A stretch of DNA of 64,000 bases, taken from positions 26,600 to 90,599 of the forward strand of contig CAYHIK010000002.1 in NCBI GenBank assembly GCA_964356795.1, in the 5' to 3' direction. Positions 1 through 64,000 of the stretch are shown piece after piece. The notes beneath the pieces were generated by a model. The model was not told the origin of the DNA, made no database searches, and worked only from the letters and a program-made list of their open reading frames with translations. Source of the DNA: an uncultured Candidatus Saccharibacteria bacterium. GTDB lineage: Bacteria; Patescibacteriota; Minisyncoccia; 2-02-FULL-40-12; GWA2-44-9. How positions within the stretch are numbered: the first letter of the stretch is position 1; every line of letters starts with the position of its first letter. Both the position numbers and the translations under genes were made by a program.

Positions 1-1077
1 CACGATGCCCACGATAGGACTCCGAATAATACCCTTCGCTATGAGCGATCCAATGCGTTGCGCTTTCGCCTGCGCAGACATGAGCGCTGCGCGCTGAGCA
101 TCGATTTCATCGGGGGTAGATCCTGCTTTTGTGAGCGCTAAATCGCTCGCCGCACGCTCTACCGCAAACGTTACCGTTGAGATGAGCTGATCTTGCGTAT
201 TCACCGATGTAATTGCCGCAACAACACTGGAGCGACCCGCGCTCACGTTCGTGCGATACTCCTGCACTACAGTCGACGACAGGACAGCGCCTGGGTCATC
301 TAATACCGCGCCCATCGCAGTAATCGTATCGCGTGCAGATTGAAGATAGCGACGCGCATTACTGAGCGCCGTGGTATACATTGCGTCCGTAGGACTCACT
401 GAAAGGCCATTGAGCTCCTCCTGCCACCGATCAAGATCGGACTCGACAGCGGTACGATACTTTGCCGCGTTCGATGTCTTATAATCATCACAGACGCAGG
501 TGAACGTAAGTCGATAGAGCGGAGTTGCCTCGGTGCCGAAGTTATCAAACATGGCGGCAAGCTGAACGCGGATTGCATTATCGGTCTTTGTGTACGCATC
601 GTAGAGCACATCGTATACATTCGCGTAGGCGTTATCGAGGTCTCGCTGTGCGCGGCGTAAATCAGATTCTTTGATTTCAATCTCTTCGACACGACTCCCC
701 GCTTCGAGCTCGCGGAGCTTTGCCTCCTGTGAAAGCACATTCGCCTGCGCATCCTGAAGATCTGCCGATAATTCGCCAAGATCGAGCGATGCCAACACCT
801 GGCCAATGACTACGCGCTGACCGACAACAGCCGGAACTCGCGCGATGCGGCCACTACTCTGGAACGACAATTCGACATCCTGCGAGGGCTTCACACGACC
901 CGTGACCGAAACAACCTCACTAATGCTCCCCCGAGCAACCGTGAGAGCAGTATCGGGGGCAGAATCCCCACCCCACACCGCATAGAGAACAGCGCCTACA
1001 ACGAAGATAACCGCTCCATATGCTATATATCGTGTTTTGCGCGGGAGTAATCGAAAACGCTTAATATAGGTATTCAT
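1..1077 (-). CDS. Periplasmic adaptor (membrane-fusion protein, HlyD/MacA-like) of an efflux or secretion system; 3' end cut by window edge
   Basis: Open frame on minus strand from ATG at 1077 to position 1 with no stop (not in ORF table because it runs off the edge). N-terminal TM helix, beta-barrel-like motif (VKPSQDVELSFQSSGRIARVPAVVGQRVVIGQVLASLD) and long coiled-coil, typical of MFPs. Divergent from murJ. Confidence 0.55.
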   Translation of the reverse strand, partial: MNTYIKRFRLLPRKTRYIAYGAVIFVVGAVLYAVWGGDSAPDTALTVARGSISEVVSVTGRVKPSQDVELSFQSSGRIARVPAVVGQRVVIGQVLASLDLGELSADLQDAQANVLSQEAKLRELEAGSRVEEIEIKESDLRRAQRDLDNAYANVYDVLYDAYTKTDNAIRVQLAAMFDNFGTEATPLYRLTFTCVCDDYKTSNAAKYRTAVESDLDRWQEELNGLSVSPTDAMYTTALSNARRYLQSARDTITAMGAVLDDPGAVLSSTVVQEYRTNVSAGRSSVVAAITSVNTQDQLISTVTFAVERAASDLALTKAGSTPDEIDAQRAALMSAQAKAQRIGSLIAKGIIRSPIVGIV

Positions 1078-1166
1078 AACGCACGTAGTATACCAAAAAT
1101 ACACCCTCTCGTCCATAAATCCACGCACGAGTGGAATAATCACGCGTCGTGCGTTAGGATTAACCC

Positions 1167-2498
1167 ATGCCACAACGCATCTACAATTATCTGTTCGGTT
1201 CAGTCTTTCGCGCAGGAGCATCAACGCTCACCGTGCTCATCCTCATCAGTAACGCGCTCGGACTGGTGCGCGACATGCTCTTTTCGCGTTTTGTGGGCGC
1301 AACTCGACTTCTCGATATCTATAACGCCTCTTTTATTGTCCCCGATATCCTTCTCAATGTATTTGTAGCTGGCGCGCTTACCGCCGCATTTATCCCCGTA
1401 TTCTCCCACCTCCGAGCGCATGGCGAGCGCGAAGAGTCTGAACGCGTCGCCTCCACTATGCTCGTTGCCGCACCCGCAACGATGGGCCTCATCGGCATTG
1501 TCGCCTTCACATTTATGCCTCAGCTCGCGCACATCGTTGCCCCTGGATTTAACCCCGGAGAGCTCACCCTCCTCATCCGCATGAGTAGGCTCATGTTGCT
1601 CTCCCCTATTATCTTTGCACTCTCGAACACCCTCGGCGGAGTCCTTGTGTCGCTCGATCGATTCGTCGGATATGGCCTTTCATCAATTCTCTACAACATC
1701 GGCATCATTGGCGGTATTTTCTTGATTCCACTCGTTGGCCCAATCGGATTAGCGCTCGGAACCCTCGCAGGGGCACTTCTCCACCTCTCATCGCGCGTTA
1801 TCGCAATTCTCCGCACAGATTTTCGTGCCCATGGTCCAATTAGTTTCAGCAACGAACATTTCCGCCAGATTATGAAGCTCATGCTCCCCCGAGTCGCTGG
1901 CCAGCCCATCGAGCAACTCATCTTCTCAATGTTCACGAATCTGGCCTCCACGCTTGCGGTAGGATCAGTCGCAGTAGTTAATTTTGCGCGCAATTTCCAG
2001 AGCATGCCTATTAGTGTCTTTGGTATCGCATTCTCTATGGCCGTCTTCAGTTCGCTTTCGCGTAAAGCCGCACTCAAAGACCGCGAAGGCTTTCTGTATC
2101 ATCTGAAAGAGACCGCGAAGCCACTCATGATTGCGTCTATCATCTCGATGGTCGTCTATATCCTCTTTGGCTCCTGGATTATCGGACTCCTGCTCGGCGG
2201 TGGAAAGTTCGGCCCCGAAGCCGTGCATCGCACTGCAACACTGCTCGCACTCTTCGCACTCGCCATCCCCGCGGAGAACGCTATTCATCTCCTCGTACGC
2301 TCATTTTACGCACTCAAAGATACATGGACGCCCATATTCGTGAGCATCCCGGGTCTTGGACTTATCTGGCTCCTCTCCAAAGCGCTCATCCCGAGCATGG
2401 ACGTGAACGCCCTCGGTGCGGCATATGCCATCTCGCTTACATCCCAAGCACTCATCCTCTTCGCACTCCTGCGAAGACGATTGAATACGCTCTCGTAG
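1167..2498 (+). CDS. murJ: MurJ/MviN-family lipid II flippase (MOP superfamily), 443 aa
   Basis: Polytopic membrane protein; N-terminus (VFRAGASTLTVLILISNALGLVRDMLFSRFVGATRLLDIYNASFIVPD) matches MurJ family; TAG stop at 2496-2498. Confidence 0.7.
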   Translation: MPQRIYNYLFGSVFRAGASTLTVLILISNALGLVRDMLFSRFVGATRLLDIYNASFIVPDILLNVFVAGALTAAFIPVFSHLRAHGEREESERVASTMLVAAPATMGLIGIVAFTFMPQLAHIVAPGFNPGELTLLIRMSRLMLLSPIIFALSNTLGGVLVSLDRFVGYGLSSILYNIGIIGGIFLIPLVGPIGLALGTLAGALLHLSSRVIAILRTDFRAHGPISFSNEHFRQIMKLMLPRVAGQPIEQLIFSMFTNLASTLAVGSVAVVNFARNFQSMPISVFGIAFSMAVFSSLSRKAALKDREGFLYHLKETAKPLMIASIISMVVYILFGSWIIGLLLGGGKFGPEAVHRTATLLALFALAIPAENAIHLLVRSFYALKDTWTPIFVSIPGLGLIWLLSKALIPSMDVNALGAAYAISLTSQALILFALLRRRLNTLS

Positions 2499-2510
2499 TA
2501 TTGAGCAATT

Positions 2511-5501
2511 CTACTTCCCTACGAAGTTTCCTGAATCATGATGCGATGCATCAGAGATGTCTTCGATCTCGCCCTTGCGATAGCGGTCCGTTGCCATATA
2601 CCCCACGTATCCGAATACTCCGATAATGGCGAGAAGGATTGCAAGAATAGTAGATTCTCCGGGACCAGTCTGTACGCGAGCCGCGACTCCAGCAACTACA
2701 CTACGCGGTGCAGGCGATGCCGTAGGAGCTACCTCAGCGAGCGCAGTCCGATTAATAATAATAGTGCGCGGAATCTGAGTGGCAGTACCAGCTTGATCAA
2801 GCGAAGCAAGACTCAGCTGATTTGCCCCCGCTCGCAGTGGTACCACCGCTTGCCATGAGAAACACCCAACATCAGTAGTGCATCCGGCTGTTGAGGGGAC
2901 AACAGCAACGGTCTGAAGAACTACACCGTTGAGCGTAATGCGAACACCCACGACGGGTGACTTTGACTCAATATTTGGAATCGCGCTTCCGCCCACCACA
3001 ACAGACTCCGATGTAACAACGGCGCCATCGCCTGGGGTCGAAATCGAGACAGAGGGCCCCGAAGATACTGGCTGACTATCATCCCCCAGTCCAGCATCTG
3101 AAGGGCCTGTAAGCGGTGCGTCTGCCCCCAGAACGCCCATCGTAATAATGCCGAGCCCGCCCCGCAGATTCGATACTATATTCGCAAAGAATGAAGACGA
3201 CTCAATGCGAGCCTGTGGCCTCTTCATGATATCTGCTATAGCCGCGAAAAGATCCGCTGGGACACTATTTCCCTGACTTCGAGCGAGCTTTGCCCACTCG
3301 CGCGCACGACCCTCATCGTGCTGCAACATCGCCGCCATCCGGGCAATGACATGCAAATCGGGGGATCTGTCCCGATCATTACTACACACCGAAGAGAGGT
3401 AATCTCTTCCGCCCTGTTCGCCATAAATCATGTGGAGCGTGCGGTCTGGACTTGTTAGCCTCGAGCAGAAATTTCTACCATGAGCGGCCAGCCCGGAATT
3501 AGCCATCGTGATCGCGTGAACCAGTTCGTGCACAAAAAGACCCTCCCATCCATTATCTAGCCCGCCCATTCGTGGAAAAGACATAACCCCATCAGTCGTC
3601 ATACAGGCGCCCGCTCCACCACAACGCGAATTTGAGTCAATCATCGTGTGGAGGTTACCCTTTCCCATCACACCGAGCCTGTCGAGAATGAACGCGTACT
3701 GACCCTCGGTATAGGTTGACGGCACTGAAACACCAAACTTACTTCGAATTTCAGCGATTAAAGACGGCGGAGGTGGCGCACCACAGCTTGAACCTTCACT
3801 GGAACACCCATCACCGCCAGCACCCGAAACACGGGCGCAAGTGCTCGAACGACACTCAAGATGTGAGTCGGGAATCGGAGTAGCGCTTGGAATTGGTGTC
3901 GGGGTATTGCCAGCAGCGATTGTGCACGCCAGAATACAACGATTACCATCATCGCAGTCATTACCACCTATTCCGGGATTGTTAAATCCGTCATCATCGC
4001 AGTCGCCATCATCACACGTCAATTCAGAGGGAATGCACTGGCTTGGATTTGGCGTTGGAGTAGCGACTACGACTCGATCACAGCAACTAGCACAATCAGA
4101 TGATTGCCCAACCGATGAATATCCCGCAGGACACGTGGTGGCCTCGCTACACAAATCTCCTCCCAGCGCGCCACAGCTCAGCCCACCCACCGGAGTGGGA
4201 GTTGGGGTTGGATTCAAAACTGGAGTAGGCGTCGCCTGTGCGATTTGCGTCGGTGTCGGAGTTGAAGCTTGAGGCCCACAGTTCGTGGTACGCGTAGCCC
4301 CAACGCAACGATCACTATCATTTGCGTCATTGCATGCCGTGATGGGATTTGCATTTGATGCCGCTGGATTCAAAACTCCATCTCCGTCGCAGTCACCATC
4401 AGCGCACATGGCATCGTCGACATTAACCTCACATGAGTTTGACGCTGGTGTAGGGGTAGGAGTTGCCTGAGCGAGCGGTGTGGGGGTAGGAGCCTGCGCG
4501 CCACATCCCGTCGTCTGAGTTGCTCCAACGCAACGATCACTATCATTTGCGTCATTGCATGCCGTGATGGGATTTGCATTTGATGCCGCTGGATTCAAAA
4601 CTCCATCTCCGTCGCAGTCACCATCAGCGCACATGGCATCGTCGACATTCACTACGCATGAGCTAGATGTGGGCGTTGGTGTAGGGGTGCCCAATGGTGT
4701 AGGGGTTGAAGTCTGTGGCCCGCAGTTCGTGGTACGCGTAGCCCCAACACAGCGGTCGCTGTCATTCGCGTCGTTACATGTGGCAATGGGGTTCGCGTTG
4801 GAAGCTGCTGGATTGAGCACGCCGTCTCCATCGCAGTCGCCGTCGGCACACATATCATCGTCAGTCACGACGGCACATGAATTGCTTGGGGTTGGAGTAG
4901 TCACTGGCGTAGGAGTTGAAGTCTGCGATCCACAATTCGTGGTACGCGTAGCCCCAACGCAACGATTACCATCATCGGCATCGTTACACGCATTAATAGG
5001 GTTCGCATTCGAGGCGGCGGGGTTGAGCGCGCCGTCTCCATCGCAGTCACCGTCGGCGCACATGTCATCATCAGTCGCGACGACGCATGAATTGTTTGGC
5101 GTCGGGGTTGGTGTTGGCTCTTCAGCGGGATCATCGGTAGGCTCTGGCGTCTCGGTCGCTCCATCGCAAGAATTTCCAGTCTGAGAAGCGCCAACACAAC
5201 TATTGCCGTCATCTTGGTCGTTGCAGGCGGATATTGGATTTGCATTTGAGGCGTCGGGGTTGAGCGCGCCATCATCATCGCAGTCGCCGTCGGCACATCC
5301 CTCATCCGTAACCGTAACCGCACATGGATCAGTGCTTGGTTCGTCGGTTGACTCTGCGGATGGGGGATCTTCCTCTCCAGGATCCTGTTCGAATGCAAAA
5401 AAGCGGCCGACATCAACTGAATAATCCCCCTGCTGATAGACAGCAATCGCTCCCACGATGAGGAGTGATATTCCAAGGAGAGCTGCTGCTCGGCCGAGCA
5501 T
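2511..5501 (-). CDS. Large secreted or surface protein: N-terminal signal/anchor, about 6 tandem Cys/Asp-rich Ca-binding-type repeats with Pro/Thr linkers, HExxH metalloprotease-like domain, C-terminal TM anchor
   Basis: 996-aa ORF. Repeated unit ~73 aa (CADGDCDGDGVLNPAASNANPI..ACNDANDSDRCVGAT). FVHELVHAI motif. C-terminal hydrophobic segment followed by basic residues (RYRKGE). Confidence 0.75.
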   Translation of the reverse strand: MLGRAAALLGISLLIVGAIAVYQQGDYSVDVGRFFAFEQDPGEEDPPSAESTDEPSTDPCAVTVTDEGCADGDCDDDGALNPDASNANPISACNDQDDGNSCVGASQTGNSCDGATETPEPTDDPAEEPTPTPTPNNSCVVATDDDMCADGDCDGDGALNPAASNANPINACNDADDGNRCVGATRTTNCGSQTSTPTPVTTPTPSNSCAVVTDDDMCADGDCDGDGVLNPAASNANPIATCNDANDSDRCVGATRTTNCGPQTSTPTPLGTPTPTPTSSSCVVNVDDAMCADGDCDGDGVLNPAASNANPITACNDANDSDRCVGATQTTGCGAQAPTPTPLAQATPTPTPASNSCEVNVDDAMCADGDCDGDGVLNPAASNANPITACNDANDSDRCVGATRTTNCGPQASTPTPTQIAQATPTPVLNPTPTPTPVGGLSCGALGGDLCSEATTCPAGYSSVGQSSDCASCCDRVVVATPTPNPSQCIPSELTCDDGDCDDDGFNNPGIGGNDCDDGNRCILACTIAAGNTPTPIPSATPIPDSHLECRSSTCARVSGAGGDGCSSEGSSCGAPPPPSLIAEIRSKFGVSVPSTYTEGQYAFILDRLGVMGKGNLHTMIDSNSRCGGAGACMTTDGVMSFPRMGGLDNGWEGLFVHELVHAITMANSGLAAHGRNFCSRLTSPDRTLHMIYGEQGGRDYLSSVCSNDRDRSPDLHVIARMAAMLQHDEGRAREWAKLARSQGNSVPADLFAAIADIMKRPQARIESSSFFANIVSNLRGGLGIITMGVLGADAPLTGPSDAGLGDDSQPVSSGPSVSISTPGDGAVVTSESVVVGGSAIPNIESKSPVVGVRITLNGVVLQTVAVVPSTAGCTTDVGCFSWQAVVPLRAGANQLSLASLDQAGTATQIPRTIIINRTALAEVAPTASPAPRSVVAGVAARVQTGPGESTILAILLAIIGVFGYVGYMATDRYRKGEIEDISDASHHDSGNFVGK
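3880..5330. repeat. Intragenic tandem DNA repeats, period ~220 bp, ~6 copies, several stretches >100 bp identical
   Basis: e.g. 4324-4425 is identical to 4546-4647; mirrored as spurious plus-strand ORFs 3841..4272, 4285..4470 and 4555..5184. Confidence 0.85.
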
Positions 5502-5573
5502 AGTTTAAGAGAATAATTAAAAACTATCGATGCATGATAATCATACCACGATGCAAGCGCACTTTATCCACAT

Positions 5574-6389
5574 TCACTGATTTGGATACACAACAATAAT
5601 TGCTCGCCGACCAGATTCAACGTATCCAACAGGATCGACACCAACTGGCCACTCATCTCCACCCGACGGAGCATCGTGCATCGCATTTAAAAACACATTC
5701 GGAGCAAAGGTGAGATTCCTCCCATGCCGCGTGCCAACATCATTGGTAATAATATCGCCATTATCTGCGACTCCCTTCACCACCAGCATGTGGTACACGG
5801 GGCCTGGTTGCGTGTAATACTTATTTCCCAGCAATCTGCCCGCAAGCGGCACGATAACGGGTCGGCCCGCACGCACATGACGCGCCAAATCTTCGATACC
5901 AGCATTGTATACAACGTCTACACGCTTGTACCCATAATACTCTCGAATGAATCGCGCTGTTTCAGCTGCGGTTGAGTGCTTATAGTATCCGAAATGCTCC
6001 TGCTGCCACGCAACGAGCTTCAGCATCGCCGCCTCGGCCTCCTCCACGGAAAGCGAAGCTCCCCGCCAGAATGCATCCACCAGCATCGCGCTCGCCTCTT
6101 CGCAGGCTTCCTGCCAAGGCAACGACCAATCTCCACGCGGAGCCTGGCTCATGAATGGGACGGCTAAGTTAATCGCGGAAGGAGCCGCCACGATAGTCGG
6201 CAATGGCCTGGGAGTCGTTGTGGCTCGTGGTGAGCCCGATACCGTGGCGACAAGCGGAGTTGCACGAGGTTGCTCGTGAGGAACGCTTGGCTTTTGGAGT
6301 TCAATGAGTCCATCCCGAATCTGCCCTCGAAAAATGATAGCAACGAGTGCAATGACCGAGATACTAATTAATCGCTTCATAGACATCAT
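5574..6389 (-). CDS. Secreted peptidase C39-like (YvpB/BtrH-like) domain protein
   Basis: N-terminal TM/signal, Pro/Thr linker, then Q...C motif (FMSQAPRGDWSLPWQEACEEASAMLV) typical of C39-like cysteine peptidase domains. Confidence 0.5.
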   Translation of the reverse strand: MMSMKRLISISVIALVAIIFRGQIRDGLIELQKPSVPHEQPRATPLVATVSGSPRATTTPRPLPTIVAAPSAINLAVPFMSQAPRGDWSLPWQEACEEASAMLVDAFWRGASLSVEEAEAAMLKLVAWQQEHFGYYKHSTAAETARFIREYYGYKRVDVVYNAGIEDLARHVRAGRPVIVPLAGRLLGNKYYTQPGPVYHMLVVKGVADNGDIITNDVGTRHGRNLTFAPNVFLNAMHDAPSGGDEWPVGVDPVGYVESGRRAIIVVYPNQ

Positions 6390-6747
6390 TCAGTATATGA
6401 GAAAAGAAAAACCCCGACAATAGAATGCCGGGGAGAACGTACGTGTCACTGACACCGACGACAGCTATCGATTTCATATGCGATATAGCTAGGAATATGC
6501 TGGTACCCCTCACCTCGCATATGCCGATCGACTTCTGCCTGATTCGCGCCCTCGACATCCTCAATGATGGCGCCCTCGAGATTACGAATGATGGCACGGT
6601 ATCGACCATTTGCAAGCACTTCGCGATATACGTGAAAGTTCTGCACGCACCGCTCTTCGTGATCCGCACCAAACGCTCGAAGCGTCACAGAGCACCCCCG
6701 TCCAACAGAACATGGGCACATCATGCACCCATGATACAATTCGTCAA

Positions 6748-7152
6748 TTAGAGATTGTGGGCTTTGAAGCACTCGATGTACTCCCGGTCCATATGCTTGA
6801 TGTGATTGAGGAGCCAATCATACATCGCGCGAGAAAGTTCAGCGGTAAGCGCATTCTGATCGTCTAAGAATTGAATACGAATCTTATCGATGCGCTCTTC
6901 AAATGCTCGGTGCGATGCTGTATGCGCTTCTGCGTTGGAATAGCACCCAAACGCGATAAAATGCTCCTCCTCTGTTTTGAAGTGATGCTTGATGTAGGCG
7001 CGGAGCTCGTCAAAAATGTCTGATACGTGCTTTCCGATGGTGCCATCGGCAACCGTGCGCTCAAGTTTTGCGATTAAATCAATAAACCGATGATGCTGTT
7101 CATCGACTTCCTCGATACCCATAGCAATTGTCTCATTCCATTCAATTGGCAT
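6748..7152 (-). CDS. Hemerythrin-like (bacteriohemerythrin) protein
   Basis: 134 aa with H/E/D metal-ligand spacing typical of the hemerythrin HHE domain (IEWNETIAMGIEEVDEQHHRFIDL... HFKTEEEHF...H..H). Confidence 0.75.
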   Translation of the reverse strand: MPIEWNETIAMGIEEVDEQHHRFIDLIAKLERTVADGTIGKHVSDIFDELRAYIKHHFKTEEEHFIAFGCYSNAEAHTASHRAFEERIDKIRIQFLDDQNALTAELSRAMYDWLLNHIKHMDREYIECFKAHNL

Positions 7153-7254
7153 GCGCGGATTATACCATGCCTCACCCCTATCGCTAGTTTATTGCTGTTT
7201 TTTCGGCCTGGTGTATTGTTGTACATAGATCATTCATGAACAAGGGAGTCTCTC

Positions 7255-7701
7255 ATGTTCCGAAAACACGGAGGTCAGACGGCGTCCCGCGGTTCGTATT
7301 GGGACAAGGACTTGTGGCGTATTTTCGTCGTGCAAAACGACGGCGAAGTTCTTCCTGGTAGCTCCGATCGCGTGTACCTGCGATTGAGCACAATCGAAAT
7401 GCTGGTGCTCGCGCTCATCATCAGTGGGATGTTCGTCCTGTTCGTCCCGTTCGCAGGCATCGGCGTGGTTACCATCACGGCATTCATCGCCATCGTCTCG
7501 TTCCTCGTCCAGAAGGTTCTGTGCGTCATCATTCGCAGAATCTGCAAGGCCGAAGCCTGGGTGTGTGACATCACGCGTCGTTACTTCTGCAAGGAGTGCG
7601 GTAACGACTGCGACGATCACATCACCATGACCGTCCGGGCCCTCTTGTTTGCGCTCTTCTACCTGGCCGGCGCGCTCACGGTGAAGTACATCGGTGGCTA
7701 G
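7255..7701 (+). CDS. Small polytopic membrane protein, unknown function
   Basis: RBS AAGGGAG 6 nt upstream of ATG 7255; 2-3 hydrophobic helices; followed by terminator. Preferred over overlapping minus-strand ORF 7234..7710 (D/E/R-rich, no signals). Confidence 0.6.
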   Translation: MFRKHGGQTASRGSYWDKDLWRIFVVQNDGEVLPGSSDRVYLRLSTIEMLVLALIISGMFVLFVPFAGIGVVTITAFIAIVSFLVQKVLCVIIRRICKAEAWVCDITRRYFCKECGNDCDDHITMTVRALLFALFYLAGALTVKYIGG

Positions 7702-7714
7702 GCCCCGCATCGCA

Positions 7715-7745
7715 AAACACCCCCTCTTCGGGGGTGTTTCTTTGT
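7715..7745. terminator. Bidirectional rho-independent terminator (ACACCCCC-tcttc-GGGGGTGT + TTCTTTGT)
   Basis: Perfect 8-bp GC stem and U-tract after 7255..7701; also follows the convergent small minus-strand ORF. Confidence 0.8.
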
Positions 7746-7751
7746 ATACTT

Positions 7752-7865
7752 CTAGCGTGCCCTGCGAGACGCAAGCATCTTCTTCTTGATCTCCTGACGC
7801 TTTTTGGTTTTCTTTGGGTGCTTGCGCACGCGAGTACTACTCAATGCGCCACGTCGTTTTGCCAT
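7752..7865 (-). CDS. 37-aa extremely basic small protein (MAKRRGALSSTRVRKHPKKTKKRQEIKKKMLASRRAR); ribosomal-protein-like composition
   Basis: ATG..TAG frame translated by hand; ends at the bidirectional terminator; TATGAT box ~30 nt upstream. Below the ORF-table length cutoff. Confidence 0.3.
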   Translation of the reverse strand: MAKRRGALSSTRVRKHPKKTKKRQEIKKKMLASRRAR

Positions 7866-7922
7866 AGATAGTTCGTTGAAATTACCCGCCAATCATACCA
7901 CAGCGCCCAGCTCTCGTCGAAC

Positions 7923-8522
7923 TCATTTCAGGCGAAGCGTGGAGAGCATCGTATCGACGATGGCGCGAAAGCCGGCGTTGGTGGGATCAGGAGTCATGAA
8001 GGAGATCTCGAGCATCGTTGTGTCGCTTCGCGGAATGTAGATGATATCGAAATCGCCAAGCGCGGAAACCTGAATACGTTTCACCGATTCCCCAGCAAGT
8101 ATTTCGTCAGAGAGTGGCTTCGTAATCGTTCCCACATCTTTGAACATTTGCTCCTGTGACTTGATATATGCATCCGTTCCGCTTGGCGTCGGAAACGTGC
8201 GCATACTAAAGATGATGCCGTCGTACATCTCGGTCTGCCCCTTCTGTGTGGGCCCCCACATACTAAATCGAACGTCCGAAGCACTATCAGAATGTTTCGT
8301 TAATTTGGAGTCATACGCTATCGAAAGATTCATCGTCTCACTGGTGTACATCTGCCAGTCAGCAGGAGCGCTGACTTCTTGGGCGCTCTGCGAACCTCCA
8401 TACCACCTCCACGCACCAAACACAGCGCCCACGAGCACAACCACCGCAATACCTGTCATGAGTTTATGTTTTCTCATATCGTATATGAATAATTCTTTTG
8501 CACGCACTATAGCATTTTGCAT
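7923..8522 (-). CDS. Membrane-anchored or secreted hypothetical protein
   Basis: N-terminal TM/signal (KLMTGIAVVVLVGAVFGAW) then soluble domain; alternative ATG at 8477. Confidence 0.5.
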   Translation of the reverse strand: MQNAIVRAKELFIYDMRKHKLMTGIAVVVLVGAVFGAWRWYGGSQSAQEVSAPADWQMYTSETMNLSIAYDSKLTKHSDSASDVRFSMWGPTQKGQTEMYDGIIFSMRTFPTPSGTDAYIKSQEQMFKDVGTITKPLSDEILAGESVKRIQVSALGDFDIIYIPRSDTTMLEISFMTPDPTNAGFRAIVDTMLSTLRLK

Positions 8523-8533
8523 ACAAGCTCGCC

Positions 8534-8568
8534 AGAAATAAAAAGAGGTCCCGCCGTGAGGCGGGACC
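8534..8568 (-). terminator. Rho-independent terminator of truD (GGTCCCGCC-tcac-GGCGGGACC + UCUUUUUAUUU)
   Basis: Perfect 9-bp stem immediately 3' of the truD stop (8586-8588) on the minus strand. Confidence 0.8.
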
Positions 8569-8585
8569 GGGTACGCGTTGCAGGA

Positions 8586-9572
8586 CTAGCGATGCACCTC
8601 CTCCCACTGAAAGAGCTGGGAGAGAAGCACTGTGGCGTAGACGCCGGGCGGAAGGTCGAACATGAGCTCCCATCCCTGCGGTTTGGGCGAGGCCGAGAGG
8701 TTCTTCGGCTCGATGACCGTCCGTCGCATGAACGGCGGGGCCAGCTTGCTCGCCCACGTGGTGGCGCCCAACTTGGGCGGACACCAGAACGGACGATACA
8801 GCTCGACGATGTCGGGTCTCGACGACCACATCGGGAGCTCCGCCGGCACACCCTCGAGCCCACGATCGTCCACGAGCTGTGCGAACAGAGTGTTCCACAG
8901 AACGCTCTGCCACTTCTCGAGCGCGAACTCCAACGAGAAGGCGAACTCGGGGTGGAAGAGCGCCTCCTGCAGAGAACGCTTCCCCACGCTCGCCGCCACC
9001 TCGAGCTGTCTTCGTGATGGCGACGCCATCACCGCGTCCACCGCTTCGGCGAACTTTCCCTCGAAGAGGAAACGGCCAATCCGCTCCGAGCCCTCGGCTC
9101 CCATGCGCTGTGGACCAAAGAAGTTGGGAAGTCGAACCACGTTCTTCAGGGGGACGCTCGTCGCGTCCGTGAGAACGAGGACGCTGAAGTGATTGCCTTG
9201 GTGCTTCGCCAGTCGCCCAGCCCCGCCGATGTGGCGAAGAAAGACGCGGTCATGACGGAAGAAGGGATAGTACCGCCCCTCCACCCACATGCGCTGGGAC
9301 GTCAGGGCATGCTTGTCCTTCAACCCCAACCTGCCGATGCAGTTGAGCGAAGTTCGAAGTTGGCGAGCGACGAGGCGCCTTGCGTCCTCGGTCGTCCAGC
9401 CCTCTTTCGTGACCTCGAAGACGGTCACGGCCGACTCCCCGTCCCACGGGCGAACGAGCGTCTCGTCCGCGAGCGGAACGTACGACCCGTCTGGGTTGAT
9501 CTCCTGCACCACGAACGAATCCGTGGTGCTCTTGATGATTCCACGCGGGAGCGTGGTGGTGTTTTCGCCCAT
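8586..9572 (-). CDS. truD: tRNA pseudouridine(13) synthase TruD
   Basis: Matches TruD hallmarks: FVVQEINPDG (cf. E. coli FVVVEDLGFEPDG), GLKDKHALTSQRM (cf. GQKDKHAVTEQWL), LPNFFGPQRMG (cf. VPNYFGAQRFG). GC about 63-67% against 50-54% flanks. RBS GGAGGT. Confidence 0.85.
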   Translation of the reverse strand: MGENTTTLPRGIIKSTTDSFVVQEINPDGSYVPLADETLVRPWDGESAVTVFEVTKEGWTTEDARRLVARQLRTSLNCIGRLGLKDKHALTSQRMWVEGRYYPFFRHDRVFLRHIGGAGRLAKHQGNHFSVLVLTDATSVPLKNVVRLPNFFGPQRMGAEGSERIGRFLFEGKFAEAVDAVMASPSRRQLEVAASVGKRSLQEALFHPEFAFSLEFALEKWQSVLWNTLFAQLVDDRGLEGVPAELPMWSSRPDIVELYRPFWCPPKLGATTWASKLAPPFMRRTVIEPKNLSASPKPQGWELMFDLPPGVYATVLLSQLFQWEEVHR

Positions 9573-9629
9573 CGCTAACCTCCGAAAACAAACGAGTTAT
9601 AAGAGATCTACAACGAACCTTCAATATTT

Positions 9630-9658
9630 ATTATACCATGATTTTATATAAATTGCAA
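9630..9658 (-). promoter_or_regulatory. Near-consensus sigma70-type promoter for truD: -35 TTGCAA, 17-bp spacer, extended -10 TGGTATAAT
   Basis: Read on the minus strand in the AT-rich 9573-9728 intergenic region; RBS GGAGGT precedes ATG 9572. Confidence 0.6.
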
Positions 9659-9671
9659 TACCCCTTCACGC

Positions 9672-9704
9672 ACAAAAAAGCCCCGGATTTCGTGTATCCG
9701 AGGC
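9672..9704 (-). terminator. Rho-independent terminator of the 9729..10850 gene
   Basis: CCTCGGAT-acacgaa-ATCCGGGG hairpin followed by CUUUUUUG on the minus strand. Confidence 0.7.
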
Positions 9705-9728
9705 TCGCGGAGGGTGCCTTCATCCATA

Positions 9729-10850
9729 CTATCGTCGCCCACTCCCCTCGTCATCAGTGCACATATTCTCTCGCTCGATGAGCATCACTGGCGGAATCGA
9801 GAGAAATGTCTCACGAATGATGTCGAGGTATCCTGAGCCGTATTCGTGAGACGGCTCGATTGCGGTTCCCTCTGCATGCTCACTGTACGACGTGATATAC
9901 GCGTACGGCATGATGGGGGCACCGCATGAATTCACTGCGAAAGAGCGAACCGTCTCAGCGTACGCTCGCGCCATGTCAAGCGAGCCCCTAAACTGAAGAC
10001 CGGAGCGTCCGGGAATGCGCGTTTCGTCGTATGCGAATCCCATGGGCAAAATGATTCGCACATGCGGCGCGTTCTTCAGAATCCACGCAGACCAGTCGGC
10101 CACTGCGAATCGGTACTCCTCCAGAAACTGCTGGGACATATCGGCGCCGTAGCGCTGTCTATCGTAGAATCCATACGACGTGATAGCGTCCATTCCTCGA
10201 ATGGAACGGGCGAGATCCGGTCGCAGATGGAATGGCGATGAGAAATCCGATCCGATGAGGAAGAATGTCGCACGCTCACGTGCGCGTGCGACAGCCTCAT
10301 CAAACGGCCCCCGAAAGACATGGGAAATCCAGATGAACACCACGGGACGACCATCGATGCGCATGAAGCGCTCCGGATGCACATTGAAAAACGTGTTCTG
10401 GAGATGCTCCATATCGGAGATGAACATGTCGGCGTTCTTCGCATCCGAGAAGTCCACCTCGCCCCTGGCATTCTGCGTCATTCGACCCGGACCAACCGCT
10501 TCGTAGAGAATGCCAATCTGTGGGCCAGGAATCGAGAGGTACTGATGGAGGTACTCATCACCCGCATACGTATCACGAGCCCACCACGATACCAGTGGAA
10601 CGATGCCATTCGCTTCCATCTCCGCATTCTGCTCGCGAATAATGTCCGGATTTGCGGAGACGTACCCACCCATCGGATTATCGTTCCGAATGGGCATCGT
10701 TCCTGAGGTCGCCCATGAACCGGGAACCGTCCACCAGTTCGCAAAGTGCGCAAACACGGGGATGGTCGTCACCTGTCGGACGCTCTGCGGTTCACTCGCA
10801 CCAATCAAGAGCAACGCCACTGCCACAATCATGCCACGTGCACGTCGCAT
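9729..10850 (-). CDS. Secreted protein (signal peptide), possible TIM-barrel glycoside-hydrolase-like; function uncertain
   Basis: 373 aa. Strong RBS GAAGGAGGTGA upstream of ATG 10850. N-terminal signal (MIVAVALLLIGASEP). No motif I can name confidently. Confidence 0.6.
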   Translation of the reverse strand: MRRARGMIVAVALLLIGASEPQSVRQVTTIPVFAHFANWWTVPGSWATSGTMPIRNDNPMGGYVSANPDIIREQNAEMEANGIVPLVSWWARDTYAGDEYLHQYLSIPGPQIGILYEAVGPGRMTQNARGEVDFSDAKNADMFISDMEHLQNTFFNVHPERFMRIDGRPVVFIWISHVFRGPFDEAVARARERATFFLIGSDFSSPFHLRPDLARSIRGMDAITSYGFYDRQRYGADMSQQFLEEYRFAVADWSAWILKNAPHVRIILPMGFAYDETRIPGRSGLQFRGSLDMARAYAETVRSFAVNSCGAPIMPYAYITSYSEHAEGTAIEPSHEYGSGYLDIIRETFLSIPPVMLIERENMCTDDEGSGRR

Positions 10851-10908
10851 ACTTCACCTCCTTCGTTTTCAAAGATGCGCACACAATAGCACCCTCGTAT
10901 CGGGCGTC

Positions 10909-10942
10909 AAAAAAAGCATCCGGAACATAGTGTTCGGGATGC
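10909..10942 (-). terminator. Rho-independent terminator ending the minus-strand small-gene string
   Basis: GCATCCCGAAC-actat-GTTCCGGATGC hairpin followed by UUUUUUU on the minus strand, just 3' of stop 10951-10953. Confidence 0.7.
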
Positions 10943-10950
10943 TTAGAATG

Positions 10951-11184
10951 CTACTCGGATCTTTCCGAGATGCGGGCGAGATAGATGAGGATGTTCATCG
11001 CCGCAGGAAGCACGATGAGTAAATCCATTCGCTTCACAAGGTCGTCGCCACCAATGAGCTGGAACAACGTCATCGAGCATGCAACCCATGCAGCTGCGCC
11101 ACCGATTCCGAGAAGTAGGAAGGCAGCAACGCGATGCCGCTCACTCCAGCGTGAACCGTACTGCAGAAACTCTTCACGTGTCAT
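10951..11184 (-). CDS. Small membrane protein (~77 aa from MTREEF...)
   Basis: Start ATG at 11184 shares a base with the stop of the upstream gene (coupling); two hydrophobic helices. The longer ORF from 11235 overlaps its neighbour. Confidence 0.4.
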   Translation of the reverse strand: MTREEFLQYGSRWSERHRVAAFLLLGIGGAAAWVACSMTLFQLIGGDDLVKRMDLLIVLPAAMNILIYLARISERSE

Positions 11185-11393
11185 CACCGCACCACCTGCT
11201 TCCGTGGGCCAAGCGGACGAGGAGGAAAACCACACTCATGATCCGCGAGACGCTCGCGCCAGCACGAACCATCGAAGTGACCAATCGTGCCCGATGGCAC
11301 CAATGGCCCCCAGTGCTTGATGTACACACCCGTCTTCAGCCCGCAGTCACTGCAGGGCATGTCACCGAAATCGCCTCTCTGCGTGTCCGCCAT
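11184..11393 (-). CDS. 69-aa Cys-rich (zinc-ribbon-like) small protein
   Basis: CxxC...C...C spacing (MPCSDCG...GSCW...HEC); coupled to downstream gene. Confidence 0.4.
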   Translation of the reverse strand: MADTQRGDFGDMPCSDCGLKTGVYIKHWGPLVPSGTIGHFDGSCWRERLADHECGFPPRPLGPRKQVVR

Positions 11394-11409
11394 GCGACAC
11401 CTCCAACAT

Positions 11410-11661
11410 CTATGCCGAATGCTCCTTCGCGAATCCTACGCGCCCAATGTATTCCACGCAAGCCACTTCGGGAATCTCCTGAAGCGCAGCTCTCCACGCA
11501 TCAACAGACTCATCCTCCTCGACCCGCACGCCATAGATGCGACCGTTGTCCGTGAACGCGAGCGCCCACTCCCCCCACCCAGTAGCTCCTAGCTCCCGCG
11601 TGAGTTGCTGAATCACCTCGACACTCACATCACTCCGAAAAATCACCAGCAAGACTCGCAT
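11410..11661 (-). CDS. 83-aa hypothetical protein (alpha+beta, possibly Dabb-like)
   Basis: ATG at 11661 (MRVLLVIFRSD...); the longer ORF from 11715 adds a Cys/Arg-rich extension of doubtful reality. Confidence 0.4.
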   Translation of the reverse strand: MRVLLVIFRSDVSVEVIQQLTRELGATGWGEWALAFTDNGRIYGVRVEEDESVDAWRAALQEIPEVACVEYIGRVGFAKEHSA

Positions 11662-11771
11662 ACCCGCCTCCATCCGATTGCGCGCTATTCTGCATCTAAT
11701 AGGATAATTAGTCAATTGCCCTAAGAAAAACCGCCATCGCTTTCGCGTGGCGGCCTACTGCCCTTCTTCGG

Positions 11772-12044
11772 CTACTCGTCGATCTCTTCGCCTCCCTCGC
11801 GGCGGATGAGGAGCTCCAGCGGATCCGGTCTTTCGTCGACAATCCGAGAAACCGAGGCCTTCCGATCGGGCAGCTGGAGACAAGAGACTCTTCGCGGGAC
11901 TCCCACCACAGCGCGACCGAACTCGCCGCGCACTTCGGGAACGGGAGTCCACCAGCGCTCCGGCAGACGGAACGATTTCACCCGAGCGATTCGAGTATCT
12001 TCTTCGAGCGCCTCAGGGCAACACGTGTAGCTCGCAAATGACAT
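11772..12044 (-). CDS. 90-aa hypothetical protein in a high-GC (~62%) stretch
   Basis: Strong RBS AGGAGGT 6 nt upstream of ATG 12044. Confidence 0.5.
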   Translation of the reverse strand: MSFASYTCCPEALEEDTRIARVKSFRLPERWWTPVPEVRGEFGRAVVGVPRRVSCLQLPDRKASVSRIVDERPDPLELLIRREGGEEIDE

Positions 12045-12108
12045 GATGCTACCTCCTGAATTTAATTATATCACACTTTCGAGTAAATAGCAATACCCAC
12101 CGCCCCCC

Positions 12109-12441
12109 CTACACCGCTAACGCAGCGTCGATTTTTGCCGCGAGAATAAAGTCGTTTTTGAACAGGCCGTTAATAGCGTGCGTGGTGAGTGTCACCTCGA
12201 GATACCCCCACCCAAAACGAATATCGGGATGATGCCCCTCCGATTCGGCAAGAGCTCCAATACTATCCACCGCCGTGAGCGTTGATGCGAAATCTGGAAA
12301 CTTCCACTCACGTACGATGTGATGATTCTCCACTGCACGCCATTGAGGCACATGAGCAATAAGCTCACTCACTTCCGCTTCGGTGAGCGGTGGCACGCCA
12401 CCTTCGCATGGTACGCATTTCGCTTGTGTGAGATCTTCCAT
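12109..12441 (-). CDS. Pterin-4a-carbinolamine dehydratase (PCD/DCoH, PhhB-like)
   Basis: 110 aa; the [E]-x-H-H-P-D signature (ESEGHHPDIRFGWGYLEV) is diagnostic of the PCD family; TATAT box abuts the ATG. Confidence 0.85.
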   Translation of the reverse strand: MEDLTQAKCVPCEGGVPPLTEAEVSELIAHVPQWRAVENHHIVREWKFPDFASTLTAVDSIGALAESEGHHPDIRFGWGYLEVTLTTHAINGLFKNDFILAAKIDAALAV

Positions 12442-12508
12442 ATATAAAAAATTGTTTTGTTTATCCGAGAGATAGTATATCAGAATTAATGAAGCTCGAT
12501 AAAAAAAA

Positions 12509-12540
12509 CCGGACTCACAGAGTCCGGTCGTGCTATCAAC
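12509..12540 (-). terminator. Rho-independent terminator (CCGGACTC-tgtg-GAGTCCGG + U9)
   Basis: Perfect 8-bp stem followed by nine U on the minus strand, immediately 3' of the 12540..12788 gene. Confidence 0.85.
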
Positions 12541-12788
12541 TAGCCCTGACCCGCCCCTTGAGCGACACCGGCATCCCTCAAGAAGTCGGGATCCCAGCCG
12601 TAATCTTCAACGGTGATCTCGCCGTAGGTAATCCGACCATGGCCGAATTCGGTATTGAATCCACCAGTTGCGAGCTCCGAGCTTGTCTTCGAATGGAAGC
12701 CAGCCCGACGCTCTGCCGCAGCGAATTCTTTCCGAGTGATTTCTCGCCACTTCCCCTCACCAATCCGAAGCCAATATCTTTCTGACAT
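12540..12788 (-). CDS. 82-aa hypothetical protein
   Basis: ATG 12788 overlaps the TGA of the upstream Zn-finger gene (TGATG coupling); terminator immediately downstream. Confidence 0.45.
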   Translation of the reverse strand: MSERYWLRIGEGKWREITRKEFAAAERRAGFHSKTSSELATGGFNTEFGHGRITYGEITVEDYGWDPDFLRDAGVAQGAGQG

Positions 12789-13054
12789 CACGCCCTCCTC
12801 GCACATCCTTCGTCAGTCCACTCTCTACGCCTATCCAGATCTGGCTTGGCGGTCTTCACGCGGGTACCGGGCCTGAGGGGTGGACATGACACCGAGGCCT
12901 GCAGAATGTGACGCACCTCTGCGAGGATTTCTTCCGCACTCAGCAATCGCGCGCCCTTGCACTTCGGACAAGTCTCCCGACCAGTCAGGCATCCATCCTC
13001 GATACCACCGTCGAGCACCCATCCGCGACCGTCACACTTGAAACACTGAAACAT
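12788..13054 (-). CDS. 88-aa CxxC...CxxC zinc-finger protein
   Basis: MFQCFKCDGRGWV...CPKCKG; RBS GGAGG 7 nt upstream of ATG 13054. Confidence 0.5.
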   Translation of the reverse strand: MFQCFKCDGRGWVLDGGIEDGCLTGRETCPKCKGARLLSAEEILAEVRHILQASVSCPPLRPGTRVKTAKPDLDRRREWTDEGCARRA

Positions 13055-13094
13055 CGCGCGCCTCCAAAAAAATTTGGATGATCTAGGAGCCTAA

Positions 13095-13265
13095 TTACTC
13101 CTTATACAACTTGCTTCGATAGGGCATGCCGGGACGATGGACAGGAAATTGCCTTTCGCGCTCTTCTCGTAAGCGACGAAAACCCTCAGAAACTTCCCAA
13201 TCTTCAGCAGGCCCTTGCTTTGACCTCTCGGCTTCCTTCCGATCAGAATCAAGCTCCTTCGCCAT
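13095..13265 (-). CDS. 56-aa charged small protein (MAKELDSDRKEAERSKQGPAEDWEVSEGFRRLREERERQFPVHRPGMPYRSKLYKE), alternative frame to the listed 13091..13321 ORF
   Basis: Hand translation; strong RBS GGAGG 7 nt upstream of ATG 13265; stop TAA at 13095-13097. The listed 76-aa frame lacks an RBS. Confidence 0.4.
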   Translation of the reverse strand: MAKELDSDRKEAERSKQGPAEDWEVSEGFRRLREERERQFPVHRPGMPYRSKLYKE

Positions 13266-13368
13266 AACTTTTCCTCCATTATTGGTGAACGAGTGAAGTC
13301 TCCCTTAGAAAAGATAACCATAACTAAGTAATTATGTCAAGATGATGCACTAAGTGGAGAAGCGATGT

Positions 13369-13395
13369 ATCGCTCCGGACTTCTCGTCCTGACGC
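13369..13395. repeat. 27-bp perfect direct repeat, copy 1 (ATCGCTCCGGACTTCTCGTCCTGACGC)
   Basis: Identical to 15675..15701; the two copies bracket the low-GC 666-aa gene. Confidence 0.9.
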
Positions 13396-13413
13396 ATTGA
13401 TGTCAGAACTCGA

Positions 13414-15414
13414 TTAATCGCTAACATTGATAACGATATTGCTGTCGCTGAAGTTATTAGCCCCATCAAACACCCGAACAATAACAGAATATTCTCCTGA
13501 GTCTAGGAATGGAATATAAAATGGCGGCTTAACGGGCAGGAAAACGCTATTATTAATCTTTATATAAAATCCAGCCTGAAGACCGCTTAACGCGTCCTCT
13601 GATGTGAACTCCAGCCGCACAACATCGCCCCTCTTAATTCTGTCGCCACTAACTTTGATGCTTGGCGGCAATGGTGGGATGCTGTCGACCATGATTTTAA
13701 AGCTGGATCGAGGCCCTAATGTACCCGTTTCATCTTTTGCCTGAAGATGAAAATACCAGATGCCGTTATCAACTAAAGCATCCACGTGATTATTTTTGGT
13801 CGATACAACCTTGTCTTCCGTAGGCCATTCAGAATGATTATCTAAACTATAGTAATAAGTACCACCCGAGAGTCCAGGCCAAGATAGCTTGACGGTGGCG
13901 TCTCCGTACCAGCGATTGCTATTTGGATGGCTCGGAGAAAATACTGGGATTTGGTTAGTAATATCGGAGATAGCAAATTCTTGGCGAACAACCTGATAGT
14001 AACCGTTGGTCACGAGGCGAAGCACATCTGTCCCCAGCCCATCATTGGCTAACACCTGAGTCTCATCAGTAAACTCAAGTGAAATTGAACCTATGCTTAG
14101 AGGTTGGATCAACAACTCTGCAACAGTACCGACAGCAGCATAGAACCCCGGGTTAGGGATTCCGCAAGTGATGCGTACCTCTCCTTTTTCTTTATTAATC
14201 TCTTTTTCTAGGAAAAAAGACGGAGCGCAGAATGAATTCATTGTCACAATATCAAGAACCTCTACCACCGTAGGGTCATAATGAACCACTGCGCTTACCA
14301 CATTAATATCTTCGCCGCCGGTAATCACTTCGATGGCTATTAATTTTTCTGAGGATTGCCGAATAACATCTGACTCAGGATTAAATTTTATGACAGAATT
14401 ATAGATAATGTATGGGGACTTCTCGAGGACCAGAGAGGAGTTGTTAAGCTTAAGAAGGTATGCAAAGTATGCTGCACTGAACAGAGCGGCTCCGACCAAC
14501 CAGAAAAATAACGCACTGTGTTTATGGTGATTTAAAAGCCTTGATAAAGAAAATAAGAGATAGAAAACAGAAAATGCCAGTACAGTACCGATCGCGAAGA
14601 AAAAGCTAATCCAGCGGTGCTGGACGGGAAAAAGGATAAGCGCACCACCGGGACTTTTTTCAATTCCAGGGAACACCACATCACGAGCAATGTAGTATTC
14701 ATCACCAATGTTAATTTCTTTTGAAATTCCAGCTATATTTTGAGCTCCATTATCGGAGCCCAAGGAAAAGTAGGTGTTGAGAAGCTTGGTCTTAGTTTTA
14801 TCATTTAGACTATCCCCGACTATCCCCTCCTGAGGTGTGTAGAAAAGAATCTGCGCTCCATATGATAAATATTTTTCCTGAAAGCGATACGCGTATGAAT
14901 CATATAATGAATAACCAATCGTAATGCCTCCGATTTGCGCTCCCCCATCTAAAACCTGGGAGACGCTTACAAAAATTAATGGGACTCTAGGGCCTCGTTC
15001 TATTACTGTTACGGAGCTCGCTTCTCCTTTAGCTATTATTCTGCCGTATGCGGATGTTAGGAAAAAGTTATCTCCCGTCTGAAGGGGTAGATGCGCGCGT
15101 GCAAGCACAAATCCGTTCTTATCTGTTACAACAATGAAATCAAGGGCTCTTTTTTTAGCCTCGGCCTGAGCGACCGCTAAAATCTCTACCGGATTACCCC
15201 TCTTGAGAGGCCCCGTGAATACTTCTGAGGCGAGAATCTGCTCCCTTTGCAAAGAAGCACTTTGGAGCTCCGCTTGAATCCCTCCTTCAACGCGAGATAA
15301 TTGTCGATTAATGCTTTGACTCTCCCAGAGATTCACCAGCTGAGTTGAAGAGAACAGCACACCCTCAAAGACCGAGAGACTTATCGCTAGTATGATAATA
15401 TCCTTACGATGCAA
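13414..15414 (-). CDS. 666-aa membrane protein: N-terminal anchor, extracytoplasmic domain, two TM helices, then cohesin-like and Ig/FN3-like beta domains; low GC (~43%)
   Basis: Long ORF with TTG start (no ATG in frame nearby). GC clearly below surroundings. Domain calls are by eye only. Confidence 0.65.
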   Translation of the reverse strand: MHRKDIIILAISLSVFEGVLFSSTQLVNLWESQSINRQLSRVEGGIQAELQSASLQREQILASEVFTGPLKRGNPVEILAVAQAEAKKRALDFIVVTDKNGFVLARAHLPLQTGDNFFLTSAYGRIIAKGEASSVTVIERGPRVPLIFVSVSQVLDGGAQIGGITIGYSLYDSYAYRFQEKYLSYGAQILFYTPQEGIVGDSLNDKTKTKLLNTYFSLGSDNGAQNIAGISKEINIGDEYYIARDVVFPGIEKSPGGALILFPVQHRWISFFFAIGTVLAFSVFYLLFSLSRLLNHHKHSALFFWLVGAALFSAAYFAYLLKLNNSSLVLEKSPYIIYNSVIKFNPESDVIRQSSEKLIAIEVITGGEDINVVSAVVHYDPTVVEVLDIVTMNSFCAPSFFLEKEINKEKGEVRITCGIPNPGFYAAVGTVAELLIQPLSIGSISLEFTDETQVLANDGLGTDVLRLVTNGYYQVVRQEFAISDITNQIPVFSPSHPNSNRWYGDATVKLSWPGLSGGTYYYSLDNHSEWPTEDKVVSTKNNHVDALVDNGIWYFHLQAKDETGTLGPRSSFKIMVDSIPPLPPSIKVSGDRIKRGDVVRLEFTSEDALSGLQAGFYIKINNSVFLPVKPPFYIPFLDSGEYSVIVRVFDGANNFSDSNIVINVSD

Positions 15415-15540
15415 AAAAAACAGACTTAAGAATCAATTTCCACATTGTATGATAATTATAATACAATGAATTCACCCGCACAATATAACCATATCATCGC
15501 GGCGCAATATTTATTAACCCAAAGCAAGCCCGATCCATAC

Positions 15541-15576
15541 AACCAAAACAAGACCCATATGGGTCTTGTTTTGGTT
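15541..15576. repeat. 36-bp perfect palindrome (AACCAAAACAAGACCCAT|ATGGGTCTTGTTTTGGTT)
   Basis: Exact 18-bp arms; lies between the 666-aa gene and the duplicated tRNA 3' segment. Confidence 0.9.
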
Positions 15577-15578
15577 TA

Positions 15579-15597
15579 TGCTCCGGGACCAGGACTC
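15579..15597 (-). mobile_element. Duplicated 19-nt segment of the tRNA-Asn 3' end (T-loop to acceptor/discriminator), att-like remnant
   Basis: TGCTCCGGGACCAGGACTC is identical to 15774..15792 inside or abutting tRNA-Asn; 22 of 23 bp match when extended. Confidence 0.55.
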
Positions 15598-15674
15598 ACC
15601 GTCGGTCGAAGCATCGCCGTCGCTCCGCTTCGCCTCACGGCTCCGGTCCTCGCGGTATCGCCTACTGGCGACAC

Positions 15675-15701
15675 ATCGCTCCGGACTTCTCGTCCTGACG
15701 C
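15675..15701. repeat. 27-bp perfect direct repeat, copy 2
   Basis: Identical to 13369..13395; followed by the small palindrome GGCCACGTAGGTGGCC at 15702-15717. Confidence 0.9.
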
Positions 15702-15733
15702 GGCCACGTAGGTGGCCGCTGTAACCGAGAGCA

Positions 15734-15772
15734 GAAAACAAAAACACCCCGCGTTGGGGGTGCTTTTGTTTT
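15734..15772. terminator. Symmetric bidirectional rho-independent terminator (A-tract, CACCCC-gcgttg-GGGGTG, T-tract)
   Basis: GAAAACAAAAA CACCCCGCGTTGGGGGTG CTTTTGTTTT; terminates tRNA-Asn on the minus strand and any plus-strand readthrough. Confidence 0.8.
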
Positions 15773-15775
15773 CTG

Positions 15776-15847
15776 CTCCGGGACCAGGACTCGAACCTGG
15801 AACCGTCTCGTTAACAGCGAGCTGCTCTACCATTGAGCTATCCCGGA
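15776..15847 (-). tRNA. tRNA-Asn (anticodon GTT), 72 nt, CCA not encoded
   Basis: Acceptor TCCGGGA/TCCCGGA, anticodon loop CTGTTAA, T-arm GGTTCGAGTCC; folded by hand. Confidence 0.85.
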
Positions 15848-15933
15848 ATGTATATGGTAACTTCTGCGAACATTGCTTAATTCGCCTAGACATTATACCC
15901 TTTTCAGGCTGTTCTTTCAAGGGAGTCATAGAC

Positions 15934-16521
15934 ATGGCACGCGTAATCGTTGATACGGGCCCAATGTTTGGTGGAAAGAGCCTGAAGCTCATTGATCACA
16001 TCATGAACGCCGAATTTCAGGAGCTCGGCGTGGTTGCGCTTCGACCTCAGACCGATCGTCATCCAGAACCATTCATTATCGCACGGCGCGTCATCAAGGG
16101 CGTGCCTCAGGAAGCGATGAAGTGTCCTGCGACTATCGTTACGTCACAGGAACAGTTGAGAGACATCCTCAGTAATCCGCACATCTCGTTGGTTGGCATG
16201 GACGAGGGGCAATTCTTTCCTGAATGGATTGTGGATGAGGTCTCGCGAGCACTCGACATCCGGCGGCGCGAGGATTTCGTCATGGCAATCGCCGGACTCA
16301 ACCTCGACTACGCACGCCGGCCATTCGGTCCAATGCCACAACTCATGGCACTCGCAGAAGAAGTGAACGTATGGCCAGGCGTTTGCATGAAGTGTAAAGG
16401 TCGCTACGGTAAGGGCTTCTACACTCAGCGCGTTCGCGGTGGCACCAACGTGGTGCAACCCGGAGATGCGGGAGATTACGAGGTCAGATGCGGCGCCTGC
16501 CACTATATTTTCACCGAGTAA
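15934..16521 (+). CDS. tdk: Thymidine kinase
   Basis: MARVIVDTGPMFGGKSLKLI P-loop and C-terminal Zn ribbon (CMKCKG...CGACH); RBS AAGGGAG; true start at ATG 15934 (the ORF-table start at 15712 reads through the tRNA region). Confidence 0.9.
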   Translation: MARVIVDTGPMFGGKSLKLIDHIMNAEFQELGVVALRPQTDRHPEPFIIARRVIKGVPQEAMKCPATIVTSQEQLRDILSNPHISLVGMDEGQFFPEWIVDEVSRALDIRRREDFVMAIAGLNLDYARRPFGPMPQLMALAEEVNVWPGVCMKCKGRYGKGFYTQRVRGGTNVVQPGDAGDYEVRCGACHYIFTE

Positions 16522-16523
16522 CA

Positions 16524-16550
16524 GACGACTCCTTTGGGGGTCGTCTTTTT
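16524..16550 (+). terminator. Rho-independent terminator of tdk
   Basis: GACGACTCC-tttg-GGGGTCGTC followed by TTTTT. Confidence 0.8.
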
Positions 16551-16571
16551 CATATATGATATACTGGATGC

Positions 16572-16793
16572 ATGGGCCGCCGCGTACATCATCGTGTTCG
16601 ATATTTTGCATCAAGCTTCGCAGTTGTCTTTGGCGTGGTGCTCATCTGGCGTGGCATGTGGTACACGCTCGACTGGGTTGATTCAGTCTTTTTTGGAGGT
16701 ACCCACTGGATTTCCGTTGCGGGGGGAATCATCCTCGGCTTCCTCATTCTGTATCTCCCCGACCGCGATCTCTCAGAATTGCGCAAACTCTAG
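16572..16793 (+). CDS. 73-aa two-TM small membrane protein; apparently leaderless
   Basis: TATACT (16560-16565) sits 6 nt upstream of ATG 16572, with no SD. Confidence 0.45.
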   Translation: MGRRVHHRVRYFASSFAVVFGVVLIWRGMWYTLDWVDSVFFGGTHWISVAGGIILGFLILYLPDRDLSELRKL

Positions 16794-16798
16794 TTTTA

Positions 16799-17194
16799 TT
16801 GTATAGTAAATTCGTCCCCATAGGAGGTGCTTGTGCAGAGACGCAAACGTTCGATGAGCGTGGTTTCACGCTCATCGAACTCATCGTCGTTGTAGCGATT
16901 GTTGCTTTCTTCGCATCTGGTTTTTTGCTCATCACCAGATTCGAGCAGCACAACAAAGAACAATCGGCACTGGCAGAAGCAGAAGTGCAGACCACTCAAG
17001 ATACGACAGAAGCCCAGTTGCTCAAGTTTGCCAGCGAGCTCAAATGGGAACTCGTGGCACACTCGTGTCAAAAGGCCCAGAGTCGAGATGCCTACGTCGA
17101 CTGCACTGTCGGTATCAGAGAGGGTGAGCGCATCACCTATCTCGGTGTACAGTGCGGTAGCTACTGGGGCGGGTGTCGACTCGCTCAACGATAG
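16799..17194 (+). CDS. Type IV pilin/pseudopilin-like protein (prepilin N-terminal GFTLIELIVVVAIV motif)
   Basis: Class III signal motif ERG|FTLIELIVVVAIVAFFASGF; start codon uncertain (only TTG at 16799 is in frame; see findings); followed by terminator. Confidence 0.55.
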   Translation: MYSKFVPIGGACAETQTFDERGFTLIELIVVVAIVAFFASGFLLITRFEQHNKEQSALAEAEVQTTQDTTEAQLLKFASELKWELVAHSCQKAQSRDAYVDCTVGIREGERITYLGVQCGSYWGGCRLAQR

Positions 17195-17207
17195 CGCGCA
17201 CAACGCA

Positions 17208-17240
17208 GACGGCTCCCGAGGGAGCCGTCTTTTCATATTT
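17208..17240. terminator. Rho-independent terminator (GACGGCTCC-cgag-GGAGCCGTC + TTTT) between the pilin gene and the rpoD 3' end
   Basis: Perfect 9-bp stem; U-tract on the plus strand; rpoD stop (17239-17241) abuts it on the other strand. Confidence 0.75.
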
Positions 17241-18492
17241 AGTAGTTTTTGAGCTTATCGATTTTTTGGTGCTGACGGATTTTGTCGAGCGCCTTTGCTT
17301 CGATTTGGCGGATGCGTTCGCGTGTCACCGAGAACACACGCCCCACCTCTTCGAGGGTATGCGTGACGCCATCAGTGAGTCCGAACCGCATATCGAGAAT
17401 CTTCTGTTCGCGAGGAGTCAGATCGCTCACGATTTCAGTAACATGCTTTTTGTTAATCATGCGCTGAGCGCTGACTGCAGGAGAAATCGTGTCTTCATCG
17501 GGCACGAAGTTCGCGAGCGATGAATCGTCGTCATCATCGCCAACCGGTGCTTCGAGTGAGACCGTATCTTGAGAAATCTTGATGATGTGGCGAATCTTGT
17601 CGACTTCAACGCCCATCTCGGCAGCAACCTCTTCGGGCAATGGATCACGTCCGAGGTCTTGCACCAGACGGCGCACCACCTGCTGGTATTTATTAATCGT
17701 CTCCACCATGTGGACCGGGATACGAATCGTACGTCCTTGGTCGGCAAGCGCGCGAGTGATTGCTTGGCGAATCCACCACGTTGCATACGTAGAAAACTTA
17801 AATCCTTTCTTGAAGTCGAACTTCTCGACTGCCTTGAATAAGCCGATATTCCCCTCCTGAATCAGATCGAGGAGTGAGAGGTTGGCAGAGCGTCCAACGT
17901 ACTTCTTTGCAATAGACACCACGAGTCGCAAGTTAGACACGGCAAGCTTGGAACGCGCGGCTTCATCTCCACGCTCGATGCGCTTGGCGAGCTCGATTTC
18001 TTCTTCACCCGTGAGAAGCGGGTAGCGTCCAATCTCCTTGAGGTACATCTGCACCGAATCCCCTGCACCGTCGTCGAATTCGGTTTCGATGCGCTTCTTT
18101 TCCTCGTAGACCTTCGCTTCTTTTTCATCAAATACGCGCGTAGATTCGACGACATTAATACTCAATCCCTCGAGCCGTTCGTAGAGCGTCTCGAGACCGT
18201 TAATGTCTTTCTCGATGTTCGGGAACATAGCGAGCATCTCCGCGTGAGTCACAAATCCGCGTGCGCGACCCTTGTCGATGAGCGTCTGCACCAATGCCTC
18301 CGATATGATTTCCTGCTTTGGAGCGCGCGAAGACGACGCTTTCTTGTGCGCCTTCTTCTTGGCAACCTTTCGCACAACCTTCTTCACCTTCTTGTGAGCC
18401 TTTTTGACTGGCTTATGCGCGCGCTTCGCTGGCTTCGATTTCTTTGCCGGCTTTTTTGCTGCTGACTTTTTACGCTTTAGTTTTTTCTTCAT
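17239..18492 (-). CDS. rpoD: Primary sigma factor RpoD/SigA with Lys/Ala-rich (histone-tail-like) N-terminal extension
   Basis: Sigma70 regions 1.2-4 recognisable. ATG 18492 overlaps the dnaG TGA (ATGA). The ORF-table start at 18714 is an artefact overlapping dnaG. Confidence 0.9.
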
Positions 18493-20270
18493 ATGGACGT
18501 TGGTATTTGTATGTTTTGGAGACGATTGAGTTCGGTGGTATATTCCTGAAACTTTGCAACGAGCTCCTGAACGCGAGGGGCATTGCCCGATGCATCTGCC
18601 TGCCGGATTTCCAGCTGAATCGCCGCTCGAGCACCCCGAATGTGTTGCTCGCGCATACGATTCATCAATGAGGTGAGATGCTCTTGCACCTGCACTTCGG
18701 AGAAGTCCTGCCACAGCTGATGCGAACGAATAACGGCAATATCAATGAGGTGGCGATACTCACCGTTGTAGGCAGTATCGAGCATTGATGGGTCGGCCAC
18801 GACGGCGGCGACACGCGGATCGAGCAATTCTTTCACATCGTGAAGTTGCGAGGCGAGCGCGGGTTGTCGCACGAGTACCGCAAGGAGTTCTTGGCCTGTT
18901 AAATCTAGCGGCCGCACGGGAGTCTCAGGGCTTACCACCTGCTCGGGTGCATGCTCGGCTTGAGCTAGGTCATCTTTTACTGCGGCAACATCGGCGGCGA
19001 CCGCGGATTGATCGGCGCGCAATAGTGAGGCAAGCTGGCCAATCCAATGCCCCTGCTCAACACGGCTATTGAGACGCCGAATGAGGGGTGCGAGCGATGT
19101 GATAATCGCCTTCTTGCTTGATGCAGAGCTTGGGTCGAACAGCGCAACTGCTTCGTTGAAGTAGTACTGAAGCGCTGGCACACCTGCGGCGACAACATCA
19201 TTCCATTTCGTGCCATATTTTTTGACGAAATCTGCAGGGTCCTTGCACTCCGCATCTTGAATTGTCAGGATGTTTACCGAAAAATTCTGCGCGAGTGCCA
19301 ATCCAATACCGCGCCGTGTCGCTGCCTTCCCCGCCTGGTCGGTGTCGAAGCAGAAGTCGAGGTTCATGCTGTAGCGACTCAGGAGGCGAAGCTGATGAGG
19401 AGTAAGTGCGGTGCCCGATGTGGCGACCACATGCTGAGCCCCCGCTTGCCACGACATAATTGCATCTACATTTCCTTCAACGAGCAGACACGCGTCGCGA
19501 GAGCGCATATGCGTCTTTGCTTTGTCGAGACCAAACAAGATATGCCCCTTGTCGTAGATAGCAGTCTGCGGAGTGTTCACGTATTTTGCGAGTGGCTCAC
19601 CATCAACTGCAACCTCGGCTCCGAATACACGCCCCGTGAATCCCACGACCTGCGCGTTGGTATCTTGAATCGGAAACATAATCCGACTTCGGAAGCGATC
19701 GTAGAGTCTTCCACTCTTATCAATGGCAACGCCTGCGCCTACAATAGCCACCGAAGACAGTTGTTGCTCGGCGAGGAATCCCGTGAGTGCGCGCCAATCA
19801 TTCGGCGCCCACCCAAGACGCCACGCACGAATGGTGTCATCGGTCATACCGCGACCTCGAAGATATTCGAGTGCCTTGATACCCGCATTGCTATGCCAGA
19901 GTTGTTTCTCGAAAAATTTTGCCGAAAGTTCGGCGGCGGCAAGCAGCGCAGTGCGCTGGCTCTTCAGATGTGCGTCTTCGGGACGGCGATGCTCAAGCTC
20001 AACGCCGGCTTTGGTCGCCAACACGCGGAGCGCTTCAACGAATTCGACGCCTTCAATCTCGGAGATAAAGGAGAACATGTCGCCTCCTTTATTGCATCCG
20101 AAACAGTGCCAGGACTGACGTTCAGGAGATATGTAAAAGGACGGAGTCTTCTCGTTGTGGAACGGACAGCGCGCTTTAAAATTCGCGCCCGCTTTTTGGA
20201 CTTTCAGATACCCGGAGACGACGTCAACGATATCGAGGCGAGATTTGATTTGTTCAACGGTATCGCTCAT
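18489..20270 (-). CDS. dnaG: DNA primase DnaG
   Basis: Zinc-binding [11 protein letters not shown]...CFGC, Toprim and RNA-polymerase domains; start [19 protein letters not shown] at ATG 20270. Confidence 0.9.
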
Positions 20271-20410
20271 ATATGGGATACCTGTGTATAAAATGCCTCG
20301 GACGCGGCCCCGGAAACACAAAGACGGCAAGAATGCATGCCGTGCCTAGGCTCCGTATCGTAGAAAAAGGATACCACAGAAATATCAACACCGCAACAAC
20401 CCTTCCTGTA

Positions 20411-20701
20411 TTACTTAGCCTCGTCCTGAATCTTTACAAATTGACCAATCTCCTCTCCGTCGAGATTAAATAAGACCTCAAAGGTTCCGTCTTCTACTCG
20501 TCGAAGACCGGTCACATGAACACTCTGTCCGGGAAAGAGCGTCGCAAGCGCCTCTTCTACTGGTTTTCGCTGTTCTGCAACTTCAAGAGCATGCATTGCA
20601 CGCTCAAGAAAAAGCTCTGTATCCATATCTGGCGAAGGCGCGACCTTCTCAATGATAGCGTCTATGCCTTCTTCTTGTGGAGTTGGTGGTTGTTCATTCA
20701 T
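20411..20701 (-). CDS. 96-aa acidic hypothetical protein
   Basis: TATACT box 6 nt upstream of ATG (leaderless-type). Confidence 0.45.
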   Translation of the reverse strand: MNEQPPTPQEEGIDAIIEKVAPSPDMDTELFLERAMHALEVAEQRKPVEEALATLFPGQSVHVTGLRRVEDGTFEVLFNLDGEEIGQFVKIQDEAK

Positions 20702-20750
20702 GGTAGGAGTATAGTACGCTCGAAAAAAAAGAAAAGGGACAACCCGTGAG

Positions 20751-21257
20751 TTATCCCTTCATCAGATACCGCAGTAATTTCAGCGCTTGCATAATCCTTC
20801 TCAGCAAGTGCCAGCGAACGATGTGCCAGTACACAACAACTCGAATGAATCCTGCAAAGAACAATCCGCTCCACCCCGCGATGAGGAGTGGGATGAAGAA
20901 TCCCCAGAGCACAATGGGCCAGTACCACTCATCGAGCCAACTGGCGACTTCGTCGCTCGATGGATCAGGATACGTCGCGGGCCCAGTGAAGAGTCGCTCA
21001 AGCGTCAGTGCAGAAATCGTTGCCCGCACATACTGCACGCGAACATCGCGTAGACACGCACTGCGCGAGCTATACGGCAACTGCTCGAAGCGGGCATTCA
21101 AAAGACTTGCAAGGAAGAGCACGCCCGCGCACTGCCACGCAAAGGGATGAACTCCCCATGTGATGCACCACCAAACACCGTACAGCGTCACGAGGCATAT
21201 GGCGCACACTGCCAGCCAGAGACCCCGTTGAGTCCTCTGATGAACGCTCTTTGTCAT
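20751..21257 (-). CDS. Polytopic membrane protein (~168 aa)
   Basis: ATG at 21257 (MTKSVHQRTQRGLWLAVCAI...); multiple Trp-rich helices. The longer ORF from 21374 overlaps the upstream gene. Confidence 0.45.
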   Translation of the reverse strand: MTKSVHQRTQRGLWLAVCAICLVTLYGVWWCITWGVHPFAWQCAGVLFLASLLNARFEQLPYSSRSACLRDVRVQYVRATISALTLERLFTGPATYPDPSSDEVASWLDEWYWPIVLWGFFIPLLIAGWSGLFFAGFIRVVVYWHIVRWHLLRRIMQALKLLRYLMKG

Positions 21258-21309
21258 GACCCACCACCATAGGCAATGAACCGGGGTAACGGTAGCACAA
21301 AAGGCGCTC

Positions 21310-21612
21310 TCAGCGAAGCGTGTAAAACGACCCCTTTCCCCGATGCCCTTGTCGGCGGATAAGCCCGTGAGCAACCATCTGCTCGAGATACTGAAGCGAC
21401 GTGACGAGATTAATATCCATCATGCGCGCAAGCTCTTGTACATTGACCGTGCCATGGAAGCGCAAATGACGCGCAACAGCGCGTTGCGCGGGAAGATATT
21501 GGCTATCATGAATATAGGGACGCTCCGCATGGCGACGCCCCATCGAAGCAACCCATCTCGTCACGAGAGTTCCAAGAAGGACACCCATCACAAATACGAG
21601 GAGCATCTGCAT
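21310..21612 (-). CDS. 100-aa membrane-anchored winged-helix (MarR/HTH-like) protein
   Basis: N-terminal TM helix plus a C-terminal wHTH-like segment (NVQELARMMDINLVTSLQYLEQMVAHGLIRRQ). Confidence 0.4.
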   Translation of the reverse strand: MQMLLVFVMGVLLGTLVTRWVASMGRRHAERPYIHDSQYLPAQRAVARHLRFHGTVNVQELARMMDINLVTSLQYLEQMVAHGLIRRQGHRGKGSFYTLR

Positions 21613-21639
21613 GCCTTCATTATATACAGCGAGCGCGCG

Positions 21640-22602
21640 CTACGCAACGCAATTACGAATCCCCTCGCGAATCACATCTTCCATCAGGCGGCGACCGATA
21701 AACACAAGCTCTGTGGCTGGCTCAACGCCATCTGGCCACGGCCCCGCGTCTTCGAGTTCTCGAATCATGTGCACGCCCTGAAGGATGCTTCGATTCGAAA
21801 TACCTTCGAATGAAAGAATCCCCTTGTATCGTAAGATATCTCCGCCTTCCATCGCGATAAACTCCGTGAGCCATCGCACAAACTTCCCACGACTGAGCGG
21901 GCGCTCCTCGCGGATAGAAACTGCAACGATATCGCGGTCGTGCACGTGGTCATGATCTTCTTCGCCCTCGGCGAGCACATGCTCTTTGCCAATCAAATCA
22001 AAACCGCCGACGTTTAAGAGTCGATCGAGCGGAATCTGGGTGCGATGCGCGCGCACTATGGGTGCAGTTGGATTGATGCCGTGGAGCCACTCTTCGAGAT
22101 TCTTGAGTTGCGGCTCCTCTGCGATGTCCGTCTTGTTGAGGAGTATAAGATCAGCAACCGCAACCTGCTCTTTAACTTCGCGATACTGGATGAGCTGGCT
22201 CGTACCATGAAATGCATCTACAACGGTAACAACGCCATCGAGGCGATAGAATGCCTTGAGCGGTGAGTCGGCGAGGAAGAATCGACAGAGCGATGCTGGC
22301 TTCGCGAGACCCGTGGTCTCAATAATCACGTGATCGATATGCTCACCCTTCTTTGAGCGAGCTACGAGCGAGAGAAGCACCTCCATAGTGTCGTTTCTAC
22401 CGCTGCAACACACGCACCCATTGGTGAGCTCTACGATATCGCCATCGGAGCGCGCAATAAAGCGATCATCGATACCGATATCTCCAAACTCATTCACGAC
22501 CACCGCAATACGCTTGCCGTGGTCAGACGTCAAAATATGATTGAGGATTGTGGTTTTCCCTGCTCCGAGAAAGCCGGTAAGAATCGTGACCGGAATTGTC
22601 AT
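21640..22602 (-). CDS. COG0523 (CobW/ZigA/YeiR) metal-chaperone GTPase
   Basis: GFLGAGKTT P-loop, GCVCC metal-binding motif and a His-rich stretch. Confidence 0.85.
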   Translation of the reverse strand: MTIPVTILTGFLGAGKTTILNHILTSDHGKRIAVVVNEFGDIGIDDRFIARSDGDIVELTNGCVCCSGRNDTMEVLLSLVARSKKGEHIDHVIIETTGLAKPASLCRFFLADSPLKAFYRLDGVVTVVDAFHGTSQLIQYREVKEQVAVADLILLNKTDIAEEPQLKNLEEWLHGINPTAPIVRAHRTQIPLDRLLNVGGFDLIGKEHVLAEGEEDHDHVHDRDIVAVSIREERPLSRGKFVRWLTEFIAMEGGDILRYKGILSFEGISNRSILQGVHMIRELEDAGPWPDGVEPATELVFIGRRLMEDVIREGIRNCVA

Positions 22603-22619
22603 ACCCCTAGGATAGCAGA

Positions 22620-23855
22620 TTATCGGCGACCACCGAATCGCGGACGACGCGGATAGCTGCGACGGCGACCACCCATGAATCCGCGCTGTGCGGCTGGGAT
22701 AGAAGGAAGCTCAACGGAAAGCTTTGCGTGCTTCGTGATGGTGAGTGGCTTGCGAATCAATCGTTCGATGTCGCGAATATCCGTGCGTTGATCAGGCATC
22801 GCAAATGAAATCGCGCGCCCTGCACGGCCTGCACGACCCGTGCGACCGATGCGGTGCACGTAATCTCCGGAGTTGTCGGGCAAGTCGAAGTTGATGACGA
22901 GCTCAATGCCCGTGACATCAATTCCGCGAGCGGCGATATCAGTGGCAACCAAGACACGATAGACACCCTTCTTGAACCCTTCGAGTGCGCGAATGCGCTG
23001 AACGAGACTCTTGTTTGAGTGAATTTCTGCAACCTTATGACCCTCATCGATGAGGTGCTTCGTCAACTTCGTGGCGCCATGCTTCGTGCGAGAGAATACC
23101 AAAATCGGACCATTGTATTGGCGAAGAATATCGAGTAAGAGCGCAAACTTATCTTCCTTGCGTACGATATAGAGCTCTTGCTCAACCGTTTCTGCGGATG
23201 TTCCCTGAGGAGCAACCTCAACGCGTACAGGTGTGCGCATGTGGGTATTCGCAATCGTCACAATGTCGGATGGCATCGTTGCGGAAAACAAGAGCGTCTG
23301 GCGCACATTCGCGTCAGGAAGCATCTTCATAATGCGATTCAATTGAGGAGCAAATCCCATGTCGAGCATGCGGTCCGCCTCATCAAGTACGAGAATTCCA
23401 GTCTTATCGAGCTTCACCTGACCCTGCTCAACGAGGTCGAGCAAACGTCCAGGAGTTGCGACAATGACGTGTGGACGCTTGCGCAATTGCATCACCTGCT
23501 TACGCATACTCTCTCCACCGATGAGCACCGCGGTGCGAAGGCCCATGTTGCCACCGATACGACCGAGCGTCTCATCAACCTGCATTGCAAGCTCACGCGT
23601 TGGAAGTAGCACAAGGCCAATGCCCTGAGCTTCGCCACCATGAAGGCGCTGAAGCATTGGAATACCGAATGCGAGCGTCTTTCCGGTACCCGTCTGTGCG
23701 ATACCGATCACATCTTCGCCAGCATTCGCGACAGGCATTGCTTTTCGCTGAATAGGCGTAGGTACCACAAATTTGTACTTTGCGAGCACCTCCATGAATA
23801 AATTGTTGATACCAAGCCCCTCGAATGTTGAGGGGGTTTCTTCTGTTGACTGCAT
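22620..23855 (-). CDS. DEAD-box ATP-dependent RNA helicase with RG-rich C-terminus
   Basis: Motifs Q, I (AQTGTGKT), II (DEAD), III (SAT) and VI (HRIGRTGRAG); C-terminus GGRRRSYPRRPRFGGRR. Confidence 0.9.
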   Translation of the reverse strand: MQSTEETPSTFEGLGINNLFMEVLAKYKFVVPTPIQRKAMPVANAGEDVIGIAQTGTGKTLAFGIPMLQRLHGGEAQGIGLVLLPTRELAMQVDETLGRIGGNMGLRTAVLIGGESMRKQVMQLRKRPHVIVATPGRLLDLVEQGQVKLDKTGILVLDEADRMLDMGFAPQLNRIMKMLPDANVRQTLLFSATMPSDIVTIANTHMRTPVRVEVAPQGTSAETVEQELYIVRKEDKFALLLDILRQYNGPILVFSRTKHGATKLTKHLIDEGHKVAEIHSNKSLVQRIRALEGFKKGVYRVLVATDIAARGIDVTGIELVINFDLPDNSGDYVHRIGRTGRAGRAGRAISFAMPDQRTDIRDIERLIRKPLTITKHAKLSVELPSIPAAQRGFMGGRRRSYPRRPRFGGRR

Positions 23856-24029
23856 TATGTGTCATACGTGACCCGAGACTTCTCTGGTGAGTCACAATGA
23901 CGCAACGAGATTCGAGTCCTGCCTCCCATGAGGCTACCGTACTATTAAGTCACCATTATAGCAGGTTTCATGAATTTGGTCAAATCGATTGATAATCGGC
24001 CGTTTTCGTAGTATGATACGCTTCGCACT

Positions 24030-24114
24030 GGAGGCGTCGCATAGTGGTCTAGTGCGCTCGCTTGGAAAGCGAGTGTACCGAAAGGTACCAGAGGTTCGAA
24101 TCCTCTCGCCTCCG
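24030..24114 (+). tRNA. tRNA-Ser (anticodon GGA), type II with long variable arm
   Basis: Acceptor GGAGGCG/CGCCTCC, anticodon loop TTGGAAA, variable stem GTACC/GGTAC, T-arm GGTTCGAATCC; -35 TTGATA/-10 TATGAT upstream. Confidence 0.85.
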
Positions 24115-24116
24115 CA

Positions 24117-24148
24117 TCAAAAAAGAAAAGCGCCCCGCGTGGGGCGCT
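24117..24148. terminator. Hairpin AGCGCCCC-gcgt-GGGGCGCT; terminator for the minus-strand gene 24154..24492 (U-tract on minus) and 3' of tRNA-Ser
   Basis: Perfect 8-bp stem; TTTTCTTTTTT on the minus strand. Confidence 0.75.
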
Positions 24149-24153
24149 GAATA

Positions 24154-24492
24154 TCAGTGATGCAACACTGATAAATGATTCTGCAGGAGTACGTCCCGCA
24201 TCGTGAACGCGGTAATCTCCTTCCCCTTGAGCTCCGGGGAGATTTCGACAAACTTCTTCACAATGTCTTCGAAGGCATAGGTGAATCGATCGGACGGGTG
24301 CCATCGCATGGCGATTTGACACAACGCAATACGCGCACACTGGCGAGCCGGTTCCGATGTGGTAACTCTCGTGAAGCACCACTCCTTCATGACGGTTTCC
24401 ATCACGTCTCGGAGCGGCGCATCACGCGCAGGCTGCATATCAGTCAACACTCTGTACATCATGTCGATGAACGAGGGGCGACTCATCGGCAT
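24154..24492 (-). CDS. 112-aa hypothetical protein
   Basis: Last gene of the lemA-htpX-murD string; followed by terminator. Confidence 0.5.
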   Translation of the reverse strand: MPMSRPSFIDMMYRVLTDMQPARDAPLRDVMETVMKEWCFTRVTTSEPARQCARIALCQIAMRWHPSDRFTYAFEDIVKKFVEISPELKGKEITAFTMRDVLLQNHLSVLHH

Positions 24493-24499
24493 ACTCCTC

Positions 24500-25942
24500 C
24501 TAGGTGGAACGTGCTACGAGCACATTGAACTGCTGCCCTCGGTCAAACTCGTTTGCAAACAGTTCAAAACTTTTTGCAGACGGTGAAAACAATATCACGG
24601 CGTGCACATAGGTACAAGCGCGACTTCGCGCCGCACTCACTGCAGCTTCGAGATTGTCGTATGCCCGCACCCCGCGTGCGAACACTCCGAGCGATGCGCG
24701 CATCTTTCGCGTCGCAGTTCCTGACAGAAAGACGAGATTCGTCCTCCGGATGTGCGCCCGCACCTCGCGAGCCCATTCGTGATATGCCAAATCTCTATCC
24801 GTGCCCCCGCAGATGAGTATGCAGTTTGGCCCACCCCATCGTCGAAGCGCAACGATACCGCCCTCGGGCGATGTCGCTGTAGTGTCATTGATAATCGTCA
24901 GTTGCGCATCACGATATACTGGCTCCTGCCGATACTGTACCTGCGGCAACGTCGCTATCTTTCGCTGAATCGCATCCCATGATGTGCCTGCGAGATGCGC
25001 CGCAAGCGATGCGCAGAGCAGATTTCGCACATTATGCTCTCCCCACTGCTCCAAGAATCCGGGAAGTGCTAGGGCGACTGAAGTTCCCTTCTTCGTACGG
25101 TGCACGATAGCACCATCCTCATACCACGCACCCATGACTCCCACAAGAAGTGGACTCATTGATACTTGATGCACGGCGCTCGCGGGCTCGCGACTCAAAA
25201 ACCGCTCAGTCCACTCGTTGTCCGCATTCACGATTAAATGATCTCGGGATGTTTGATGGGAAAAAATATTCGCCTTCGCTGCCGCGTACTCATCCATCGT
25301 TCGGTGGCGATTTAAGTGGTCGCGATGGAGATTTGTGATAACTGCGATGCGGGGCACCGCGGATGCGTATGGAAAAAGCTCAAGTACAAATGAAGAAAGC
25401 TCAGCAATGGCATGCGTCGCATGTGAACGCTCATCGAGTGCGGCGCAGAATGGTTTGACAACAGAATTACCCGTCAGTACCGATGAACCGATAAGGTGAT
25501 GCGTCCACGTTGCGGTCGTCGTCTTTCCACGCGTCCCCGTCACGCCAATAATTGGTTTTGACCATGCATCAAAAAAGAGCGTGCCTTCATTGTAGACAGG
25601 CACTCCCCGCTTCAGCGCGCGAGCGATCAGCGCGTGACGAATGGAGACGTCGGGATTTACCACCACAATATCCGCTCGATCCATCAACTGCTCGGCATGC
25701 CCTCCCAGCTCCCACGACAACGATGCTTTCATTTTTTCATATGAAGCTCCGTCGCGCGCAACACGCTTCATGTGCGCTTCTATCTTAGTCACCGACGGCA
25801 AAAGCTGGTCTCGATTCTTGAGATCAGTCACCGTCACCCGGGCACCGTGATCGAGAAGCCAATTCGTCGTCGCTACGCCACCACCAAGTAGTCCAAGCCC
25901 CACTACGACAACGTGTTTATTCTTGAACTGGTTCGAGGGCAT
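24500..25942 (-). CDS. murD: UDP-N-acetylmuramoylalanine--D-glutamate ligase (Mur ligase family, MurD-like)
   Basis: KHVVVVGLGLLGGGV Rossmann N-terminus and GVTGTRGKTTT P-loop; ATG at 25942 (the ORF-table N-terminal 83 aa overlap htpX). Confidence 0.8.
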   Translation of the reverse strand: MPSNQFKNKHVVVVGLGLLGGGVATTNWLLDHGARVTVTDLKNRDQLLPSVTKIEAHMKRVARDGASYEKMKASLSWELGGHAEQLMDRADIVVVNPDVSIRHALIARALKRGVPVYNEGTLFFDAWSKPIIGVTGTRGKTTTATWTHHLIGSSVLTGNSVVKPFCAALDERSHATHAIAELSSFVLELFPYASAVPRIAVITNLHRDHLNRHRTMDEYAAAKANIFSHQTSRDHLIVNADNEWTERFLSREPASAVHQVSMSPLLVGVMGAWYEDGAIVHRTKKGTSVALALPGFLEQWGEHNVRNLLCASLAAHLAGTSWDAIQRKIATLPQVQYRQEPVYRDAQLTIINDTTATSPEGGIVALRRWGGPNCILICGGTDRDLAYHEWAREVRAHIRRTNLVFLSGTATRKMRASLGVFARGVRAYDNLEAAVSAARSRACTYVHAVILFSPSAKSFELFANEFDRGQQFNVLVARST

Positions 25943-26828
25943 GGTCTCGTAATGCACGGATGCGGTCTTCGAGTGGCGGGTGCGTGCGGAAGAGATTCGT
26001 GAACCATGACGTAGCAGATTTGCCACGGAACGGATTTGCGAGATACAAATGCGCAGTCGCGCTCGATGCGCGTGGGAGTGGCATCTGGTCGTTTGCGATT
26101 TTCTCAAGCGCACTTGCGAGTCCTTCGGGATAACGCGTGAGCAATGCACCCTATGCATACCCGAGATACTCACGCTTGCGCGATACCGCAACCCGCACGA
26201 GGGATGCGGCGAGCGGAGCGAGAATTGCAGAAACGAGCGCGAGTATCATGAGGCCAGAACCGCTACGATTTTCGTCGCTCCCTCGCCCACCAAGCGAGCT
26301 CGTACGCAAGAATAAATCCGAAACGACTGCAACGACTCCCGCGAACACCACCACAATCGTGGAGATGAGGATGTCGCGATTACCCACGTGAGAAAGTTCG
26401 TGTGCGAGCACACCCGTGAGCTCATTGTCGTCGAGACGACTCAATGCACCTTCGGTGACAGCAACCGCCGCATGCGCAGGATCTCGCCCCGTGGCGAATG
26501 CATTAATCTGAGAACCGCGAAGCACGTACAATCTCGGAAGCGGAAGACCCGCGGTAATGCAGAGATTCTCCACGATGCGGTACAAGCGCACATTTTGCTC
26601 TCGAGTGACTGGCTTTGCACCCGTAGACGCGAGCGCGATGCGATCAGAAAACCAATACGTGAAGATATTTCCAAGCACACTCACCACCGCCACCACATAC
26701 AAGATGATGGGATTACCATACACGCGACTCACGAGCCAACCAAGGCCGATGAGGAGCACGAACATCGCGGTCATCAGAGCCCACGTCTTTCGTACATTAC
26801 TATCTTGGTGCGTGTAGAGATTTGCCAT
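25917..26828 (-). pseudogene. htpX: HtpX-like M48 zinc metalloprotease interrupted by an in-frame TAG (26151-26153)
   Basis: ORFs 26151..26828 (HELSHV HExxH, TM helices) and 25917..26144 (GLASALEKI...THPPLEDRIRAL C-terminus) are in the same frame, separated only by TAG: ...REYLGYA*GALLTRYPEGLASAL. Confidence 0.7.
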
Positions 26829-26831
26829 ACA

Positions 26832-27377
26832 CTAGAACTGAACCTTCACGACCTCGCGCTCCGCTTCACTGCCGAGCTGGAAGAATTCTGCTGCAGTAAA
26901 TCCAAATGCACCTGCAAGAAGATTCGACGGGAATGTTTGAATCTTGGTGTTGAATATCATCACGTTCGAGTTGTAAAACCTGCGAGCGGCTTGGATTTTG
27001 TTTTCAGTATCGGACAACTCTGCCTGCAACGAAGTAAACGATTCAACTGCGCGCAACTGTGGGTATGCCTCCGAAAGTGCGAACAAGGACTTCAACGTGC
27101 CCGACAATTCGCCTTCTGCCTGCGCCTTTGCCGCGGGACCCTGTGCGCTCATCGCCTTCGCGCGCGCTGCAACCACCGCCTCGAGCGTACCCGCCTCATG
27201 TGCGGCATATCCCTTCACGGTCGCAATAAGATTCGGAATCAAATCATAGCGACGCTTGAGCTGTACATCGATATCAGACCACGATTCTTTGACGCGGTTG
27301 CGGGACGTCACCAGACCGTTGAAAACCGCGATAGCCCAGAGAACTACAACTCCGAGAACAATCAGTGCAATCCACAT
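26832..27377 (-). CDS. lemA: LemA family protein
   Basis: N-terminal TM then the LemA signature (NGLVTSRNRVKESWSDIDVQLKRRYDLIPNL); the usual lemA-htpX pairing. Confidence 0.85.
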   Translation of the reverse strand: MWIALIVLGVVVLWAIAVFNGLVTSRNRVKESWSDIDVQLKRRYDLIPNLIATVKGYAAHEAGTLEAVVAARAKAMSAQGPAAKAQAEGELSGTLKSLFALSEAYPQLRAVESFTSLQAELSDTENKIQAARRFYNSNVMIFNTKIQTFPSNLLAGAFGFTAAEFFQLGSEAEREVVKVQF

Positions 27378-27445
27378 AGTACTTTGAAATCCGTACTGCC
27401 ATCAGAACGGATGTTATATTGCGGAAATAATAGCAAATGTGTGCA

Positions 27446-27480
27446 TTTGGTCAAAGAAAAAGGACGCCCCAATCACATGA
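27446..27480 (-). terminator. Rho-independent terminator of the OMP gene (GGACGCCTCA...TGGGGCGTCC + UUUUUC)
   Basis: Read on the minus strand immediately 3' of stop 27493. Confidence 0.7.
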
Positions 27481-27492
27481 GGCGTCCGAGGA

Positions 27493-28113
27493 CTAGAACG
27501 AATATCCCAACGAGAACGAGATGACGGGAACGAACTGGAGCGTCGTCCCATCGCGAACCGTGACGAGCGAATCACTCGCACTCTCACGCCGTGCCTCCTT
27601 GATTCCAAATCGCATGAATCGCACCGAGGCACTCGGACGCGCGCTGAACGATCTCCACACCAGACGCGATGCAGATACGCCAGCGTAGGGACTAAGCGTG
27701 AGAACTCCGCCAAACGTGCCGTCCTGCACGGCATACATCCAGCGCTGATACGTGAGACGCCCACGCTCGTCCTGCGTGAACTCATACGTAGCGTACTGAC
27801 TCGTCATCAGTCCCGCATCAACTCCAACGAATACGCGACCGTTCCACGCTCCACTCAACGGACGCCGATACGCAGCGGCGGCACTCAGTATCCAACCATC
27901 CGCGCCACGGAGCCCATCCTTGCGCAACGCGACAATCGCGCTGTAACGCTTTGTGATTGAGCGTTCCCACCCAATCGAGAAACCAGACTCGAAGCCGTGT
28001 CCAACCGATGACAAGCTCGTCGCACGCACCTCGAACAGTACGAGATCTTCCGCAGAAGCGGGAAATGCACACAGTGCGCCGATGAGCACAACAGCCATCA
28101 CACTGAACTTCAT
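27493..28113 (-). CDS. Small beta-barrel outer-membrane protein (signal peptide; C-terminal ...SLGYSF)
   Basis: Signal peptide MKFSVMAVVLIGALCAFPASA, alternating amphipathic beta-strand pattern, terminal aromatic residue. Confidence 0.55.
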   Translation of the reverse strand: MKFSVMAVVLIGALCAFPASAEDLVLFEVRATSLSSVGHGFESGFSIGWERSITKRYSAIVALRKDGLRGADGWILSAAAAYRRPLSGAWNGRVFVGVDAGLMTSQYATYEFTQDERGRLTYQRWMYAVQDGTFGGVLTLSPYAGVSASRLVWRSFSARPSASVRFMRFGIKEARRESASDSLVTVRDGTTLQFVPVISFSLGYSF

Positions 28114-29027
28114 GGTGAAGAGCTCCCCGTCAATTCGGTAAACAGCGGACTATACGCAATCGGTTCGGGACACGTCGGAGACAGTCCCTTCACCATTGAG
28201 AAGTTGGTACACTCTGAGAAGACGTACCAGTAAATCCGTGACGCACGGAGCAGGTCACGAAGCCGTGGATACCATGTGGCAACAAATTCGGGATGTGCCG
28301 ACCAATCAGCAGCATTGAGCCCCGTTTCCGTAATCCACACTTCAGTTGTCGCGGGCAATCGCTGGAGTTGGCGCTTCACCTTGTAGATGAATGCGCTCTC
28401 GAAGCTGTAGATGTGGATGGAGACCACCTGCAAGCGACGATTGATGTCGGGGTCATTCGCGAGCTTGAGGATGCCCTGGTCCATCATCCCATCGATGATG
28501 TCGACACTGCTTCCACCACCAACGGGTGCGTGCGGGATGAGCACGAGCTCCGGATGCTTCACCTTCGCATGCTCATAGAGCGCCATGAACACCGGCATGT
28601 ACTCTGCAACATCCATCTGAATGAAGAGCTCGACCTCGTTGCCGATCTCCCAATGCGTAATTGCCGGATTTGCCGCAACGACTGCATCGAAGTGATCGAC
28701 GACATTCGGGGAGCGAAGGTGTTCGTTCCCGAAGATGCCAAGCACGTCTTGTACGCCATGCCCCTGTGCCCATGCCACAACACTCGGAATGTGCGGGCCG
28801 TTCACATCGACACGAAGTCCGCGCACCATGCCCGCATCGAGAAGCTTCACCAGATGCGGCTGCTGAATGTTCGCCTCCCAGTTGAACGCATGCAGTCCCA
28901 GATAGGGCGACCACGCGCTGGTAGCGCCAGAATTCCTCGGGAACGTTACCGCGGAAGGCGCAGCTGGGTTCTCCCCGCATGCAACTGCAATACCGCACAA
29001 CGCAACAACCAAGATTACACGCTTCAT
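28110..29027 (-). CDS. Lipoprotein glycoside hydrolase (GH5-like, WEIGNEVE motif)
   Basis: Strong RBS AAGGAGGT upstream of ATG 29027; lipobox (LVVALCGIAVAC); NE catalytic acid motif. Confidence 0.6.
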   Translation of the reverse strand: MKRVILVVALCGIAVACGENPAAPSAVTFPRNSGATSAWSPYLGLHAFNWEANIQQPHLVKLLDAGMVRGLRVDVNGPHIPSVVAWAQGHGVQDVLGIFGNEHLRSPNVVDHFDAVVAANPAITHWEIGNEVELFIQMDVAEYMPVFMALYEHAKVKHPELVLIPHAPVGGGSSVDIIDGMMDQGILKLANDPDINRRLQVVSIHIYSFESAFIYKVKRQLQRLPATTEVWITETGLNAADWSAHPEFVATWYPRLRDLLRASRIYWYVFSECTNFSMVKGLSPTCPEPIAYSPLFTELTGSSSP

Positions 29028-29114
29028 GTAACCTCCTTGTAAATGAGCATGGCGACTGTAATACAATGCCCCTACGGGTCAATCTTGCGGATAGAAAATT
29101 ACGTGTCGTAATCT

Positions 29115-30794
29115 CTACGTCATGCGACGAGGACGCCGTGCAATCCCCGCCTCGATGAGTCCACGGAAGAGCGGATGCGGAGAAAGGGGGCGACCCTGCA
29201 GCTCTGGATGAAACTGTGTTCCCACAAAGAAGGGATGATTTGGAAGCTCGATAATCTCCACGAGGTTACGCTCGGGATTCACGCCCGCAATCATCATTCC
29301 GTGCTCAACTAATCGCTCTCGATAGATATTGTTAAATTCATAGCGATGCCGATGCCGCTCGGATATCATCGGTTTTTTGTAGAGCTGATAGCTCTTGCTG
29401 TCGGTATTGAGAGCACACGAATAGGCGCCGAGTCGCATCGTACCACCCAGATGACCCTCCTCTATATGTACCACCTGCTCTGCCATTGTCGCGATGATAG
29501 GGTGCTTGGTGCGCGCATCAACCTCAGTGGTATGCGCGCCACGAAGGCCACACACATTCCGTGCATATTCAATCGTCGCCAACTGCATACCGTAGCATAG
29601 CCCCAGAAGTGGAATCTTATTCTCACGGCAGTATCGAATTGCGGTTATCTTCCCTTCAACGCCGCGCGCACCGAAACCACCGGGCACAATCACCGCGTGG
29701 TATCGCTCAAGTTCGCGCACGCTCTTGGGGTCCTTCTCATACTGTTCGGCATTGAGCCAATCAATTTCTGGTTTTCGCTTCGAGAGCCACGCCGCATGAC
29801 GAATTGCTTCAATCACTGAGAGATAGGAATCCGAGAGCGTAAAATCGCCCGTTCCAAAATACTTTCCAACAATTCCAATCCGTATCGGAATTCGCGCGGT
29901 GCGCATGCGATGAATCATGGAGCGCCATGCGGGTGACAGGTGTCGCCGTGGCTTCATGCCAACCTTCTCAAGAATGCGCCGGCCGAGATGGTCTTTTTCA
30001 AAGTTTACGGGTACATCGTAAATTGATTCGATGTCGGGCGCCGAGATGATATCGCGCGGAGTCACATTGCAGAATAATGAGACCTTCTCTTTCCGGGGTC
30101 GGTCGAGTGGCACGCTCGAGCGTGCGATAATGAAATCGGGCTGAATACCAATCGCTTGCATCTGGCGTACTGCATTCTGAGTCGGTTTCGTCTTCATCTC
30201 GCCCAACATCGCAGGAATGGGAAAGTACGACACCAACATAAACAGTACATCGTGCGGGGCGCGCAGCTTCATGAGTCGCGCCGCTTCCAGGAAGAGGGCA
30301 TTCTGAAGCTCGCCGACGGTGCCACCAATTTCGACGAGGAGAAATTCTGCATCGCTCTGTTCGGCAGCATGTTCGAGTCGATGCATCACCTCTTCAAGAA
30401 TATGCGGATACGGCTCAACGCATTTGCCGTGATACCCCAGCGCGCGCTCGCGTTGAATCACCGACAAGAACACCTGACCCTGCGTCATGTAGTTCGTCTT
30501 CAGAATATCCTGGTCCAAGAATCGTTCGTAGTTCCCGATGTCTTGGTCCGTTTCCATGCCATCGCTCGTCACAAATACCTCACCGTGCTCAGTGGGATTC
30601 ATGGTGCCAGCATCAATGTTGAGATACGGATCAATCTTCACCGCACTCACGCGAAATCCATAATCTTTGAGAATGCGTGCCGTCGATGCCACGGTGACGC
30701 CCTTGCCAATCCCCGACATCACTCCACCGGCCACGAAAATATATCTCGTCAACCTCGGCGGAGTGGTGCGGCGGGTAGACTTCATTGCGGCCAT
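29115..30794 (-). CDS. pyrG: CTP synthase PyrG
   Basis: Synthetase and glutamine amidotransferase domains (GLCYGMQ; CGGT...H). Canonical N-terminus MTRYIFVAGGVMSGIGKG would start at TTG 30752; ATG 30794 adds 14 aa. Confidence 0.9.
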   Translation of the reverse strand: MAAMKSTRRTTPPRLTRYIFVAGGVMSGIGKGVTVASTARILKDYGFRVSAVKIDPYLNIDAGTMNPTEHGEVFVTSDGMETDQDIGNYERFLDQDILKTNYMTQGQVFLSVIQRERALGYHGKCVEPYPHILEEVMHRLEHAAEQSDAEFLLVEIGGTVGELQNALFLEAARLMKLRAPHDVLFMLVSYFPIPAMLGEMKTKPTQNAVRQMQAIGIQPDFIIARSSVPLDRPRKEKVSLFCNVTPRDIISAPDIESIYDVPVNFEKDHLGRRILEKVGMKPRRHLSPAWRSMIHRMRTARIPIRIGIVGKYFGTGDFTLSDSYLSVIEAIRHAAWLSKRKPEIDWLNAEQYEKDPKSVRELERYHAVIVPGGFGARGVEGKITAIRYCRENKIPLLGLCYGMQLATIEYARNVCGLRGAHTTEVDARTKHPIIATMAEQVVHIEEGHLGGTMRLGAYSCALNTDSKSYQLYKKPMISERHRHRYEFNNIYRERLVEHGMMIAGVNPERNLVEIIELPNHPFFVGTQFHPELQGRPLSPHPLFRGLIEAGIARRPRRMT

Positions 30795-30825
30795 TATACG
30801 CTCATATCGAAATCAACCGCAAACA

Positions 30826-30854
30826 TTGACTTTTATCCAGATTTATATTATAGT
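30826..30854 (+). promoter_or_regulatory. Sigma70-like promoter (-35 TTGACT, 17 bp, -10 TATAGT) for the 30891 gene
   Basis: Consensus-like elements with correct spacing; RBS AGGAGGT then ATG 30891. Confidence 0.55.
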
Positions 30855-30890
30855 TGAATCCACGCTCTTCACACATTCAGGAGGTACTCG

Positions 30891-31094
30891 ATGCTGACGG
30901 AACTTCAAAAACGCCCCTACCGCCACACATGTACGACGGTCGAAATCCGTTCGTTCGGCGGAGCCTACGAGGCTCGTACGTTTGGTGGCGACCTCAGTGC
31001 CCTCCATCACACCGAGAAGGGAGCAGTCGCGGCGCTCGCGGGTAAGCTCCCCGAGGGATGCGCGATGAACATCACGCACATCCGAAATCGGTAG
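30891..31094 (+). CDS. 67-aa hypothetical protein
   Basis: Promoter, RBS AGGAGGT (6-nt spacing) and terminator all present. The overlapping minus-strand ORF 30843..31187 is rejected. Confidence 0.55.
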   Translation: MLTELQKRPYRHTCTTVEIRSFGGAYEARTFGGDLSALHHTEKGAVAALAGKLPEGCAMNITHIRNR

Positions 31095-31104
31095 CACTCT
31101 CCCC

Positions 31105-31142
31105 GACTCCTGTACCCGTGTGGGTATGGGAGTCTTTTTTAT
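31105..31142 (+). terminator. Rho-independent terminator of the 30891 gene
   Basis: GACTCCTGTACCC-gtgt-GGGTATGGGAGTC followed by TTTTTT. Confidence 0.75.
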
Positions 31143-31145
31143 ATA

Positions 31146-31175
31146 CAAAAAAAACGGCGAAGCAATGCTTCGCCG
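31146..31175 (-). terminator. Rho-independent terminator of the 31187..31462 gene (CGGCGAAGC-aat-GCTTCGCCG + U8)
   Basis: Perfect 9-bp stem followed by eight U on the minus strand. Confidence 0.8.
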
Positions 31176-31186
31176 TCGTTGATGCA

Positions 31187-31462
31187 TCAGTGATGCATCG
31201 CCTCGTCATCCTTCGGCTTCCGTGGAAGTCGCCAGAACATCAGCGAGCACGTCTCGTTGGTGCATCCCCAATACACGAACAGCGCCTCCCTGGGATGATG
31301 CCGCGGAATCTGAACCTCTCGTCGCTCGAGACGAAAGCGACAGTACGGACACTGACCAGCCCTCTCGACGGCAGGCGGAGCGTATCCATCAGCCTGAGTC
31401 TGCGCGACCGAGTGGTCATCCGCACCTTCACGCCGAAGCAACTCCACATCGAATTTCACCAC
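31187..31462 (-). CDS. ~91-aa Cys-rich zinc-ribbon-like protein
   Basis: CPYC...C..ETC; probable GTG start at 31462 with RBS GAGGTG; TTG at 31477 is the alternative. Confidence 0.45.
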   Translation of the reverse strand: MVKFDVELLRREGADDHSVAQTQADGYAPPAVERAGQCPYCRFRLERREVQIPRHHPREALFVYWGCTNETCSLMFWRLPRKPKDDEAMHH

Positions 31463-31492
31463 GTCAGCACCTCTCAAGAACAGGAGTCGAGA

Positions 31493-31530
31493 TTATTATA
31501 GAAAAACACGGAGCTGGCAAGCCCCGTGTT
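31493..31530 (-). terminator. Rho-independent terminator of the 31542..32135 gene
   Basis: AACACGG-...-CCGTGTT followed by UUUUCUAU on the minus strand. Confidence 0.6.
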
Positions 31531-31541
31531 CGTTCACACCA

Positions 31542-32135
31542 CTACTGGAGCGCGAGGGTCACGCAGTCCCCTTCGCATTCGTACGCCGCGATTATCACTC
31601 TCCCCCCTCTCACGGGAAGGTGAAAGATGTCACCGTCACGCATCGAGAATTGCGTGGCAAGCCATTCACCGCCAGAGTGGCCATCGGCGTACCTCCTGAC
31701 ATACCGCCGAACCTCAAACAACGCCTCCTTCGTGGTCCCCTTATCGGCATACCGAATCCCCAACAACGAAACGGCCAGCTCGAGGTCGACCACGCCTCTC
31801 TGCTGAAGCACATCGGGATGTCCAGCGGTGACGCTGAACCCGACATGCGTGTGCCCGATACCATGTGGCGTGAGTGAAGTCCACACGCCGGACAGTGGCG
31901 CAAACAAATCGGGAGCAGTGAGTGACCCAGACACGTGAGACTGCTCCACATCGCCCGCCGAGGCCTGGGTCGGCAACTCCTTCTCGACTGCCGTCTTCGC
32001 AGTTGCCCCGACGAGTGGCCGCTCCTTCCACTCCGTCTTCATCAGCGACCAGGTCGCTCCAAAAATGAGAATGCACGCAGCGAACACCACGGATCCGTAC
32101 GGAAACGGCCGGTCACTGCCCTGCGGATTCGTCAT
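31542..32135 (-). CDS. 197-aa membrane-anchored hypothetical protein
   Basis: Strong RBS AAGGAGGT upstream of ATG 32135; N-terminal TM (VVFAACILIFGATWSLM). Confidence 0.55.
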   Translation of the reverse strand: MTNPQGSDRPFPYGSVVFAACILIFGATWSLMKTEWKERPLVGATAKTAVEKELPTQASAGDVEQSHVSGSLTAPDLFAPLSGVWTSLTPHGIGHTHVGFSVTAGHPDVLQQRGVVDLELAVSLLGIRYADKGTTKEALFEVRRYVRRYADGHSGGEWLATQFSMRDGDIFHLPVRGGRVIIAAYECEGDCVTLALQ

Positions 32136-32280
32136 CACCGACCTCCTTGTGAAAGTCCTCAATAATTAATTATATCATCTTTATAACGATAAGTCAATAA
32201 CACCCCTGCCGTATTGGCGGGGGTGTTATTCCTCAGCGGGGTGCCAAGTTAGAATGGAGCGAGTCAGGGTGGAGCGAGAC

Positions 32281-34225
<1,945 letters not shown>

Positions 34226-34260
34226 ATGTGTATATTGCGTTAATACTTAGTATCTATACG

Positions 34261-34287
34261 TTAGCACTCCCATACAGAAAGTGCTAG
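34261..34287. promoter_or_regulatory. CIRCE-like inverted repeat (TTAGCACTC-N9-AAGTGCTAG) upstream of groES
   Basis: Consensus TTAGCACTC-N9-GAGTGCTAA; left arm 9/9, right arm 7/9. Confidence 0.65.
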
Positions 34288-34302
34288 TGCTGATATCCTA
34301 GG

Positions 34303-34337
34303 AAATAAAAAAGACGGTGTCAACAGATGACACCGTC
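34303..34337 (-). terminator. Rho-independent terminator of the 34344..36056 gene (GACGGTGTCA-tctgt-TGACACCGTC + U-tract)
   Basis: Perfect 10-bp stem followed by UUUUUUAUUU on the minus strand. Confidence 0.8.
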
Positions 34338-34343
34338 CTGAAC

Positions 34344-36056
34344 TTACGGATGATTCGGCGGCTTTTCGCCAGCGGATACACCCACCTTGAATTCGATTTC
34401 CTTCCTCCCCGAAACTTGGAAATCACCGACGACCACCTGATACTCCTCGACGTTGCTCTGGAGTCGGCTCGAGGTCTTTCGGACTTCACCGGCGATGTCT
34501 CCGATGTTCAGCGGCACGGATTCTACTGAACTCGCAGGACCCATCTTCGATGGAGGAAGTACCACGTAGATGTAGACCGCATCGGGTCGTCGCTTCGCAT
34601 TGAGCGATTCGACCAACGAGATGAGGTTCACCACACTTCCGGAGCTCTTCTCGACCGCATCGATTGTCTCGGCATCACCGACAACAATCTTCCCGACGCC
34701 ATACTGAAGATCGGATGGCAACAGGAAGCTCAAAGAAATCATCTTCGTATCTTTGAGCGGCTGATTGAGCGCCACCCGAAGCGTAAGCGTTTCACCGGGC
34801 TTGAAACTCGGACGATCGATGCTGGCAGACTCGATGGAGAGTCTCCGATACTCGTCGAACACCTTCGTCTCAACGCTCACCTGCTTGATGCGGGCCTTCG
34901 AAAACCTGTTCGAGAGCACCGAATCAACTTTTCGTGCGAGCACCGTCATGGGATTCGAGTCGAATGGACCATTCCCACGAACGCTCGTAAACGAATCGCT
35001 GAACTCCACGTCGCCCACGCCCTCGACTTCGATTTTGCCATTCAGGAATAACGTCATGTCGCCAATTTCGCGCGACCATGCCTGAACTGCAGTAGAAACA
35101 CCACTCCCAATGATCCGCGGAGCGAGTGTCGGGTCTGCGATGCTGTAGAACGTAAACTGCTTTCGAACGCCCGAACTCGTCGTGAGATCGATGTGCACAG
35201 GAATGGCGTTCTCTGCTTTTCGGCCGAGCTCGCCATAGATTGCCGTCTCGCGATCCTGGAGAATGACACCGAGCGGCTCGGCATCTGCGATCGGCGCGGC
35301 AACAATGTACGAATTCCGGAAACTCTCCTGTACCGTCAGCACCTTCATCGACACGAGGCGATATTCCGCCGGCCCCAATTGCATGAACGGGTGGCCAAAC
35401 ATGAATACGTTCTTACCCTCGACATGCGAGACGGTCCCGTAGCTGGTAAGGTCAAAATCGCCCCACGCAAGCTGAACGCCGAGCACATCACCCGCAGTAA
35501 CGGGATGTGGCGTACCCTTCACGGTAACACCACTCGATGCGCCCTCGTTGAGCATCATCAGAAATGGGTCACCTTCGGGTAGTGTTGCGCGGAGTGTCGA
35601 TAGCATGCTCACGCCCGGACGCGTGACCACGGGCATCTTTATGATGGCCGACGGATCCGCGTGGACGTTGAGCACCTCTCGAATCGGCGTGAGGTAACAG
35701 ATGGGGTTTCGGGCCCAATAGTCAGCATAGGAAAGCGTGCCAATCTTGTGGCGCTTCCCCTTCATGTCCACGTACATCGGACTTCCCGACTGACCAGAAG
35801 CAATGACAGCCTTATTCACCAGCTGAACCGCAATCCAGCTATGCCCCGGGCCGATCGTATTACGCATGACGCCGAGCAGGCGACCCTTCAAACGCGTCGG
35901 CCCCGAGGGGTCAAGCGTCGAGAATCCGTAGGCGGCGGTTCCGTGAGGAAGCGCCTCCACCTGCTCAATCGACAGCATGGGTTCTTCGGAGCGAGCAGTG
36001 GGCGCAAGGCCCGCGGCAAGCACCGCACTCAACAGACAAGGCAGCAGCAGGCGCAT
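34344..36056 (-). CDS. Secreted 570-aa protein with trypsin-like serine-protease-type motif (GQSGSPM)
   Basis: Signal peptide MRLLLPCLLSAVLAAGLAP; ASGQSGSPMYVD resembles the catalytic-Ser motif of S1/S55 peptidases. Family assignment uncertain. Confidence 0.6.
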   Translation of the reverse strand: MRLLLPCLLSAVLAAGLAPTARSEEPMLSIEQVEALPHGTAAYGFSTLDPSGPTRLKGRLLGVMRNTIGPGHSWIAVQLVNKAVIASGQSGSPMYVDMKGKRHKIGTLSYADYWARNPICYLTPIREVLNVHADPSAIIKMPVVTRPGVSMLSTLRATLPEGDPFLMMLNEGASSGVTVKGTPHPVTAGDVLGVQLAWGDFDLTSYGTVSHVEGKNVFMFGHPFMQLGPAEYRLVSMKVLTVQESFRNSYIVAAPIADAEPLGVILQDRETAIYGELGRKAENAIPVHIDLTTSSGVRKQFTFYSIADPTLAPRIIGSGVSTAVQAWSREIGDMTLFLNGKIEVEGVGDVEFSDSFTSVRGNGPFDSNPMTVLARKVDSVLSNRFSKARIKQVSVETKVFDEYRRLSIESASIDRPSFKPGETLTLRVALNQPLKDTKMISLSFLLPSDLQYGVGKIVVGDAETIDAVEKSSGSVVNLISLVESLNAKRRPDAVYIYVVLPPSKMGPASSVESVPLNIGDIAGEVRKTSSRLQSNVEEYQVVVGDFQVSGRKEIEFKVGVSAGEKPPNHP

Positions 36057-36142
36057 GGCGCCCTCCTCATGATGGTTGTTGGATTGTTAAACGACAACGA
36101 CGCGAGTCGTTGTGAAAGTAATACAGAAAAAGAATGCGTGCG

Positions 36143-37135
36143 TCAACGACGCAAACCCGAATCGCGCTCTGTGAATCCTGACATACCATATCGCTTCAGC
36201 GTTGCGTTGTATCGATTGAGCGCAACAAGCTCGAATGAATGTGGATGAAATTCTAATTCAAAATCATCGGCAATCACCCGACCACCGCGCGCATGTGTCG
36301 CAGGGTCACGCATAATGCGTCGCTGCATCCATCGCTGAATAGTGCGCTCAACGAACGACCCAATCCATGACCGCAATAGAAACTCAAAGACACGGCGCAC
36401 GAATAGAAGCACCGCATTTCGAGGAATCGCCCTGCGCACAAATTCAGGAGTCGAAGGACGAGGCACTACATCTTCCATCCAGCGATTCGCACCCCAGAGA
36501 CGCTCAAGCATGTGCCCCTCATCCATCACAGGTATAAGCCATGCCACCCCGTGGCCCGTGAACATACTGCGGTGTCGCAGTGCGAGGCCATCGGTTGTCA
36601 GGTAGTGATTAAAGCAAAACAAATCAGGTGCTTGTCGATGACGCTTCGTGCGGAGTCGCCCCATGAGCCACGCGGTCAGAAGAAGCCCCGCGCGGGCGGT
36701 GTACAATCTCCTGCGCTCCACGATGACCAAGAAATCCCAATCGCTCTGCGCACTCGTCGCGTCGTACGCCATGGAGCCACTCCCCAGAAGCGCGCGCACG
36801 AATGGCGCCATCTGGAGCCATCGCGCCGAGCGAAGCATACGCTTCCATTTCATCGCCGATTCTTTCTGACGCTCAATGCGACGCGCCCCACCGTGCAGAT
36901 AGTCGAACGAAAGTGAATAAAAACCGGAATCCACATGCACAACCTCAGAACGCACCAGCGCGTCCACCGAAGACGCAAGCTCACCGAGCGAGGGACGCTC
37001 CGCCGATTCGCCCAATCGCTTCGACGGTATCAGGCGCTCATGCATCTCAACAAGCGTGAGCGGTAATCGAAATGCATCATAATATGCAAGCGTCGCAATG
37101 ATGGAGCGCTCAATTGACTTCATAGCGCGGAGCAT
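36143..37135 (-). CDS. Nucleotidyltransferase-fold (pol-beta superfamily) protein: GS-x(n)-DxD motif
   Basis: LLGSGSMAYDATSAQSDWDFLVIVE fits hG[GS]-x9-13-Dh[DE]h; start moved to ATG 37135 because the ORF-table N-terminus runs through an upstream terminator hairpin. Confidence 0.55.
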   Translation of the reverse strand: MLRAMKSIERSIIATLAYYDAFRLPLTLVEMHERLIPSKRLGESAERPSLGELASSVDALVRSEVVHVDSGFYSLSFDYLHGGARRIERQKESAMKWKRMLRSARWLQMAPFVRALLGSGSMAYDATSAQSDWDFLVIVERRRLYTARAGLLLTAWLMGRLRTKRHRQAPDLFCFNHYLTTDGLALRHRSMFTGHGVAWLIPVMDEGHMLERLWGANRWMEDVVPRPSTPEFVRRAIPRNAVLLFVRRVFEFLLRSWIGSFVERTIQRWMQRRIMRDPATHARGGRVIADDFELEFHPHSFELVALNRYNATLKRYGMSGFTERDSGLRR

Positions 37136-37147
37136 AGCAGGTCTATA

Positions 37148-37180
37148 TAAAACAAAAAGAAGTCCCGCCAAGGCGGGACT
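37148..37180 (-). terminator. Rho-independent terminator of the 37187..37438 gene (AGTCCCGCC-tt-GGCGGGACT + UUCUUUUUGUUUU)
   Basis: Perfect 9-bp stem, long U-tract on the minus strand. Confidence 0.85.
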
Positions 37181-37186
37181 CACTCA

Positions 37187-37438
37187 CTACGGATGAAGCA
37201 CTCGAAAAACGACATCTTTAGCAATCCGCGGAATATCTTCACCAGCCAGACCAACCGCCCGACGAAGAACGTACCCCTCATCTGAGCGATTTGTATTAGC
37301 ACCGACAGCCCCGAGCAAGCGCTCGCCAAACGACGTGAGCATCGTCACCAACTGCTCCTCGGTAAGCCCGATGATGTAGCGCACCCTGGGCGGCGCCGGC
37401 GTAGCCCTGCCACCCGTTCCACGCTTCTTGTCGCTCAT
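37187..37438 (-). CDS. 83-aa hypothetical protein
   Basis: TATAAT box and RBS GAGAGGTGAT upstream of ATG 37438; its own terminator. Confidence 0.55.
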   Translation of the reverse strand: MSDKKRGTGGRATPAPPRVRYIIGLTEEQLVTMLTSFGERLLGAVGANTNRSDEGYVLRRAVGLAGEDIPRIAKDVVFRVLHP

Positions 37439-37507
37439 GTATCACCTCTCGTTAAGAGATTATAAAACTATCTTGAATATACGTCAATATTCTGGCATAC
37501 TATACAT

Positions 37508-38797
37508 ATGGAAGCTGATACGCTCAAACAACGCGTTCGGGATGCCCCTACGACACCGGGAGTCTACACCTGGCGTGGCGCGCGAGGACGAGTGCTCTAC
37601 GTGGGGAAAGCCGTGAATCTACGTTCACGCCTATTGTCATACCTGCGAGCAAAAGACTCGCGCATTGAGACAATGGTTCGCGAATCCACGCGCGTTGAGT
37701 GGGAATCCGTCCCCACCGAGATCGAAGCGCTCATCCGAGAGTCGCATCGCATCAAGCTTCAAAAGCCGAAATACAACATCGTGATGCGCGACGATAAGCA
37801 GTACTCCTACGTGGGCATCACCGACGAGCAGTTCCCCCAGTTCATGGTGACGCATCAAGCTACAAGCCCGCATACCAAGAAAACATTTCAGCGTGTCATC
37901 GGACCATTCACCGATGCGACCGCGCTCAAGTCAACGCTCCGCTGGCTTCGCAGGGCGTTCCCGTACTGCACCTGCAAGCAAACGCACCATGTAAAATGTC
38001 TCAACGCGCACATTGGAGCATGCTTTGGATTCTGTTGCATCAAAACACCCGCGAGCGCCACGCAGAAAAAAACATACCGCGCATCGATTCGCGCAATCAC
38101 CTCGATTCTTGAAGGACGCAGCGATGCACTCATTCGCCAGCTCGAAGTGCGCATGAAAAAGGCTGGCGCCGCACATCGCCTTGAAGACGCGCTCGAAATG
38201 CGCACCCAACGAGATCGCATTCGGCGCGTATTCGAAAACGCACAAATCATCTCTGCTCGAAAAAAGATGACGGGACTTCATACGGGTGCGCTCGAGCAAC
38301 TCACCACTGAATTAGGACTCGCCGGTGCGGTGCATCGTATCGAAGGGTACGATGTCGCCCACCATCAAGGCGCACACCCATCGGGTGCGATGGTGGTCTT
38401 CATCGACGGCATGCGCGATGCATCGCGGTACCGACTCTTCAATCTATCTCCACAATCCGTAGGCGACACCCATCAGCTCCGCGAAGTCATCAGCAGAAGG
38501 CTCCAGCACTCCGAATGGCCACTCCCTGACCTCATTATTGTCGACGGTGGAAGAGCCCAGCTGAATACCATCGCGCGGGCACTCGATTCAGCTCACGTCG
38601 ATATCCCCGTCATAGCAATCACCAAGAATGACCGCCACCAGGCCGACCACGTACTTTCGAGTATCGACGCCCAAGTTCGTATGCTTACGAGCATGCCCCG
38701 CCCAGCCCGCGACCTCTTAGTACACATAGACATAGAAGCTCACCGATTCTCCATTGAGCACCACCGGCGTAGGCATCGACGCGGGATGGTTGAATGA
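37508..38797 (+). CDS. uvrC: UvrC-like excinuclease subunit, short form (GIY-YIG + Cys cluster + UvrB-interacting region + RNase H-like domain; no C-terminal (HhH)2)
   Basis: GVYTWRGARGRVLYVGKAVNLRSRLLSY (GIY-YIG), CTCKQTHHVKC, and IEGYDVAHHQG (UvrC endonuclease domain start). 429 aa against ~600 for canonical UvrC. Confidence 0.7.
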   Translation: MEADTLKQRVRDAPTTPGVYTWRGARGRVLYVGKAVNLRSRLLSYLRAKDSRIETMVRESTRVEWESVPTEIEALIRESHRIKLQKPKYNIVMRDDKQYSYVGITDEQFPQFMVTHQATSPHTKKTFQRVIGPFTDATALKSTLRWLRRAFPYCTCKQTHHVKCLNAHIGACFGFCCIKTPASATQKKTYRASIRAITSILEGRSDALIRQLEVRMKKAGAAHRLEDALEMRTQRDRIRRVFENAQIISARKKMTGLHTGALEQLTTELGLAGAVHRIEGYDVAHHQGAHPSGAMVVFIDGMRDASRYRLFNLSPQSVGDTHQLREVISRRLQHSEWPLPDLIIVDGGRAQLNTIARALDSAHVDIPVIAITKNDRHQADHVLSSIDAQVRMLTSMPRPARDLLVHIDIEAHRFSIEHHRRRHRRGMVE

Positions 38798-38829
38798 TTT
38801 TTGCGAAAATGCTAGTATAGGTACCTGAA

Positions 38830-39177
38830 ATGGTACGGAGATTCCTCATCAAAGTACTCGTAAGCGCTGTGGCTCTCTGGGCCGCAGATGCTCTCTTATC
38901 CGGCTTCTATGTCGCCGGGGGTCTTGAGAGTTACCTCATAGCTGGCGCCGTTCTCGCGCTCTTGAACTCTTTCGTCCGCCCCCTCCTCAAGCTCTTTGCG
39001 CTCCCCTTGATTATGATTACCTTTGGCGCATTCACCCTGTTCATCAACGCGGCAATCCTCTGGCTCGTATCCGACCTGGTGGGCACGGTCTCGATTATTG
39101 GGCTCTGGACATTACTCTGGGCAACCATTATCGTCAGCTTCGTACACATGACGCTCGAACCGAGCGCACACGAATAA
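38830..39177 (+). CDS. 115-aa four-helix membrane protein (phage-holin-4/DUF360-like)
   Basis: Entirely hydrophobic helices; TAGTAT box 10 nt upstream of ATG. Confidence 0.5.
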   Translation: MVRRFLIKVLVSAVALWAADALLSGFYVAGGLESYLIAGAVLALLNSFVRPLLKLFALPLIMITFGAFTLFINAAILWLVSDLVGTVSIIGLWTLLWATIIVSFVHMTLEPSAHE

Positions 39178-39187
39178 CTACATATCT

Positions 39188-39409
39188 ATGAATAACATTC
39201 TTACCTACGCACAGGTTGGTTCAGCAGTATTGTTGATTATTGCAATCCTCCTTCAACAGCGAGGCCAGGGCTTGGGTTCAGGTATCGGCGGAACGGGAAT
39301 GGAGTACAGCACCAAGCGCGGCGTCGAAAAGGGCGTATTCTACGCGACTATCGTTTTCGCAATTGTGTTCATCGGTGTTTCCGTCGCCCGACTCGTGATT
39401 GGCGCATAA
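39188..39409 (+). CDS. secG: Preprotein translocase subunit SecG
   Basis: 73 aa, two TM with a Gly-rich loop (LLQQRGQGLGSGIGGTG), typical of SecG. Confidence 0.65.
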   Translation: MNNILTYAQVGSAVLLIIAILLQQRGQGLGSGIGGTGMEYSTKRGVEKGVFYATIVFAIVFIGVSVARLVIGA

Positions 39410-39415
39410 TACAGC

Positions 39416-41206
39416 ATGCATAAGTACGACAACCAGCTCGAAGATTTCTTCGGACTCAATGCGGGTGGCAGTGGAGCGAATCGCGAGACCATCAAAGATG
39501 TGCTCGCGCGCAAGCTCCCCCTCCGGAGTCGTTTGCGATTACTCCCAAAGGTGCTGAGTCGCACTGAGCGCTATGTCGTGCTCGGCCTTGCGGTGCTCGC
39601 CATTGGCTCGATTCTGGCAATTCCATTCACGAGCTACTACCACTACACGAATCCTGTCCCTTCAAATGGCGGAGATTTTGTGGAGGGCATCCTCAATGAA
39701 CCACGCCTTCTCAATCCTCTCCTCGCACAAGCCAACGACGCAGACCGCGACATCGCCAGCCTCATCTTCTCGGGTCTCTATCGCTACAATGGCAAGGGCA
39801 TTCTTGTGCCCGACCTCGCAAAATCAATGCCCGAGATTACCTCCGATGGTCTCTCCTACAGCGTCACCATCCGCGATGACGCACGGTGGCATGATGGCGT
39901 TCCCGTGACCGCCGACGACGTTGTCTTCACAGTTCAAACCGCACAGAATTCCGACTACGGTGTTCCCGCAAATATCCGAGCGAATTGGGGTGGCGTCACC
40001 ATTGAGCGCGCGAGTGAACGCGTCATCATTTTCCATATCGACAAGAAATACGCGCAGTTCACCAACAACCTCACACTCGGCATCATTCCACGACATTTAT
40101 GGTCTGACATCCGCCCCAGCAACTTCAATCTTTCCGAGCTCAACATCAAGCCTATTGGATCGGGCCCGTATCAGTTCGATGCACTCACCAAGAACAGTCT
40201 TGGCCGTATCGCCTCCTATCGCCTCAAAGCGTGGGACCAATTTTATCTTGGTCGCCCCCACATCAACACCATCACATTCAAATTTTATGGAAGTGAAGAC
40301 GAGCTCATCGAAGCTTTCAACGAGAATCAAATCGACAACGTCGGCTACATCTCGGGCAACAATGTCTCCAAGCTCAAATTCCGCAACCGTATTGAGCTCG
40401 AGCAAATCAAAGTTCCTCGCTACTACGCGCTCTTCTTCAATCAAAACCAATCCAAAGCACTCTCCGATAAAAACGTCCGCCTCGCGCTCAACTACGCCAC
40501 GAATCGCGTCAGCATCATCAACACCGTCATGGACGGCAAGGCATTCCTCGTAAACTCGCCGATGCTGGGAGGCATTCTCGATATCAATCCCAACGTACGT
40601 ACCTTTGACTACGATCTCGAACAAGCAAAAGCAGTCCTCAAAAACGGTGGGTGGAACACGGGCGAAGATGGGCTCATTTCGAAATCCAAAGACAACACCC
40701 TCGAGCTTAAAATCACCACATCTACCTGGCCCGAGCTTGCCGCCGTCGCGCAGGAACTCAAGAAACAGTGGGAGATGCTCGGCGTGCGCGTCACGCTCGA
40801 AATCGTACCCGTAAGCCAGCTCCAACAGCTCATCAAGGATCGCAATTATCAAATCCTACTCTTCGGCGAAGGCATGGCAATCGATCCTGACCCCTACACC
40901 TACTGGCATTCCAGCCAGCGACTCGGCGGAGGATTCAATCTCTCACTCTACAAAAACGACACCGTCGACAAGCTTCTCGACGAAGCACGCCAGACGCTCA
41001 ACCCCATCGAACGCATGCAAAAGTACGACGATTTCCAGAAAATCCTGCTCGAAGATTTGCCCGCCATCTTCCTCTACAGTACCCACCACCTCTACGGCGT
41101 GAGCAAAGATATTCACGGATTTGATACAGAGCTCATATCAACACCGTCAGACCGTTTCACCGATATCGGTTCGTGGTACATGAACACCACGCGCACAGTC
41201 AACTAA
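39416..41206 (+). CDS. ABC transporter substrate-binding protein, family 5 (peptide/nickel, OppA/DppA-like), N-terminal membrane anchor
   Basis: 596 aa. After the anchor, SBP_bac_5-like layout (GGDFVEGILNEPRLLNPL...DGVPVTADDVVFT...). No cognate permease or ATPase in the window. Confidence 0.75.
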   Translation: MHKYDNQLEDFFGLNAGGSGANRETIKDVLARKLPLRSRLRLLPKVLSRTERYVVLGLAVLAIGSILAIPFTSYYHYTNPVPSNGGDFVEGILNEPRLLNPLLAQANDADRDIASLIFSGLYRYNGKGILVPDLAKSMPEITSDGLSYSVTIRDDARWHDGVPVTADDVVFTVQTAQNSDYGVPANIRANWGGVTIERASERVIIFHIDKKYAQFTNNLTLGIIPRHLWSDIRPSNFNLSELNIKPIGSGPYQFDALTKNSLGRIASYRLKAWDQFYLGRPHINTITFKFYGSEDELIEAFNENQIDNVGYISGNNVSKLKFRNRIELEQIKVPRYYALFFNQNQSKALSDKNVRLALNYATNRVSIINTVMDGKAFLVNSPMLGGILDINPNVRTFDYDLEQAKAVLKNGGWNTGEDGLISKSKDNTLELKITTSTWPELAAVAQELKKQWEMLGVRVTLEIVPVSQLQQLIKDRNYQILLFGEGMAIDPDPYTYWHSSQRLGGGFNLSLYKNDTVDKLLDEARQTLNPIERMQKYDDFQKILLEDLPAIFLYSTHHLYGVSKDIHGFDTELISTPSDRFTDIGSWYMNTTRTVN

Positions 41207-41214
41207 CTCCGCAC

Positions 41215-42129
41215 ATGCACGACGTCATCCGCTCTCTTGGCGCTCAGATGAATGAAGGCATCGCACTCACGACGCCCATGCCGACAGCTCCCTCACGCAT
41301 CATCTGCTGTGGCATGGGCGGCTCGAGCACCGCGGGAGAGTTGCTCTCGCTTGTTCGCGCAAATGTGATAGTACATTGGGATTGGAATCTCCCCGAGATG
41401 GCGACAAAGGACGACCTCATCATCTGCACATCCTGGTCAGGTGCCACGCATGAGACGCTCTCTTCATACGACGCAGCCCGTGCGCTCGGAGCACAGCTCG
41501 CCGTCATCGCAACCGGCGGAGAACTCGCTGAACGCGCGCGACGCGATGGTGTGCCACTCACCCTCATCCCCACGAATCCAAATCCTCCGCGATTCAACGT
41601 AGGCCTCATGGTTGGCGCACTCTTTTCATTCGCCGGAATGGCCCAGCAGTTGCGCGACTGCACGATTCGCGACTCCGAATCAGAAGGACGCGCGCTCGCC
41701 TCAGCAATCGGCTCGGCAACTCCCGTATTCTATACATCATACCCATTGCGCAAAATTGCTGGCTTCTTCAAGACGCTCATCAATGAAAACGCAAAACGCC
41801 ACGCATGGTCGGGTAGCTTCCCCTCCATCGCACACAATGAGGTTATGGGGTGGAGCACGCGTTCACATGAATACATTCCCTGCGTACTTCGCGGGACCCC
41901 TGAGCGCGACACCGACACGCGAGATATCGAGGCGTATATTGCGCTGATGCGTGAAATGGGATATACTGTTCCTATCATCGGTTTATCGGGCGCCAGCACT
42001 CTCGAACAGGCGCTCAATGCATACGCTACGGCTCTCTGGGCTAGTTGGTATGTTGCCTCAGACGCAGGAATTGATGTACGAGGCACACCATTGATTGATG
42101 CTTTGAAACAACTCAAGGGACAGGTGTAA
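41215..42129 (+). CDS. SIS-domain sugar phosphate isomerase (bifunctional PGI/PMI-like)
   Basis: IICCGMGGSSTAGE and LIICTSWSGATHETL SIS motifs; start ATG 41215 (the ORF-table start overlaps the SBP). Confidence 0.6.
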   Translation: MHDVIRSLGAQMNEGIALTTPMPTAPSRIICCGMGGSSTAGELLSLVRANVIVHWDWNLPEMATKDDLIICTSWSGATHETLSSYDAARALGAQLAVIATGGELAERARRDGVPLTLIPTNPNPPRFNVGLMVGALFSFAGMAQQLRDCTIRDSESEGRALASAIGSATPVFYTSYPLRKIAGFFKTLINENAKRHAWSGSFPSIAHNEVMGWSTRSHEYIPCVLRGTPERDTDTRDIEAYIALMREMGYTVPIIGLSGASTLEQALNAYATALWASWYVASDAGIDVRGTPLIDALKQLKGQV

Positions 42130-42143
42130 CTTATCTGACCTTT

Positions 42144-42227
42144 GCTCGGGTGGCGAAATCGGCAGACGCGCTACGTTCAGAGCGTAGTGGGAGCAATCCC
42201 GTGGAGGTTCAAATCCTCTCCCGAGCA
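42144..42227 (+). tRNA. tRNA-Leu (anticodon CAG), type II
   Basis: Acceptor GCTCGGG/CCCGAGC, anticodon loop TTCAGAG, variable arm GGGA-gcaa-TCCC, T-arm GGTTCAAATCC. Confidence 0.85.
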
Positions 42228-42358
42228 CACATAGCAATCGGCGCACAAACTCCAGTAGTACGCCCATTACTTGTACTAATCATCTAACGCAATTACTCAT
42301 CAACGCGATGTACGCCTCAGGCGAAATCGGGTACGCATGAGTCATCAGTTTGGCAGGA

Positions 42359-44452
42359 ATGACACCGAAAGACACCGTAGAAGAACATTCAGGTTTTGGT
42401 CCCGGTCTTGAACCGGCACCAACGCCACAAGCTCCGACAGCAACACTCGCGACGGCCCCACAGAAAAAGGAGCCGCTTCCTCAGCGCGCGTACCATGCAG
42501 GCGGATCCGACACCCCACACCGAGGTCGCAATCGACGTCCTATGCGCTACCATGGGCACCAAGTATCTCGCGGGGCACCTACAGCGCCCGCAGGAGCTTC
42601 TACCACAGCCGAGTCCACAAAACCCGCCGAGACTACCGAAGAAGCATCGGGAATGAAGAAGCGCTCCGGTCGCCGCGACCGCCGCATGAGCATGCCTCGT
42701 AAGAAGCTTCCCAGCCAGCGACAACTCCAGCCAACCCAGCTCCACGCTGGCCGCATGGGCGCGCCAAAAGAGCTCGGCGAAACCGCAGGCGACGACACGC
42801 TAAAAGTTGCCGCACTCGGAGGATTGGGCGAAATCGGAAAGAACTGCTACATGCTCGAGTACAAGGATGACATTCTCATCATCGATGCAGGCATCAAGTT
42901 CCCCGACGAGACGATGCCCGGCATCGACTTTATCATCCCCAACACTGGCTACCTCGATGGAAAACTTGACCGCATTCGCGGACTCATCCTCACGCACGGA
43001 CACATGGACCACGTAGGTGCGGTTCCCTATCTCCAGCAGAAACTCGGCAACCCAGATATCTACACCGCAGAGCTCACCAAGAATCTCGTGCTCAAGCGCC
43101 ACAGCGAGTTCCCGCAACTCCCCAAGCTTCCGATTCACGTCGTCAAAGACGGCGACCGCGTCAAAATGGGCGACTTCTTCACCGTGGAATTCTTCCACAT
43201 GAACCACAACATCCCCGATGACTTGGGGACGTTCATTGAGACGCCCGTTGGAAACTTTATTCACACCGCAGACTTCAAATTCGACGCAACGCCTATCAAC
43301 GATAAGCCCGTAGACCTCTTGAAGCTCAAAGCGTTTGGCGATAAAGGCGTACTCGCGTTGATGGTTGACTCCACCGACGCAGAGCGACCCGGACACTCGG
43401 TCTCTGAGCAAACCATCTATGAGAATATGGATATCATATTCAAGGATGCGACCGGCATGCTCATCATCGGAACGTTTAGCTCGATGATTAACCGCATGCA
43501 GCAAATCGTTCAGCTCTCTGAGAAATACGGGCGCAAAGTCATCTTCGATGGCTACTCACTCAAGAGCAATGTTGAGATTGCCAAAGAGATGGGCTACATC
43601 AAAATGCAAAAGGGCACACAAATCTCGATGGAACAACTTCGCGACTACCCCCGCGAACGCGTTACCGTGGTCGCCACCGGCGCCATGGGACAAGAAGGCG
43701 CGTCCCTCATGCGCATCGTCAACGCCGAACATCGCCACATTCAAATCCAGCAGAAAGATACAGTTATCTTCTCGAGCTCAGTCATTCCTGGCAACGAACG
43801 CTCCGTGCAGTACTTGAAAGACATGCTCTACCGCGCGGGTGTGAAGGTGTTCCACTATCAAATGATGGACATTCATGCAGGAGGTCACGCTCGACAAGAG
43901 GACCTCAAAGAAATCATGCTTCTGACACGTCCAAAATTCCTCATCCCGCACCATGGGCAATACAGTATGATGGTGTCCAATGGCGAACTCGGTAAACAAG
44001 TCGGCATTGAGGAGGGAAATATCATCATCGCCGACAATGGCCAGATTATCCACCTCACCCCCGACACGTGGTGGTTCGACAAGAAAGTCGCACCGTCAAA
44101 TCTCATCATGGTTGATGGTCTCGGTATCGGCGATATCGGAAACGTCGTCCTTCGCGATCGCCAAGCGCTTGCTGAAGACGGCATGTTCACCATCGTCATC
44201 ATCGTTGATCCAAAGTCTGGTCGGATGCGCACAAGTCCCGATATTATCTCTCGCGGATTCATCTATCTGAAGGAGCAAAAAGATCTCCTCATGCAGGTAC
44301 GCAAGCGCGTTCGCGCGATTGTGGAGGGCGAGAAAGCGCGCCCACTCAACTTGGCATACCTCAAAGACGAAGTGCGCGACCAAATCGGTCAATTCCTCTT
44401 CCAAAAGACGGAACGCCGCCCGATGGTGCTTCCCGTTATCATCGAGGTGTAG
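42359..44452 (+). CDS. rnj: Ribonuclease J (beta-CASP metallo-beta-lactamase) with ~140-aa basic low-complexity N-terminal extension
   Basis: Core from LKVAALGGLGEIGKNCYMLEY with HGHMDHVG motif and beta-CASP/C-terminal domains; N-terminal Pro/Ala/Arg/Lys-rich tail. Confidence 0.9.
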   Translation: MTPKDTVEEHSGFGPGLEPAPTPQAPTATLATAPQKKEPLPQRAYHAGGSDTPHRGRNRRPMRYHGHQVSRGAPTAPAGASTTAESTKPAETTEEASGMKKRSGRRDRRMSMPRKKLPSQRQLQPTQLHAGRMGAPKELGETAGDDTLKVAALGGLGEIGKNCYMLEYKDDILIIDAGIKFPDETMPGIDFIIPNTGYLDGKLDRIRGLILTHGHMDHVGAVPYLQQKLGNPDIYTAELTKNLVLKRHSEFPQLPKLPIHVVKDGDRVKMGDFFTVEFFHMNHNIPDDLGTFIETPVGNFIHTADFKFDATPINDKPVDLLKLKAFGDKGVLALMVDSTDAERPGHSVSEQTIYENMDIIFKDATGMLIIGTFSSMINRMQQIVQLSEKYGRKVIFDGYSLKSNVEIAKEMGYIKMQKGTQISMEQLRDYPRERVTVVATGAMGQEGASLMRIVNAEHRHIQIQQKDTVIFSSSVIPGNERSVQYLKDMLYRAGVKVFHYQMMDIHAGGHARQEDLKEIMLLTRPKFLIPHHGQYSMMVSNGELGKQVGIEEGNIIIADNGQIIHLTPDTWWFDKKVAPSNLIMVDGLGIGDIGNVVLRDRQALAEDGMFTIVIIVDPKSGRMRTSPDIISRGFIYLKEQKDLLMQVRKRVRAIVEGEKARPLNLAYLKDEVRDQIGQFLFQKTERRPMVLPVIIEV

Positions 44453-44476
44453 CGCCCCCAACATTCCCGAGCCCAC

Positions 44477-44588
44477 ACCGAAGTGGAGATACCCTTGTTC
44501 GGGTACGACGTCGCCCCCTTACTGGGGGCGCGTCTCGTTCTCGCGCCGTCGCGCTCCGAAAGCCCCTTACAAAGGTACCTCCACTTCG
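44477..44588 (+). ncRNA. Conserved structured element copy A, 3' of rnj: 15-bp outer stem, ~83-nt core with internal hairpin GCCCCC-ttact-GGGGGC
   Basis: Core 44492..44574 is ~97% identical to the reverse complement of 52500..52581, except the hairpin stem carries compensatory substitutions; flanks are self-complementary. Confidence 0.45.
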
Positions 44589-44628
44589 GCTTTGGCCGTA
44601 TCTTTGACAGAATAGCTTTATCGTTGTA

Positions 44629-44634
44629 TTATAA
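44629..44634 (+). promoter_or_regulatory. -10 box TATAAT (in TTGTATTATAAT) upstream of ORF 44649
   Basis: The same 14-mer TTGTATTATAATAT occurs at the promoter of the 60441..61526 operon (minus strand, ~61530-61545). Confidence 0.45.
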
Positions 44635-44648
44635 TATCAGGAGGTAGT

Positions 44649-44975
44649 ATGGCCCATCACAAGCACTCTGGCCCTGACCTCGAGCGTGCTGGCATCTTGA
44701 GGTTTTCATGCGACGCCTGTTGCATCCTCTTCCCGATGCGGTGCGCAACACACAAGGATCTCGAGATAAGAGAACGTCCCGCCGTCCTGGCGCGACGAGC
44801 AATCCGTACAGAGCGAGTGCTCCGCCCGCTTCCTGTGGGTCCAGCGCCAGACATCCCCGAGTCGTTCAGCACACCGCTACTCCGATGCCCCGCCCCCTAT
44901 GAAGTCGTTGTACTGGAAATCAGAGCGTGGCTGAAGGAAATCGAAACCATGGAGCGCAGCGAAGCTCGCGACTAA
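44649..44975 (+). CDS. 108-aa Arg/Cys/Pro-rich ORF between rnj and trpS; coding status uncertain (could be a leader or RNA region)
   Basis: TATAAT box, strong RBS GGGAGGT (3-nt spacing) and a downstream terminator, but the composition looks non-protein-like. Confidence 0.3.
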   Translation: MAHHKHSGPDLERAGILRFSCDACCILFPMRCATHKDLEIRERPAVLARRAIRTERVLRPLPVGPAPDIPESFSTPLLRCPAPYEVVVLEIRAWLKEIETMERSEARD

Positions 44976-44982
44976 CGCACCG

Positions 44983-45017
44983 AAGCCCGACGTTCATACG
45001 CCGGGCTTTCTTTTTTG
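44983..45017 (+). terminator. Rho-independent terminator/attenuator-like hairpin 36 nt upstream of trpS
   Basis: AAGCCCG-...-CGGGCTT followed by TCTTTTTTG. Confidence 0.65.
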
Positions 45018-45052
45018 CCTTCGCGGCCTGCTTGTACTATGATGCTCCTACT

Positions 45053-46057
45053 ATGGCAAAGATATTTTCGGGCATGCGCCCTTCGGGAAAGCTCCATCTC
45101 GGCAACTATTTAGGTGCCATCAAGAACTGGATTGAGCTCCAGAACGACCCCGCCACAACCCAGTGCATATTCTCGGCAGTCGACCTTCACGGCATCACCA
45201 CGCCGTATGATCCTGCGACCTACCAGCAGAATGTGAAAGACGTGCTTCTCGACTACCTCGCCGCAGGTGTTGACCCTGCCAAGTCTCTCATTGTTCGCCA
45301 ATCACGTATCCCCCAACACGCAGAATTGATGTGGCTCTTCTCCACCATCTCTCCCGTGAGCTGGCTCGAACGACTCCCCAACTGGAGAGAAAAAGTATCC
45401 CAAGTCGATGCGATGGGTGATCGCGGCGCGAGTTATCAGAACAACCTCTCCCTGCTCTCGTATCCCGTCCTCATGGCCGCCGACATCTTGCTCTACAAAT
45501 CAGATCTCGTACCCGTAGGCGAAGATCAACTCCCCCACGTTGAACTCACCAATGAAATCGGCGCAAAGTTCAATCACCTCTTTGGGGGCACATTCCCAAA
45601 TGTAAAAGGCCACATCGCAACGGGTGCCCGAATTATGTCGCTCCAAGACCCTCTGAAGAAGATGAGCAAGACGGGCGATGACGGCATCGCGCTTTCCGAT
45701 GACGCCGATACTATTCGTGGCAAGATTAAACGCGCCGTCACTGATTCAGAATCAGAAGTTCGATTTGATGAAAACGCAAAACCCGCAATTTCAAATCTCC
45801 TCACCATCTACGCCACGCTCTCGGGTAAACCGATCCCCACCATTGAGCAAGAATATACTGGCAAAAATTACGGCCAATTCAAAACGGACCTCGCGGAAGT
45901 CGTTGTAAACTTCCTCACGCCATTCCAACAGCGTCGCACGGAGCTCGTTGCTGATGCGGGTGCTTTTGAGCGTCTCTTGACGGAGTCAGAAGAAAAAGCC
46001 AGAATCTTGGCCAGTTCTCACCTAGAAGAAATCCAAGCCCACATGGGCATCCGGTAG
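45053..46057 (+). CDS. trpS: Tryptophanyl-tRNA synthetase
   Basis: Class I motifs: HIGH-like (KLHLGNYLGAI) and KMSKS variant (KKMSKT); start at MAKIFSGMRPSG (ATG 45053). The ORF-table start 44927 is upstream of the terminator. Confidence 0.9.
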   Translation: MAKIFSGMRPSGKLHLGNYLGAIKNWIELQNDPATTQCIFSAVDLHGITTPYDPATYQQNVKDVLLDYLAAGVDPAKSLIVRQSRIPQHAELMWLFSTISPVSWLERLPNWREKVSQVDAMGDRGASYQNNLSLLSYPVLMAADILLYKSDLVPVGEDQLPHVELTNEIGAKFNHLFGGTFPNVKGHIATGARIMSLQDPLKKMSKTGDDGIALSDDADTIRGKIKRAVTDSESEVRFDENAKPAISNLLTIYATLSGKPIPTIEQEYTGKNYGQFKTDLAEVVVNFLTPFQQRRTELVADAGAFERLLTESEEKARILASSHLEEIQAHMGIR

Positions 46058-46065
46058 GAGGAGTT

Positions 46066-46275
46066 ATGATTTGGGTTCGACTCGAGGGCGGAGACTGCTC
46101 GACGCAGCTCCGCCAAGCACTGTTGAGTGAAATCGAGCACCGTTCGGCCCTTCAGGGTAAACAGCTCGATTCGCTCCGCATTCTATCGGTTGCCATCGAG
46201 TACGAGGCGCGCAACAGCGGCGAATCTCCGGTATTCATCCAGAAGCCGCTCCGTTCGCTTGATGGCGGCTGTTAG
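46066..46275 (+). CDS. 69-aa hypothetical protein
   Basis: RBS AGGAGG; its TAG stop lies within the RBS of the next gene. Confidence 0.45.
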   Translation: MIWVRLEGGDCSTQLRQALLSEIEHRSALQGKQLDSLRILSVAIEYEARNSGESPVFIQKPLRSLDGGC

Positions 46276-46282
46276 GAGCATC

Positions 46283-46636
46283 ATGGCCTGCGACACAAGG
46301 TACGAAGCATTCGACGCACTCGCTCGGCGTAAGTTCAGAGACATGCTCCGTGCATGGCTCCGACAGGCGCCACGGCGTGTCGAAGGAATGGTTGGTGATG
46401 GACATCGCATCTACATCCGCTGGCACGCGTGCGAAGAGCGTGAGCGTACCACCGGAGTTGCAGTGCTCAAAACTCGAAGCGATCACGACGACGTGAGCAA
46501 ACCACTCAAGCGACTCAATAACCTGAAGAATCGCATCATCCACGCCGATGGGTGTAACGGATACTTCTTATTCGCATTCTATCGACGCCCGACCGCCAGT
46601 CGCCGTCACGTTGAGCTCCCCATCGAACTCCTCTGA
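46283..46636 (+). CDS. 117-aa hypothetical basic protein
   Basis: ATG at 46283 with RBS AGGAG; the longer ORF from 46127 overlaps the upstream gene in another frame. Confidence 0.45.
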   Translation: MACDTRYEAFDALARRKFRDMLRAWLRQAPRRVEGMVGDGHRIYIRWHACEERERTTGVAVLKTRSDHDDVSKPLKRLNNLKNRIIHADGCNGYFLFAFYRRPTASRRHVELPIELL

Positions 46637-46745
46637 CTCGATATCACCACGACCTCTGCGACCACCCGGTCAATGAGGTCTTTTCTTTCGGTCGAACTTT
46701 GTATAAGACGAAGTTCGACCGGCCTCAGGCGCAGTCCTTTAGGAC

Positions 46746-47960
46746 TTAGCGCCGTAGGGTTACCATAACTTCAGAAATTTTTAAATCAAGTAATTGCTTC
46801 GATATCGCCTCTACTATAACTCTCACCACAGGCTCTGTGTTTGAGGGTCGTATATTGAGCCACCAATCGGGATACTCGATAGAGAGGCCGTCAATCTGAC
46901 TCTGTACCCCGTCGTGATACTTCATGCGCACCATCTCCATCATTGCTCGAGCGTGCTTATGGTCGCGCATGGGAGTTGAAATCTCATCACTCCGCACGTA
47001 TTCGCGATACGGCGCCACCAGCTGAGATAACGCGTGCCCGCTTTTGCGCATGAGCATGTACACGCGAAGGAGTGTGAGTTCGGGGCACTCCATCATCCCA
47101 AATTCGCGCCAATAATAATGGCCACTCAACTCGCCTCCGAACACAGCACCGCGCTCACGCATAGCGGAAGTAATATATCTCCGCCCAACGCGTGAAACCG
47201 CGTACGCCATGCCACGCGCATCAAGCCGGCTCCGTACCGTTTTCGAAAATCGCACATCAAATACCAGCGGGTGGAGCTGAAGCTGTTCAGCGAGAAGTAA
47301 GAAGATAAAATCTGCAGGAATCTGTACGCCGTGCTCAAAAAAATCGATACGGTCCCCATCGGAATCACAGCGCACAGCAAAGTCCGTATCTGGTGCAATG
47401 GGGCCAAGCCGCTCAAGCACTCGTCGCACCGTATCGGGTGCGTCGAGTGACAGCATGAGCTCACTTCCGCCTCGCCAGTGCGCGGCATACGCAACCGCAT
47501 CTGCATATCCTCGCAGGATATCCATCCTCGAAATCGATCCCGTCATCCGATGCGTGCCCTGATGAGAATCGAACATCTGGCGCACCACATCCCCTCCAAT
47601 CACTTCGAGCATATCCCCGTGACGGGCGATAGTTTTGAATCCATTATCTGCAAGGGAGTTGTGAGATGCGGTCACCATCACTCCGGCAGCCGCCCCCTGC
47701 GAGCGAATCGCCCAATAGCATTGCGGGCTCGACACAACTCCAATATCAATAACCTGCGCCCCTGCGTGCATCGCACCATCAATCACTGCGTGAGCAATCT
47801 CTCCGCTCGAGTCGCGCATATCGCGACCGACAACAAGCGGCCCCTGCGCGTGATGCGCCGCAAATCGCATACCAAATCGCTGGGCCATTTCCGCATCAAA
47901 ATCTACGCCATAGCGTCCCCGCACATCATACGCCCGAAATATTTCTGGATTACAAAGCAT
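46746..47960 (-). CDS. Phosphohexomutase (phosphomannomutase/phosphoglucomutase family, ManB/GlmM-like)
   Basis: EIFRAYDVRG N-terminal motif and active-site GVMVTASHNS..NGFK; start ATG 47960. Confidence 0.8.
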   Translation of the reverse strand: MLCNPEIFRAYDVRGRYGVDFDAEMAQRFGMRFAAHHAQGPLVVGRDMRDSSGEIAHAVIDGAMHAGAQVIDIGVVSSPQCYWAIRSQGAAAGVMVTASHNSLADNGFKTIARHGDMLEVIGGDVVRQMFDSHQGTHRMTGSISRMDILRGYADAVAYAAHWRGGSELMLSLDAPDTVRRVLERLGPIAPDTDFAVRCDSDGDRIDFFEHGVQIPADFIFLLLAEQLQLHPLVFDVRFSKTVRSRLDARGMAYAVSRVGRRYITSAMRERGAVFGGELSGHYYWREFGMMECPELTLLRVYMLMRKSGHALSQLVAPYREYVRSDEISTPMRDHKHARAMMEMVRMKYHDGVQSQIDGLSIEYPDWWLNIRPSNTEPVVRVIVEAISKQLLDLKISEVMVTLRR

Positions 47961-47983
47961 ACACTCAACGTATAACCACACCA

Positions 47984-48026
47984 TCAGTATACCAAAAACA
48001 AAAAGGTGCCCCGTGCGCTTTCGCAC
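47984..48026 (-). terminator. Rho-independent terminator of the 48100..48678 gene
   Basis: GGTGCCCCGTGCG...CGCACACGGGGCACC hairpin followed by UUUUUGUUUUUGG on the minus strand. Confidence 0.75.
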
Positions 48027-48099
48027 ACGGGGCACCGAACGGGGCCAAAGGACTAAGGTTCAGAGGTCAAACGGGACCAAAGGAACCGAGGTCAAGGAC

Positions 48100-48678
48100 C
48101 TAACTTGCGCGCACCAGAGCCGGGTTGTTGGAGTTGAAGTCGTTGCCCAACCAGCCGCCGTACCAGCCCCACGCACTGCCGTCCCGGTACAGGCACCGAA
48201 CGTACAGGTCGCCGTCGGAGTGGCGGTAGATGGTGCCCCAGAAAAACACGTACTTGCCCTTCCAGTCCTCAGGGATGAGGTGCTGGTTTTCGGGCTTCAG
48301 CAGGTAGTCCAGGACGTTGGCGGTGAAAACGGGCTTGGACTTGAGCTCACGGCGGAGGTCGTTGCCCACGATACGCTTGTCGCCCATCTGCCCCTTCGAG
48401 AGGTAGAGGGAAGCCTTGGTGGGATCCCAGATGACCACGCCGTCCTTGCGGTGCTCCTCCACTCGCCAGCCGTTGGGCAGGAAGGGGTCGGCATCGCAGT
48501 CGATGGCGTGGGCGACCTGCTTGATCTCGGAGAGACCCCGCAGGTACGCGAGGATCTCGCGAGCCTTGTCCTCGCTGTGGGCGAGAGCTGCGAAGTCCTT
48601 GGGTTCCCATCCCGCCTTCGTAGTGGTGATGGCGAGTTCGTGGGCCAGGCCCACGCTGACATCAGACGGAGTAGCCAT
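48100..48678 (-). CDS. 192-aa Trp/Gly-rich hypothetical protein; high GC (~62%)
   Basis: RBS CAGGAGA upstream of ATG 48678; own terminator; GC well above flanks. Confidence 0.5.
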   Translation of the reverse strand: MATPSDVSVGLAHELAITTTKAGWEPKDFAALAHSEDKAREILAYLRGLSEIKQVAHAIDCDADPFLPNGWRVEEHRKDGVVIWDPTKASLYLSKGQMGDKRIVGNDLRRELKSKPVFTANVLDYLLKPENQHLIPEDWKGKYVFFWGTIYRHSDGDLYVRCLYRDGSAWGWYGGWLGNDFNSNNPALVRAS

Positions 48679-48827
48679 AGCTACGCATCTCCTGTTTGGT
48701 GACACATCCCTTGCGGGACACATCGGTTGGACAGCTTTTCAACGTACTCTTAAATTATAGCACATATAAAACAAAAAGGCAAGACTAAAAACTGGCTTAT
48801 TTTATATGTTTTTGTTAGCATACCTCC

Positions 48828-49913
48828 ATGTCACTCTCCATCGGCATCGTAGGACTTCCGAACGTCGGCAAGTCGACGCTCTTCAAAGCCGTCACCAACA
48901 AACAAATAGATATCCAAAACTACCCCTTCACCACTATTGAGCCAAACGTGGGGATTGTTGAGGTTCCCGATGAGCGCGTTGACGCGCTTTCCGAGCTCTC
49001 CAAGTCAGCGAAGAAGCTCTACGCCACTATTGAATTCACCGACATCGCCGGACTCGTGAAGGGTGCGAGCCAAGGGGAAGGTTTGGGAAATAAATTCCTT
49101 GCCAACATCCGCGAAGTCGATGCTATCGCGCAAGTGGTTCGCGCGTTTGAATCGGGCGATATTATTCACGTGCACGAACACGTAGACCCCGTGCGCGATA
49201 TCGGCATCATCAACGCCGAGCTCATCATTGCCGACCTCGACACCGTCTCCAAGCGTCTCGCCACTACCGAAGCGAAAGCAAGAAACGACAAAGTCGCCCG
49301 CGATCAAATCCCCCATCTGCAGAAGATTGCCGAGGCACTTCAACGCGGCTCGCTCTTGAGTCAGATAGAACTTTCCAGCGATGAGCAGGCGCTCGCCAAA
49401 GAATTGAGCCTTCTCACTGCCAAGAAATTTATTTACGTCATCAACGTTTCTGATACTCAACTTGCCGAAGACTGGAAACCATCCGCCGAATTACTCACCG
49501 CCATGAATGGCTCCGAATATGTGGCGATGTGCAACAAGCTCGAGCTCGAACTTTCCGAAGTATCTCATGATGAAAAAGCGAAGTTTCTCTCCGAGCTTGG
49601 ACTTCCCGAGAGTGGCCTTGATCGGCTCATCCGAGAGGCGTATCACACGCTCGGGCTCGTATCATTCCTCACCACGGGACCCGATGAAACGCGCGCATGG
49701 ACTGCACATATCGGCGATCTCATCCCCAAAGCATCGCGCGCAATTCACACTGATTTTGAGCGACTCTTCATTCGCGCTGAAGTCATCAATTGGAAAGATC
49801 TCCTCGAGTGCGGTGGCTACGGCGTCGCGCGATCCAAAGGACTCCTCCACACCGTTGGTAAAGATTATGTCATCCGCGACGGTGATGTCGTCGAAATTCT
49901 GATTGGGAAATAG
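48828..49913 (+). CDS. ychF: Ribosome-binding ATPase YchF (Obg-family GTPase, OLA1-like)
   Basis: [24 protein letters not shown]1 motif and C-terminal TGS domain; 361 aa. Confidence 0.9.
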
Positions 49914-49962
49914 ACAAAATTAAAACGGGGACCGAAGTCCCCGTTGCGGCCGAGATGGCCGC
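49914..49962 (-). terminator. Rho-independent terminator of the 49975..50187 gene (ACGGGGAC-uucg-GUCCCCGU + UUUUAAUUUUG), plus a second small hairpin
   Basis: Read on the minus strand directly 3' of the TAG at 49975-49977. Confidence 0.75.
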
Positions 49963-49974
49963 GGTACTGCACTG

Positions 49975-50187
49975 CTACTTGGCGGTGGGCTTGGGCAGGT
50001 AGCGCTGGCCCTTGACCCCGGCGCCCCGCGTGCCGGTGACGCGCTTGCCGTTGCTGGCGAGCACCGGGTGCCCGCCCTTGTACACCACCGGCTCGCCGGC
50101 GGCGACCGAGAGCTTCTTGGTCATGCGCTTGCGCGCGGCCATCACGCGACGGCCCTCGGCGGTCATCGGACGGGTCGTGCTCTTCAT
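49975..50187 (-). CDS. 70-aa basic small protein with KGG-type motif (stress-induced KGG-repeat-like)
   Basis: RBS AAGAGG upstream of ATG 50187; sequence MKSTTRPMTAEGRRVMAARKRMTKKLSVAAGEPVVYKGGHPVLASNGKRVTGTRGAGVKGQRYLPKPTAK. The ORF-table start 50379 overlaps the rpsF promoter. Confidence 0.5.
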   Translation of the reverse strand: MKSTTRPMTAEGRRVMAARKRMTKKLSVAAGEPVVYKGGHPVLASNGKRVTGTRGAGVKGQRYLPKPTAK

Positions 50188-50280
50188 TTCTTCTGCCTCT
50201 TTCTGGCCCCTAGGGCCTGAAACGAACTGTCTTAAGTTAATATTAGCATATATGGGAATAAATGTCAATAGGGTCAATAG

Positions 50281-50309
50281 TTGACTTTTTCCCGCATCAT
50301 TGCTATATT
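50281..50309 (+). promoter_or_regulatory. Sigma70-like promoter of the rpsF-ssb-rpsR operon (-35 TTGACT, 17 bp, -10 TATATT)
   Basis: Consensus-like elements ~70 nt upstream of rpsF. Confidence 0.6.
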
Positions 50310-50377
50310 TTACGGGTATAAACCATGCCCCATTGGGGCAATATCCTTGTTTCCGAAAGGAATCGGGATGAATCCAC

Positions 50378-50836
50378 ATGGCAGAATCTAGAAACTACGA
50401 GTTCGCCTACCACGTGACCGCTGAATTAGACGAGGCCCGCATACCTCAAATTCAGCAGGAAGTGGAGGCACTCATTCAGAAGAGCGGAGGTATTATCACC
50501 TTCGCACAACAGCCGGAACGCCGGAAGTTGTCGTATGAAATTAAGCACCAGCGACAGAGCTTTTTCGCGTGGGTACAGTTCACCACCGAGAACACTGAGC
50601 TCATCGCGGAGCTCGATGAGTGGGCACGCTTGCACCCCGAGGTGCTTCGCCACATCGTCTTGAAGCTCGAGCCAGAGTCAGATAAGCGTGCAGCGAAGCA
50701 GGCTGAGCATTTGGAGCGCAAAGCTGCAAAGGCCGCCAAAGAAGGCGCCGCAGTGAAGAAAGTTGCTACGGAAAAGAAAGCAGAAGATACCGGCAAGCTC
50801 GAACAGCAGATTGAGGACGTGATTGGAAACCTCTAA
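50378..50836 (+). CDS. rpsF: 30S ribosomal protein S6 (with acidic/Lys C-terminal tail)
   Basis: MAESRNYEFAYHV...; conserved rpsF-ssb-rpsR order. Confidence 0.85.
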   Translation: MAESRNYEFAYHVTAELDEARIPQIQQEVEALIQKSGGIITFAQQPERRKLSYEIKHQRQSFFAWVQFTTENTELIAELDEWARLHPEVLRHIVLKLEPESDKRAAKQAEHLERKAAKAAKEGAAVKKVATEKKAEDTGKLEQQIEDVIGNL

Positions 50837-50847
50837 TCCACCCACCC

Positions 50848-51360
50848 ATGAATCTCAATAAAGTACTTCTCATCGGTCGGCTCACTCAAGATCCCGAAGT
50901 ACGCACCACCCCAAGCGGGCAATCCGTCACCACGGTGAAGCTTGCGACGAATCGCGTATGGAATGATCAGGCCACAAAGCAGAAGCGTGAAGCGACCGAG
51001 TTTCACACGATTATCTGCTGGGGACGACTCGCAGAAATCTGTGGTCAGTACCTCAAGAAGGGTTCGCTCGCAATGTTCGAAGGACGCCTACAGACTCGCT
51101 CATGGGACGACAAAACCAGCGGGCAGAAGCGCTATACCACAGAAATCGTTGCCGAGAACATGCAAATCGGACCTCGCCCCGCAGGAGCCCCCTATCAAGG
51201 CGGTGCGCCCGTGGCAGACATCCGACGCGCGGCACCAAGTCGCCCAGCGCCATCGGCAAATGCTGAGCCCGACATCCCTGTCATTAATGAGGACGAGCTC
51301 ACCATGGCAGGCATCGAAGAAGAGCCAAAGCCAATTAAAGATACTGACTTACCTTTCTAG
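50848..51360 (+). CDS. ssb: Single-stranded DNA-binding protein
   Basis: OB-fold N-terminus MNLNKVLLIGRLTQDPEVRTTPSGQSVTTVKLATNR and acidic C-terminal tip ...DTDLPF. Confidence 0.9.
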   Translation: MNLNKVLLIGRLTQDPEVRTTPSGQSVTTVKLATNRVWNDQATKQKREATEFHTIICWGRLAEICGQYLKKGSLAMFEGRLQTRSWDDKTSGQKRYTTEIVAENMQIGPRPAGAPYQGGAPVADIRRAAPSRPAPSANAEPDIPVINEDELTMAGIEEEPKPIKDTDLPF

Positions 51361-51437
51361 GCCCTAGGCAACTAGGCGTTAGGCACTAGCTCAGAAAGCT
51401 AACGCCTAAAGCCTAAAATCCTAACGCCTTCCCTAAC

Positions 51438-51653
51438 ATGAAACGAACAATTCTTCACGGAGACAATCTTGCAAAAGTCGACTACAAAGACGTCGCACTT
51501 CTTCGCAAGTTTGTGACCTCCGAATTCAAGATTAAGAATGCAAAGCGCACTCGCTTGTCCGACAAGGACCAGCGCCGCGTTGCAAACGCAATCAAGATTG
51601 CACGCTTTATGGCACTCATGCCGTACACGCGCAATCAGACAGTAAAGTCCTAA
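51438..51653 (+). CDS. rpsR: 30S ribosomal protein S18
   Basis: DYKDVALLRKFVTSEFKI...RLSDKDQRRVANAIKIARFMALMPY. Confidence 0.9.
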   Translation: MKRTILHGDNLAKVDYKDVALLRKFVTSEFKIKNAKRTRLSDKDQRRVANAIKIARFMALMPYTRNQTVKS

Positions 51654-51699
51654 TGAGTCATGAGCGGGTCTGCGCCTCTGGCTTGACCCCTTCCTGTGT

Positions 51700-51728
51700 C
51701 ACTCACGACGTCCCGCCTTTGGCGGGAC
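51700..51728 (+). terminator. Probable terminator of rpsR (GTCCCGCC-ttt-GGCGGGAC + T-rich)
   Basis: 8-bp GC stem; weak U-tract. Confidence 0.4.
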
Positions 51729-51947
51729 TGTTCGTTCCTACCTCCCCAGCCCTCCTCATGCACGGCCTCTGGCCTCTCGCTCAAGATAATCGCTCGGACC
51801 TCGTCGGGGTTGCGGATTCTATTTTTCTCGAATCTGACGACAAGCATCAGCGGTATGCGCGTAATGTTCAGTTGCTGTACCAAAGCCGAGCGAACAGCGA
51901 TGGCGACGTTACGCACCCTGAACGAGCGCGCATACTGCTGATGTTGC

Positions 51948-51980
51948 ATTAAAGAAAAACGCTCCCATACGGGGGCGTTT
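51948..51980 (-). terminator. Rho-independent terminator of the 51994..52200 gene
   Basis: AAACGCCCCC-guau-GGGAGCGUUU followed by UUCUUUAAU on the minus strand. Confidence 0.7.
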
Positions 51981-51993
51981 GCGTTGCGATGCA

Positions 51994-52200
51994 TCAGAAG
52001 TCGCTTCCACCTTCATTCGTGGTGTGGGAGCCCATTTTGAGCTTTGCACCGCATCCAGGGCAGGTGAACGGGAGGCGGTCGATGCTCTGTGGGGAAATCA
52101 GACGCAAACAGACGCTGCAGTAGTAGAATCCGTAATGCCCCTGATCACACGTTCGAGACTCGATCGTACCACTCGTTTCAGGAGTAATTTCGTATGGCAT
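51994..52200 (-). CDS. 68-aa Cys4 zinc-ribbon protein
   Basis: C..C...YYCSVC...CPGC; RBS GAGGAGGG upstream of ATG 52200; own terminator. Confidence 0.55.
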   Translation of the reverse strand: MPYEITPETSGTIESRTCDQGHYGFYYCSVCLRLISPQSIDRLPFTCPGCGAKLKMGSHTTNEGGSDF

Positions 52201-52492
52201 ACGCCCTCCTCAAAGAACAGCCCCACGAGCGTATCAGTGCCATCAGATAACAACAAGACCCCCACATGGGAGGTCTTTACATCAGAATGGAATCGCGGAT
52301 GGGAATGAATGGTAAAAAAGAGCGAAGAACCGGGAATGAGCTGTACTCCCTAACGTCAGAGCTCGAAGCTGGGCCGCTTCTTAATCAGCCTCTCGATAGA
52401 CGCTTGCGCCCATCGGCCTCATGGCTCAACCCGGCATGAGTATAATAGCACATCAAATTTATACGTCAAGTATATCTGCGCACAAAGAGAAT

Positions 52493-52588
52493 CGATGTGC
52501 CTTGTAAGGGGCTTTCGGAGCGCGACGGCGCGAGAACGAGACGGCTCGGCAGTAAGCCGAGAACGTCGTACCCGAACAAGGCATGTCG
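52493..52588 (-). ncRNA. Conserved structured element copy B, 3' of recA (same orientation relative to its gene as copy A); internal hairpin CTCGGC-ttact-GCCGAG
   Basis: Reverse complement of 52500..52581 aligns to 44492..44574; hairpin stem differs by six compensatory substitutions; own 9-bp outer stem with two G-U pairs; U-rich tract follows on the minus strand. Confidence 0.45.
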
Positions 52589-52621
52589 AGTCTATTTGGG
52601 AGTAGCCCTAGTTACCGCTTC

Positions 52622-53689
52622 CTAGCGCTTGAAGACCTTGGGACCCATTTCGCCCTTCAACGGCTCCGCATCTACCACCGCTGATGCAGTATAAATCTTG
52701 ACGCTGATTTCTTTCTCAATCTTGGGATTCTCCTTGAGGAAGTTGCGGGCGCCCTCCATACCCTGCCCCAACTTCTCGCCATTGTAGGAGTACCAGCTTC
52801 CCTGCTTTTCGACGACACCAAACTGAATGCCAGCGTTGATGATATCGGCATGGCCAGAGATTCCTTCGTTGTAGAGAATATCAAACTCGCAGGTGCGGAA
52901 TGGCGCGGCAACCTTGTTCTTTACGATCTTCACCTTCACGCGATTGCCCACGATTTTCTCGCCTGACTGAATCTGTGCCGCACGGCGAATCTCGACGCGA
53001 ACCGATGAATAAAACTTAAGTGCCAATCCACCCGTGGTCGTCTCGGGATTCCCGAACATGACGCCAATCTTCTGGCGGATTTGGTTAATGAAAAGGACGG
53101 TTGTATTTGTCTTCGACACCACACCTGTGAGCTTGCGCAACGCATGCGACATGAGTCGTGCCTGAAGTCCGACGTGCTGCTGGTCCATTTCGCCTTCAAT
53201 TTCTGCCCGTGGCGTAAGCGCAGCAACGGAGTCGATGACCACCAGCGAGATGCCGCCAGACTTCACGAGTGTCTCCACAATCTCGAGCGCCTGTTCGCCG
53301 TTATCTGGCTGTGAGATGAGAAGATCCTGAACCTTCACGCCAATCTTTTTTGCGTATTCGGGATCGAGCGCGTGTTCAGCATCCACGTATGCAGCGATAC
53401 CGCCAATCTTTTGCACCTCTGATACAAGATGGAGCGCGAGGGTCGTTTTACCAGATGATTCAGGTCCATACACCTCCACGACGCGTCCGCGAGGCATACC
53501 GCCAACACCAAGTGCGATATCAAGCGAGATAGAGCCAGTTGGAATCACATCAACATCTACCTTCCTGGCGTCGCCGAGTTTCATGATACTTCCTTCGCCG
53601 TATTTCTCCTGAATCTCGCGCACCGCAAGTGATACGTGCTTGTTCTCCGATACATCCGCTGATACTTTTTTGTCGTCTTTCTTTGCCAT
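52622..53689 (-). CDS. recA: Recombinase RecA
   Basis: Walker [14 protein letters not shown]1/L2 loops, 355 aa. Confidence 0.95.
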
Positions 53690-53763
53690 GGTGTATGGAT
53701 AAATTAGTTATGCCAGCATACCAATCATGGCGCACGATGCAAGTGTATCCACAATTACCATAT

Positions 53764-53794
53764 GAAAAAGCGGTGGGTAGACGTCTACCCACCG
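53764..53794 (-). terminator. Rho-independent terminator of the ABC operon (perfect 24-bp palindrome CGGTGGGTAGACGTCTACCCACCG + CUUUUUC)
   Basis: Immediately 3' of the ATPase stop 53802-53804 on the minus strand. Confidence 0.8.
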
Positions 53795-53801
53795 CTGCGC
53801 C

Positions 53802-54623
53802 TCACTTGAGATTTCTGAATTCGGACTTGATCTGCGCCGAGAACTCCAGCAACCTCGGGTTCAGGTGCAGGTCCGGTTGCCACGCCAATCCCTCGACAAT
53901 CAAGTCATACTCACGCACGACCGTCGCGCCTGGAATGCGTTTACCCTCTCCGTCTTTCTCCAGGCCGAGCAACCAGATAGTGTCGGCGATGGTACAAGCC
54001 GCCGTCACATCGTGAGTGACGACAATGATGGTACTGAGCTCGTCGGCCGACGCTACCTCAGTGATGAGCTTCGTGACGTTCTCCAGCATGATGACATCCA
54101 GCCCGGAGAACGGCTCATCCATCAGGAGGAAGTGCTCACTGCACAATAGTTGCTGCGCAATCGCCAACCGCTGACGCTGACCCCCCGACAACTGACTCGG
54201 GTAGAGATCGCGACGTTCGGTGAGACCGAACCGCTCGAGCATCTCATCCGCTTTCATGCGGATGTCCTTGCCTTTCAGGCCCCGCTGTCGTGTCGCGAAG
54301 TACAGGTTGCCTCGCACCGTCAGGAACTTCAGGAGCGGGTAGTGCTGGGCCACAACACCCACGAGTCCGTCCGGCGACCGGTCGCCATGCTCGTTGATAG
54401 TCACCGTACCTTCAGTTGGACGTCGCAGACCCGCGAGGATCTTGAAGAGCTGCGTCTTCCCGATACCCGAAGGCCCAAGGAGCGCAACGACCTGGCCCTG
54501 GGTGAATCCAGGACGGACGATGTTATCAATCCGAAGGTTGATATTGCGCAAGATACGCGAACCACCCAGAACGAGGCCAACGCCCTCGGCTTTCAGAAGT
54601 GTCTCTTGTCGAGTGTAGTTCAT
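53802..54623 (-). CDS. ABC transporter ATP-binding protein (NitT/TauT nitrate/sulfonate/taurine-type)
   Basis: Walker A GPSGIGKT, LSGGQRQR signature, Walker B LLMDEPFSGLD. Confidence 0.85.
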   Translation of the reverse strand: MNYTRQETLLKAEGVGLVLGGSRILRNINLRIDNIVRPGFTQGQVVALLGPSGIGKTQLFKILAGLRRPTEGTVTINEHGDRSPDGLVGVVAQHYPLLKFLTVRGNLYFATRQRGLKGKDIRMKADEMLERFGLTERRDLYPSQLSGGQRQRLAIAQQLLCSEHFLLMDEPFSGLDVIMLENVTKLITEVASADELSTIIVVTHDVTAACTIADTIWLLGLEKDGEGKRIPGATVVREYDLIVEGLAWQPDLHLNPRLLEFSAQIKSEFRNLK

Positions 54624-54627
54624 GGCC

Positions 54628-55419
54628 TCACCCCTTCACCGTGGCAAGCGCCGCATATGGACACGCGCGGTTCTTGAGCCAGCCAATGACGGCATCCATG
54701 CCCAGCCCGAGCAGAAGGATGCACAGCTGTACGGCGAACACCGCATCCAGGTTGAAGTGCTTGTTCTGGTTGAGCAGCAGCGCACCGACGCCGCCCTCAC
54801 CCCTGCTGAGTCCCTCGACCATGGTCAGCATATTCCAGCCGATGGCGAAGTTCTGCCGAAGCGCCTCGATAGCGTCATCAAGCGTACCGCGTACGACGAC
54901 GTTCCAGACGAGCTGGGTGCGCGACATGCGAAGCGTACGTGCGTAGTCCAGGTCGTCGGTCGGAATGGATACCACAATGGCGGCCATCGAAGTCGTGTAG
55001 AACACGGTCATCCCAAACACCAAGAGCGCTACCTTGAACTGGTGCCCGCCCTTGAGGTATAGCGTGAATAGGAACGTGAGCCCCACAAGTCCAAGAAAGC
55101 GGCCCTTGGAGATGAGCGTAACGATTGGCCTGAACATCGGAATCACCGAAAGATATGCCATCGCCAGCGACAACAACACAGTCAACGCAATTGCGTGTAG
55201 GTTGAGTATGAAGCTCGTGACGAGCTCGCGACCCAGGCCCTCTTCCATCCACATCCGACCCAGTGCAGAAAGCACCTCGGGTGGCGTGGGGATGACATCC
55301 GATGGCATACACCACCACAACATCATGGCCAGAAAGGCCTGACTTGCGGCAGTGAGCGCCATCACCGATGGCGAGACAACACCGAACGGCAACATTAATT
55401 GCCGCAGCGCCTTGCCCAT
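54628..55419 (-). CDS. ABC transporter permease (NitT/TauT family)
   Basis: 6 TM; RBS AAGGAGGA upstream of ATG 55419 (the ORF-table N-terminal 20 aa extension is unlikely). Confidence 0.8.
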   Translation of the reverse strand: MGKALRQLMLPFGVVSPSVMALTAASQAFLAMMLWWCMPSDVIPTPPEVLSALGRMWMEEGLGRELVTSFILNLHAIALTVLLSLAMAYLSVIPMFRPIVTLISKGRFLGLVGLTFLFTLYLKGGHQFKVALLVFGMTVFYTTSMAAIVVSIPTDDLDYARTLRMSRTQLVWNVVVRGTLDDAIEALRQNFAIGWNMLTMVEGLSRGEGGVGALLLNQNKHFNLDAVFAVQLCILLLGLGMDAVIGWLKNRACPYAALATVKG

Positions 55420-55492
55420 ACGTCCTCCTTCGATAATTATTAAACAGCTACCGCTTGCTCTCCGCTGAGCATCCCACACCTGTGAGCCGCTC

Positions 55493-55527
55493 AGAGAAAA
55501 GGCCCACCCCCCAACAGGAGGTGGGCC
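55493..55527 (-). terminator. Rho-independent terminator of the 604-aa gene (GGCCCACC-...-GGTGGGCC + UUUUCUCU)
   Basis: Perfect 8-bp stem on the minus strand between the high-GC island and the ABC operon. Confidence 0.8.
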
Positions 55528-55549
55528 AAACTATCGTCGATGTCAGAAC

Positions 55550-57364
55550 CTAGATGGTGCCCAGCACGATCTCGACGCGGCGGTTGCGGGCGCGTCCTGC
55601 GTCCGTCCCGTTGGACGCGATCGGGTTGGTCTGCCCGTGAGCATAGACCTCGATGCGTCCGGACGGGAAGAGGGTGGAGCTCTTCGCCTCCAGCCACTCC
55701 TTGACCGCGAAGGCCCGGGCTTCGGACAAGGTCTGGTTCGCATCGGCGTTCCCGACGTTGTCGGTGTGGCCGTGCACGATGACCTTGTAGTTGCCCTGGG
55801 TGATCTGCTGGTACAGCTCGTCGAGCGCCGATTGCGCCGCCGGGGTGAAGGACGCCTTGCCCGTCTCGAAGGTAATCGAGTAGGAGGCGCGCTTGCCTAC
55901 GACGTCACGAATCTGCGCGTTCGCGAACTGGTTTTCAGTGCGAAGCGTCACGGGACCCGCGAGACGAGAGACCTCGGCCACGTAGCTCGTGTCGATGGCC
56001 TCTTCGGCAGGCGGATACGTGGGCACATCGCCCGGGTAGTACTTCTTCACGTAGTTACCGAACAGCGTGTAGGTGGCGGCTGCCTTGTTGCCCTGGTAGG
56101 GCGGAAGACCGAACAACTCCAGCATGTCCGGCAGGTTGTTGACGTACGAACCGCCCAGCTCCACGGGGATGCCAAGCTTGTCGCTCTCGGTCACGCCCTT
56201 GTAGTAGCGCTCCCAGTACGCGGCATCCGAACCGTTCTCAGCGAAGACGACCTCGGCGACACGCGCGGCCTGTGAGAGCGCCTGCGGATACGCCTTGATC
56301 TGATCGCCGGCCTCGGCGATTGCACGGAACATATTGACGAAGGTTGCCCGGTTATCCTGGGCAAACTTGTCAATGACGATGATGGCGTTGGGCATCTGCG
56401 ACGCGTTCTCACGCGTCGACAGAATGTTGACCAGACCGCCACGCTGCTGCGCGACGTTCACGTCGCCGGGGGTCCAGGTGACCACGCCGTTGACGCACAC
56501 GTTCTTCGTTTCACCCGTGGGCTCATTCTTCAGACCCTTGACGACCTTTCGGTCTTCGCAGGCGCCGCCGATGTAGGACTGCGCGGCTTCGATGTATCCC
56601 GGGGTACTAACCCAGTTGATGGCGTCGGCGTTCCAGGTTGTCATGTCAGGGTTGATGGGGATGTCGTTCAGGGCAGCCCAGTAGACCGCGATGTTCCAGT
56701 CCCCGTCCTTGATGACGCCCGCTACGAGTGCGCCACGCGCCCTCTGCGGATCCTTCTTCCAGGCAGGTGGACCCATGAACTTGTCCTCTCCGCGCGAGTA
56801 GCCCGCTGAGCCGATCCACTTGGCCTGGTACTCGGGGCCCAACTTCTTGAGCTTGGGATTCACGCCCGCGAGGAACGAGGCGGCGCCATCACCCATGATG
56901 GCAACGCAGGGCGCGCCACCGGGGTTCGGGTCACCATCCTTGTAGCCCTTCGCAAACGCAAGGAGAGCGGCCTGCATCTTGTCGGGCCAATCCTGACGCT
57001 CGAACCGCAGATTGACGCCGTACTTGGCGTTCAACGATCCCTGCGTCGGAGTGGCGCCACCGTTGGCCAACAGCCAGCCGAGCTGACTGTTCCAGGCCCA
57101 GTGCAGACAGGTGAACTGCGGCCCCGACACCGAGGCCGAGCCCGCGGAGGGCAGCGACAGCGGAGCGGACGGGGTAGCCGTCGTGTTTGTCGTGGTGACG
57201 TCAGGCAGCGAGCCCTTTTCGGGAACCGCCGAACCGGACGCCTTCTTGGACGGCACGAGCTTGTCCAACAAGCCCGAGTCGTACGCCTTGTAGATGCCGA
57301 ACGAGACGAGGCTCACCACGCCAAACGTGATGATAGCCTTGCCCAGAGGCTTGATCTGCGCCAT
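55550..57364 (-). CDS. Membrane-anchored periplasmic protein: N-terminal TM, Ser/Thr/Pro linker, ~400-aa SBP-like (NMT1/SsuA-type?) domain, C-terminal OmpA/MotB peptidoglycan-binding domain; high GC
   Basis: C-terminus YKVIVHGHTDNVGNADANQTLSEARAFAVKEWL...RRVEIV is OmpA_C. N-terminal helix AIITFGVVSLVSFGIY. The middle-domain call is by eye. Confidence 0.8.
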   Translation of the reverse strand: MAQIKPLGKAIITFGVVSLVSFGIYKAYDSGLLDKLVPSKKASGSAVPEKGSLPDVTTTNTTATPSAPLSLPSAGSASVSGPQFTCLHWAWNSQLGWLLANGGATPTQGSLNAKYGVNLRFERQDWPDKMQAALLAFAKGYKDGDPNPGGAPCVAIMGDGAASFLAGVNPKLKKLGPEYQAKWIGSAGYSRGEDKFMGPPAWKKDPQRARGALVAGVIKDGDWNIAVYWAALNDIPINPDMTTWNADAINWVSTPGYIEAAQSYIGGACEDRKVVKGLKNEPTGETKNVCVNGVVTWTPGDVNVAQQRGGLVNILSTRENASQMPNAIIVIDKFAQDNRATFVNMFRAIAEAGDQIKAYPQALSQAARVAEVVFAENGSDAAYWERYYKGVTESDKLGIPVELGGSYVNNLPDMLELFGLPPYQGNKAAATYTLFGNYVKKYYPGDVPTYPPAEEAIDTSYVAEVSRLAGPVTLRTENQFANAQIRDVVGKRASYSITFETGKASFTPAAQSALDELYQQITQGNYKVIVHGHTDNVGNADANQTLSEARAFAVKEWLEAKSSTLFPSGRIEVYAHGQTNPIASNGTDAGRARNRRVEIVLGTI

Positions 57365-57420
57365 GACTTTCTATCTCCTTCTGAACGATACGAGTCAATT
57401 CCGATGCGGCAGAACGCCGC

Positions 57421-57463
57421 GTAAAAAGATACAGTTTCAGCCGGACGGGATTGCCCGGCTGAA
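57421..57463 (-). terminator. Rho-independent terminator of the 57475..58524 gene (UUUCAGCCGG-loop-CCGGCUGAAA + U-tract)
   Basis: Perfect 10-bp stem on the minus strand. Confidence 0.8.
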
Positions 57464-57474
57464 ACCGCGCCTCA

Positions 57475-58524
57475 CTATTGCGTCTGCCGCAACGGACGGG
57501 TCGGCACTCGGGCCGGCTCGTCATCGGGAAATGCCAACGACAACGAAAGCGGCTGTTCGGGGTCGGCCGCCGTGGATAGCAAGTGCTGCTTCTCGCCCTC
57601 CGGGAGGAGGAGAGAATCAGCACGCTTCTCCCAGGCTTCCAACTTCGCCAGCGCCTCGTCTTCGAACATGCCGTTCTCAAGGTCGAGCTGTGAAGTGAAC
57701 TCGTCGCTGATGCGGAGGAAATCTTCGACCTCCCCCATCTTCTCGCTGAAGTCCTGCTTGATGTACTCCGCGGCCTGCTCCTTGAGCTCCCAGGCGTCGC
57801 CGCCCTTGCCGATGATGGCGCGGGAGTTCTTGAGCACGACCTCGGTCGTCTTGGCGGCCTTGAACTGGACTTCCAGCTCTTGGACCTCGTCGACCGTGTC
57901 GTCGATGACGACGGAGGCAACGTCCCGCATCTTACTGAGCGTGCGGTAGAGGATCTCCAACTTGGCGAGCATATGCTCGTAGCTTATGGTGCTCTTCCCA
58001 CGCCGCCCGGCCATGCGACCGAGCTTCGCGAGCGCGAGCTTGTCGTTCTGCTTGCGCGCCTGCGCCGCCAACTTCATCGCCCGGTCGAACTCGACCTTCT
58101 TGGTGTGAATCAACTCGGTCAGATATGAGATCTGACCCTTGAGCTTTCCCAGCTGAGCATCGACGCTCTCCAACTCCTTTCGTTTCTCCGAGATGAAGTT
58201 CTTGAGGATGCCGATGGGGTCGATGGTAATCAACATGCCGGTGAAGGAACGCATGCCTGCCTTGAACCAAGCGGACATGATGAACCTGAACCGCTTGTTG
58301 GCGATGACCGACCAGAATGCGTACAGGCCGACAGCCAGCACACTACAGCCGATGGCCGCACCCAGAGCCGAGAACAGCCCCGAGAGCAGCGTCAATAGGA
58401 ATGGCAGAGCCGCATAGGCCCCGACCGCACCCAAAACGGTGGCGATTGAGAGGAAGACCATGCCGGTCGTCCCCTCGGTTCGCTCCCAGAAGGATTTTGC
58501 CTTAACGACGTCGATCTCGTTCAC
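57475..58524 (-). CDS. Membrane protein with 2-3 N-terminal TM helices and a ~250-aa cytoplasmic coiled-coil domain; high GC
   Basis: GTG start at 58524 with strong RBS AAAGGAG (5-nt spacing), 28 nt after the stop of the upstream gene. The longer ORF-table start at 58596 overlaps that gene. Confidence 0.7.
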   Translation of the reverse strand: MNEIDVVKAKSFWERTEGTTGMVFLSIATVLGAVGAYAALPFLLTLLSGLFSALGAAIGCSVLAVGLYAFWSVIANKRFRFIMSAWFKAGMRSFTGMLITIDPIGILKNFISEKRKELESVDAQLGKLKGQISYLTELIHTKKVEFDRAMKLAAQARKQNDKLALAKLGRMAGRRGKSTISYEHMLAKLEILYRTLSKMRDVASVVIDDTVDEVQELEVQFKAAKTTEVVLKNSRAIIGKGGDAWELKEQAAEYIKQDFSEKMGEVEDFLRISDEFTSQLDLENGMFEDEALAKLEAWEKRADSLLLPEGEKQHLLSTAADPEQPLSLSLAFPDDEPARVPTRPLRQTQ

Positions 58525-58552
58525 AGATTCTCCTTTCGATTCGGTGGGGGCA

Positions 58553-59242
58553 TCAGCCCTTGAGGTAGGTCTTAACCTTCTCGAGCTCCGCGGCAAGCTG
58601 CCCGCTCAGCGCCTGATGGGCGCCAGCGAACTTCTCGCGCTTCGCAGTGTACCTGGCCTTGTTCGATGCCAGCTCGGAGCGCATTGCTTCGCAGCTCTTC
58701 TGCAATTCAGCGATCTGCGCTTCGACGGCAGCCAAGTTCGCCTCTGCACCGCCAATCCTCTTCTTCTCTTCGGCGGCCACCTCGTCGCTGAACTGAGTGG
58801 CATATGCCTCGAGAATCTTGATACGATCTTGGACAGCGGCGACCACGGCGCTCTTATTCAGATCGCCATGCGCACGAGACGCCGACTTGAGCGCCGCATT
58901 GTAGAGACGCGCTTCGTCGGGGATGTCTTCCTTGAGGGCGTCCAGCTGCCCCATGAACTCAACGTAGCCAGGCAGAGTGGATTTCTCCACAAGACCATTG
59001 AGGATACGGACGTATTCCTCGTCGACGGCTCCAGTCGTAGGCGCGTAGCGCTTGACCGGTGCCTTCGCCGAAGACGCCTCGCTTGGGTTGCCCCGTGAAT
59101 CGTCAGCAGTCGCCTCACCCTCAACGGGCGGGGCTTCTGGTTTGTCGAGCTCCACAAAGGCGCCCAAAAGGCTTCTAAGTACCGTCATTTCGACCTCCCT
59201 GATAGGTTTTTGATTCTGACGTAGACTGTCAAAGAACCCCAC
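58553..59242 (-). CDS. 229-aa cytoplasmic coiled-coil protein (PspA/IM30-like?); high GC
   Basis: RBS GGGAGGT 4 nt upstream of ATG 59242; heptad-rich helical sequence; no TM. Confidence 0.7.
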   Translation of the reverse strand: MGFFDSLRQNQKPIREVEMTVLRSLLGAFVELDKPEAPPVEGEATADDSRGNPSEASSAKAPVKRYAPTTGAVDEEYVRILNGLVEKSTLPGYVEFMGQLDALKEDIPDEARLYNAALKSASRAHGDLNKSAVVAAVQDRIKILEAYATQFSDEVAAEEKKRIGGAEANLAAVEAQIAELQKSCEAMRSELASNKARYTAKREKFAGAHQALSGQLAAELEKVKTYLKG

Positions 59243-59335
59243 TTTCAGCCCTATCTATACTACATATTGAGTTAAGAGTCAAGGCACTCTGGGACATAGT
59301 TGGGAACGTGTCAAATTCCCCCTCCACGCCAAAAG

Positions 59336-60430
59336 CTAGGCGCTTTCGCGCTCTTGGAATCCAAACGAGTAGATTGCTGATGTTACGAGTAGAATGCTCC
59401 AGACGGTCATCCCAAAAAGATCACCCCAGATAGAGGCAAAGCTCGCGTCTTTTGTCATAACCTCGCGAAGTGCGTCTCCAAAAAATGAGAGCGGTAAGAG
59501 CTTTGCAATTGATTGAATCCAGTCTGGCATTCCGGTGATGGGGAAAAACGTACCACCGAGAAACAACATCGGGAATACGATAAGATTTGCCATGGCGGGC
59601 ACTGACTCAACGGTAGATGCGATACCAGAAATGGTAAAGCCTAGCCCAAGGAACATGAGCGCGCCCAGGAGCACGCTAAGCAACACGAGCCAGTACGAAC
59701 CAACCACATGCGCATCGAGCATCAGTATGCCCACAATAATAAAGATAACCGTCTGCACAACCGACATGACCAAGCGCACAATCGCATTTGCAGTTACGAA
59801 TTCAACGGGACGCATCGGCGTTGCCGCGAGTCGCTTGAGCACGCCCTTCTCTTTATATTGCACAAATAAGAACGCGACCGAGAACACGGACATCTGCATG
59901 ACTGCCATCGAAATGAGCCCCGGAAGAAGATAGTCGATATACGACACATCGCGCGCATCAATCGCTTCTTTCTTGATTGAGAAGAATGGTTGAACACGAG
60001 CCATCGCAAGACTCGTCTTATCGAGATACTGATTTAATATTGAGAGTAGCGCCTGTGATTGTGCGGGCTGTGATTCATTCACATACACCGTAAGCACCTG
60101 CGGGCGCTGAGCGGCGGAATCAATGAAATCACTCGGCACCACAAGCACGAGAACGCGATCACCCTCTTCCAACGCACCTCGCTCATCGGAAAGACTCCCC
60201 TCATGAATATCAAGCACCGTTATATTCTTCAGTGATGCAATAAACTGTTGGGTTTGCGGTTGTGGCGAGGAAGCTACAAGCCCTACGCTGTACGTCTGTG
60301 GCTTATCAAATCCGATAAGACCAAAGATAACCATAATCACCAGCGGCATAAACAAACTGAAGAAGAGCGCCTGCTTACTACGCACAAAGATGCGAGCCGA
60401 TGATTTGAGAAGTGCTAAAAAGCTTTTCAT
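59336..60430 (-). CDS. ABC-2 type transporter permease
   Basis: 6 TM, ABC-2 membrane-domain layout; downstream of its ATPase. Confidence 0.8.
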   Translation of the reverse strand: MKSFLALLKSSARIFVRSKQALFFSLFMPLVIMVIFGLIGFDKPQTYSVGLVASSPQPQTQQFIASLKNITVLDIHEGSLSDERGALEEGDRVLVLVVPSDFIDSAAQRPQVLTVYVNESQPAQSQALLSILNQYLDKTSLAMARVQPFFSIKKEAIDARDVSYIDYLLPGLISMAVMQMSVFSVAFLFVQYKEKGVLKRLAATPMRPVEFVTANAIVRLVMSVVQTVIFIIVGILMLDAHVVGSYWLVLLSVLLGALMFLGLGFTISGIASTVESVPAMANLIVFPMLFLGGTFFPITGMPDWIQSIAKLLPLSFFGDALREVMTKDASFASIWGDLFGMTVWSILLVTSAIYSFGFQERESA

Positions 60431-60440
60431 AGCGTATACA

Positions 60441-61526
60441 TTAGTCTCGAAGCTGACGCCCAGTTAAGCGAAGGAATACATCTTCAAGTGTTGAGCGCTT
60501 CAGCATTAAACCATCGATGGGAAAGCCCTCTGAGCGACTCATAGCGAATAATGCATCAAGTGTATGGCGCGGATCCGCAGTTGCGACCACATGCGACCCC
60601 GCATCGAAGCGAGTAGATTCAACGCCAGCAAGAGATGCGAGTTGCTCCGCTGGGATTTCCGCATTACTAGTGAACTCAATATGGGCGGAACCACCGTGAT
60701 TCTCCAGGAGCGCTGACGTTGTATCGAGTGCCACGATGTGCGCGTGGTCCATCACCGCGATACGATCGCAAAGATATTCGGCTTCGTCCATGTAGTGCGT
60801 CGTAAGCACCACCGTGGTGCCTCGTGCATTAATGTGTCGAACAAGGTCCCATAGATTTCGACGGGCTTGTGGATCGAGCCCCGTTGTGGGCTCATCGAGG
60901 AATAGCACCACCGGGTCATTCACAAGTCCAACTGCTATGGAGAATCGCTGTTTTTGTCCTCCTGATAGTTCTTTGATTTGCTGATGCGCCTTCTCCGTAA
61001 GCTGAACCTCATTGAGGAGTTCCATTGCATCTACCGTTCTTCCATAGAGCGCACCAAACATTTCGAGTGTTTCCAGAAGCGTCAATCCATCAAAAAATGT
61101 CGAAGCCTGAGGTTGAACTCCGATAATATGCTTCACCGCCTGTGTATCGGTTTGCACGTTGAGTCCATTGATGCTTATTTCGCCCGACGTAGGACGGCGA
61201 AGCCCCTCAATCATCTCAAGCGTAGTCGTCTTTCCGGCGCCGTTGGGTCCAAGAATTCCAAACACCTCACCACGACGCACCGTGAATGAAATGCCATCCA
61301 CCGCGGTAAAGTCGCCATATCGCTTCGTAAGATTGGTAACCGAAATAACATCGGACTGCGCCTCTTTTTCTGGACTTACATTAGCATCGCTTCGATGAAG
61401 CGCAGCCGCAACATGTTCCGTCGTCCACCCAGATGCGCTGAGTGCATCTGCGACTTGCGTGAGCGACATGCCCGCGGCTTGTGCGGACGAGAGAAATACA
61501 GAGAGTTGATCTGACAGGGTTTGCAT
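60441..61526 (-). CDS. ABC transporter ATP-binding protein (ABC-2/DrrA-like) with ~50-aa N-terminal extension
   Basis: GPNGAGKTTT, LSGGQKQR, LFLDEPTTGLD; TATAAT box 8 nt upstream of ATG. Confidence 0.85.
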   Translation of the reverse strand: MQTLSDQLSVFLSSAQAAGMSLTQVADALSASGWTTEHVAAALHRSDANVSPEKEAQSDVISVTNLTKRYGDFTAVDGISFTVRRGEVFGILGPNGAGKTTTLEMIEGLRRPTSGEISINGLNVQTDTQAVKHIIGVQPQASTFFDGLTLLETLEMFGALYGRTVDAMELLNEVQLTEKAHQQIKELSGGQKQRFSIAVGLVNDPVVLFLDEPTTGLDPQARRNLWDLVRHINARGTTVVLTTHYMDEAEYLCDRIAVMDHAHIVALDTTSALLENHGGSAHIEFTSNAEIPAEQLASLAGVESTRFDAGSHVVATADPRHTLDALFAMSRSEGFPIDGLMLKRSTLEDVFLRLTGRQLRD

Positions 61527-61540
61527 AGCGATATATTATA

Positions 61541-61572
61541 ATACAATACTTGCTTTTATGCAAGTATTGTAT
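61541..61572. promoter_or_regulatory. Perfect 13-bp inverted repeat with 6-bp spacer (ATACAATACTTGC-TTTTAT-GCAAGTATTGTAT) in the promoter region of the ABC-2 operon; candidate operator (also a hairpin 3' of the 106-aa gene)
   Basis: Exact palindrome between ATG 61526 and stop 61593; TTGTAT/ATACAA half-sites recur at 15438-15463. Confidence 0.5.
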
Positions 61573-61592
61573 GCGCGTACCCATCGAGGATC

Positions 61593-61913
61593 CTAGCGGC
61601 CCCTCGCAGATGGGCAGGGCGCGAATTCACAACGCGGTCCCACGCGACCGACATAAGAGCCATCAGGGCACATCTTGGCGTCTGCGGTGCACGCAACGCC
61701 GTCGACTGGAGGGTACGGCGCGTCCGTATCCTGCGCTCTCCAAATCCAAAAAATATATATAACGCTTACTCCGCACAGAATCAAAATGATTGTCCGCCAC
61801 CTCTTGAAGAGCGCTGGTGCATACGAGCCAATAAGAATGCCGATACCAATAAGCCCAATCTTCAATATCGCCAACTGCCACCAGAGAAATGTAACAGGTT
61901 CGAGTATATTCAT
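61593..61913 (-). CDS. 106-aa membrane protein with Cys-rich C-terminal tail
   Basis: Two TM helices; C-terminal C...C...C..C. Confidence 0.45.
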   Translation of the reverse strand: MNILEPVTFLWWQLAILKIGLIGIGILIGSYAPALFKRWRTIILILCGVSVIYIFWIWRAQDTDAPYPPVDGVACTADAKMCPDGSYVGRVGPRCEFAPCPSARGR

Positions 61914-61949
61914 AAAAGAAGGAGTAAGTTTATACGCTGGCGTAATGTG

Positions 61950-63989
61950 TTATTCAGTACGCTCTGCCGCTGGAGTATCGGCATGCACCGCAGATTCAAC
62001 ATTTAATTGAGGCCCACCGACGACCGAACCCTCGCGCGTCACGAAGACCGTACGAGGCTTGGCGCCATCCCCCGGCCCAATGACGCCCTTTGATTCTAGG
62101 ATATCGAGCATGCGAGCTGCACGCGCGTACCCAAGCCCCATACGACGCTGAAGCAGGGACGCCGAGGCCTTCTGAAGTTCAATGACGAGATTCTTTGCCT
62201 CTTCATAGCGCTCATCATCAACATCATCATCTCCGCCGCCATTCAACCCCATACCCATGCCAGGAGCACCCGCGGGCTTATCAAACGACTCTGCGAGTTG
62301 ATCTGTTTCCGATTCAAGACCAACCTCTTCCGCCTGAGTCTTGATAAACTTCACGACTTCTTCGATTTCATGCGTTGCAACAAACGGCCCCTGCAGACGT
62401 CGTGGCTGTGCGGTGTCGGAGCCTACAAACAACATATCTCCATTTCCAAGCAAGGTCTCGGCTCCGTTGGTGTCGAGAATAATACGCGAGTTCAGCTGGT
62501 TCGCCACGCGAAGCGCGACGCGGGCGTTAACATTTGCCTTGATAAGACCCGTGAGCACGGAAACCTCGGGGCGTTGCGTAGCAAGAATCAAGTGGATACC
62601 AACAGCGCGGGCCATCTGCGCCAACCGCACAATGGCAGGCTCCACTTCTTTGCCGAACGTCTTCATCAAGTCCGCCATTTCGTCAATAACCACAACGATG
62701 TACGGCATAATGGGGTGGTCCTTCTTGGTTGCCCATTCATTGAATGACACAACATCGCGAACCTTCGCCTCTGAAAGTCGTGCGTAGCGTTGGTCCATCT
62801 CCATCACCAACTGCTTCAGTACGGGCGGAACTTTCTTATTTTCAGTAATCACCGGCTTCAACAGGTGTGGAATACCATCGTAGAGCGGGAGCTCAACACG
62901 CTTCGGGTCTACCATGATGAATCGCAGCAACTCTGGTCCGTACTTGTAGAGCATCGAGAGGATGATGTCGTGAATGGTGACTGATTTACCAGAACCAGTC
63001 TGACCTGCGATAAGGATGTGCGGCATCTTATCGAGCCCCGAAAATACTGCCTCGCCAGATACGTCGCGCCCCAGCGCGAGTGGCAACATAAACTTGCTCT
63101 TGCGATACTCCTCACTCTCAAGCATCGAGCGCATACCCACCAATGAAACTTTCTTATTTGGAACCTCGATACCGACAAGCGACTTTCCAGGAATAGGAGC
63201 TTCGATACGAATAGGGTGTGCTGCAAGCGCAAGCGACAAATCGCTTGCAAGCGTTGTGATGCGAGAAAGCTTCACGCCGATCGCGGGACGCATCGTGTAC
63301 TGGGTAACGGTTGGACCAACCGACACCTCGCCCATCTCAACTTCAATTCCAAAGTTCGCAAGCGTGCGCTTGATAATTCCTGCGGAGGCATTGATGTCGC
63401 CACTGGATGCGTGATCTTGGTCTGCGGATAAAAATTCCGTGGGAGGAAGCCGCCAGTTCGCGGACTTCATCGCTCGAATCACGAACTCGCTCTGCTTCAC
63501 TTCTTCTTTTGGCTTCGACGGAGCGAGAGCCGCAACCGCCTTTTCTTCGATGGGTTTGCCACCAGACTTCACCACGAGCTTCTCAATGTCGCGCTCCTTC
63601 ATCACCTCTTCGTGCGCTTTATCATCCTCCTCGCTCGAGCGCATGAAGAGCTGATAGATAGGCACATCGAGCGCCAAGAGAACAGAGACAACCACAAACG
63701 CGCCTAAAATAACCATCGTCGCCCAAAAGCCAACGAAGCTGAGAAGTGGCCACCCAAGGGCAACACCAAGATAGCCGCCTTGAATGATTCTGCCTGCTGG
63801 ATCAGTCTCGCCAACACTATAGAATACTCCCAACACAGAAAGTACGAATAAGAGCGTGCCGAGTATTGCGGAAAGCGCCACCTTCCGATGAATCGACTTA
63901 ATAAATGCCACGCCGAGCATGGCAAACGCAACGGGTATGATAAAGAATCCCCAGCCAAACAAACTCCGCGCTGTCATATCGAAGTACAC
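61950..63989 (-). CDS. ftsK: DNA translocase FtsK (N-terminal TM domain, linker, RecA-like motor, gamma/KOPS-binding winged helix)
   Basis: Walker A GQTGSGKS, gamma domain LLQRRMGLGYARAARMLDILESKGVIG; start GTG 63989 or ATG 63977; no in-frame stop before the window edge, so the 5' end may lie outside. Confidence 0.9.
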   Translation of the reverse strand: MYFDMTARSLFGWGFFIIPVAFAMLGVAFIKSIHRKVALSAILGTLLFVLSVLGVFYSVGETDPAGRIIQGGYLGVALGWPLLSFVGFWATMVILGAFVVVSVLLALDVPIYQLFMRSSEEDDKAHEEVMKERDIEKLVVKSGGKPIEEKAVAALAPSKPKEEVKQSEFVIRAMKSANWRLPPTEFLSADQDHASSGDINASAGIIKRTLANFGIEVEMGEVSVGPTVTQYTMRPAIGVKLSRITTLASDLSLALAAHPIRIEAPIPGKSLVGIEVPNKKVSLVGMRSMLESEEYRKSKFMLPLALGRDVSGEAVFSGLDKMPHILIAGQTGSGKSVTIHDIILSMLYKYGPELLRFIMVDPKRVELPLYDGIPHLLKPVITENKKVPPVLKQLVMEMDQRYARLSEAKVRDVVSFNEWATKKDHPIMPYIVVVIDEMADLMKTFGKEVEPAIVRLAQMARAVGIHLILATQRPEVSVLTGLIKANVNARVALRVANQLNSRIILDTNGAETLLGNGDMLFVGSDTAQPRRLQGPFVATHEIEEVVKFIKTQAEEVGLESETDQLAESFDKPAGAPGMGMGLNGGGDDDVDDERYEEAKNLVIELQKASASLLQRRMGLGYARAARMLDILESKGVIGPGDGAKPRTVFVTREGSVVGGPQLNVESAVHADTPAAERTE

Positions 63990-64000
63990 CCCTGCAGTAC

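Follow-up and report, generated by a model that had tools for sequence, protein, structure and literature searches.

What kind of surface protein is encoded by the long repetitive gene in this 64-kb window (the whole 64,000-nucleotide stretch of DNA that was analysed), and how is its product held at the cell surface? The ORF list contains an ATG-to-stop reading frame of 996 amino acids, and its product is an exact match to the NCBI protein P0031, which is encoded on a 104-kb contig. These two observations confirm the gene as it was called in the initial annotation, and the surface location proposed there is supported. The TP-rich linkers, the FVHELVHAI sequence and the hydrophobic segment at about residues 948-971 followed by RYRKGE are likewise each found in the protein. 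The gene product is a multi-domain cell-envelope protein of an ultrasmall groundwater bacterium of the Patescibacteria (CPR), a group that dominates the 0.1-µm fractions of Hainich groundwater (PMC8672522).

There are only 28 matches to this protein at E<=1e-3 in an exhaustive search of 1.84 billion representative proteins, and only about nine of them span the HExxH region. The family is thus tiny. A word-indexed search with residues 580-996 gave no match, and whole-protein scans of GTDB genomes and JGI metagenomes found no relatives. The gene and the parts of its repeat array are as follows.

2511-5501, minus strand: whole gene of the 996-aa surface protein, with the stop codon at 2511-2513 (ORF list and identity to P0031)
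4209-5324, minus strand: Cys/Asp modules R1-R5 (aa 60-431), each C-x9-CADGDCDGDG-x-LNP...CNDxxDxxxC...C with a TP-rich linker
4525-4649, minus strand: R4 copy of a 125-bp exact repeat, the longest exact direct repeat of the ORF, at an offset of 225 nt
4300-4424, minus strand: R5 copy of the same tract
4077-4175, minus strand: Cys-rich module CGALGGDLCSEATTCPAGYSSVGQSSDCASCC (aa 443-475), present in other proteins as well
3924-4037, minus strand: sixth, short module of ancestral type, CDDGDCDDDGFNNPGIGGNDCDDGNRC (aa 489-526; CDDGDCDDDG...NDCDDGNRC), which aligns with units of P0002, P0004 and P0009

Tandem Repeats Finder reports arrays at 4251-5099 with periods of 225 and 210 (scores 714 and 544). 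Where about six modules of some 73 residues had been described, there are five full modules (R1-R5, residues 60-138, 139-208, 209-281, 282-356 and 357-431), and the sixth is shorter. Module number differs by homologue, with two in P0033, three in P0002/P0032, 5+1 in the 996-aa protein and 6+1 in P0009. The Cys-rich module CGALGGDLCSEATTCPAGYSSVGQSSDCASCC occurs in one to three copies apiece in P0002/P0032, P0033 and an unrelated small protein, P0003.

The array had also been described as near-identical DNA with identical stretches of more than 100 bp. This holds for R4 and R5, which are 82% identical overall and share the single 125-bp exact run, but not for the other module pairs, which are 59-76% identical with longest exact runs of 12-31 bp. 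Within a 45-codon core, R4 and R5 differ at four codons and the remaining pairs at 25-34, mostly through synonymous changes (27 synonymous and six non-synonymous differences for R3/R4). The low identity and mainly synonymous changes of these pairs indicate old duplications. The array is thus for the most part ancient, with a conserved protein sequence, as opposed to a homogeneous slippage tract, and the codon comparison does not support a generally hyper-variable repeat.

There is nevertheless a difference in copy number between assemblies. The contig 'Hain_H41_01um' of ENA assembly ERZ1292624 (Hainich groundwater well H41, 0.1 µm filter) encodes a 921-aa variant, P0001. This contig, L001, equals the window minus a clean deletion of 225 bp, or one unit, whose junction falls inside the 125-bp R4/R5 run, and there are no mismatches across the next 4,424 bp. 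To this extent, the predicted collapse or variation of the repeats is borne out. The 921-aa form comes from a short-read contig with 5x coverage, and the 225-bp difference reflects either an assembly collapse or a true one-unit variant. Given the 125-bp identity, the R4/R5 pair is the only one young enough for recombination or slippage to add or remove a unit, or for an assembler to merge the copies.

One possibility is that this is a contingency gene, phase- or length-variable, whose tract changes at high frequency through slipped-strand mispairing. The exact 125-bp tandem duplication would suit such a gene, as would the one-unit difference between the public assemblies from that well, and a unit length that is a multiple of three preserves the reading frame. 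However, several near-identical units would be expected and there is a single similar pair; the saturation of synonymous differences among the other units points to long-term stability rather than frequent homogenisation, and the shorter form may be a collapsed loop. We regard a contingency gene as improbable. Alternatively, the assembly behind the window might have the number of repeats wrong, with either four units in the actual gene (the L001 state) or upwards of five. The two assemblies do disagree, and common k-mer sizes are smaller than the 125-bp repeat. Against this, the assemblies are otherwise identical, and in the long form about 100 bp of unique sequence (the differing R4 tail and R5 head) lies between the 125-bp copies, which a simple loop error cannot generate; an artefact of this kind is very improbable, although extra copies are conceivable. 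The one-unit difference between public assemblies of the same population is a practical warning in either case.

The DxDxDG/Cys motif noticed in the initial annotation is real. Over 15 units from four homologues, ten positions are invariant (C10, D12, G13, D14, C15, D16, D18, G19, N22 and P23). Membership of the thrombospondin type 3 family, with which the motif had been compared, is not borne out, as Pfam gives no TSP_3 match for the 996-aa protein at E<=1 or for the 15 units at E<=10. The only family matched, and weakly, is PF11617, the MopE-type putative metal-binding motif, to which P0002 and P0004 score 14.8 and 16.2 bits, below the gathering score of 27 bits. Weak matches to PF11617 are found for five of the 15 single units (best E 1.8e-4) and for none of R1-R5 of the 996-aa protein. 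This suggests that the ancestral unit type alone may be distantly related to PF11617. What the modules have in common with DxDxDG loops, PF11617 and thrombospondin type 3 repeats is a repeated D-x-D-x-D-G with flanking cysteines, whereas R1-R5 are set apart by two additional cysteines and an insertion of eight residues (SNANPIxA). A PDB sequence-profile search with the repeats returned a sole match, to a 15-residue stretch of acyloxyacyl hydrolase (AOAH) at E 0.77, and the literature on the AOAH calcium site yielded nothing usable. Because the structure model of the repeat unit is poor (pLDDT 64) and has no fold matches, the argument for calcium comes from the motif, by which R1-R5 would most likely bind Ca2+.

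Downstream of the modules lies the region that could endow the protein with enzymatic activity.

3783-3863, minus strand: HLEC beta-hairpin mini-module (aa 547-573), H-L-x-C-x4-C-x10-C-x6-C, conserved in seven homologues
3153-3767, minus strand: orphan HExxH (zincin-like) domain (aa ~579-783), delimited by the family alignment and an AF2 model
3516-3530, minus strand: HELVH motif (aa 658-662, within FVHELVHAI), with H, E and H invariant in nine homologues
2748-3065, minus strand: Ig-like beta-sandwich with a conserved Cys pair (aa ~813-918), with weak matches to Big_7 and Glucodextran_B

In the seven homologues the HLEC mini-module stands at the head of the putative catalytic region, and the model shows it as a pair of strands (pLDDT above 80); it is also repeated in an unrelated surface protein, P0025. 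The HExxH motif supplies three of the five columns that are invariant over the nine homologues, which are only 21-30% identical, and it is evidently under functional constraint. In the AF2 model of the domain (mean pLDDT 68, with blocks over model residues 1-140 scoring 64-88), HELVH is located within a long helix (model residues 108-123) that follows an alpha/beta subdomain, as expected of a zincin. A candidate column for the third metal ligand is not invariant, and holds E in five homologues (xEMxAYG) and H in the 996-aa protein (H717), P0002 and P0008.

Unfortunately, this domain has no significant match in Pfam, NCBIfam, PDB sequences or Foldseek searches of PDB and BFVD, and thus lacks significant similarity to a known family or fold. 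A homology search with the domain alignment recovered P0008 alone. The Foldseek matches of the model have E >= 0.03, and the leading ones in BFVD include metallopeptidase, SprT-like and IrrE-like entries. Together with a sequence match to SprT-like proteins (E 0.07) and one to a 'metallo-protease' of PHROGs (E 0.017), these weak, non-significant BFVD matches all point the same way, and suggest a weak structural resemblance to zincins. A more specific likeness to DUF4157 (PF13699, now 'eCIS core') had been raised, but it is not supported, since only one of nine homologues matches, at E 0.16 and short of the gathering score, and the 996-aa protein does not match. The domain shares an HExxH long helix after a small alpha/beta subdomain, and surface display, with surface zinc metalloproteases (pneumococcal M26 Zmp) and minimal zincins (SprT-like, IrrE/ImmA-like, DUF4157/eCIS core), but shows no significant sequence or structure match to any of them. 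We consider it zincin-like and probably a Zn-dependent hydrolase. The beta-rich sequence said to follow it proves to be Ig-like, by Big_7 (above threshold in P0013) and Glucodextran_B (near threshold in P0009), both of which match the 996-aa protein weakly. This Ig-like part is the target of many of the matches in the exhaustive search.

Both ends of the protein carry features that it shares with otherwise unrelated proteins.

5391-5501, minus strand: N-terminal signal-anchor (aa 1-24, hydrophobic) followed by GDYSVDVGRFFA, consensus GF[ST]x[DE]xx[RKQ]FFA (hydropathy and homologues)
2514-2693, minus strand: C-terminal sorting/anchor module (aa 937-996), comprising VQTGPGE (2655-2675), a TM helix, RYRK and a 20-aa tail ending NFVGK

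The hydrophobic N-terminus would serve as the export signal of a sorting substrate. The GF..RFFA motif that follows it is present in P0002, P0004, P0009 and P0033, and is also present by itself on dockerin proteins and some small proteins; a literature search on cohesin-dockerin systems of CPR bacteria gave nothing usable. The C-terminal module has the consensus VxTGPG[ED], TM helix, RR and a tail of about 20 residues to a terminal DF[RK], and V, T, G, Y and Y are invariant in the tail alignment A2. In the 996-aa protein, V-Q-T-G-P occupies residues 943-947, with V, T and G invariant in 18 sequences and L-P absent, and the hydropathy peak at residues 948-971 is followed by the positive residues RYRK, which is the layout of a sorting signal. 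About 20 conserved residues past RYRK are atypical for a cleaved signal of this kind. The conservation of this tail to its last residues counts against sortase-type anchoring and would suit an anchor that is permanent and has its partner in the cytoplasm. NCBIfam and Pfam sorting-signal models do not match the module.

There are 18 matches to the tail, in 15 loci, when a hand-made 98-nt degenerate DNA pattern is searched against 185,579 species genomes. They are found exclusively in Patescibacteria MAGs, several per genome, and the chance expectation in the window is 0. In 14 of the 15 loci there are 32 ORFs with the C-terminal module and 28 with the GF..RFFA motif, and 19 carry both. Carriers of the C-terminal module include cohesin, DUF11, PKD and Big_7 surface proteins. 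Both termini are lineage-specific signals for export and anchoring, apparently not described before. In staphylococci and streptococci, a YSIRK-type signal peptide pairs with LPXTG. The arrangement seen here has in common with that system an N-terminal export motif that co-occurs with the C-terminal signal on a subset of proteins, but the two N-terminal sequences are unrelated, and GF..RFFA is placed after the hydrophobic segment rather than before it.

The earlier proposal to look for a sortase-type C-terminal signal was productive. Related loci also encode a divergent sortase. This protein of about 220 aa matches the Pfam Sortase family (E 1e-19, 71 bits, cutoff 26.6) and has the signature residues GH, (V/I)SC and R. 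Its motif L(V/I)SC was missed by a T[LIV]xTC regular expression and recognised by reading the ORFs. In L003, L012, L016 and L017 its gene is the immediate neighbour, in the same orientation, of genes that carry the module. Homologues are present in six of 19 metagenome loci and in ten of 34 loci in total, many of which share synteny between related genomes and should not be counted as independent. It fits no curated sortase class among those compared (C, D, E, F and GN), with 23-43 bits against cutoffs of 140-166. By tblastn, there is no sortase homologue in the 64-kb window, in L001-L002 or in L010, the one covered among the further loci of the HExxH gene (L010, L018 and L019). The lack of a sortase in the window counts against sortase-type anchoring, and the cognate enzyme of this genome is hypothetical.

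The resemblance to LPXTG systems extends to a C-terminal T-G motif, hydrophobic helix and basic cluster on many unrelated surface proteins per genome, and to a gene for a sortase domain beside the substrate genes. The differences are that the CPR module has V-x-T-G-P-G-[ED] in place of L-P-x-T-G, and a conserved DF[RK] tail of about 20 aa past the basic residues. Sortases are reported to be widespread in CPR bacteria (PMC6744442), in literature that names no substrate motif for them; our literature search on a CPR sortase motif found nothing usable. The C-terminal module is likely a variant sortase sorting signal, with T-G as the likely scissile pair.

Taken together, the reading that we favour, and hold to be reasonably probable, is that of a putative surface enzyme, zincin-like and probably Ca-binding, that would be anchored in the manner of sortase substrates. 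The protein would be exported by way of its N-terminal signal-anchor with the GF..RFFA motif, and its five (plus one) disulfide-rich DxDxDG modules, with Thr/Pro linkers between them, would form an extracellular stalk. These modules would most likely bind Ca2+ and serve as a rigid spacer, displaying the Cys-clasped hairpin, the orphan HExxH domain and the Ig-like domain. At the CPR-specific tripartite end of the protein (VxTGPG[ED], TM helix and basic cluster, with the DF[RK] tail), the divergent sortase might attach it to lipid II or peptidoglycan; if the module were left uncleaved, the protein would be kept in the membrane.

That last outcome could also be the normal state. The protein might be permanently membrane-tethered, its C-terminal module being a simple TM anchor whose conserved tail offers an intracellular partner a docking site in the cytoplasm, possibly with pairing to the N-terminal TM segment, while the sortase found elsewhere acts on other targets or only on the adjacent VKTGP[AT]D proteins. 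This would account for a tail conserved as far as its DF[RK] end, for an N-terminal TM segment and RFFA motif that are conserved too and co-occur with the C-terminal module in 19 ORFs, and for the lack of a sortase within the window. C-terminal TM helices have been reported as anchors in CPR surface systems (bioRxiv 10.64898/2026.03.03.709456). A plain anchor, however, has no need of an invariant extracellular V-x-T-G just before the helix, and T-G is a sortase scissile pair. In addition, the sortase gene is operon-like with module-bearing genes in the ten loci, and motif, hydrophobic stretch and basic cluster match the tripartite logic of sorting signals, which causes us to judge a permanent tether somewhat unlikely. 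A further alternative concerns function rather than anchoring. If the protein served chiefly in adhesion or attachment to a host, its HExxH domain would have a binding or structural role without protease activity and stalk length would be tuned for reach. The variable repeat number among homologues, an Ig-like domain and Cys-rich modules typical of adhesins, and the lack of a protease family match would all be compatible with this. Yet some lineages should have lost the Glu of HExxH if the domain were purely structural, and this residue and both His are invariant at 21-30% identity, so that we hold a mainly adhesive role to be distinctly unlikely.

The gene has the following neighbours.

5574-6389, minus strand: Peptidase_C39_2-like membrane-anchored protein of 271 aa, the upstream neighbour, 72 bp away (Pfam E 6.9e-9)
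1167-2498, plus strand: MurJ lipid II flippase of 443 aa, the convergent neighbour (Pfam E 8e-69)
1-1116, minus strand: 5' part of a HlyD/MacA-like adaptor gene that runs off the window (L001 gene list and coordinate mapping)

MurJ adjoins the family gene in five of five loci, in two arrangements. The C39_2 gene adjoins it in two loci, and its counterpart in L018 has the same position and 68% identity, beside a homologue of the 996-aa protein that is 31-34% identical. An ABC ATPase follows the adaptor gene in L001, and an orthologous adaptor with an ABC gene (and, in addition, a MacB permease) lies beside the homologues in L002 and L019.

A broader proposal, to which we give somewhat less than an even chance, is that the termini define an undescribed, Patescibacteria-specific sorting system (GF[ST]x[DE]xx[RKQ]FFA and VxTGPG[ED]-TM-RR-...DF[RK]) served by a divergent sortase clade outside classes C, D, E, F and GN. 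Among the proteins sorted in this way would be DUF11/PKD giants, cohesin/dockerin pairs and the MurJ-linked HExxH enzyme, which would represent a new zincin family with substrates at the cell wall or host surface. Patescibacteria, whose way of life is attachment to other cells, account for a large share of bacterial diversity, and little is known of how their surfaces are built. A sortase-linked pair of N- and C-terminal signals would let the surface proteome of uncultured members be read from sequence, including candidate host-interaction enzymes, and VxTGPG[ED] would supply a testable substrate motif for CPR sortases. The orphan HExxH domain, with its constant MurJ linkage, is a concrete target for biochemistry.

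Weak matches of the protein to mannosyl-3-phosphoglycerate synthase are located on the TM helix and were judged compositional. There are also antisense or alternate-frame ORFs within the repeats (4555-5184 and 3841-4272 on the plus strand, and 4901-5476 in another minus-strand frame), which are most likely shadow ORFs of the repetitive coding sequence.

Genes for MurJ, RpoD, DnaG, TruD and a DEAD-box helicase are present in the window together with tRNAs, and the window is chromosomal DNA. Its 996-aa ORF runs from ATG to stop on the minus strand (2511..5501), and the product, here called Q, is identical to P0031, an NCBI protein from a 104-kb contig. The C-terminal half of Q has no match in a word-indexed protein search, and of 1.84 billion representative proteins searched exhaustively only 28 match at E<=1e-3, about nine of them over the HExxH region (P0002/P0032, P0004, P0005, P0006, P0007, P0008/P0033, P0009 and P0011). 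Full-length members share a common architecture that consists, from the N-terminus, of a transmembrane (TM) helix with ..SRFFA, 2 to 7 DxDxDG units, 1-3 'CGxxGGxxC...CC' modules, an HLxC hairpin, the HExxH domain, an Ig-like domain and a C-terminal module. Those members assignable to named genomes come from metagenome-assembled genomes (MAGs) of Patescibacteria (CPR), as at locus L010. This is a new and very rare family assembled from partly recognisable parts. The observation that led to it in the initial annotation is largely real and its interpretation partly right, and the surface location proposed for the protein is upheld.

A test of the C-terminal end for a sorting signal had been suggested. 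A C-terminal signal is indeed present, in the form of a module of ~60 aa that is also found at the C-terminus of numerous surface-type proteins, unrelated in other respects, that carry cohesin, DUF11, PKD or Big_7 domains. Its consensus is V-x-T-G-P-G-[ED]-x-T, a hydrophobic stretch of ~17 aa, L-L-Y-V-G-Y-T-x-T-x-x-[FY]-R-R-x-E and a tail ending D-F-[RK], with no variation in the alignment at V, T, G, Y and Y, and no model in Pfam or NCBIfam describes it. A 98-nt degenerate DNA pattern built from the invariant positions finds the expected site, and only that site, in the window and nothing in shuffles. When one genome from each of 185,579 species was scanned, there were 18 matches in 15 loci, all in Patescibacteria MAGs (labelled Yanofskybacteria, Paceibacterota, 'Saccharibacteria' and H41-bin111_1), with several per genome and some in tandem gene clusters. 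The module occurs on 32 ORFs in 14 of the 15 loci. On 19 of these 32 it is accompanied by an N-terminal motif, GF[ST]x[DE]xx[RKQ]FFA, located just after the first TM helix (GDYSVDVGRFFA in Q), which is found alone on nine further ORFs in the 14 loci. Small proteins of 136-232 aa with the N-terminal TM helix and GFSLxFM[RK]FFA stand at the head of surface-protein clusters:

L003 4307-4801, minus strand, N-terminal motif only
L006 1571-1981, plus strand, N-terminal motif only
L011 238-747, plus strand, N-terminal motif only
L014 7232-7726, minus strand, N-terminal motif only
L017 6795-7493, plus strand, N-terminal motif only

Because they carry the motif without the C-terminal module, the former is an independent module.

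A sortase-domain protein of ~220 aa is encoded directly beside C-terminal-module genes, on the same strand, in four loci, one of them L012 (4157-4813). It matches Pfam Sortase (E 1e-19, 71 bits against a cutoff of 26.6), carries the GH, L(V/I)SC and R signatures and falls below every NCBIfam class threshold; the four copies are mutually 66-71% identical. Among metagenome contigs, the 98-nt pattern marks 19 loci, and the sortase is present in six of them, among these five of the eight that are 5 kb or more in length. The window, L001 (an ENA contig described below), L002 and L010, the loci searched with tblastn, have no homolog of it.

The motif, helix and basic cluster, the many cargoes per genome and the adjacent sortase together cause us to consider that the C-terminal module fits a sortase-type sorting signal. 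It departs from such signals in its V-x-T-G-P motif and its long conserved tail, and this tail leaves room for a rival reading, that of a permanent anchor making a cytoplasmic contact. Sortases are common in CPR (PMC6744442), and the literature searched yielded no description of their substrate motif. Taken as a sorting signal, the module and its N-terminal partner suggest a form of sortase-type sorting that is specific to CPR and seems not to have been described; the function of the protein itself is inferred.

The proteins adjoining the sortase have ordinary signal peptides, the variant motif VKTGP[AT]D and tails ending NF[SK][RK]:

L012 4872-6188, minus strand, VKTGP[AT]D protein beside sortase
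L016 5775-7034, minus strand, VKTGP[AT]D protein beside sortase
L017 2677-4308, plus strand, VKTGP[AT]D protein beside sortase

These might be primary, possibly pilin-like, sortase substrates. In addition, two Patescibacteria MAGs have adjacent genes for a small C-terminal-module protein and for a protein that combines a dockerin with the N-terminal RFFA motif:

L008 2469-3530, plus strand, dockerin gene (Dockerin_1 E 4.7e-7), with 3490-4269, plus strand, small module protein
L015 6764-7834, minus strand, dockerin gene, with 6040-6756, minus strand, small module protein

The small VxTGPG-module protein is very similar to the homolog P0026, which has a Cohesin match (E about 4e-6), and this suggests a cohesin-dockerin display system on the CPR cell surface.

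The locus is an envelope neighbourhood. In each of the five loci, MurJ adjoins the family gene. It lies downstream in convergent orientation in the window/L001, L018 and L010; in L002 and L019 it lies upstream and is divergent. Sortases join their substrates to lipid II. Since MurJ is the lipid II flippase (Pfam description), this linkage would be in keeping with sortase-type sorting. A membrane-anchored Peptidase_C39_2 protein is encoded directly upstream on the same strand in the window and L018 (68% identical), and beyond this trio the genes of the two loci differ. A HlyD/MacA-like adaptor and an ABC ATPase lie near the family gene in the window/L001, L002 and L019, with a MacB permease as well in L019. 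Directly after the HExxH-family gene of L002 (3020-3478, plus strand) and L019 (3210-3668, plus strand) is a prepilin-type gene (N_methyl, GFxxxE, 152 aa) that precedes the MacA-like adaptor/ABC/MacB operon and is absent from the corresponding position in the window. Three other genes of the window are conserved in L001, where the first and third retain their order upstream of the C39-like gene:

6748-7152, minus strand, hemerythrin-domain protein (E 6e-17)
7923-8522, minus strand, 199-aa membrane-anchored protein with a weak FecR-like NCBIfam match (E 0.0012) and no Pfam family
8586-9572, minus strand, TruD-type pseudouridine synthase (E 7e-28)

By Tandem Repeats Finder, 4251-5099 of the window contains arrays with periods of 225 and 210. 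The Cys/Asp modules of Q comprise five full ones and a shorter one:

aa 60-138, module R1
aa 139-208, module R2
aa 209-281, module R3
aa 282-356, module R4
aa 357-431, module R5
aa 489-526, a sixth, shorter unit

R1-R5 have the form C-x9-C-A-D-G-D-C-D-G-D-G-x-L-N-P-A-A-S-N-A-N-P-I-x-x-C-N-D-x-x-D-x-x-x-C-...-C, followed by a Thr/Pro linker. The repeats had been described as near-identical DNA, which is true only of R4/R5 (82% identity overall, with a single 125-bp exact run at 4525-4649 and 4300-4424), whereas all other pairs have 59-76% identity and exact runs of <=31 bp. Over a 45-codon core, the number of differing codons is 4 for R4/R5 and 25-34 for the other pairs, in which most differences are synonymous (27 synonymous and 6 non-synonymous for R3/R4). 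It follows that the array is old and under purifying selection at the protein level, with one recent duplication or conversion at R4/R5. The repeats are overlapped by long ORFs in antisense or in a second frame, most likely shadow ORFs of repetitive, stop-poor coding sequence:

4555-5184, plus strand
3841-4272, plus strand
4901-5476, minus strand

The expectation that the repeats are prone to collapse or variation is borne out by L001, which has the same gene with a 921-aa product, P0001. This contig is named 'Hain_H41_01um_R3 ... cov_5', a label that we read as Hainich groundwater well H41 and a 0.1-um filter; Patescibacteria dominate such Hainich fractions (PMC8672522). Over 11.3 kb, the DNA of L001 matches that of the window exactly, save three contig-end mismatches and a clean deletion of one 225-bp unit, the junction of which falls within the 125-bp exact run and is followed by 4,424 bp with 0 mismatches. 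The short form may be a genuine variant with one unit fewer, or else a loop that collapsed during assembly. In the long form, ~100 bp of unique sequence separates the two 125-bp copies, which argues that at least five units are real.

Across 15 units of four homologs, C10, D12, G13, D14, C15, D16, D18, G19, N22 and P23 are invariant. D-x-D-x-D-G is one of the classical Ca2+-loop signatures. The MopE-type putative metal-binding motif PF11617 weakly matches five of the 15 units (best E 1.8e-4), all in units without the SNANPIxA insertion, and whole-protein scores in the homologs are 15-16 bits against a cutoff of 27. R1-R5 of Q have no match at all, nor was any thrombospondin type 3 match seen, counter to the earlier comparison with those repeats. 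The structure model of a repeat unit is of poor quality and has no fold matches. Plausible roles for the repeats, which we infer from these results, are Ca binding and formation of a rigid disulfide-bonded stalk. Homologs differ in unit number, from 2 to 7, as would suit a spacer whose length can be adjusted.

The HExxH motif is constrained, in line with the initial interpretation: only five columns are invariant among nine homologs (21-30% identity), and three of them are its H, E and H. Membership in named families was tested, and none was found. Pfam gives nothing significant (best SprT-like, E 0.07), NCBIfam gives nothing relevant, and a PDB profile search gives no match at E<=10. The DUF4157 guess fails, with PF13699 (formerly DUF4157) reaching only E 0.16 in one member. 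The AF2 model (mean pLDDT 68, pTM 0.63; blocks over model residues 1-140 at 64-88) predicts a Cys-clasped beta-hairpin, two helices with short strands, a long HExxH helix and a helical bundle, and Foldseek finds no significant match to it in PDB (best E 1.6) or BFVD (best E 0.03). The weak matches lean one way, towards IrrE-like, SprT-like and 'metallopeptidase' entries and a PHROG 'metallo-protease' (E 0.017). At the position of a candidate third ligand, five homologs have E (xEMxAYG), and Q (H717), P0002 and P0008 have H. Judged from sequence and model, this is an orphan zincin-like domain that is probably catalytic.

The Cys-rich module of Q, CGxxGGxxCSxxxxCPxGYSxxGQSSDCxSCC (window 4077-4175, minus strand), also occurs twice in P0003 (357 aa, ENA), an otherwise unrelated small TP-rich membrane protein, with 64% identity over the module. 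It appears to be a mobile mini-domain.

Follow-up and report, generated by a model that had tools for sequence, protein, structure and literature searches.

A conserved branched repeat in the loops of gene-end hairpins in Paceibacterota

Two copies downstream of rnj and recA

The window, the whole 64-kb stretch of DNA analysed, contains two copies of a structured repeat, each 3′ of its gene. Copy A (44478-44589, plus strand) follows rnj, and copy B (52598-52483, minus strand) follows recA. The RNase J gene (42350..44452, plus strand) was identified from its translation, in which the called protein begins at residue 4 of the ORF, and from homologues with RNase J Pfam domains; P0252 is 100% identical. 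The assignment of recA (52622..53689, minus strand) is based on translation and RecA homologues. The outer stem of the element starts 25 nt past the rnj stop (44452) in copy A and 24 nt past the recA stop (52622) in copy B, and both copies share the orientation of their upstream gene, as the first-pass annotation had claimed.

The outer stem of copy A consists of a 5′ arm, CCGAAGTGGAGATAC (44478..44492), which pairs with the 3′ arm, GTACCTCCACTTCGG (44575..44589), with one A·C mismatch. It encloses the conserved core (44493..44574, plus strand), which was delimited by alignment and pair counts and scores 114 bits (E 3.5e-24) with covariance model R1. Helix P1 pairs 44493-98 with a 3′ strand from 44569 and is followed by P2 (44501-03/44564-66). 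Two arms branch from here: P3 (44507-10/44531-34), capped by a variable hairpin, P3b (44512-30), and P4, composed of P4a (44538-40/44558-60) and P4b (44543-54). A sigma-70-type promoter of the next transcription unit (TTGACA-17-TATTAT, 11/12 matches; 44604..44632, plus strand) lies 15 nt past the copy. Copy B is built in the same way on the minus strand, with arms CAAATAGACTCGACATG (52582..52598) and CACATCGATTCTCTTTG (52483..52499) around a core at 52500..52581 (model R1: 108.6 bits, E 6.9e-23) that carries the hairpin variant CTCGGC-TTACT-GCCGAG. It is followed after 14 nt by a TG-extended sigma-70-type promoter, TTGACG-16-TATTAT (52442..52469, minus strand).

The repeat reported earlier was recovered as an 80-nt inverted repeat of 88% identity (44493-44572 and 52502-52581), including an exact 42-nt block for which shuffled sequences give an expectation of 0 matches. 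All differences within the 80 nt fall in one hairpin that is paired in both copies, CGCCCCC-TTACT-GGGGGCG in A and (T)CTCGGC-TTACT-GCCGAG(C) in B. One more difference, an extra A in the 3′ P1 strand of copy A (ACAAAGG vs ACAAGG), lies just past the 3′ end of the repeat. Both copies fold more stably than shuffled sequences (z = -8.1 for A and -4.1 for B), and their outer stems are each self-complementary and specific in sequence to the copy, again as first described. Three details required correction. The high expression ascribed to rnj and recA was an assumption. The ‘G-U pairs’ ascribed to the outer stem of copy B are A·C/C·A mismatches on the recA strand, G·U being present only on the opposite strand, and the supposed U-rich tract amounts to weak tails, CTTTGG and CTCTTTG.

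A six-copy family with a common fold

The suggestion that the element belongs to a family holds: four further copies were found, all in DNA of Paceibacterota (CPR), giving six copies at four independent loci. Copy C follows mltG/YceG (L001). In a related strain (L003; recA 90% identical at the nucleotide level), copy D occupies the orthologous site after recA, and the contig ends inside its core. Copies E and F (L018 and L043) share one site upstream of the gene for S1; they have their arms in common and a near-identical P3b (15/18), and the core is inverted between them relative to S1. The ~82-nt core is restricted to a narrow clade of Paceibacterota, and the family may be low-copy, with six copies found and two of them in 64 kb of this genome. 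At four of the five loci or lineages, the element sits 8-25 nt past the stop of a co-directional upstream gene. Copy E runs antisense to the plus-strand genes on either side; it has no evident promoter of its own and does not follow a co-directional gene end.

Copies A, B, C and F lie between a stop codon and the next promoter, where an intrinsic terminator would be expected, and the GC-rich hairpin P3/P3b is followed by UCGUUCUC. These features fit the leading idea of the first-pass annotation, an elaborate intrinsic terminator evolved in place at each gene. An intrinsic terminator has a loop of 3-8 nt and a U tract, whereas the element has no U tract and carries an 82-nt structured loop domain common to unrelated genes. 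A terminator scan called nothing in A or B, and we rejected assignment to the canonical class. Cores identical over 61 nt at unrelated genes must have been copied, not evolved in place. Efficient termination at P3 would also leave P4, P2′ and P1′ untranscribed, yet these covary, and copy E does not stand behind a co-directional gene end. We consider a terminator evolved in place highly improbable.

A three-way junction is supported across the six copies, with 36 pairs and 95.3% of cells paired. P1 continues the host hairpin and leads through the 3-bp P2 into the P3 arm and an interrupted P4 arm. Compensatory changes, the generic mark of a structured RNA, occur in P1 and the outer stem, P2, P3b, P4a and P4b, and 21 of the 36 pairs changed on both sides, a count drawn from only six sequences, with copy F as the sole source of support for P2, P4a and P4b. 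None of 500 shuffles performed as well, and slid controls were ~40% paired. Five of the six copies retain the asymmetric internal loop of P4 (UC/UCC) and a bulged U27; truncated copy D retains U27 and the 5′ side of the loop. The distal stem of the P3 arm, P3b, is different in every copy, a hypervariability of which the mobile-repeat model set out below gives no account.

Where the family is multi-copy, the core has changed far less than synonymous sites. Outside P3b, copies B and D differ at 0 of 53 positions, compared with 28% at the third codon positions of recA (0.72^53 = 3e-8), while 4 of the 7 pairs within P3b changed and all four are compensated. Copies E and A, from independent loci, are identical at 49/53 positions. 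Copy F matches its orthologue E at 39/54 positions, which is approximately neutral given the 67% third-position identity in S1; 8 of its 15 changes belong to compensated pairs in P2, P4a and P4b.

A functional RNA typically keeps its junction nucleotides while its peripheral helices vary, as seen here, and the invariance between B and D against 28% neutral divergence points the same way. The core could belong to a dedicated family of functional RNAs that act in trans or in cis, for example a small ribozyme, a ligand-binding domain or an sRNA that binds protein. Read-through from the upstream gene would then transcribe it, and the long outer helix, possibly an RNase III-type processing stem, would release or stabilise it. 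The outer helices, at 21-33 bp, are long enough for double-strand-specific RNases, P2 and P4a are compensated although they are not simple adjacent palindromes, and the co-directional placement at four of five loci agrees with such a transcript. However, at every locus tested, close relatives lack the element (see below), and a tiny genome would not usually dispense with an RNA that it needs. The antisense position of copy E, with no evident promoter, also speaks against this reading, as does the orthologous copy F, whose ‘conserved’ junctions have diverged at close to the neutral rate.

Comparison with Rfam likewise yielded no similar family, self-cleaving ribozymes included. A scan of the window at gathering thresholds gave only 3 tRNAs, and permissive scans around copies A-F gave chance-level scores only (≤25 bits, far below the cut-offs). 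The element has no match in Rfam 15 among the self-cleaving ribozyme classes (hammerhead, twister, pistol, hatchet and HDV-like), riboswitches or known repeat RNAs, and it matches no described RNA family. On balance, a dedicated functional RNA seems to us rather unlikely.

Host hairpins and patchy presence

No element was found 3′ of rnj in five relatives whose RNase J is 91-95% identical over the aligned part (L026, L027, L029, L031 and L032), 3′ of recA in two with RecA 92-93% identical (L002 and L004), or at the S1 promoter of L033-L042. At the rnj and recA sites of close relatives, only a plain long hairpin occupies the same spot; positionally equivalent hairpins were seen in L026, L027, L029, L032, L002 and L004. 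The hairpin of L026 has a stem of 15 bp and the same distances to the rnj stop and the downstream -35 element as the outer stem of copy A.

A census of intergenic hairpins of 10-16 bp in the window counted about a dozen; most lack a U tract, and about seven of them lie within roughly 50 nt of a gene 3′ end. The local class of gene-end hairpin has a near-perfect stem of 10-21 bp no more than about 50 nt from the stop, usually lacks a U tract and often stands just before the next promoter. The outer stems of A and B fit this class. The outer stem, initially read as a special part of the element, is an ordinary gene-end hairpin of the lineage, and the conserved core occupies its loop. The location 3′ of rnj, which had been singled out, appears incidental. 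A clean empty site, with the same outer stem minus the core, was not recovered, since the turnover of gene-end hairpins among the available relatives is too rapid.

The earlier description of an elaborate multi-stem 3′-end element retains its family, its fold, its constrained core and its location mostly after stop codons; it falls short on the outer stem, on the patchy presence and on the occurrence in both orientations. A fixed 3′-end regulator of rnj or recA accounts less well than a repeat that moves or recombines for the absence from orthologous sites of close relatives and for both orientations at one site.

Interpretation and relation to known elements

Our leading, tentative reading is that the element is a small structured interspersed repeat, probably mobile or recombining, which sits in the loop of ordinary gene-end hairpins and whose pairing is selected. 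It would spread or be exchanged between gene-end hairpins through a trans-acting activity, or through recombination or gene conversion between copies. The host might tolerate it because a compactly folding insert holds the two hairpin arms together, and the host hairpin, which would end the transcript of the upstream gene, could still serve 3′-end formation or protection. The constraint on sequence may then reflect the needs of the propagating or exchanging activity, while the constraint on pairing may serve to hold the host hairpin shut. Purifying selection on a sequence-specific function would explain equally well why B and D have perfectly conserved cores. The missing target-site duplication and clean empty site, the small number of copies and the hypervariable P3b also count against this reading.

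Covariation had been taken as the mark of a functional RNA. The fold is indeed conserved and the core constrained, but compensated palindromes alone do not show RNA function, as upkeep at the DNA level is possible. The helices contain 1 G·U pair in 190 cells and their mismatches are mainly A·C, as expected for DNA palindromes; the ratio of A·C to G·U is 6:1 in the element and 4:3 in the plain hairpins of the window, which show the same lack of strand bias, and these ratios do not point to one strand. The element could also be a DNA site, read by a recombinase, an HUH-type enzyme or a replication protein as a folded single strand or extruded cruciform, with the core as an invertible or exchangeable segment between inverted repeats and the RNA irrelevant. 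The inversion of the core between E and F inside common inverted arms of 28-33 bp, the contig break at copy D and the wholesale replacement of P3b at an orthologous site, which fits exchange between copies, agree with this. Conversely, the P4 internal loop and U27 have not been ‘repaired’ to perfect palindromes, which points to selection for one particular fold and away from mechanical upkeep of a palindrome, and the position of most copies just past stop codons suggests that transcription matters. No candidate enzyme gene is evident either: a Pfam scan of ~33 window ORFs, about half of the called set and with the larger ones included, revealed no transposase, recombinase, reverse transcriptase or HUH domain, which counts against a mobile repeat as well. 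A purely DNA-level site is, in our estimation, improbable. 

REPs protect mRNA 3′ ends, and RNase III cleaves Correia hairpins. Integron attC sites, found at cassette 3′ ends beside an integrase, carry R″/R′ core sites (RYYYAAC ... GTTRRRY) around an imperfect palindrome; here GTTCGGG does not fit GTTRRRY and the neighbours are housekeeping genes, not cassettes. The REP/BIME and REPIN sequences of proteobacteria are RAYT-associated, interspersed intergenic repeats at gene 3′ ends that form within-genome families and are patchy between strains (PMC3116915, PMC2817692, PMC3333891). The element resembles them in its gene-end position, hairpin formation and strain-level patchiness, and REPs are transcribed as part of the upstream mRNA. 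A REP, however, is an imperfect palindrome of 20-40 nt with a conserved 5′ GTAG head, present in hundreds of copies, whereas the conserved unit here is an 82-nt three-way junction inside a locus-specific, non-conserved hairpin whose palindromic arms differ between loci. No RAYT gene was seen among the ORFs scanned, and copy number appears low. On the form of the conserved unit, we rejected membership of this group.

Mobile DNA that settles in extragenic hairpins is known from palindrome-targeting insertion sequences, such as IS1397/ISKpn1 in REP loops and the IS110-family ISPpu9 (PMC1525189), and from ssr9, a small-RNA-coding module that spreads as a selfish passenger of a palindrome-targeting transposase and stands free at some sites (PMC12288879). 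In contrast to these kilobase elements and modules with end boxes and a known transposase, the element has no such known parts, no known circular intermediates and no sequence similarity to them. Correia/NEMIS, ERIC/IRU, RUP and BOX are bacterial MITEs, non-autonomous intergenic repeats of ~100-150 nt, co-transcribed, with long hairpins able to terminate transcription or be processed (PMC3184786). MITEs have their own terminal inverted repeats and direct target duplications. The element shares with them presence/absence polymorphism at orthologous sites (rnj, recA and S1), but it has a branched conserved part, no terminal inverted repeat beyond TGT/ACA and no target-site duplication; the repeats that flank it are inverted instead of direct and vary from locus to locus. 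We also consider a bolder and rather remote reading, in which the core would be a new class of small functional nucleic-acid fold: either an RNA that processes itself or recruits proteins and is cut out of mRNA 3′ ends, or the recognition fold of an undescribed mobile element that invades gene-end hairpin loops as folded single-stranded DNA or RNA, with P3b taking part.

CPR bacteria (Patescibacteria) have tiny genomes with very few repeats, and to our knowledge almost nothing is known of their non-coding elements and transcript ends. The long gene-end hairpins of these bacteria, devoid of a U tract, can accommodate a conserved, branched insertion that has been copied from gene to gene and from lineage to lineage. 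The element offers a handle on 3′-end formation and protection in this group and may expose a propagation mechanism that targets hairpin loops. If the core RNA has an activity of its own, it would represent a new RNA class; if the element is only a selfish repeat, it would still provide a strain-level marker and an example of selection on pairing alone.

Copies of the element in the window and in related loci

Copy A of the element (44478-44589, plus strand) begins 25 nt beyond the stop codon of RNase J (44452), and copy B (52598-52483, minus strand) begins 24 nt beyond that of recA (52622). The repeat finder aligns 44493-44572 with 52502-52581 as arms of 80 nt that are 88% identical, and the two copies have in common an exact 42-nt block for which 100 shuffles gave no match. 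This bears out the first-pass annotation, which had described a near-identical element 3' of rnj and recA with compensatory hairpin changes: within the repeat, all differences are confined to one hairpin, CGCCCCC-TTACT-GGGGGCG in A and CTCGGC-TTACT-GCCGAG in B, which is paired in both. One more difference, an extra A in the 3' strand of helix P1 of copy A, lies just past the repeat. A long helix, different in sequence between the two, encloses each copy; both copies fold more stably than shuffles (z = -8.1 for A and -4.1 for B). The G-U pairs previously assigned to the outer stem of B are really A.C mismatches on the recA strand, and the U-rich tract said to follow the element is present but weak. 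Neither A nor B contains a canonical terminator by the terminator scan; a strong sigma-70-type promoter, directed away from the element, lies within ~15 nt after each. By its RecA and RNase J, the window belongs to Patescibacteria/CPR, among Paceibacterota and Yanofskybacteria-like MAGs.

Four further copies come from related loci. The exact 20-mer GCGCTCCGAAAGCCCCTTAC has no match in GTDB species representatives and one metagenome match, in a groundwater contig (L001), where copy C lies 8 nt after the stop of a YceG/MltG gene, co-oriented with it and with a promoter next to it. Copy D, reached via RecA relatives, occupies the orthologous recA site of a strain (L003) that is 99% identical in amino acids and 90% in nucleotides in recA, and the contig ends inside its core. 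A junction-only pattern scanned over the contigs of species genomes gave 16 matches, real only in a Paceibacterota MAG (L018), where copy E lies upstream of the S1 gene; copy F (L043) was found at the same site via the neighbouring S1 gene. The other 15 matches look like chance, two (L016, L017) on inspection and the rest by covariance-model score. Two covariance models of the element (R1, run over the window with filters off, and R2) revealed no diverged copies beyond the six in the window and ~380 kb of related loci. Two patterns had no match in viral contigs, and nothing meaningful turned up in phage and plasmid collections. The element matches no Rfam family: Rfam 15 at gathering thresholds reports only three tRNAs in the window, and permissive scans around all six copies gave nothing meaningful. 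We found no account of such an element in the literature.

The genes flanking copy C have no orthologues among the related loci compared, and a sub-threshold L10 leader match lies at 740-881 of the same contig. Relative to the copy D strain, the window carries a five-gene block (53802-59242; an ABC ATPase, a permease, an OmpA-domain protein and two unknowns) as an insertion that separates recA from the ABC2 permease gene. On the minus strand, ~830 nt (51654-52480) separate rpsR from copy B, and this interval has no Rfam match; the rpsR-recA spacer in the relative L002 is only 46 nt. The interval contains a strong promoter (52469-52442), ~230 nt without an ORF that end in a hairpin and U tract (52272-52259), and a 68-aa zinc-ribbon-like ORF (52200-51994), both promoter and ORF on the minus strand. 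Elsewhere in the window, a 996-aa minus-strand ORF (2511-5501) without Pfam matches contains, at 3928-5329, five to six tandem units of ~210-237 nt that are 69-86% identical, and probably encodes a repeat-domain surface protein.

Gene-end hairpins and the sites of relatives

The outer stem is a hairpin of the ordinary gene-end type. Counted across the window, some twelve hairpins with stems of 10-16 bp lie between genes; about seven are no more than roughly 50 nt from the 3' end of a gene, and most have no U tract. At 44983-45008 a canonical hairpin followed by TCTTTTTT stands directly after a 108-aa ORF (44649-44975) and ahead of a TrpRS domain, where it might attenuate or terminate transcription ahead of trpS; U-tract terminators therefore coexist with U-less hairpins. 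Two very long hairpins, of 16 and 21 bp (15541-15576 and 15729-15778), have an identical 19-nt sequence after them, TGCTCCGGGACCAGGACTC. At the second it forms the 3' end of a tRNA gene on the minus strand (15776-15847); the 15541-15576 site has the shared tail without a tRNA call.

Five relatives whose RNase J is 91-95% identical across the aligned region (L026, L027, L029, L031 and L032) lack the element 3' of rnj, and four of the five carry plain hairpins of 10-15 bp there. The hairpin of L026, AGAATAAACGGCTCA-CGAG-TGAGCCGTTTATTCT, has the same distances to the stop codon and to the downstream -35 as the outer stem of A. In L027 (12094-12125) and L032 (2063-2093), the hairpin consists of the last ~15 coding bases and an exact inverted copy after the stop, the arms each agreeing with their own genome's synonymous codons. 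The hairpin of L029 has 10 bp, and L031 has only a short GC-rich hairpin, GGCCCCG-TTCTG-CGGGGCC. Likewise, the recA 3' sites of L002 and L004 (92-93% RecA) have simple GC hairpins and no element, and the S1 site of L033-L042 retains the promoter CCCTTGCAAAAGCG...TATAAT with neither left arm nor core. Since hairpins exist at relatives' sites without the element, the core occupies the loop of an independently existing hairpin type.

Some relatives differ from the window in other respects. A reverse transcriptase gene lies between PMM and ychF in L027 (15780-17184), L028 (10017-11421) and L029 (18382-19389). L027 and L028 also have bAvd (a weak Pfam match), which is not called in L029; the genes belong to a diversity-generating retroelement. 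The equivalent position of the window (48100-48723) holds only a 207-aa ORF without Pfam matches. In L004 (1460-1800), recA is followed by a promoter and then by ~300 untranslated nucleotides, GC-rich and full of local inverted repeats, that lead up to a 158-aa ORF and may represent an unrecognised RNA or leader.

Fold and constraint on the core

The six-copy alignment gives a three-way junction, described here from 5' to 3'. The outer helix, composed of the locus-specific outer stem and P1, leads via a 2x2 internal loop to P2 (GGG/CCC). After the linker UAC comes P3 (GACG/CGUC), then a bulged U and P3b, a helix of 6-7 bp with a loop of UUACU or similar and a different sequence in every copy. 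The linker UCG precedes P4a (UUC/GAA), an asymmetric internal loop UC/UCC and P4b (GCGC/GCGC, loop CGUC), followed by the linker AGC. Standard pairs fill 95.3% of the 190 cells and both-sided changes occur in 21 of 36 pairs; none of 500 shuffles attains any observed pairing measure, and in slid controls pairing falls to ~40%. Compensated changes within the otherwise invariant core come from copy F (G-C to A-U in P2, UU/AA to AC/GU in P4a and C-G to G-C in P4b). The fold draws on only six sequences, and the support for P2 and P4 on one of them. DNA-level processes can also keep palindromes paired.

The P2 register GGG/CCC (columns 17-19 with 83-85) survives in F through the change to A-U; an alternative P2, UUCGG/CCGAA, is lost in copy F and was discarded for that reason. 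As coding sequence the core would have no start codon, and the hairpin alters the frame content. Judged from sequence, a tRNA origin, an attC site, a hammerhead-type core and an IS91 CTTG/GTTC target each fail to fit all copies.

Copies B and D are orthologous. Their recA third codon positions differ at 28% and the spacer directly after the stop codon is barely alignable, yet outside P3b none of 53 aligned positions differs (probability 3e-8 at the neutral rate); within P3b four of seven pairs differ, every one compensated. The orthologous copies E and F have the same arms, and their P3b is identical at 15 of 18 positions. Their cores agree at 39 of 54 positions, about the neutral level given 67% S1 third-position identity between their sources, and 8 of the 15 changes in F fall in compensated pairs. 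The core of E is identical to that of A at 49 of 53 positions, though A is from another lineage. Pairing is therefore kept everywhere, and sequence in some lineages only.

A proposed repeat lodged in hairpin loops

Identical cores follow the unrelated genes rnj, recA and mltG, which contradicts a terminator evolved in place and leaves that explanation very improbable. The element behaves like a repeat also in that orthologous sites in close relatives are without it and that an assembly, the contig of copy D, breaks inside the core. We tentatively favour, at somewhat under an even chance, a structured interspersed repeat that lodges in gene-end hairpin loops and is exchanged between them. The host hairpin would have to stay closed in the transcript, which would place selection on pairing, while an agent that propagates or homogenises the copies, a step we infer, would account for sequence conservation.

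Copies E and F have site, arms and P3b in common, yet the core is inverted relative to S1, a difference that could come from inversion across the 28-33-bp arms or from insertion more than once. Such an arrangement is also what a DNA-level recombination or inversion site might produce, an unlikely alternative to the interspersed repeat. A Pfam scan of ~33 ORFs of the window, about half of the ORFs called, found no transposase, recombinase or reverse transcriptase, and the element has neither a target duplication nor a terminal repeat beyond TGT/ACA.

We consider a dedicated RNA processed from 3' ends possible but doubtful. The element is sense to the upstream gene in A, B/D, C and F and not in E, which sits between a plus-strand gene under fluoride-riboswitch control and the S1 gene downstream. 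The opposite strand to that of the upstream gene folds 10-16 kcal/mol better, and outer-stem mismatches on the upstream-gene strand comprise six A.C and one G.U. Both observations would favour the opposite strand; that assignment was dropped, because plain window hairpins give 4 A.C to 3 G.U and G.U versus A.C thus cannot assign strand. The riboswitch beside copy E (L018 6204-6265, plus strand) scores 46 bits, above the gathering score, and precedes a 67-aa membrane-like ORF.

In behaviour, the element is closest to REP/REPIN and MITE-type repeats or, alternatively, to ssr9, the passenger module of palindrome-targeting IS110 elements (PMC3116915, PMC3184786, PMC1525189, PMC12288879). However, it is no simple palindrome headed by GTAG, as REP/REPIN units are, lacks the element-owned inverted repeats or direct duplications of MITEs and, unlike ssr9/IS110, has no known transposase. 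A stable RNA or an activity, if found, would sharply raise the significance of the element.

Follow-up and report, generated by a model that had tools for sequence, protein, structure and literature searches.

The window, the whole 64-kb stretch of DNA analysed here, contains a GC-rich block of minus-strand genes that appear to encode envelope proteins, and this raises the question of what these genes do together, how far the block extends and where it came from. The first-pass annotation described a three-gene unit flanked by two housekeeping ABC operons. The locus is better read as an envelope cassette of five genes (g1-g2 / g3 / g4-g5) that was acquired horizontally and in which a PspA-like membrane module is probably combined with a wall-tethered ABC importer.

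Extent and composition of the island

The three tightly spaced minus-strand ORFs first described are present at 58553-59242, 57475-58596 and 55550-57364 (g1, g2 and g3), and their GC content is 0.59-0.66 against about 0.53 for the window. The GC-rich island is real, but it starts at about 53,850 and not at 55,493. The rise takes in a permease gene (54628-55419) and an ATPase gene (53802-54623), so the low-coordinate ABC operon is not a housekeeping neighbour; these genes are the cognate partners of g3, and the ABC-2 exporter at 59336-61526 is the one ABC operon that truly flanks the island. Within the compositional island, approximately 53,850-59,240, all five genes (g1 to g5) point the same way. 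Their GC3 is 0.69-0.84, compared with 0.592±0.068 for the other 44 ORFs in the window, and they take five of the seven top values among the 49 ORFs.

Two strong terminators had been proposed, and both are recovered as intrinsic-terminator-like hairpins with U-rich tails, lying in intergenic DNA on the coding (minus) strand. The hairpin between g2 and g3 (57431..57468) has a 16-bp stem followed by AUCUUUUUA and folds at -30.4 kcal/mol (z -6.95, 0/200 shuffles as stable). The hairpin between g3 and g4 (55501..55527) has a 12-bp stem followed by UUUUCUCU and folds at -25.2 kcal/mol (z -5.26). The nine terminator-like sites in the 54-61 kb region are not above the shuffle expectation of 6.0±2.2, and only these two stand out. 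The hairpins could give rise to three independent transcription units. A candidate promoter identified by eye is located upstream of g1 on the minus strand (59254..59282; TTGACT, 17-nt spacer, TATAGA); a promoter scan of 54-61 kb returned no sites, this candidate lacking the required T at -10 position 6.

Binding protein and importer

The g3 gene (55550..57364, minus strand) encodes a 604-aa protein with a TM anchor (~6-30), a disordered S/T/P linker (37-80), a type II solute-binding domain of the TauA/NrtA/CmpA/NMT1 class (~84-470) and an OmpA-like peptidoglycan-binding domain (498-595). An NMT1/SsuA-type fold had been recognised by eye. In agreement with this, Foldseek searches with the AF2 model (pLDDT 83.9) match the binding domain to TauA (6ssy), NrtA (2g29), CmpA (2i49), ThiY (4nmy) and Thi5 with E-values of 6e-9 to 5e-8, the NMT1/TauA/NrtA-type matches falling between 6e-9 and 1e-8. 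The C-terminal OmpA domain, also noted at first, matches PF00691 with 75.9 bits (cutoff 27.2) and resembles the OmpA-like domains 7rjj and 5u1h in Foldseek. The motifs NQTLSEARA and NRRVE are found in g3, and there are more than 3,000 full-length homologues. The protein is predicted to be a membrane-anchored TauA/NrtA/NMT1-class solute-binding protein fused to an OmpA-like peptidoglycan-binding domain. The suggestion of a MotB-like stator anchor finds no support, since a MotA/ExbB-type ion-channel partner is absent.

The g4 gene (54628..55419, minus strand; ATG behind GAAGGAGG) encodes a 263-aa TauC/NtrB/SsuC-like ABC importer permease. It matches BPD_transp_1 (E 4.4e-10), and its best NCBIfam matches, TauC and NtrB, are both under their own cutoffs. 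The g5 gene (53802..54623, minus strand) begins 4 nt past the g4 stop and encodes a 273-aa ABC ATPase (ABC_tran, E 1.7e-28) with intact catalytic motifs, namely Walker A GPSGIGKT, signature LSGGQ, Walker B FLLMDE and the H-loop TH. Compared with adjacent gene trios in Acidobacteriota, g3, g4 and g5 show 52-63% identity; g4 is 57-63% identical to the gene adjoining the g3 homologues and for g5 the figure against the acidobacterial operon partners is 52-55%, and both resemble these partners as closely as g3 does. The two are predicted to form the cognate type I ABC importer of g3.

A membrane-anchored PspA/Vipp1-like protein and its upstream partner

The g2 gene (57475..58524, minus strand) encodes 349 aa and starts with the GTG at 58524 behind AAAGGAG, as first annotated. 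The protein has a conserved N-terminal motif (KSFWER.EG), a TM hairpin at ~20-76 assigned by hydropathy, an alpha0-like helix (77-98), an invariant D102-P103, a long hairpin (103-158/162-235) and further helices. An early suspicion of PspA/LiaH likeness has gained weight from profile comparison. Aligned with operon-linked PspA, the g2 family scores 93% in hhalign (E 3.4e-7), with g2 95-282 placed on PspA 2-188; the register holds over 178 columns, beginning with alpha0 and the D-P that opens alpha1. Control coiled-coil profile pairs score 4-33%. Vipp1/PspA also rank top in Foldseek with the AF2 model (pLDDT 77.7). Clustering at 50% identity divides the family into at least 1,553 groups. PspA_IM30 is matched by 9 of 53 members, with a sub-threshold best E of 3e-4, and is tied for most with ATG14 (9/53), a generic coiled-coil match. 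g2 scores 10 bits against PspA_IM30 (PF04012), under the threshold of 33.9, and a profile search of PDB sequences recovered no PspA. From these comparisons and the model, g2 is predicted to be anchored by two TM helices and to have, as its cytoplasmic part, a distantly PspA/Vipp1-like helical domain of the ESCRT-III superfamily.

The g1 gene (58553..59188, minus strand) encodes a 211-aa soluble coiled-coil protein and most likely starts at the ATG at 59188, behind GGGAGG, and not at the GTG at 59242 from which a 229-aa product had been translated. An HMM of the genes upstream of g2 homologues, mostly from viral contigs, matches it full length from the Met at 59188 (E 5e-31, 106 bits), and the gene call on record for the contig is also 211 aa. 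The protein has a short amphipathic motif at its N-terminal end (VLRSLLGAFVE), then a linker rich in Pro and Ala, and a coiled coil of ~140 aa at its C-terminal end. A Pfam search with g1 matched no family. The g1 family aligns with the acidobacterial X family at 96% in hhalign (E 4e-9), and g1 is predicted to be X-like, a counterpart of the unnamed 'X' gene in the published operon described below.

Gene neighbourhoods in genomes and viral contigs

The genome survey covers 38 non-redundant loci whose flanks extend 4 kb or more in both directions, and g4 and g5 lie beside g3 in every one of the 38. Of these loci, 31 carry an ESCRT-III-like partner (PspA or TM-Snf7), 19 carry X and 11 carry AAA+. 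In seven loci (Bacteroidota, Myxococcaceae and one Thermoanaerobaculia) g3-g4-g5 occur without a detectable coiled-coil partner, which suggests that the transporter can work alone. The Myxococcota loci L084 and L088 have the order of the window, X - TM-ESCRT-III-like - g3 - g4 - g5, and bona fide PF04012 PspA genes occupy the equivalent position in acidobacterial operons. The g2 family is found in Bacteroidota (236 aa - 356 aa - NMT1+OmpA - permease - ATPase), in Polaromonas (232 aa - 348 aa - SBP+LysM, a triad only, without adjacent ABC genes) and on phage-like contigs of about 370-446 kb.

In IMG/VR, g2 is present on 40 viral loci, and 15 of those contigs are 215-529 kb long. The order g2-g3-g4-g5 is kept in 30 of the 31 loci with enough downstream DNA. 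A gene of ~190-250 aa (ORF length) lies directly upstream of g2 in all of the loci and most share the N-terminal motif of g1; the viral modules are flanked by phage replication genes. The g1-g2 type is predominantly phage-borne, mainly on viral contigs, and the window's variant is sporadic in bacteria. Co-conservation of the first three genes holds in both genomes and viral loci, but the unit has five genes, as g4 and g5 share the GC3 excess and are co-conserved with g3. These neighbourhoods indicate that g1 to g5 stay together in different phyla as well as in huge phages.

Relationship to known systems

The architecture had been thought to be undescribed. However, Ravi et al. (2024, mSystems, PMC11237479) already list PspA/TM-Snf7/AAA+ operons with these components, including X-PspA-(PBPb+OmpA)-permease-ABC ATPase-(TM+Snf7)-AAA+; OGG56892.1 from Candidatus Handelsmanbacteria is an example of a PspA/TM-Snf7/AAA+ operon (Ravi, Anantharaman, Aravind, Gennaro et al., PMC11237479). 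An X-family gene, a TM-anchored ESCRT-III-like protein, an SBP-OmpA protein, a permease and an ABC ATPase are common to that operon and the window, and acidobacterial copies contain the same g3, g4 and g5 families at 52-63% identity. Compared with the operon as given there, the window lacks a separate soluble PspA and a two-domain AAA+ ATPase, and its gene order, g1-g2-g3-g4-g5, is different. The anchored protein of the window comes from another family, one that aligns to PspA and shows no resemblance at the profile level to TM-Snf7 as published (hhalign 4%). Phage-borne prevalence is a feature of the window type, and no mention of it is found in the parts of PMC11237479 consulted. The window's cassette appears to be a lean variant of the published operon, without AAA+, in which the anchor and the PspA-like domain are predicted to be joined in one protein.

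In the classical Psp and Lia systems (E. coli PspA with PspBC, B. subtilis LiaI-LiaH) a small TM partner recruits a PspA-like helical protein to the cytoplasmic membrane. The window module is likewise envelope-linked, with a PspA-like helical protein predicted at this membrane, but the g2 anchor is fused to the PspA-like domain and g2 lies under the PF04012 threshold. The module is transporter-linked and lacks PspF, PspBC and the LiaFSR regulator. The TauABC, SsuABC, NrtABCD and CmpABCD importers, which have NMT1-like binding proteins, share with the window the binding fold, the families of the permease and the ATPase, and motifs that are intact; unlike theirs, the window's binding protein is anchored by an N-terminal TM segment and carries a peptidoglycan-binding domain at its C-terminus, and all NCBIfam scores are far under the equivalog cutoffs. 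That C-terminal domain is like the Pal, MotB/PomB, TagL/TssL and YiaD anchors in sequence and fold, but is joined to a solute-binding protein and not to a porin, stator or secretion-system baseplate. The archaeal 'Meth_adaptin' ESCRT loci, which contain a gene for a ProX binding protein (Makarova et al. 2024 preprint, PMC11188069), also link ESCRT-III-type membrane-remodelling genes to an ABC-type solute-binding protein. They differ from the window in being archaeal, in having Vps4 ATPase, adaptin-like proteins and another class of binding protein, and in lacking a wall anchor.

Origin and alternative explanations

The GC3 excess across five adjacent genes and the patchy distribution of the module (Acidobacteriota, Myxococcota, Armatimonadota, Bacteroidota, Polaromonas and huge phages) support horizontal acquisition, as the first-pass annotation had concluded from the compositional break. 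That these are native genes in an ordinary local GC fluctuation is highly improbable. The GC3 baseline covers 64 kb of genome only, the TruD-like gene at 8586-9572, outside the island, has a GC3 of 0.82, and the module slightly exceeds its flanks in GC in every genome carrying it and in phage loci too, so the excess is partly intrinsic to its genes. Against this, such high GC3 values are concentrated in adjacent genes, neighbouring recA and the stretch with S6/S18 ribosomal-protein genes are not GC-rich, and the closest homologues beyond the organism's own clade come from high-GC phyla. A phage moron recently captured from a huge phage, with a role in infection (superinfection exclusion, lysis timing or host takeover) and only a passenger in the bacterium, is improbable. 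It would fit the location of the g1-g2 type, chiefly on viral contigs that reach 529 kb, the PHROG families that match g3, g4 and g5, and the pairing of the window's g3 and g4 with viral locus L130 in neighbour-joining trees. However, this pairing may be long-branch attraction, and L130 is not the donor since its GC is 38%. No integrase, phage gene or flanking repeat was found near the island, the five ORFs are intact with good ribosome-binding sites, and g3-g5 identity is highest to bacterial copies. In a relative whose g3 is 85% identical, the arrangement is the same and the ABC-2 exporter again adjoins it, which argues that the insertion is not recent.

A self-contained three-gene island for envelope stress or stator-like anchoring, with a coiled-coil pair and an SBP-OmpA anchor between unrelated housekeeping ABC operons, is very unlikely. 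The tight spacing and GC richness of g1-g3, the strong hairpin after g3 and the Polaromonas triad would suit it, but it is contradicted by the co-conservation of g4 and g5 with g3 (38/38 genome and 30/31 viral loci), by the compositional excess that extends through both genes, by their equally close acidobacterial matches and by the missing channel partner. It is also unlikely that the locus encodes an ordinary sulfonate, nitrate or thiamine-precursor importer, wall-tethered by chance, with g1 and g2 as generic coiled-coil membrane proteins and an artefactual PspA likeness. The in-register g2-PspA alignment far exceeds the control pairs, PF04012 genes hold the equivalent acidobacterial position, and the linkage of g1/g2 with g3-g5 persists across phyla and phages.

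Proposed function

For the five-gene cassette we infer that membrane stabilisation or remodelling is coupled to a wall-tethered importer. g3 would bridge the gap between membrane and wall, capture a small solute and pass it to the g4/g5 importer, while the TM hairpin would hold g2 at the importer's membrane. g2 may polymerise on the cytoplasmic face, and the bilayer around the transporter would then be stabilised or remodelled under envelope stress. g1 may be a regulator or adaptor of g2, and partial termination at the two strong internal hairpins probably sets the stoichiometry. Carried by a huge phage, the cassette would maintain both the energised state of the host membrane and import through long infections.

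Gene organisation of the island

The GC-rich island of the window holds five co-oriented genes on the minus strand, g1 to g5; the first-pass annotation was right that an island is present but counted only three. The coiled-coil gene g1 (58553-59188, 211 aa) starts at an ATG after GGGAGG and g2 (57475-58524, 349 aa), which combines a transmembrane (TM) hairpin with a putative PspA/Vipp1-like domain, at a GTG after AAAGGAG. They are followed by g3 (55550-57364, 604 aa; ATG after AAGGAG), a binding protein with an OmpA domain, and the permease gene g4 (54628-55419, 263 aa; ATG after GAAGGAGG). The ABC ATPase gene g5 (53802-54623, 273 aa) starts 4 nt past the g4 stop codon. The contig's recorded gene calls agree on the lengths of all five products. 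There is ambiguity over where g1 starts, because the minus-strand stretch 59188-59242, between a GTG at 59242 and the ATG at 59188, encodes MGFFDSLRQNQKPIRE, a second N-terminal family motif, and this motif may be duplicated. A promoter-like TTGACT-17-TATAGA was read by eye upstream of g1, and the site scan did not accept it.

Two hairpins with U-rich tails lie in the gaps of the cassette, one between g2 and g3 (57431-57468, -30.4 kcal/mol, z -6.95) and one between g3 and g4 (55501-55527, -25.2 kcal/mol, z -5.26). The proposal of strong bounding and internal terminators stands for these two, the only exceptional terminator-like sites in 54-61 kb, but not for terminators in that region as a whole, where the total of nine sites is within the 6.0±2.2 expected by shuffling.

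Relationship to a described operon

The first-pass annotation could assign this architecture to no described system; a related operon is however listed by Ravi et al. 2024 (PMC11237479). As far as it is set out there, it shares with the window a solute-binding protein that is targeted to the membrane and carries a fused OmpA domain, an adjacent ABC permease and ABC ATPase, and an unnamed gene, X, at its head, the position held by g1. It differs in two components of the listing: its standalone PspA_IM30 gene is absent among the island's five genes, where the PspA-like domain lies within g2, and its two-domain AAA+ protein, with an inactive N-terminal copy, is absent from these five and the immediate flanking genes. 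The TM-anchored, divergent Snf7 (TM-Snf7) family of the operon has the same architecture as g2, a motif before a TM hairpin and then a helical domain, although hhalign of g2 against TM-Snf7 gives just 4%. The motifs before the hairpin read KEAFKWQYN in TM-Snf7 (loci L002, 11461-12453, and L003, 11444-12349; L numbers denote the bacterial and viral loci compared with the window) and KSFWERTEG in g2. For this operon, Ravi et al. propose a tie between membrane remodelling and solute transport. The ProX gene of the archaeal Meth_adaptin ESCRT loci (PMC11188069) offers a loose parallel. The window cassette is a version of a described kind of operon; what is new and most interesting about it is its distribution among phages.

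The binding protein and its transporter

The N-terminus of g3 is a single hydrophobic anchor followed by a disordered linker. The domain of about 390 aa after the linker is modelled by AF2 with pLDDT mostly above 85, and its best Foldseek matches are TauA, ThiY, NrtA, CmpA and Thi5 (E 6e-9 to 5e-8, target TM-scores 0.58-0.68). Its two-lobe fold scores 0.68 against TauA (6ssy), 0.65 against NrtA (2g29) and 0.64 against CmpA (2i49), with E-values of 6e-9 to 2e-8. These matches confirm the by-eye assignment to an NMT1/SsuA-type fold. The Pfam NMT1-type domain has no match in residues 85-480 of g3, and an NMT1/NMT1_2 match is present in its Bacteroidota counterpart (L010). The invariant motifs MGDG, SRGED, DGDWNI and TWTPGD of the g3 family suggest a conserved pocket.

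At the C-terminus g3 carries an OmpA-like domain (PF00691, 75.9 bits, gathering cutoff 27.2) that retains the conserved N..LS..RA and NRR motifs, matches in fold, and is 29-39% identical to solved peptidoglycan-binding domains. The g4 protein is a BPD_transp_1 permease with TauC and NtrB as its nearest relatives. In the ABC ATPase encoded by g5 the Walker A, Walker B, signature and H-loop motifs are all intact, and the pair has the features of a type I ABC importer. A MotB- or stator-like role for g3 had also been suggested, and we reject it since a channel partner is absent. PADLOC assigned no anti-phage defence system and returned just generic MotB-domain and ABC-ATPase-domain matches.

The g2 family and PspA

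The g2 protein begins with a conserved motif, after which two hydrophobic helices form a hairpin (residues ~20-76). These are followed by a short helix (77-98), an invariant D102-P103, a long helical hairpin (103-158/162-235) and two to three more helices, an arrangement that appears to follow the helix order expected of PspA. When the family profile (53 members) was aligned with the PF04012-positive PspA proteins of the acidobacterial operons, hhalign gave 93% (E 3.4e-7, 178 columns); control pairs made up of further coiled-coil profiles of these loci scored 4-33%. From the alpha0 helix onwards the alignment stays in register, and D102-P103 falls on the 'EHPE/ENPE' motif of PspA. About 10 of the top 15 Foldseek matches to g2 are Vipp1/PspA cryo-EM chains. 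The resemblance to PspA suspected in the first-pass annotation is thereby supported.

Direct searches against Pfam and the PDB give a weaker signal. The g2 protein scores 10 bits against PF04012 (E 0.63), below the gathering cutoff of 33.9. PspA_IM30 is the Pfam family matching most members of the g2 family, tied with ATG14, a generic coiled-coil match, at 9/53 each; every Pfam match in the family is sub-threshold, the nine to PspA_IM30 (best E 3e-4) included. The family profile finds only weak coiled-coil noise among PDB sequences (CHMP1B, E 1.9), and PspA is absent. Weighing the hhalign and Foldseek support against the sub-threshold Pfam scores and the null PDB search, we regard g2 as a probable remote homologue in the PspA/ESCRT-III superfamily that lies outside PF04012. 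The family is large: clustering at 50% identity gives at least 1,553 clusters with E ≤ 1e-3, and 762 of these reach E ≤ 1e-30. It is also uniform in length, all members being about 340-350 aa.

g1 and the X family

The g1 protein opens with a short amphipathic motif, continues with a linker rich in Pro and Ala and ends in a coiled coil. It matched no Pfam family, a word-index search returned g1 itself as the sole match, and BLASTP of g1 and g2 against their acidobacterial neighbours found nothing significant, so profile methods were required. The genes that precede g2 homologues were used to assemble the g1 family; the resulting HMM matches the window g1 over its full length (5e-31), and hhalign of this family against X gives 96% (E 4e-9). 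On these profile matches, g1 is identified as the counterpart of X. The two share a design in which an N-terminal motif (MGIFDTLK..., KKWYEYFVSVE) precedes a Pro-rich linker; we take this motif to be reminiscent of the PspA/Vipp1 helix alpha0.

Co-conservation in bacterial genomes

Full-length homologues of g3 number in the thousands. A genome scan with the g3 alignment confirmed 578 relatives, and the best 80 of these, from Acidobacteriota, Myxococcota, Armatimonadota and Bacteroidota, were considered. They yielded 38 non-redundant loci with at least 4 kb on either side, in which each neighbour family was sought with an iterated profile. Among these 38 loci from the best 80 of 578, g4 and g5 are near g3 in every case, a PspA or TM-Snf7 gene in 31, X in 19 and an AAA+ ATPase in 11. 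The constant company of g4 and g5, together with a GC rise that starts within one of the supposed flanking operons, contradicts the description of the island as lying between two housekeeping ABC operons.

Gene order varies between lineages. It is X-PspA-g3-g4-g5-TMSnf7-AAA in Bryobacterales and other Acidobacteriota, g4-g5-TMSnf7-g3 in Thermoanaerobaculia and g3-g4-g5-TMSnf7-X in Armatimonadota, and some Myxococcota have X-TMSnf7-g3-g4-g5, the order of the window. Seven of the 38 loci (again from the best 80 of 578) have the transporter with no recognisable partner; the transporter is therefore the older part, to which the coiled-coil pair was added.

The neighbourhood comparison proposed in the first-pass annotation shows that the order of the g1-g2-g3 triad recurs in Bacteroidota, Polaromonas and viral contigs. 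Around g2 homologues, Bacteroidota encode proteins of 236 aa and 356 aa, an NMT1+OmpA protein, a permease and an ATPase. Polaromonas encodes proteins of 232 aa and 348 aa and an SBP_bac_3+LysM protein, and the ABC genes are absent. This triad variant, with LysM in place of OmpA and no ABC genes after it, is found at 7001-9241 in Polaromonas sp. P5_D5 (L006/L007). That a wall-binding domain of another type occupies the corresponding place points to wall tethering as the selected feature.

Phage and viral copies

The cassette is also present on contigs of about 370-446 kb that are rich in small ORFs, as genes for proteins of ~221-229 aa and ~345 aa, an OmpA protein, a permease and an ATPase. Scanning IMG/VR for g2 gave 40 loci, of which 15 lie on contigs of 215-529 kb. 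The order g2-g3-g4-g5 is kept in 30 of the 31 viral loci with sufficient downstream DNA. Immediately upstream of g2, all of these have a gene whose ORF is roughly 190-250 aa long, and most of these genes share the N-terminal motif of g1. The flanks encode primase, clamp loader, exonucleases, HNH endonuclease and tRNA nucleotidyltransferase. L129 (IMGVR_UViG_3300042566_001780) is the sole viral locus with ample downstream DNA in which no g3, g4 or g5 was detected after g2. Small ORFs, one of them DUF8296, are interposed among g3, g4 and g5 in the phage copies L008/L009 (9800-13900) and in L091-L093, L096 and L110, and L008 has an additional NMT1_3 binding-protein gene downstream.

A literature search found no phage-borne PspA/OmpA/ABC module, and no paper on the g2-type variant or its phage distribution. 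The 'pspA-like' gene of the Jug gut phages was set aside as such a module, being TerD-linked and in a different context.

Composition and origin

The window carries recA, ftsK, S6/S18/SSB, ychF and RNase J genes and is therefore bacterial; no rRNA was found in it. To judge from its name, the sample is a 0.1-µm fraction of groundwater. GC content is 0.59-0.66 across ~53,850-59,240, against about 0.53 window-wide. The GC rise described in the first-pass annotation is real, but the boundary claimed for it at 55493 is wrong, as an onset at ~53,850 falls inside the supposed flanking housekeeping ABC operon. Across the five genes GC3 takes values of 0.72, 0.73, 0.84, 0.81 and 0.69, compared with a mean of 0.592±0.068 for the other long ORFs (n=44), and the proposed horizontal acquisition holds up on this basis. 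Expression-linked codon bias does not account for the excess, since neither the adjacent recA nor the stretch with the S6/S18 ribosomal-protein genes is GC-rich. Part of it is intrinsic to these genes, because the cassette is 0.5-7 points GC-richer than its flanks in phage loci too.

No integrase, tRNA or bounding repeats were found at the island borders in the window, and a search for flanking direct repeats gave just short chance matches. In a relative with an 85% identical g3, the five genes stand in the same order next to the same ABC-2 exporter, and the acquisition is therefore older than the split of the two. By identity the nearest copies of window g3-g5 are bacterial (52-63%). Neighbour-joining trees pair window g3 and g4 with the viral locus L130. 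With a GC of only 38%, L130 is not the donor, and long-branch attraction may explain why they pair.

Other compositional features were seen. In L094-L133 the module (~6300-11500 in each locus) is GC-richer than its flanks in all phage loci checked, for example 0.346 vs 0.274 in L094. The highest GC3 in the window outside the island, 0.82, belongs to a TruD-like pseudouridine synthase gene (8586-9572, minus strand). A low-GC patch at 13000-15500 (0.43-0.45 vs 0.53), which may be a second foreign insertion, contains a 666-aa ORF (13414-15414, minus strand; GC3 0.42) that has no Pfam match and adjoins a tRNA gene (15776-15847). Large ORFs without a Pfam match also occur at 2511-5501, 34344-36056 and 31542-32162.

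Proposed function and implications

PspA, Vipp1 and ESCRT-III proteins act in membrane repair and remodelling across all domains of life. In the mechanism we propose, g3 would sit with its N-terminus in the membrane and its C-terminus on peptidoglycan, catching a small solute and passing it to the g4/g5 importer. Held in the same membrane, g2 would polymerise on the cytoplasmic face and seal or shape the bilayer, with g1 as its putative regulator or adaptor. The hairpins could adjust the ratios of g1-g2 to g3 to g4-g5, and in phages the cassette might serve to maintain a working envelope in the host. We offer only tentatively, as a rather doubtful possibility, that g1-g5 form a distinct and widely mobile envelope-spanning machine, in which an anchored ESCRT-III-like polymer is physically coupled to a peptidoglycan-tethered ABC importer, and which is exchanged between phages and bacteria as a standard tool of huge phages for holding the host envelope together, or re-plumbing it, in the course of infection.

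If this is true, the g2 family, which has no Pfam model, would add to PspA/ESCRT-III a new branch, present in bacteria and viruses, that works without an AAA+ disassembly ATPase. The cassette as such hard-wires a probable PspA-like domain to the membrane and ties it genetically to a transporter whose binding protein is predicted to bridge membrane and wall. With five genes and no AAA+ ATPase, it is a compact system for asking whether solute transport is coupled to membrane remodelling. For genome annotation it matters that g1, g2 and the g3 binding domain all belong to large families yet lack a Pfam model. The recurrence of the cassette on viral contigs, 15 of them of 215-529 kb, hints at a class of auxiliary genes in phages, so far unrecognised, that targets the host envelope.
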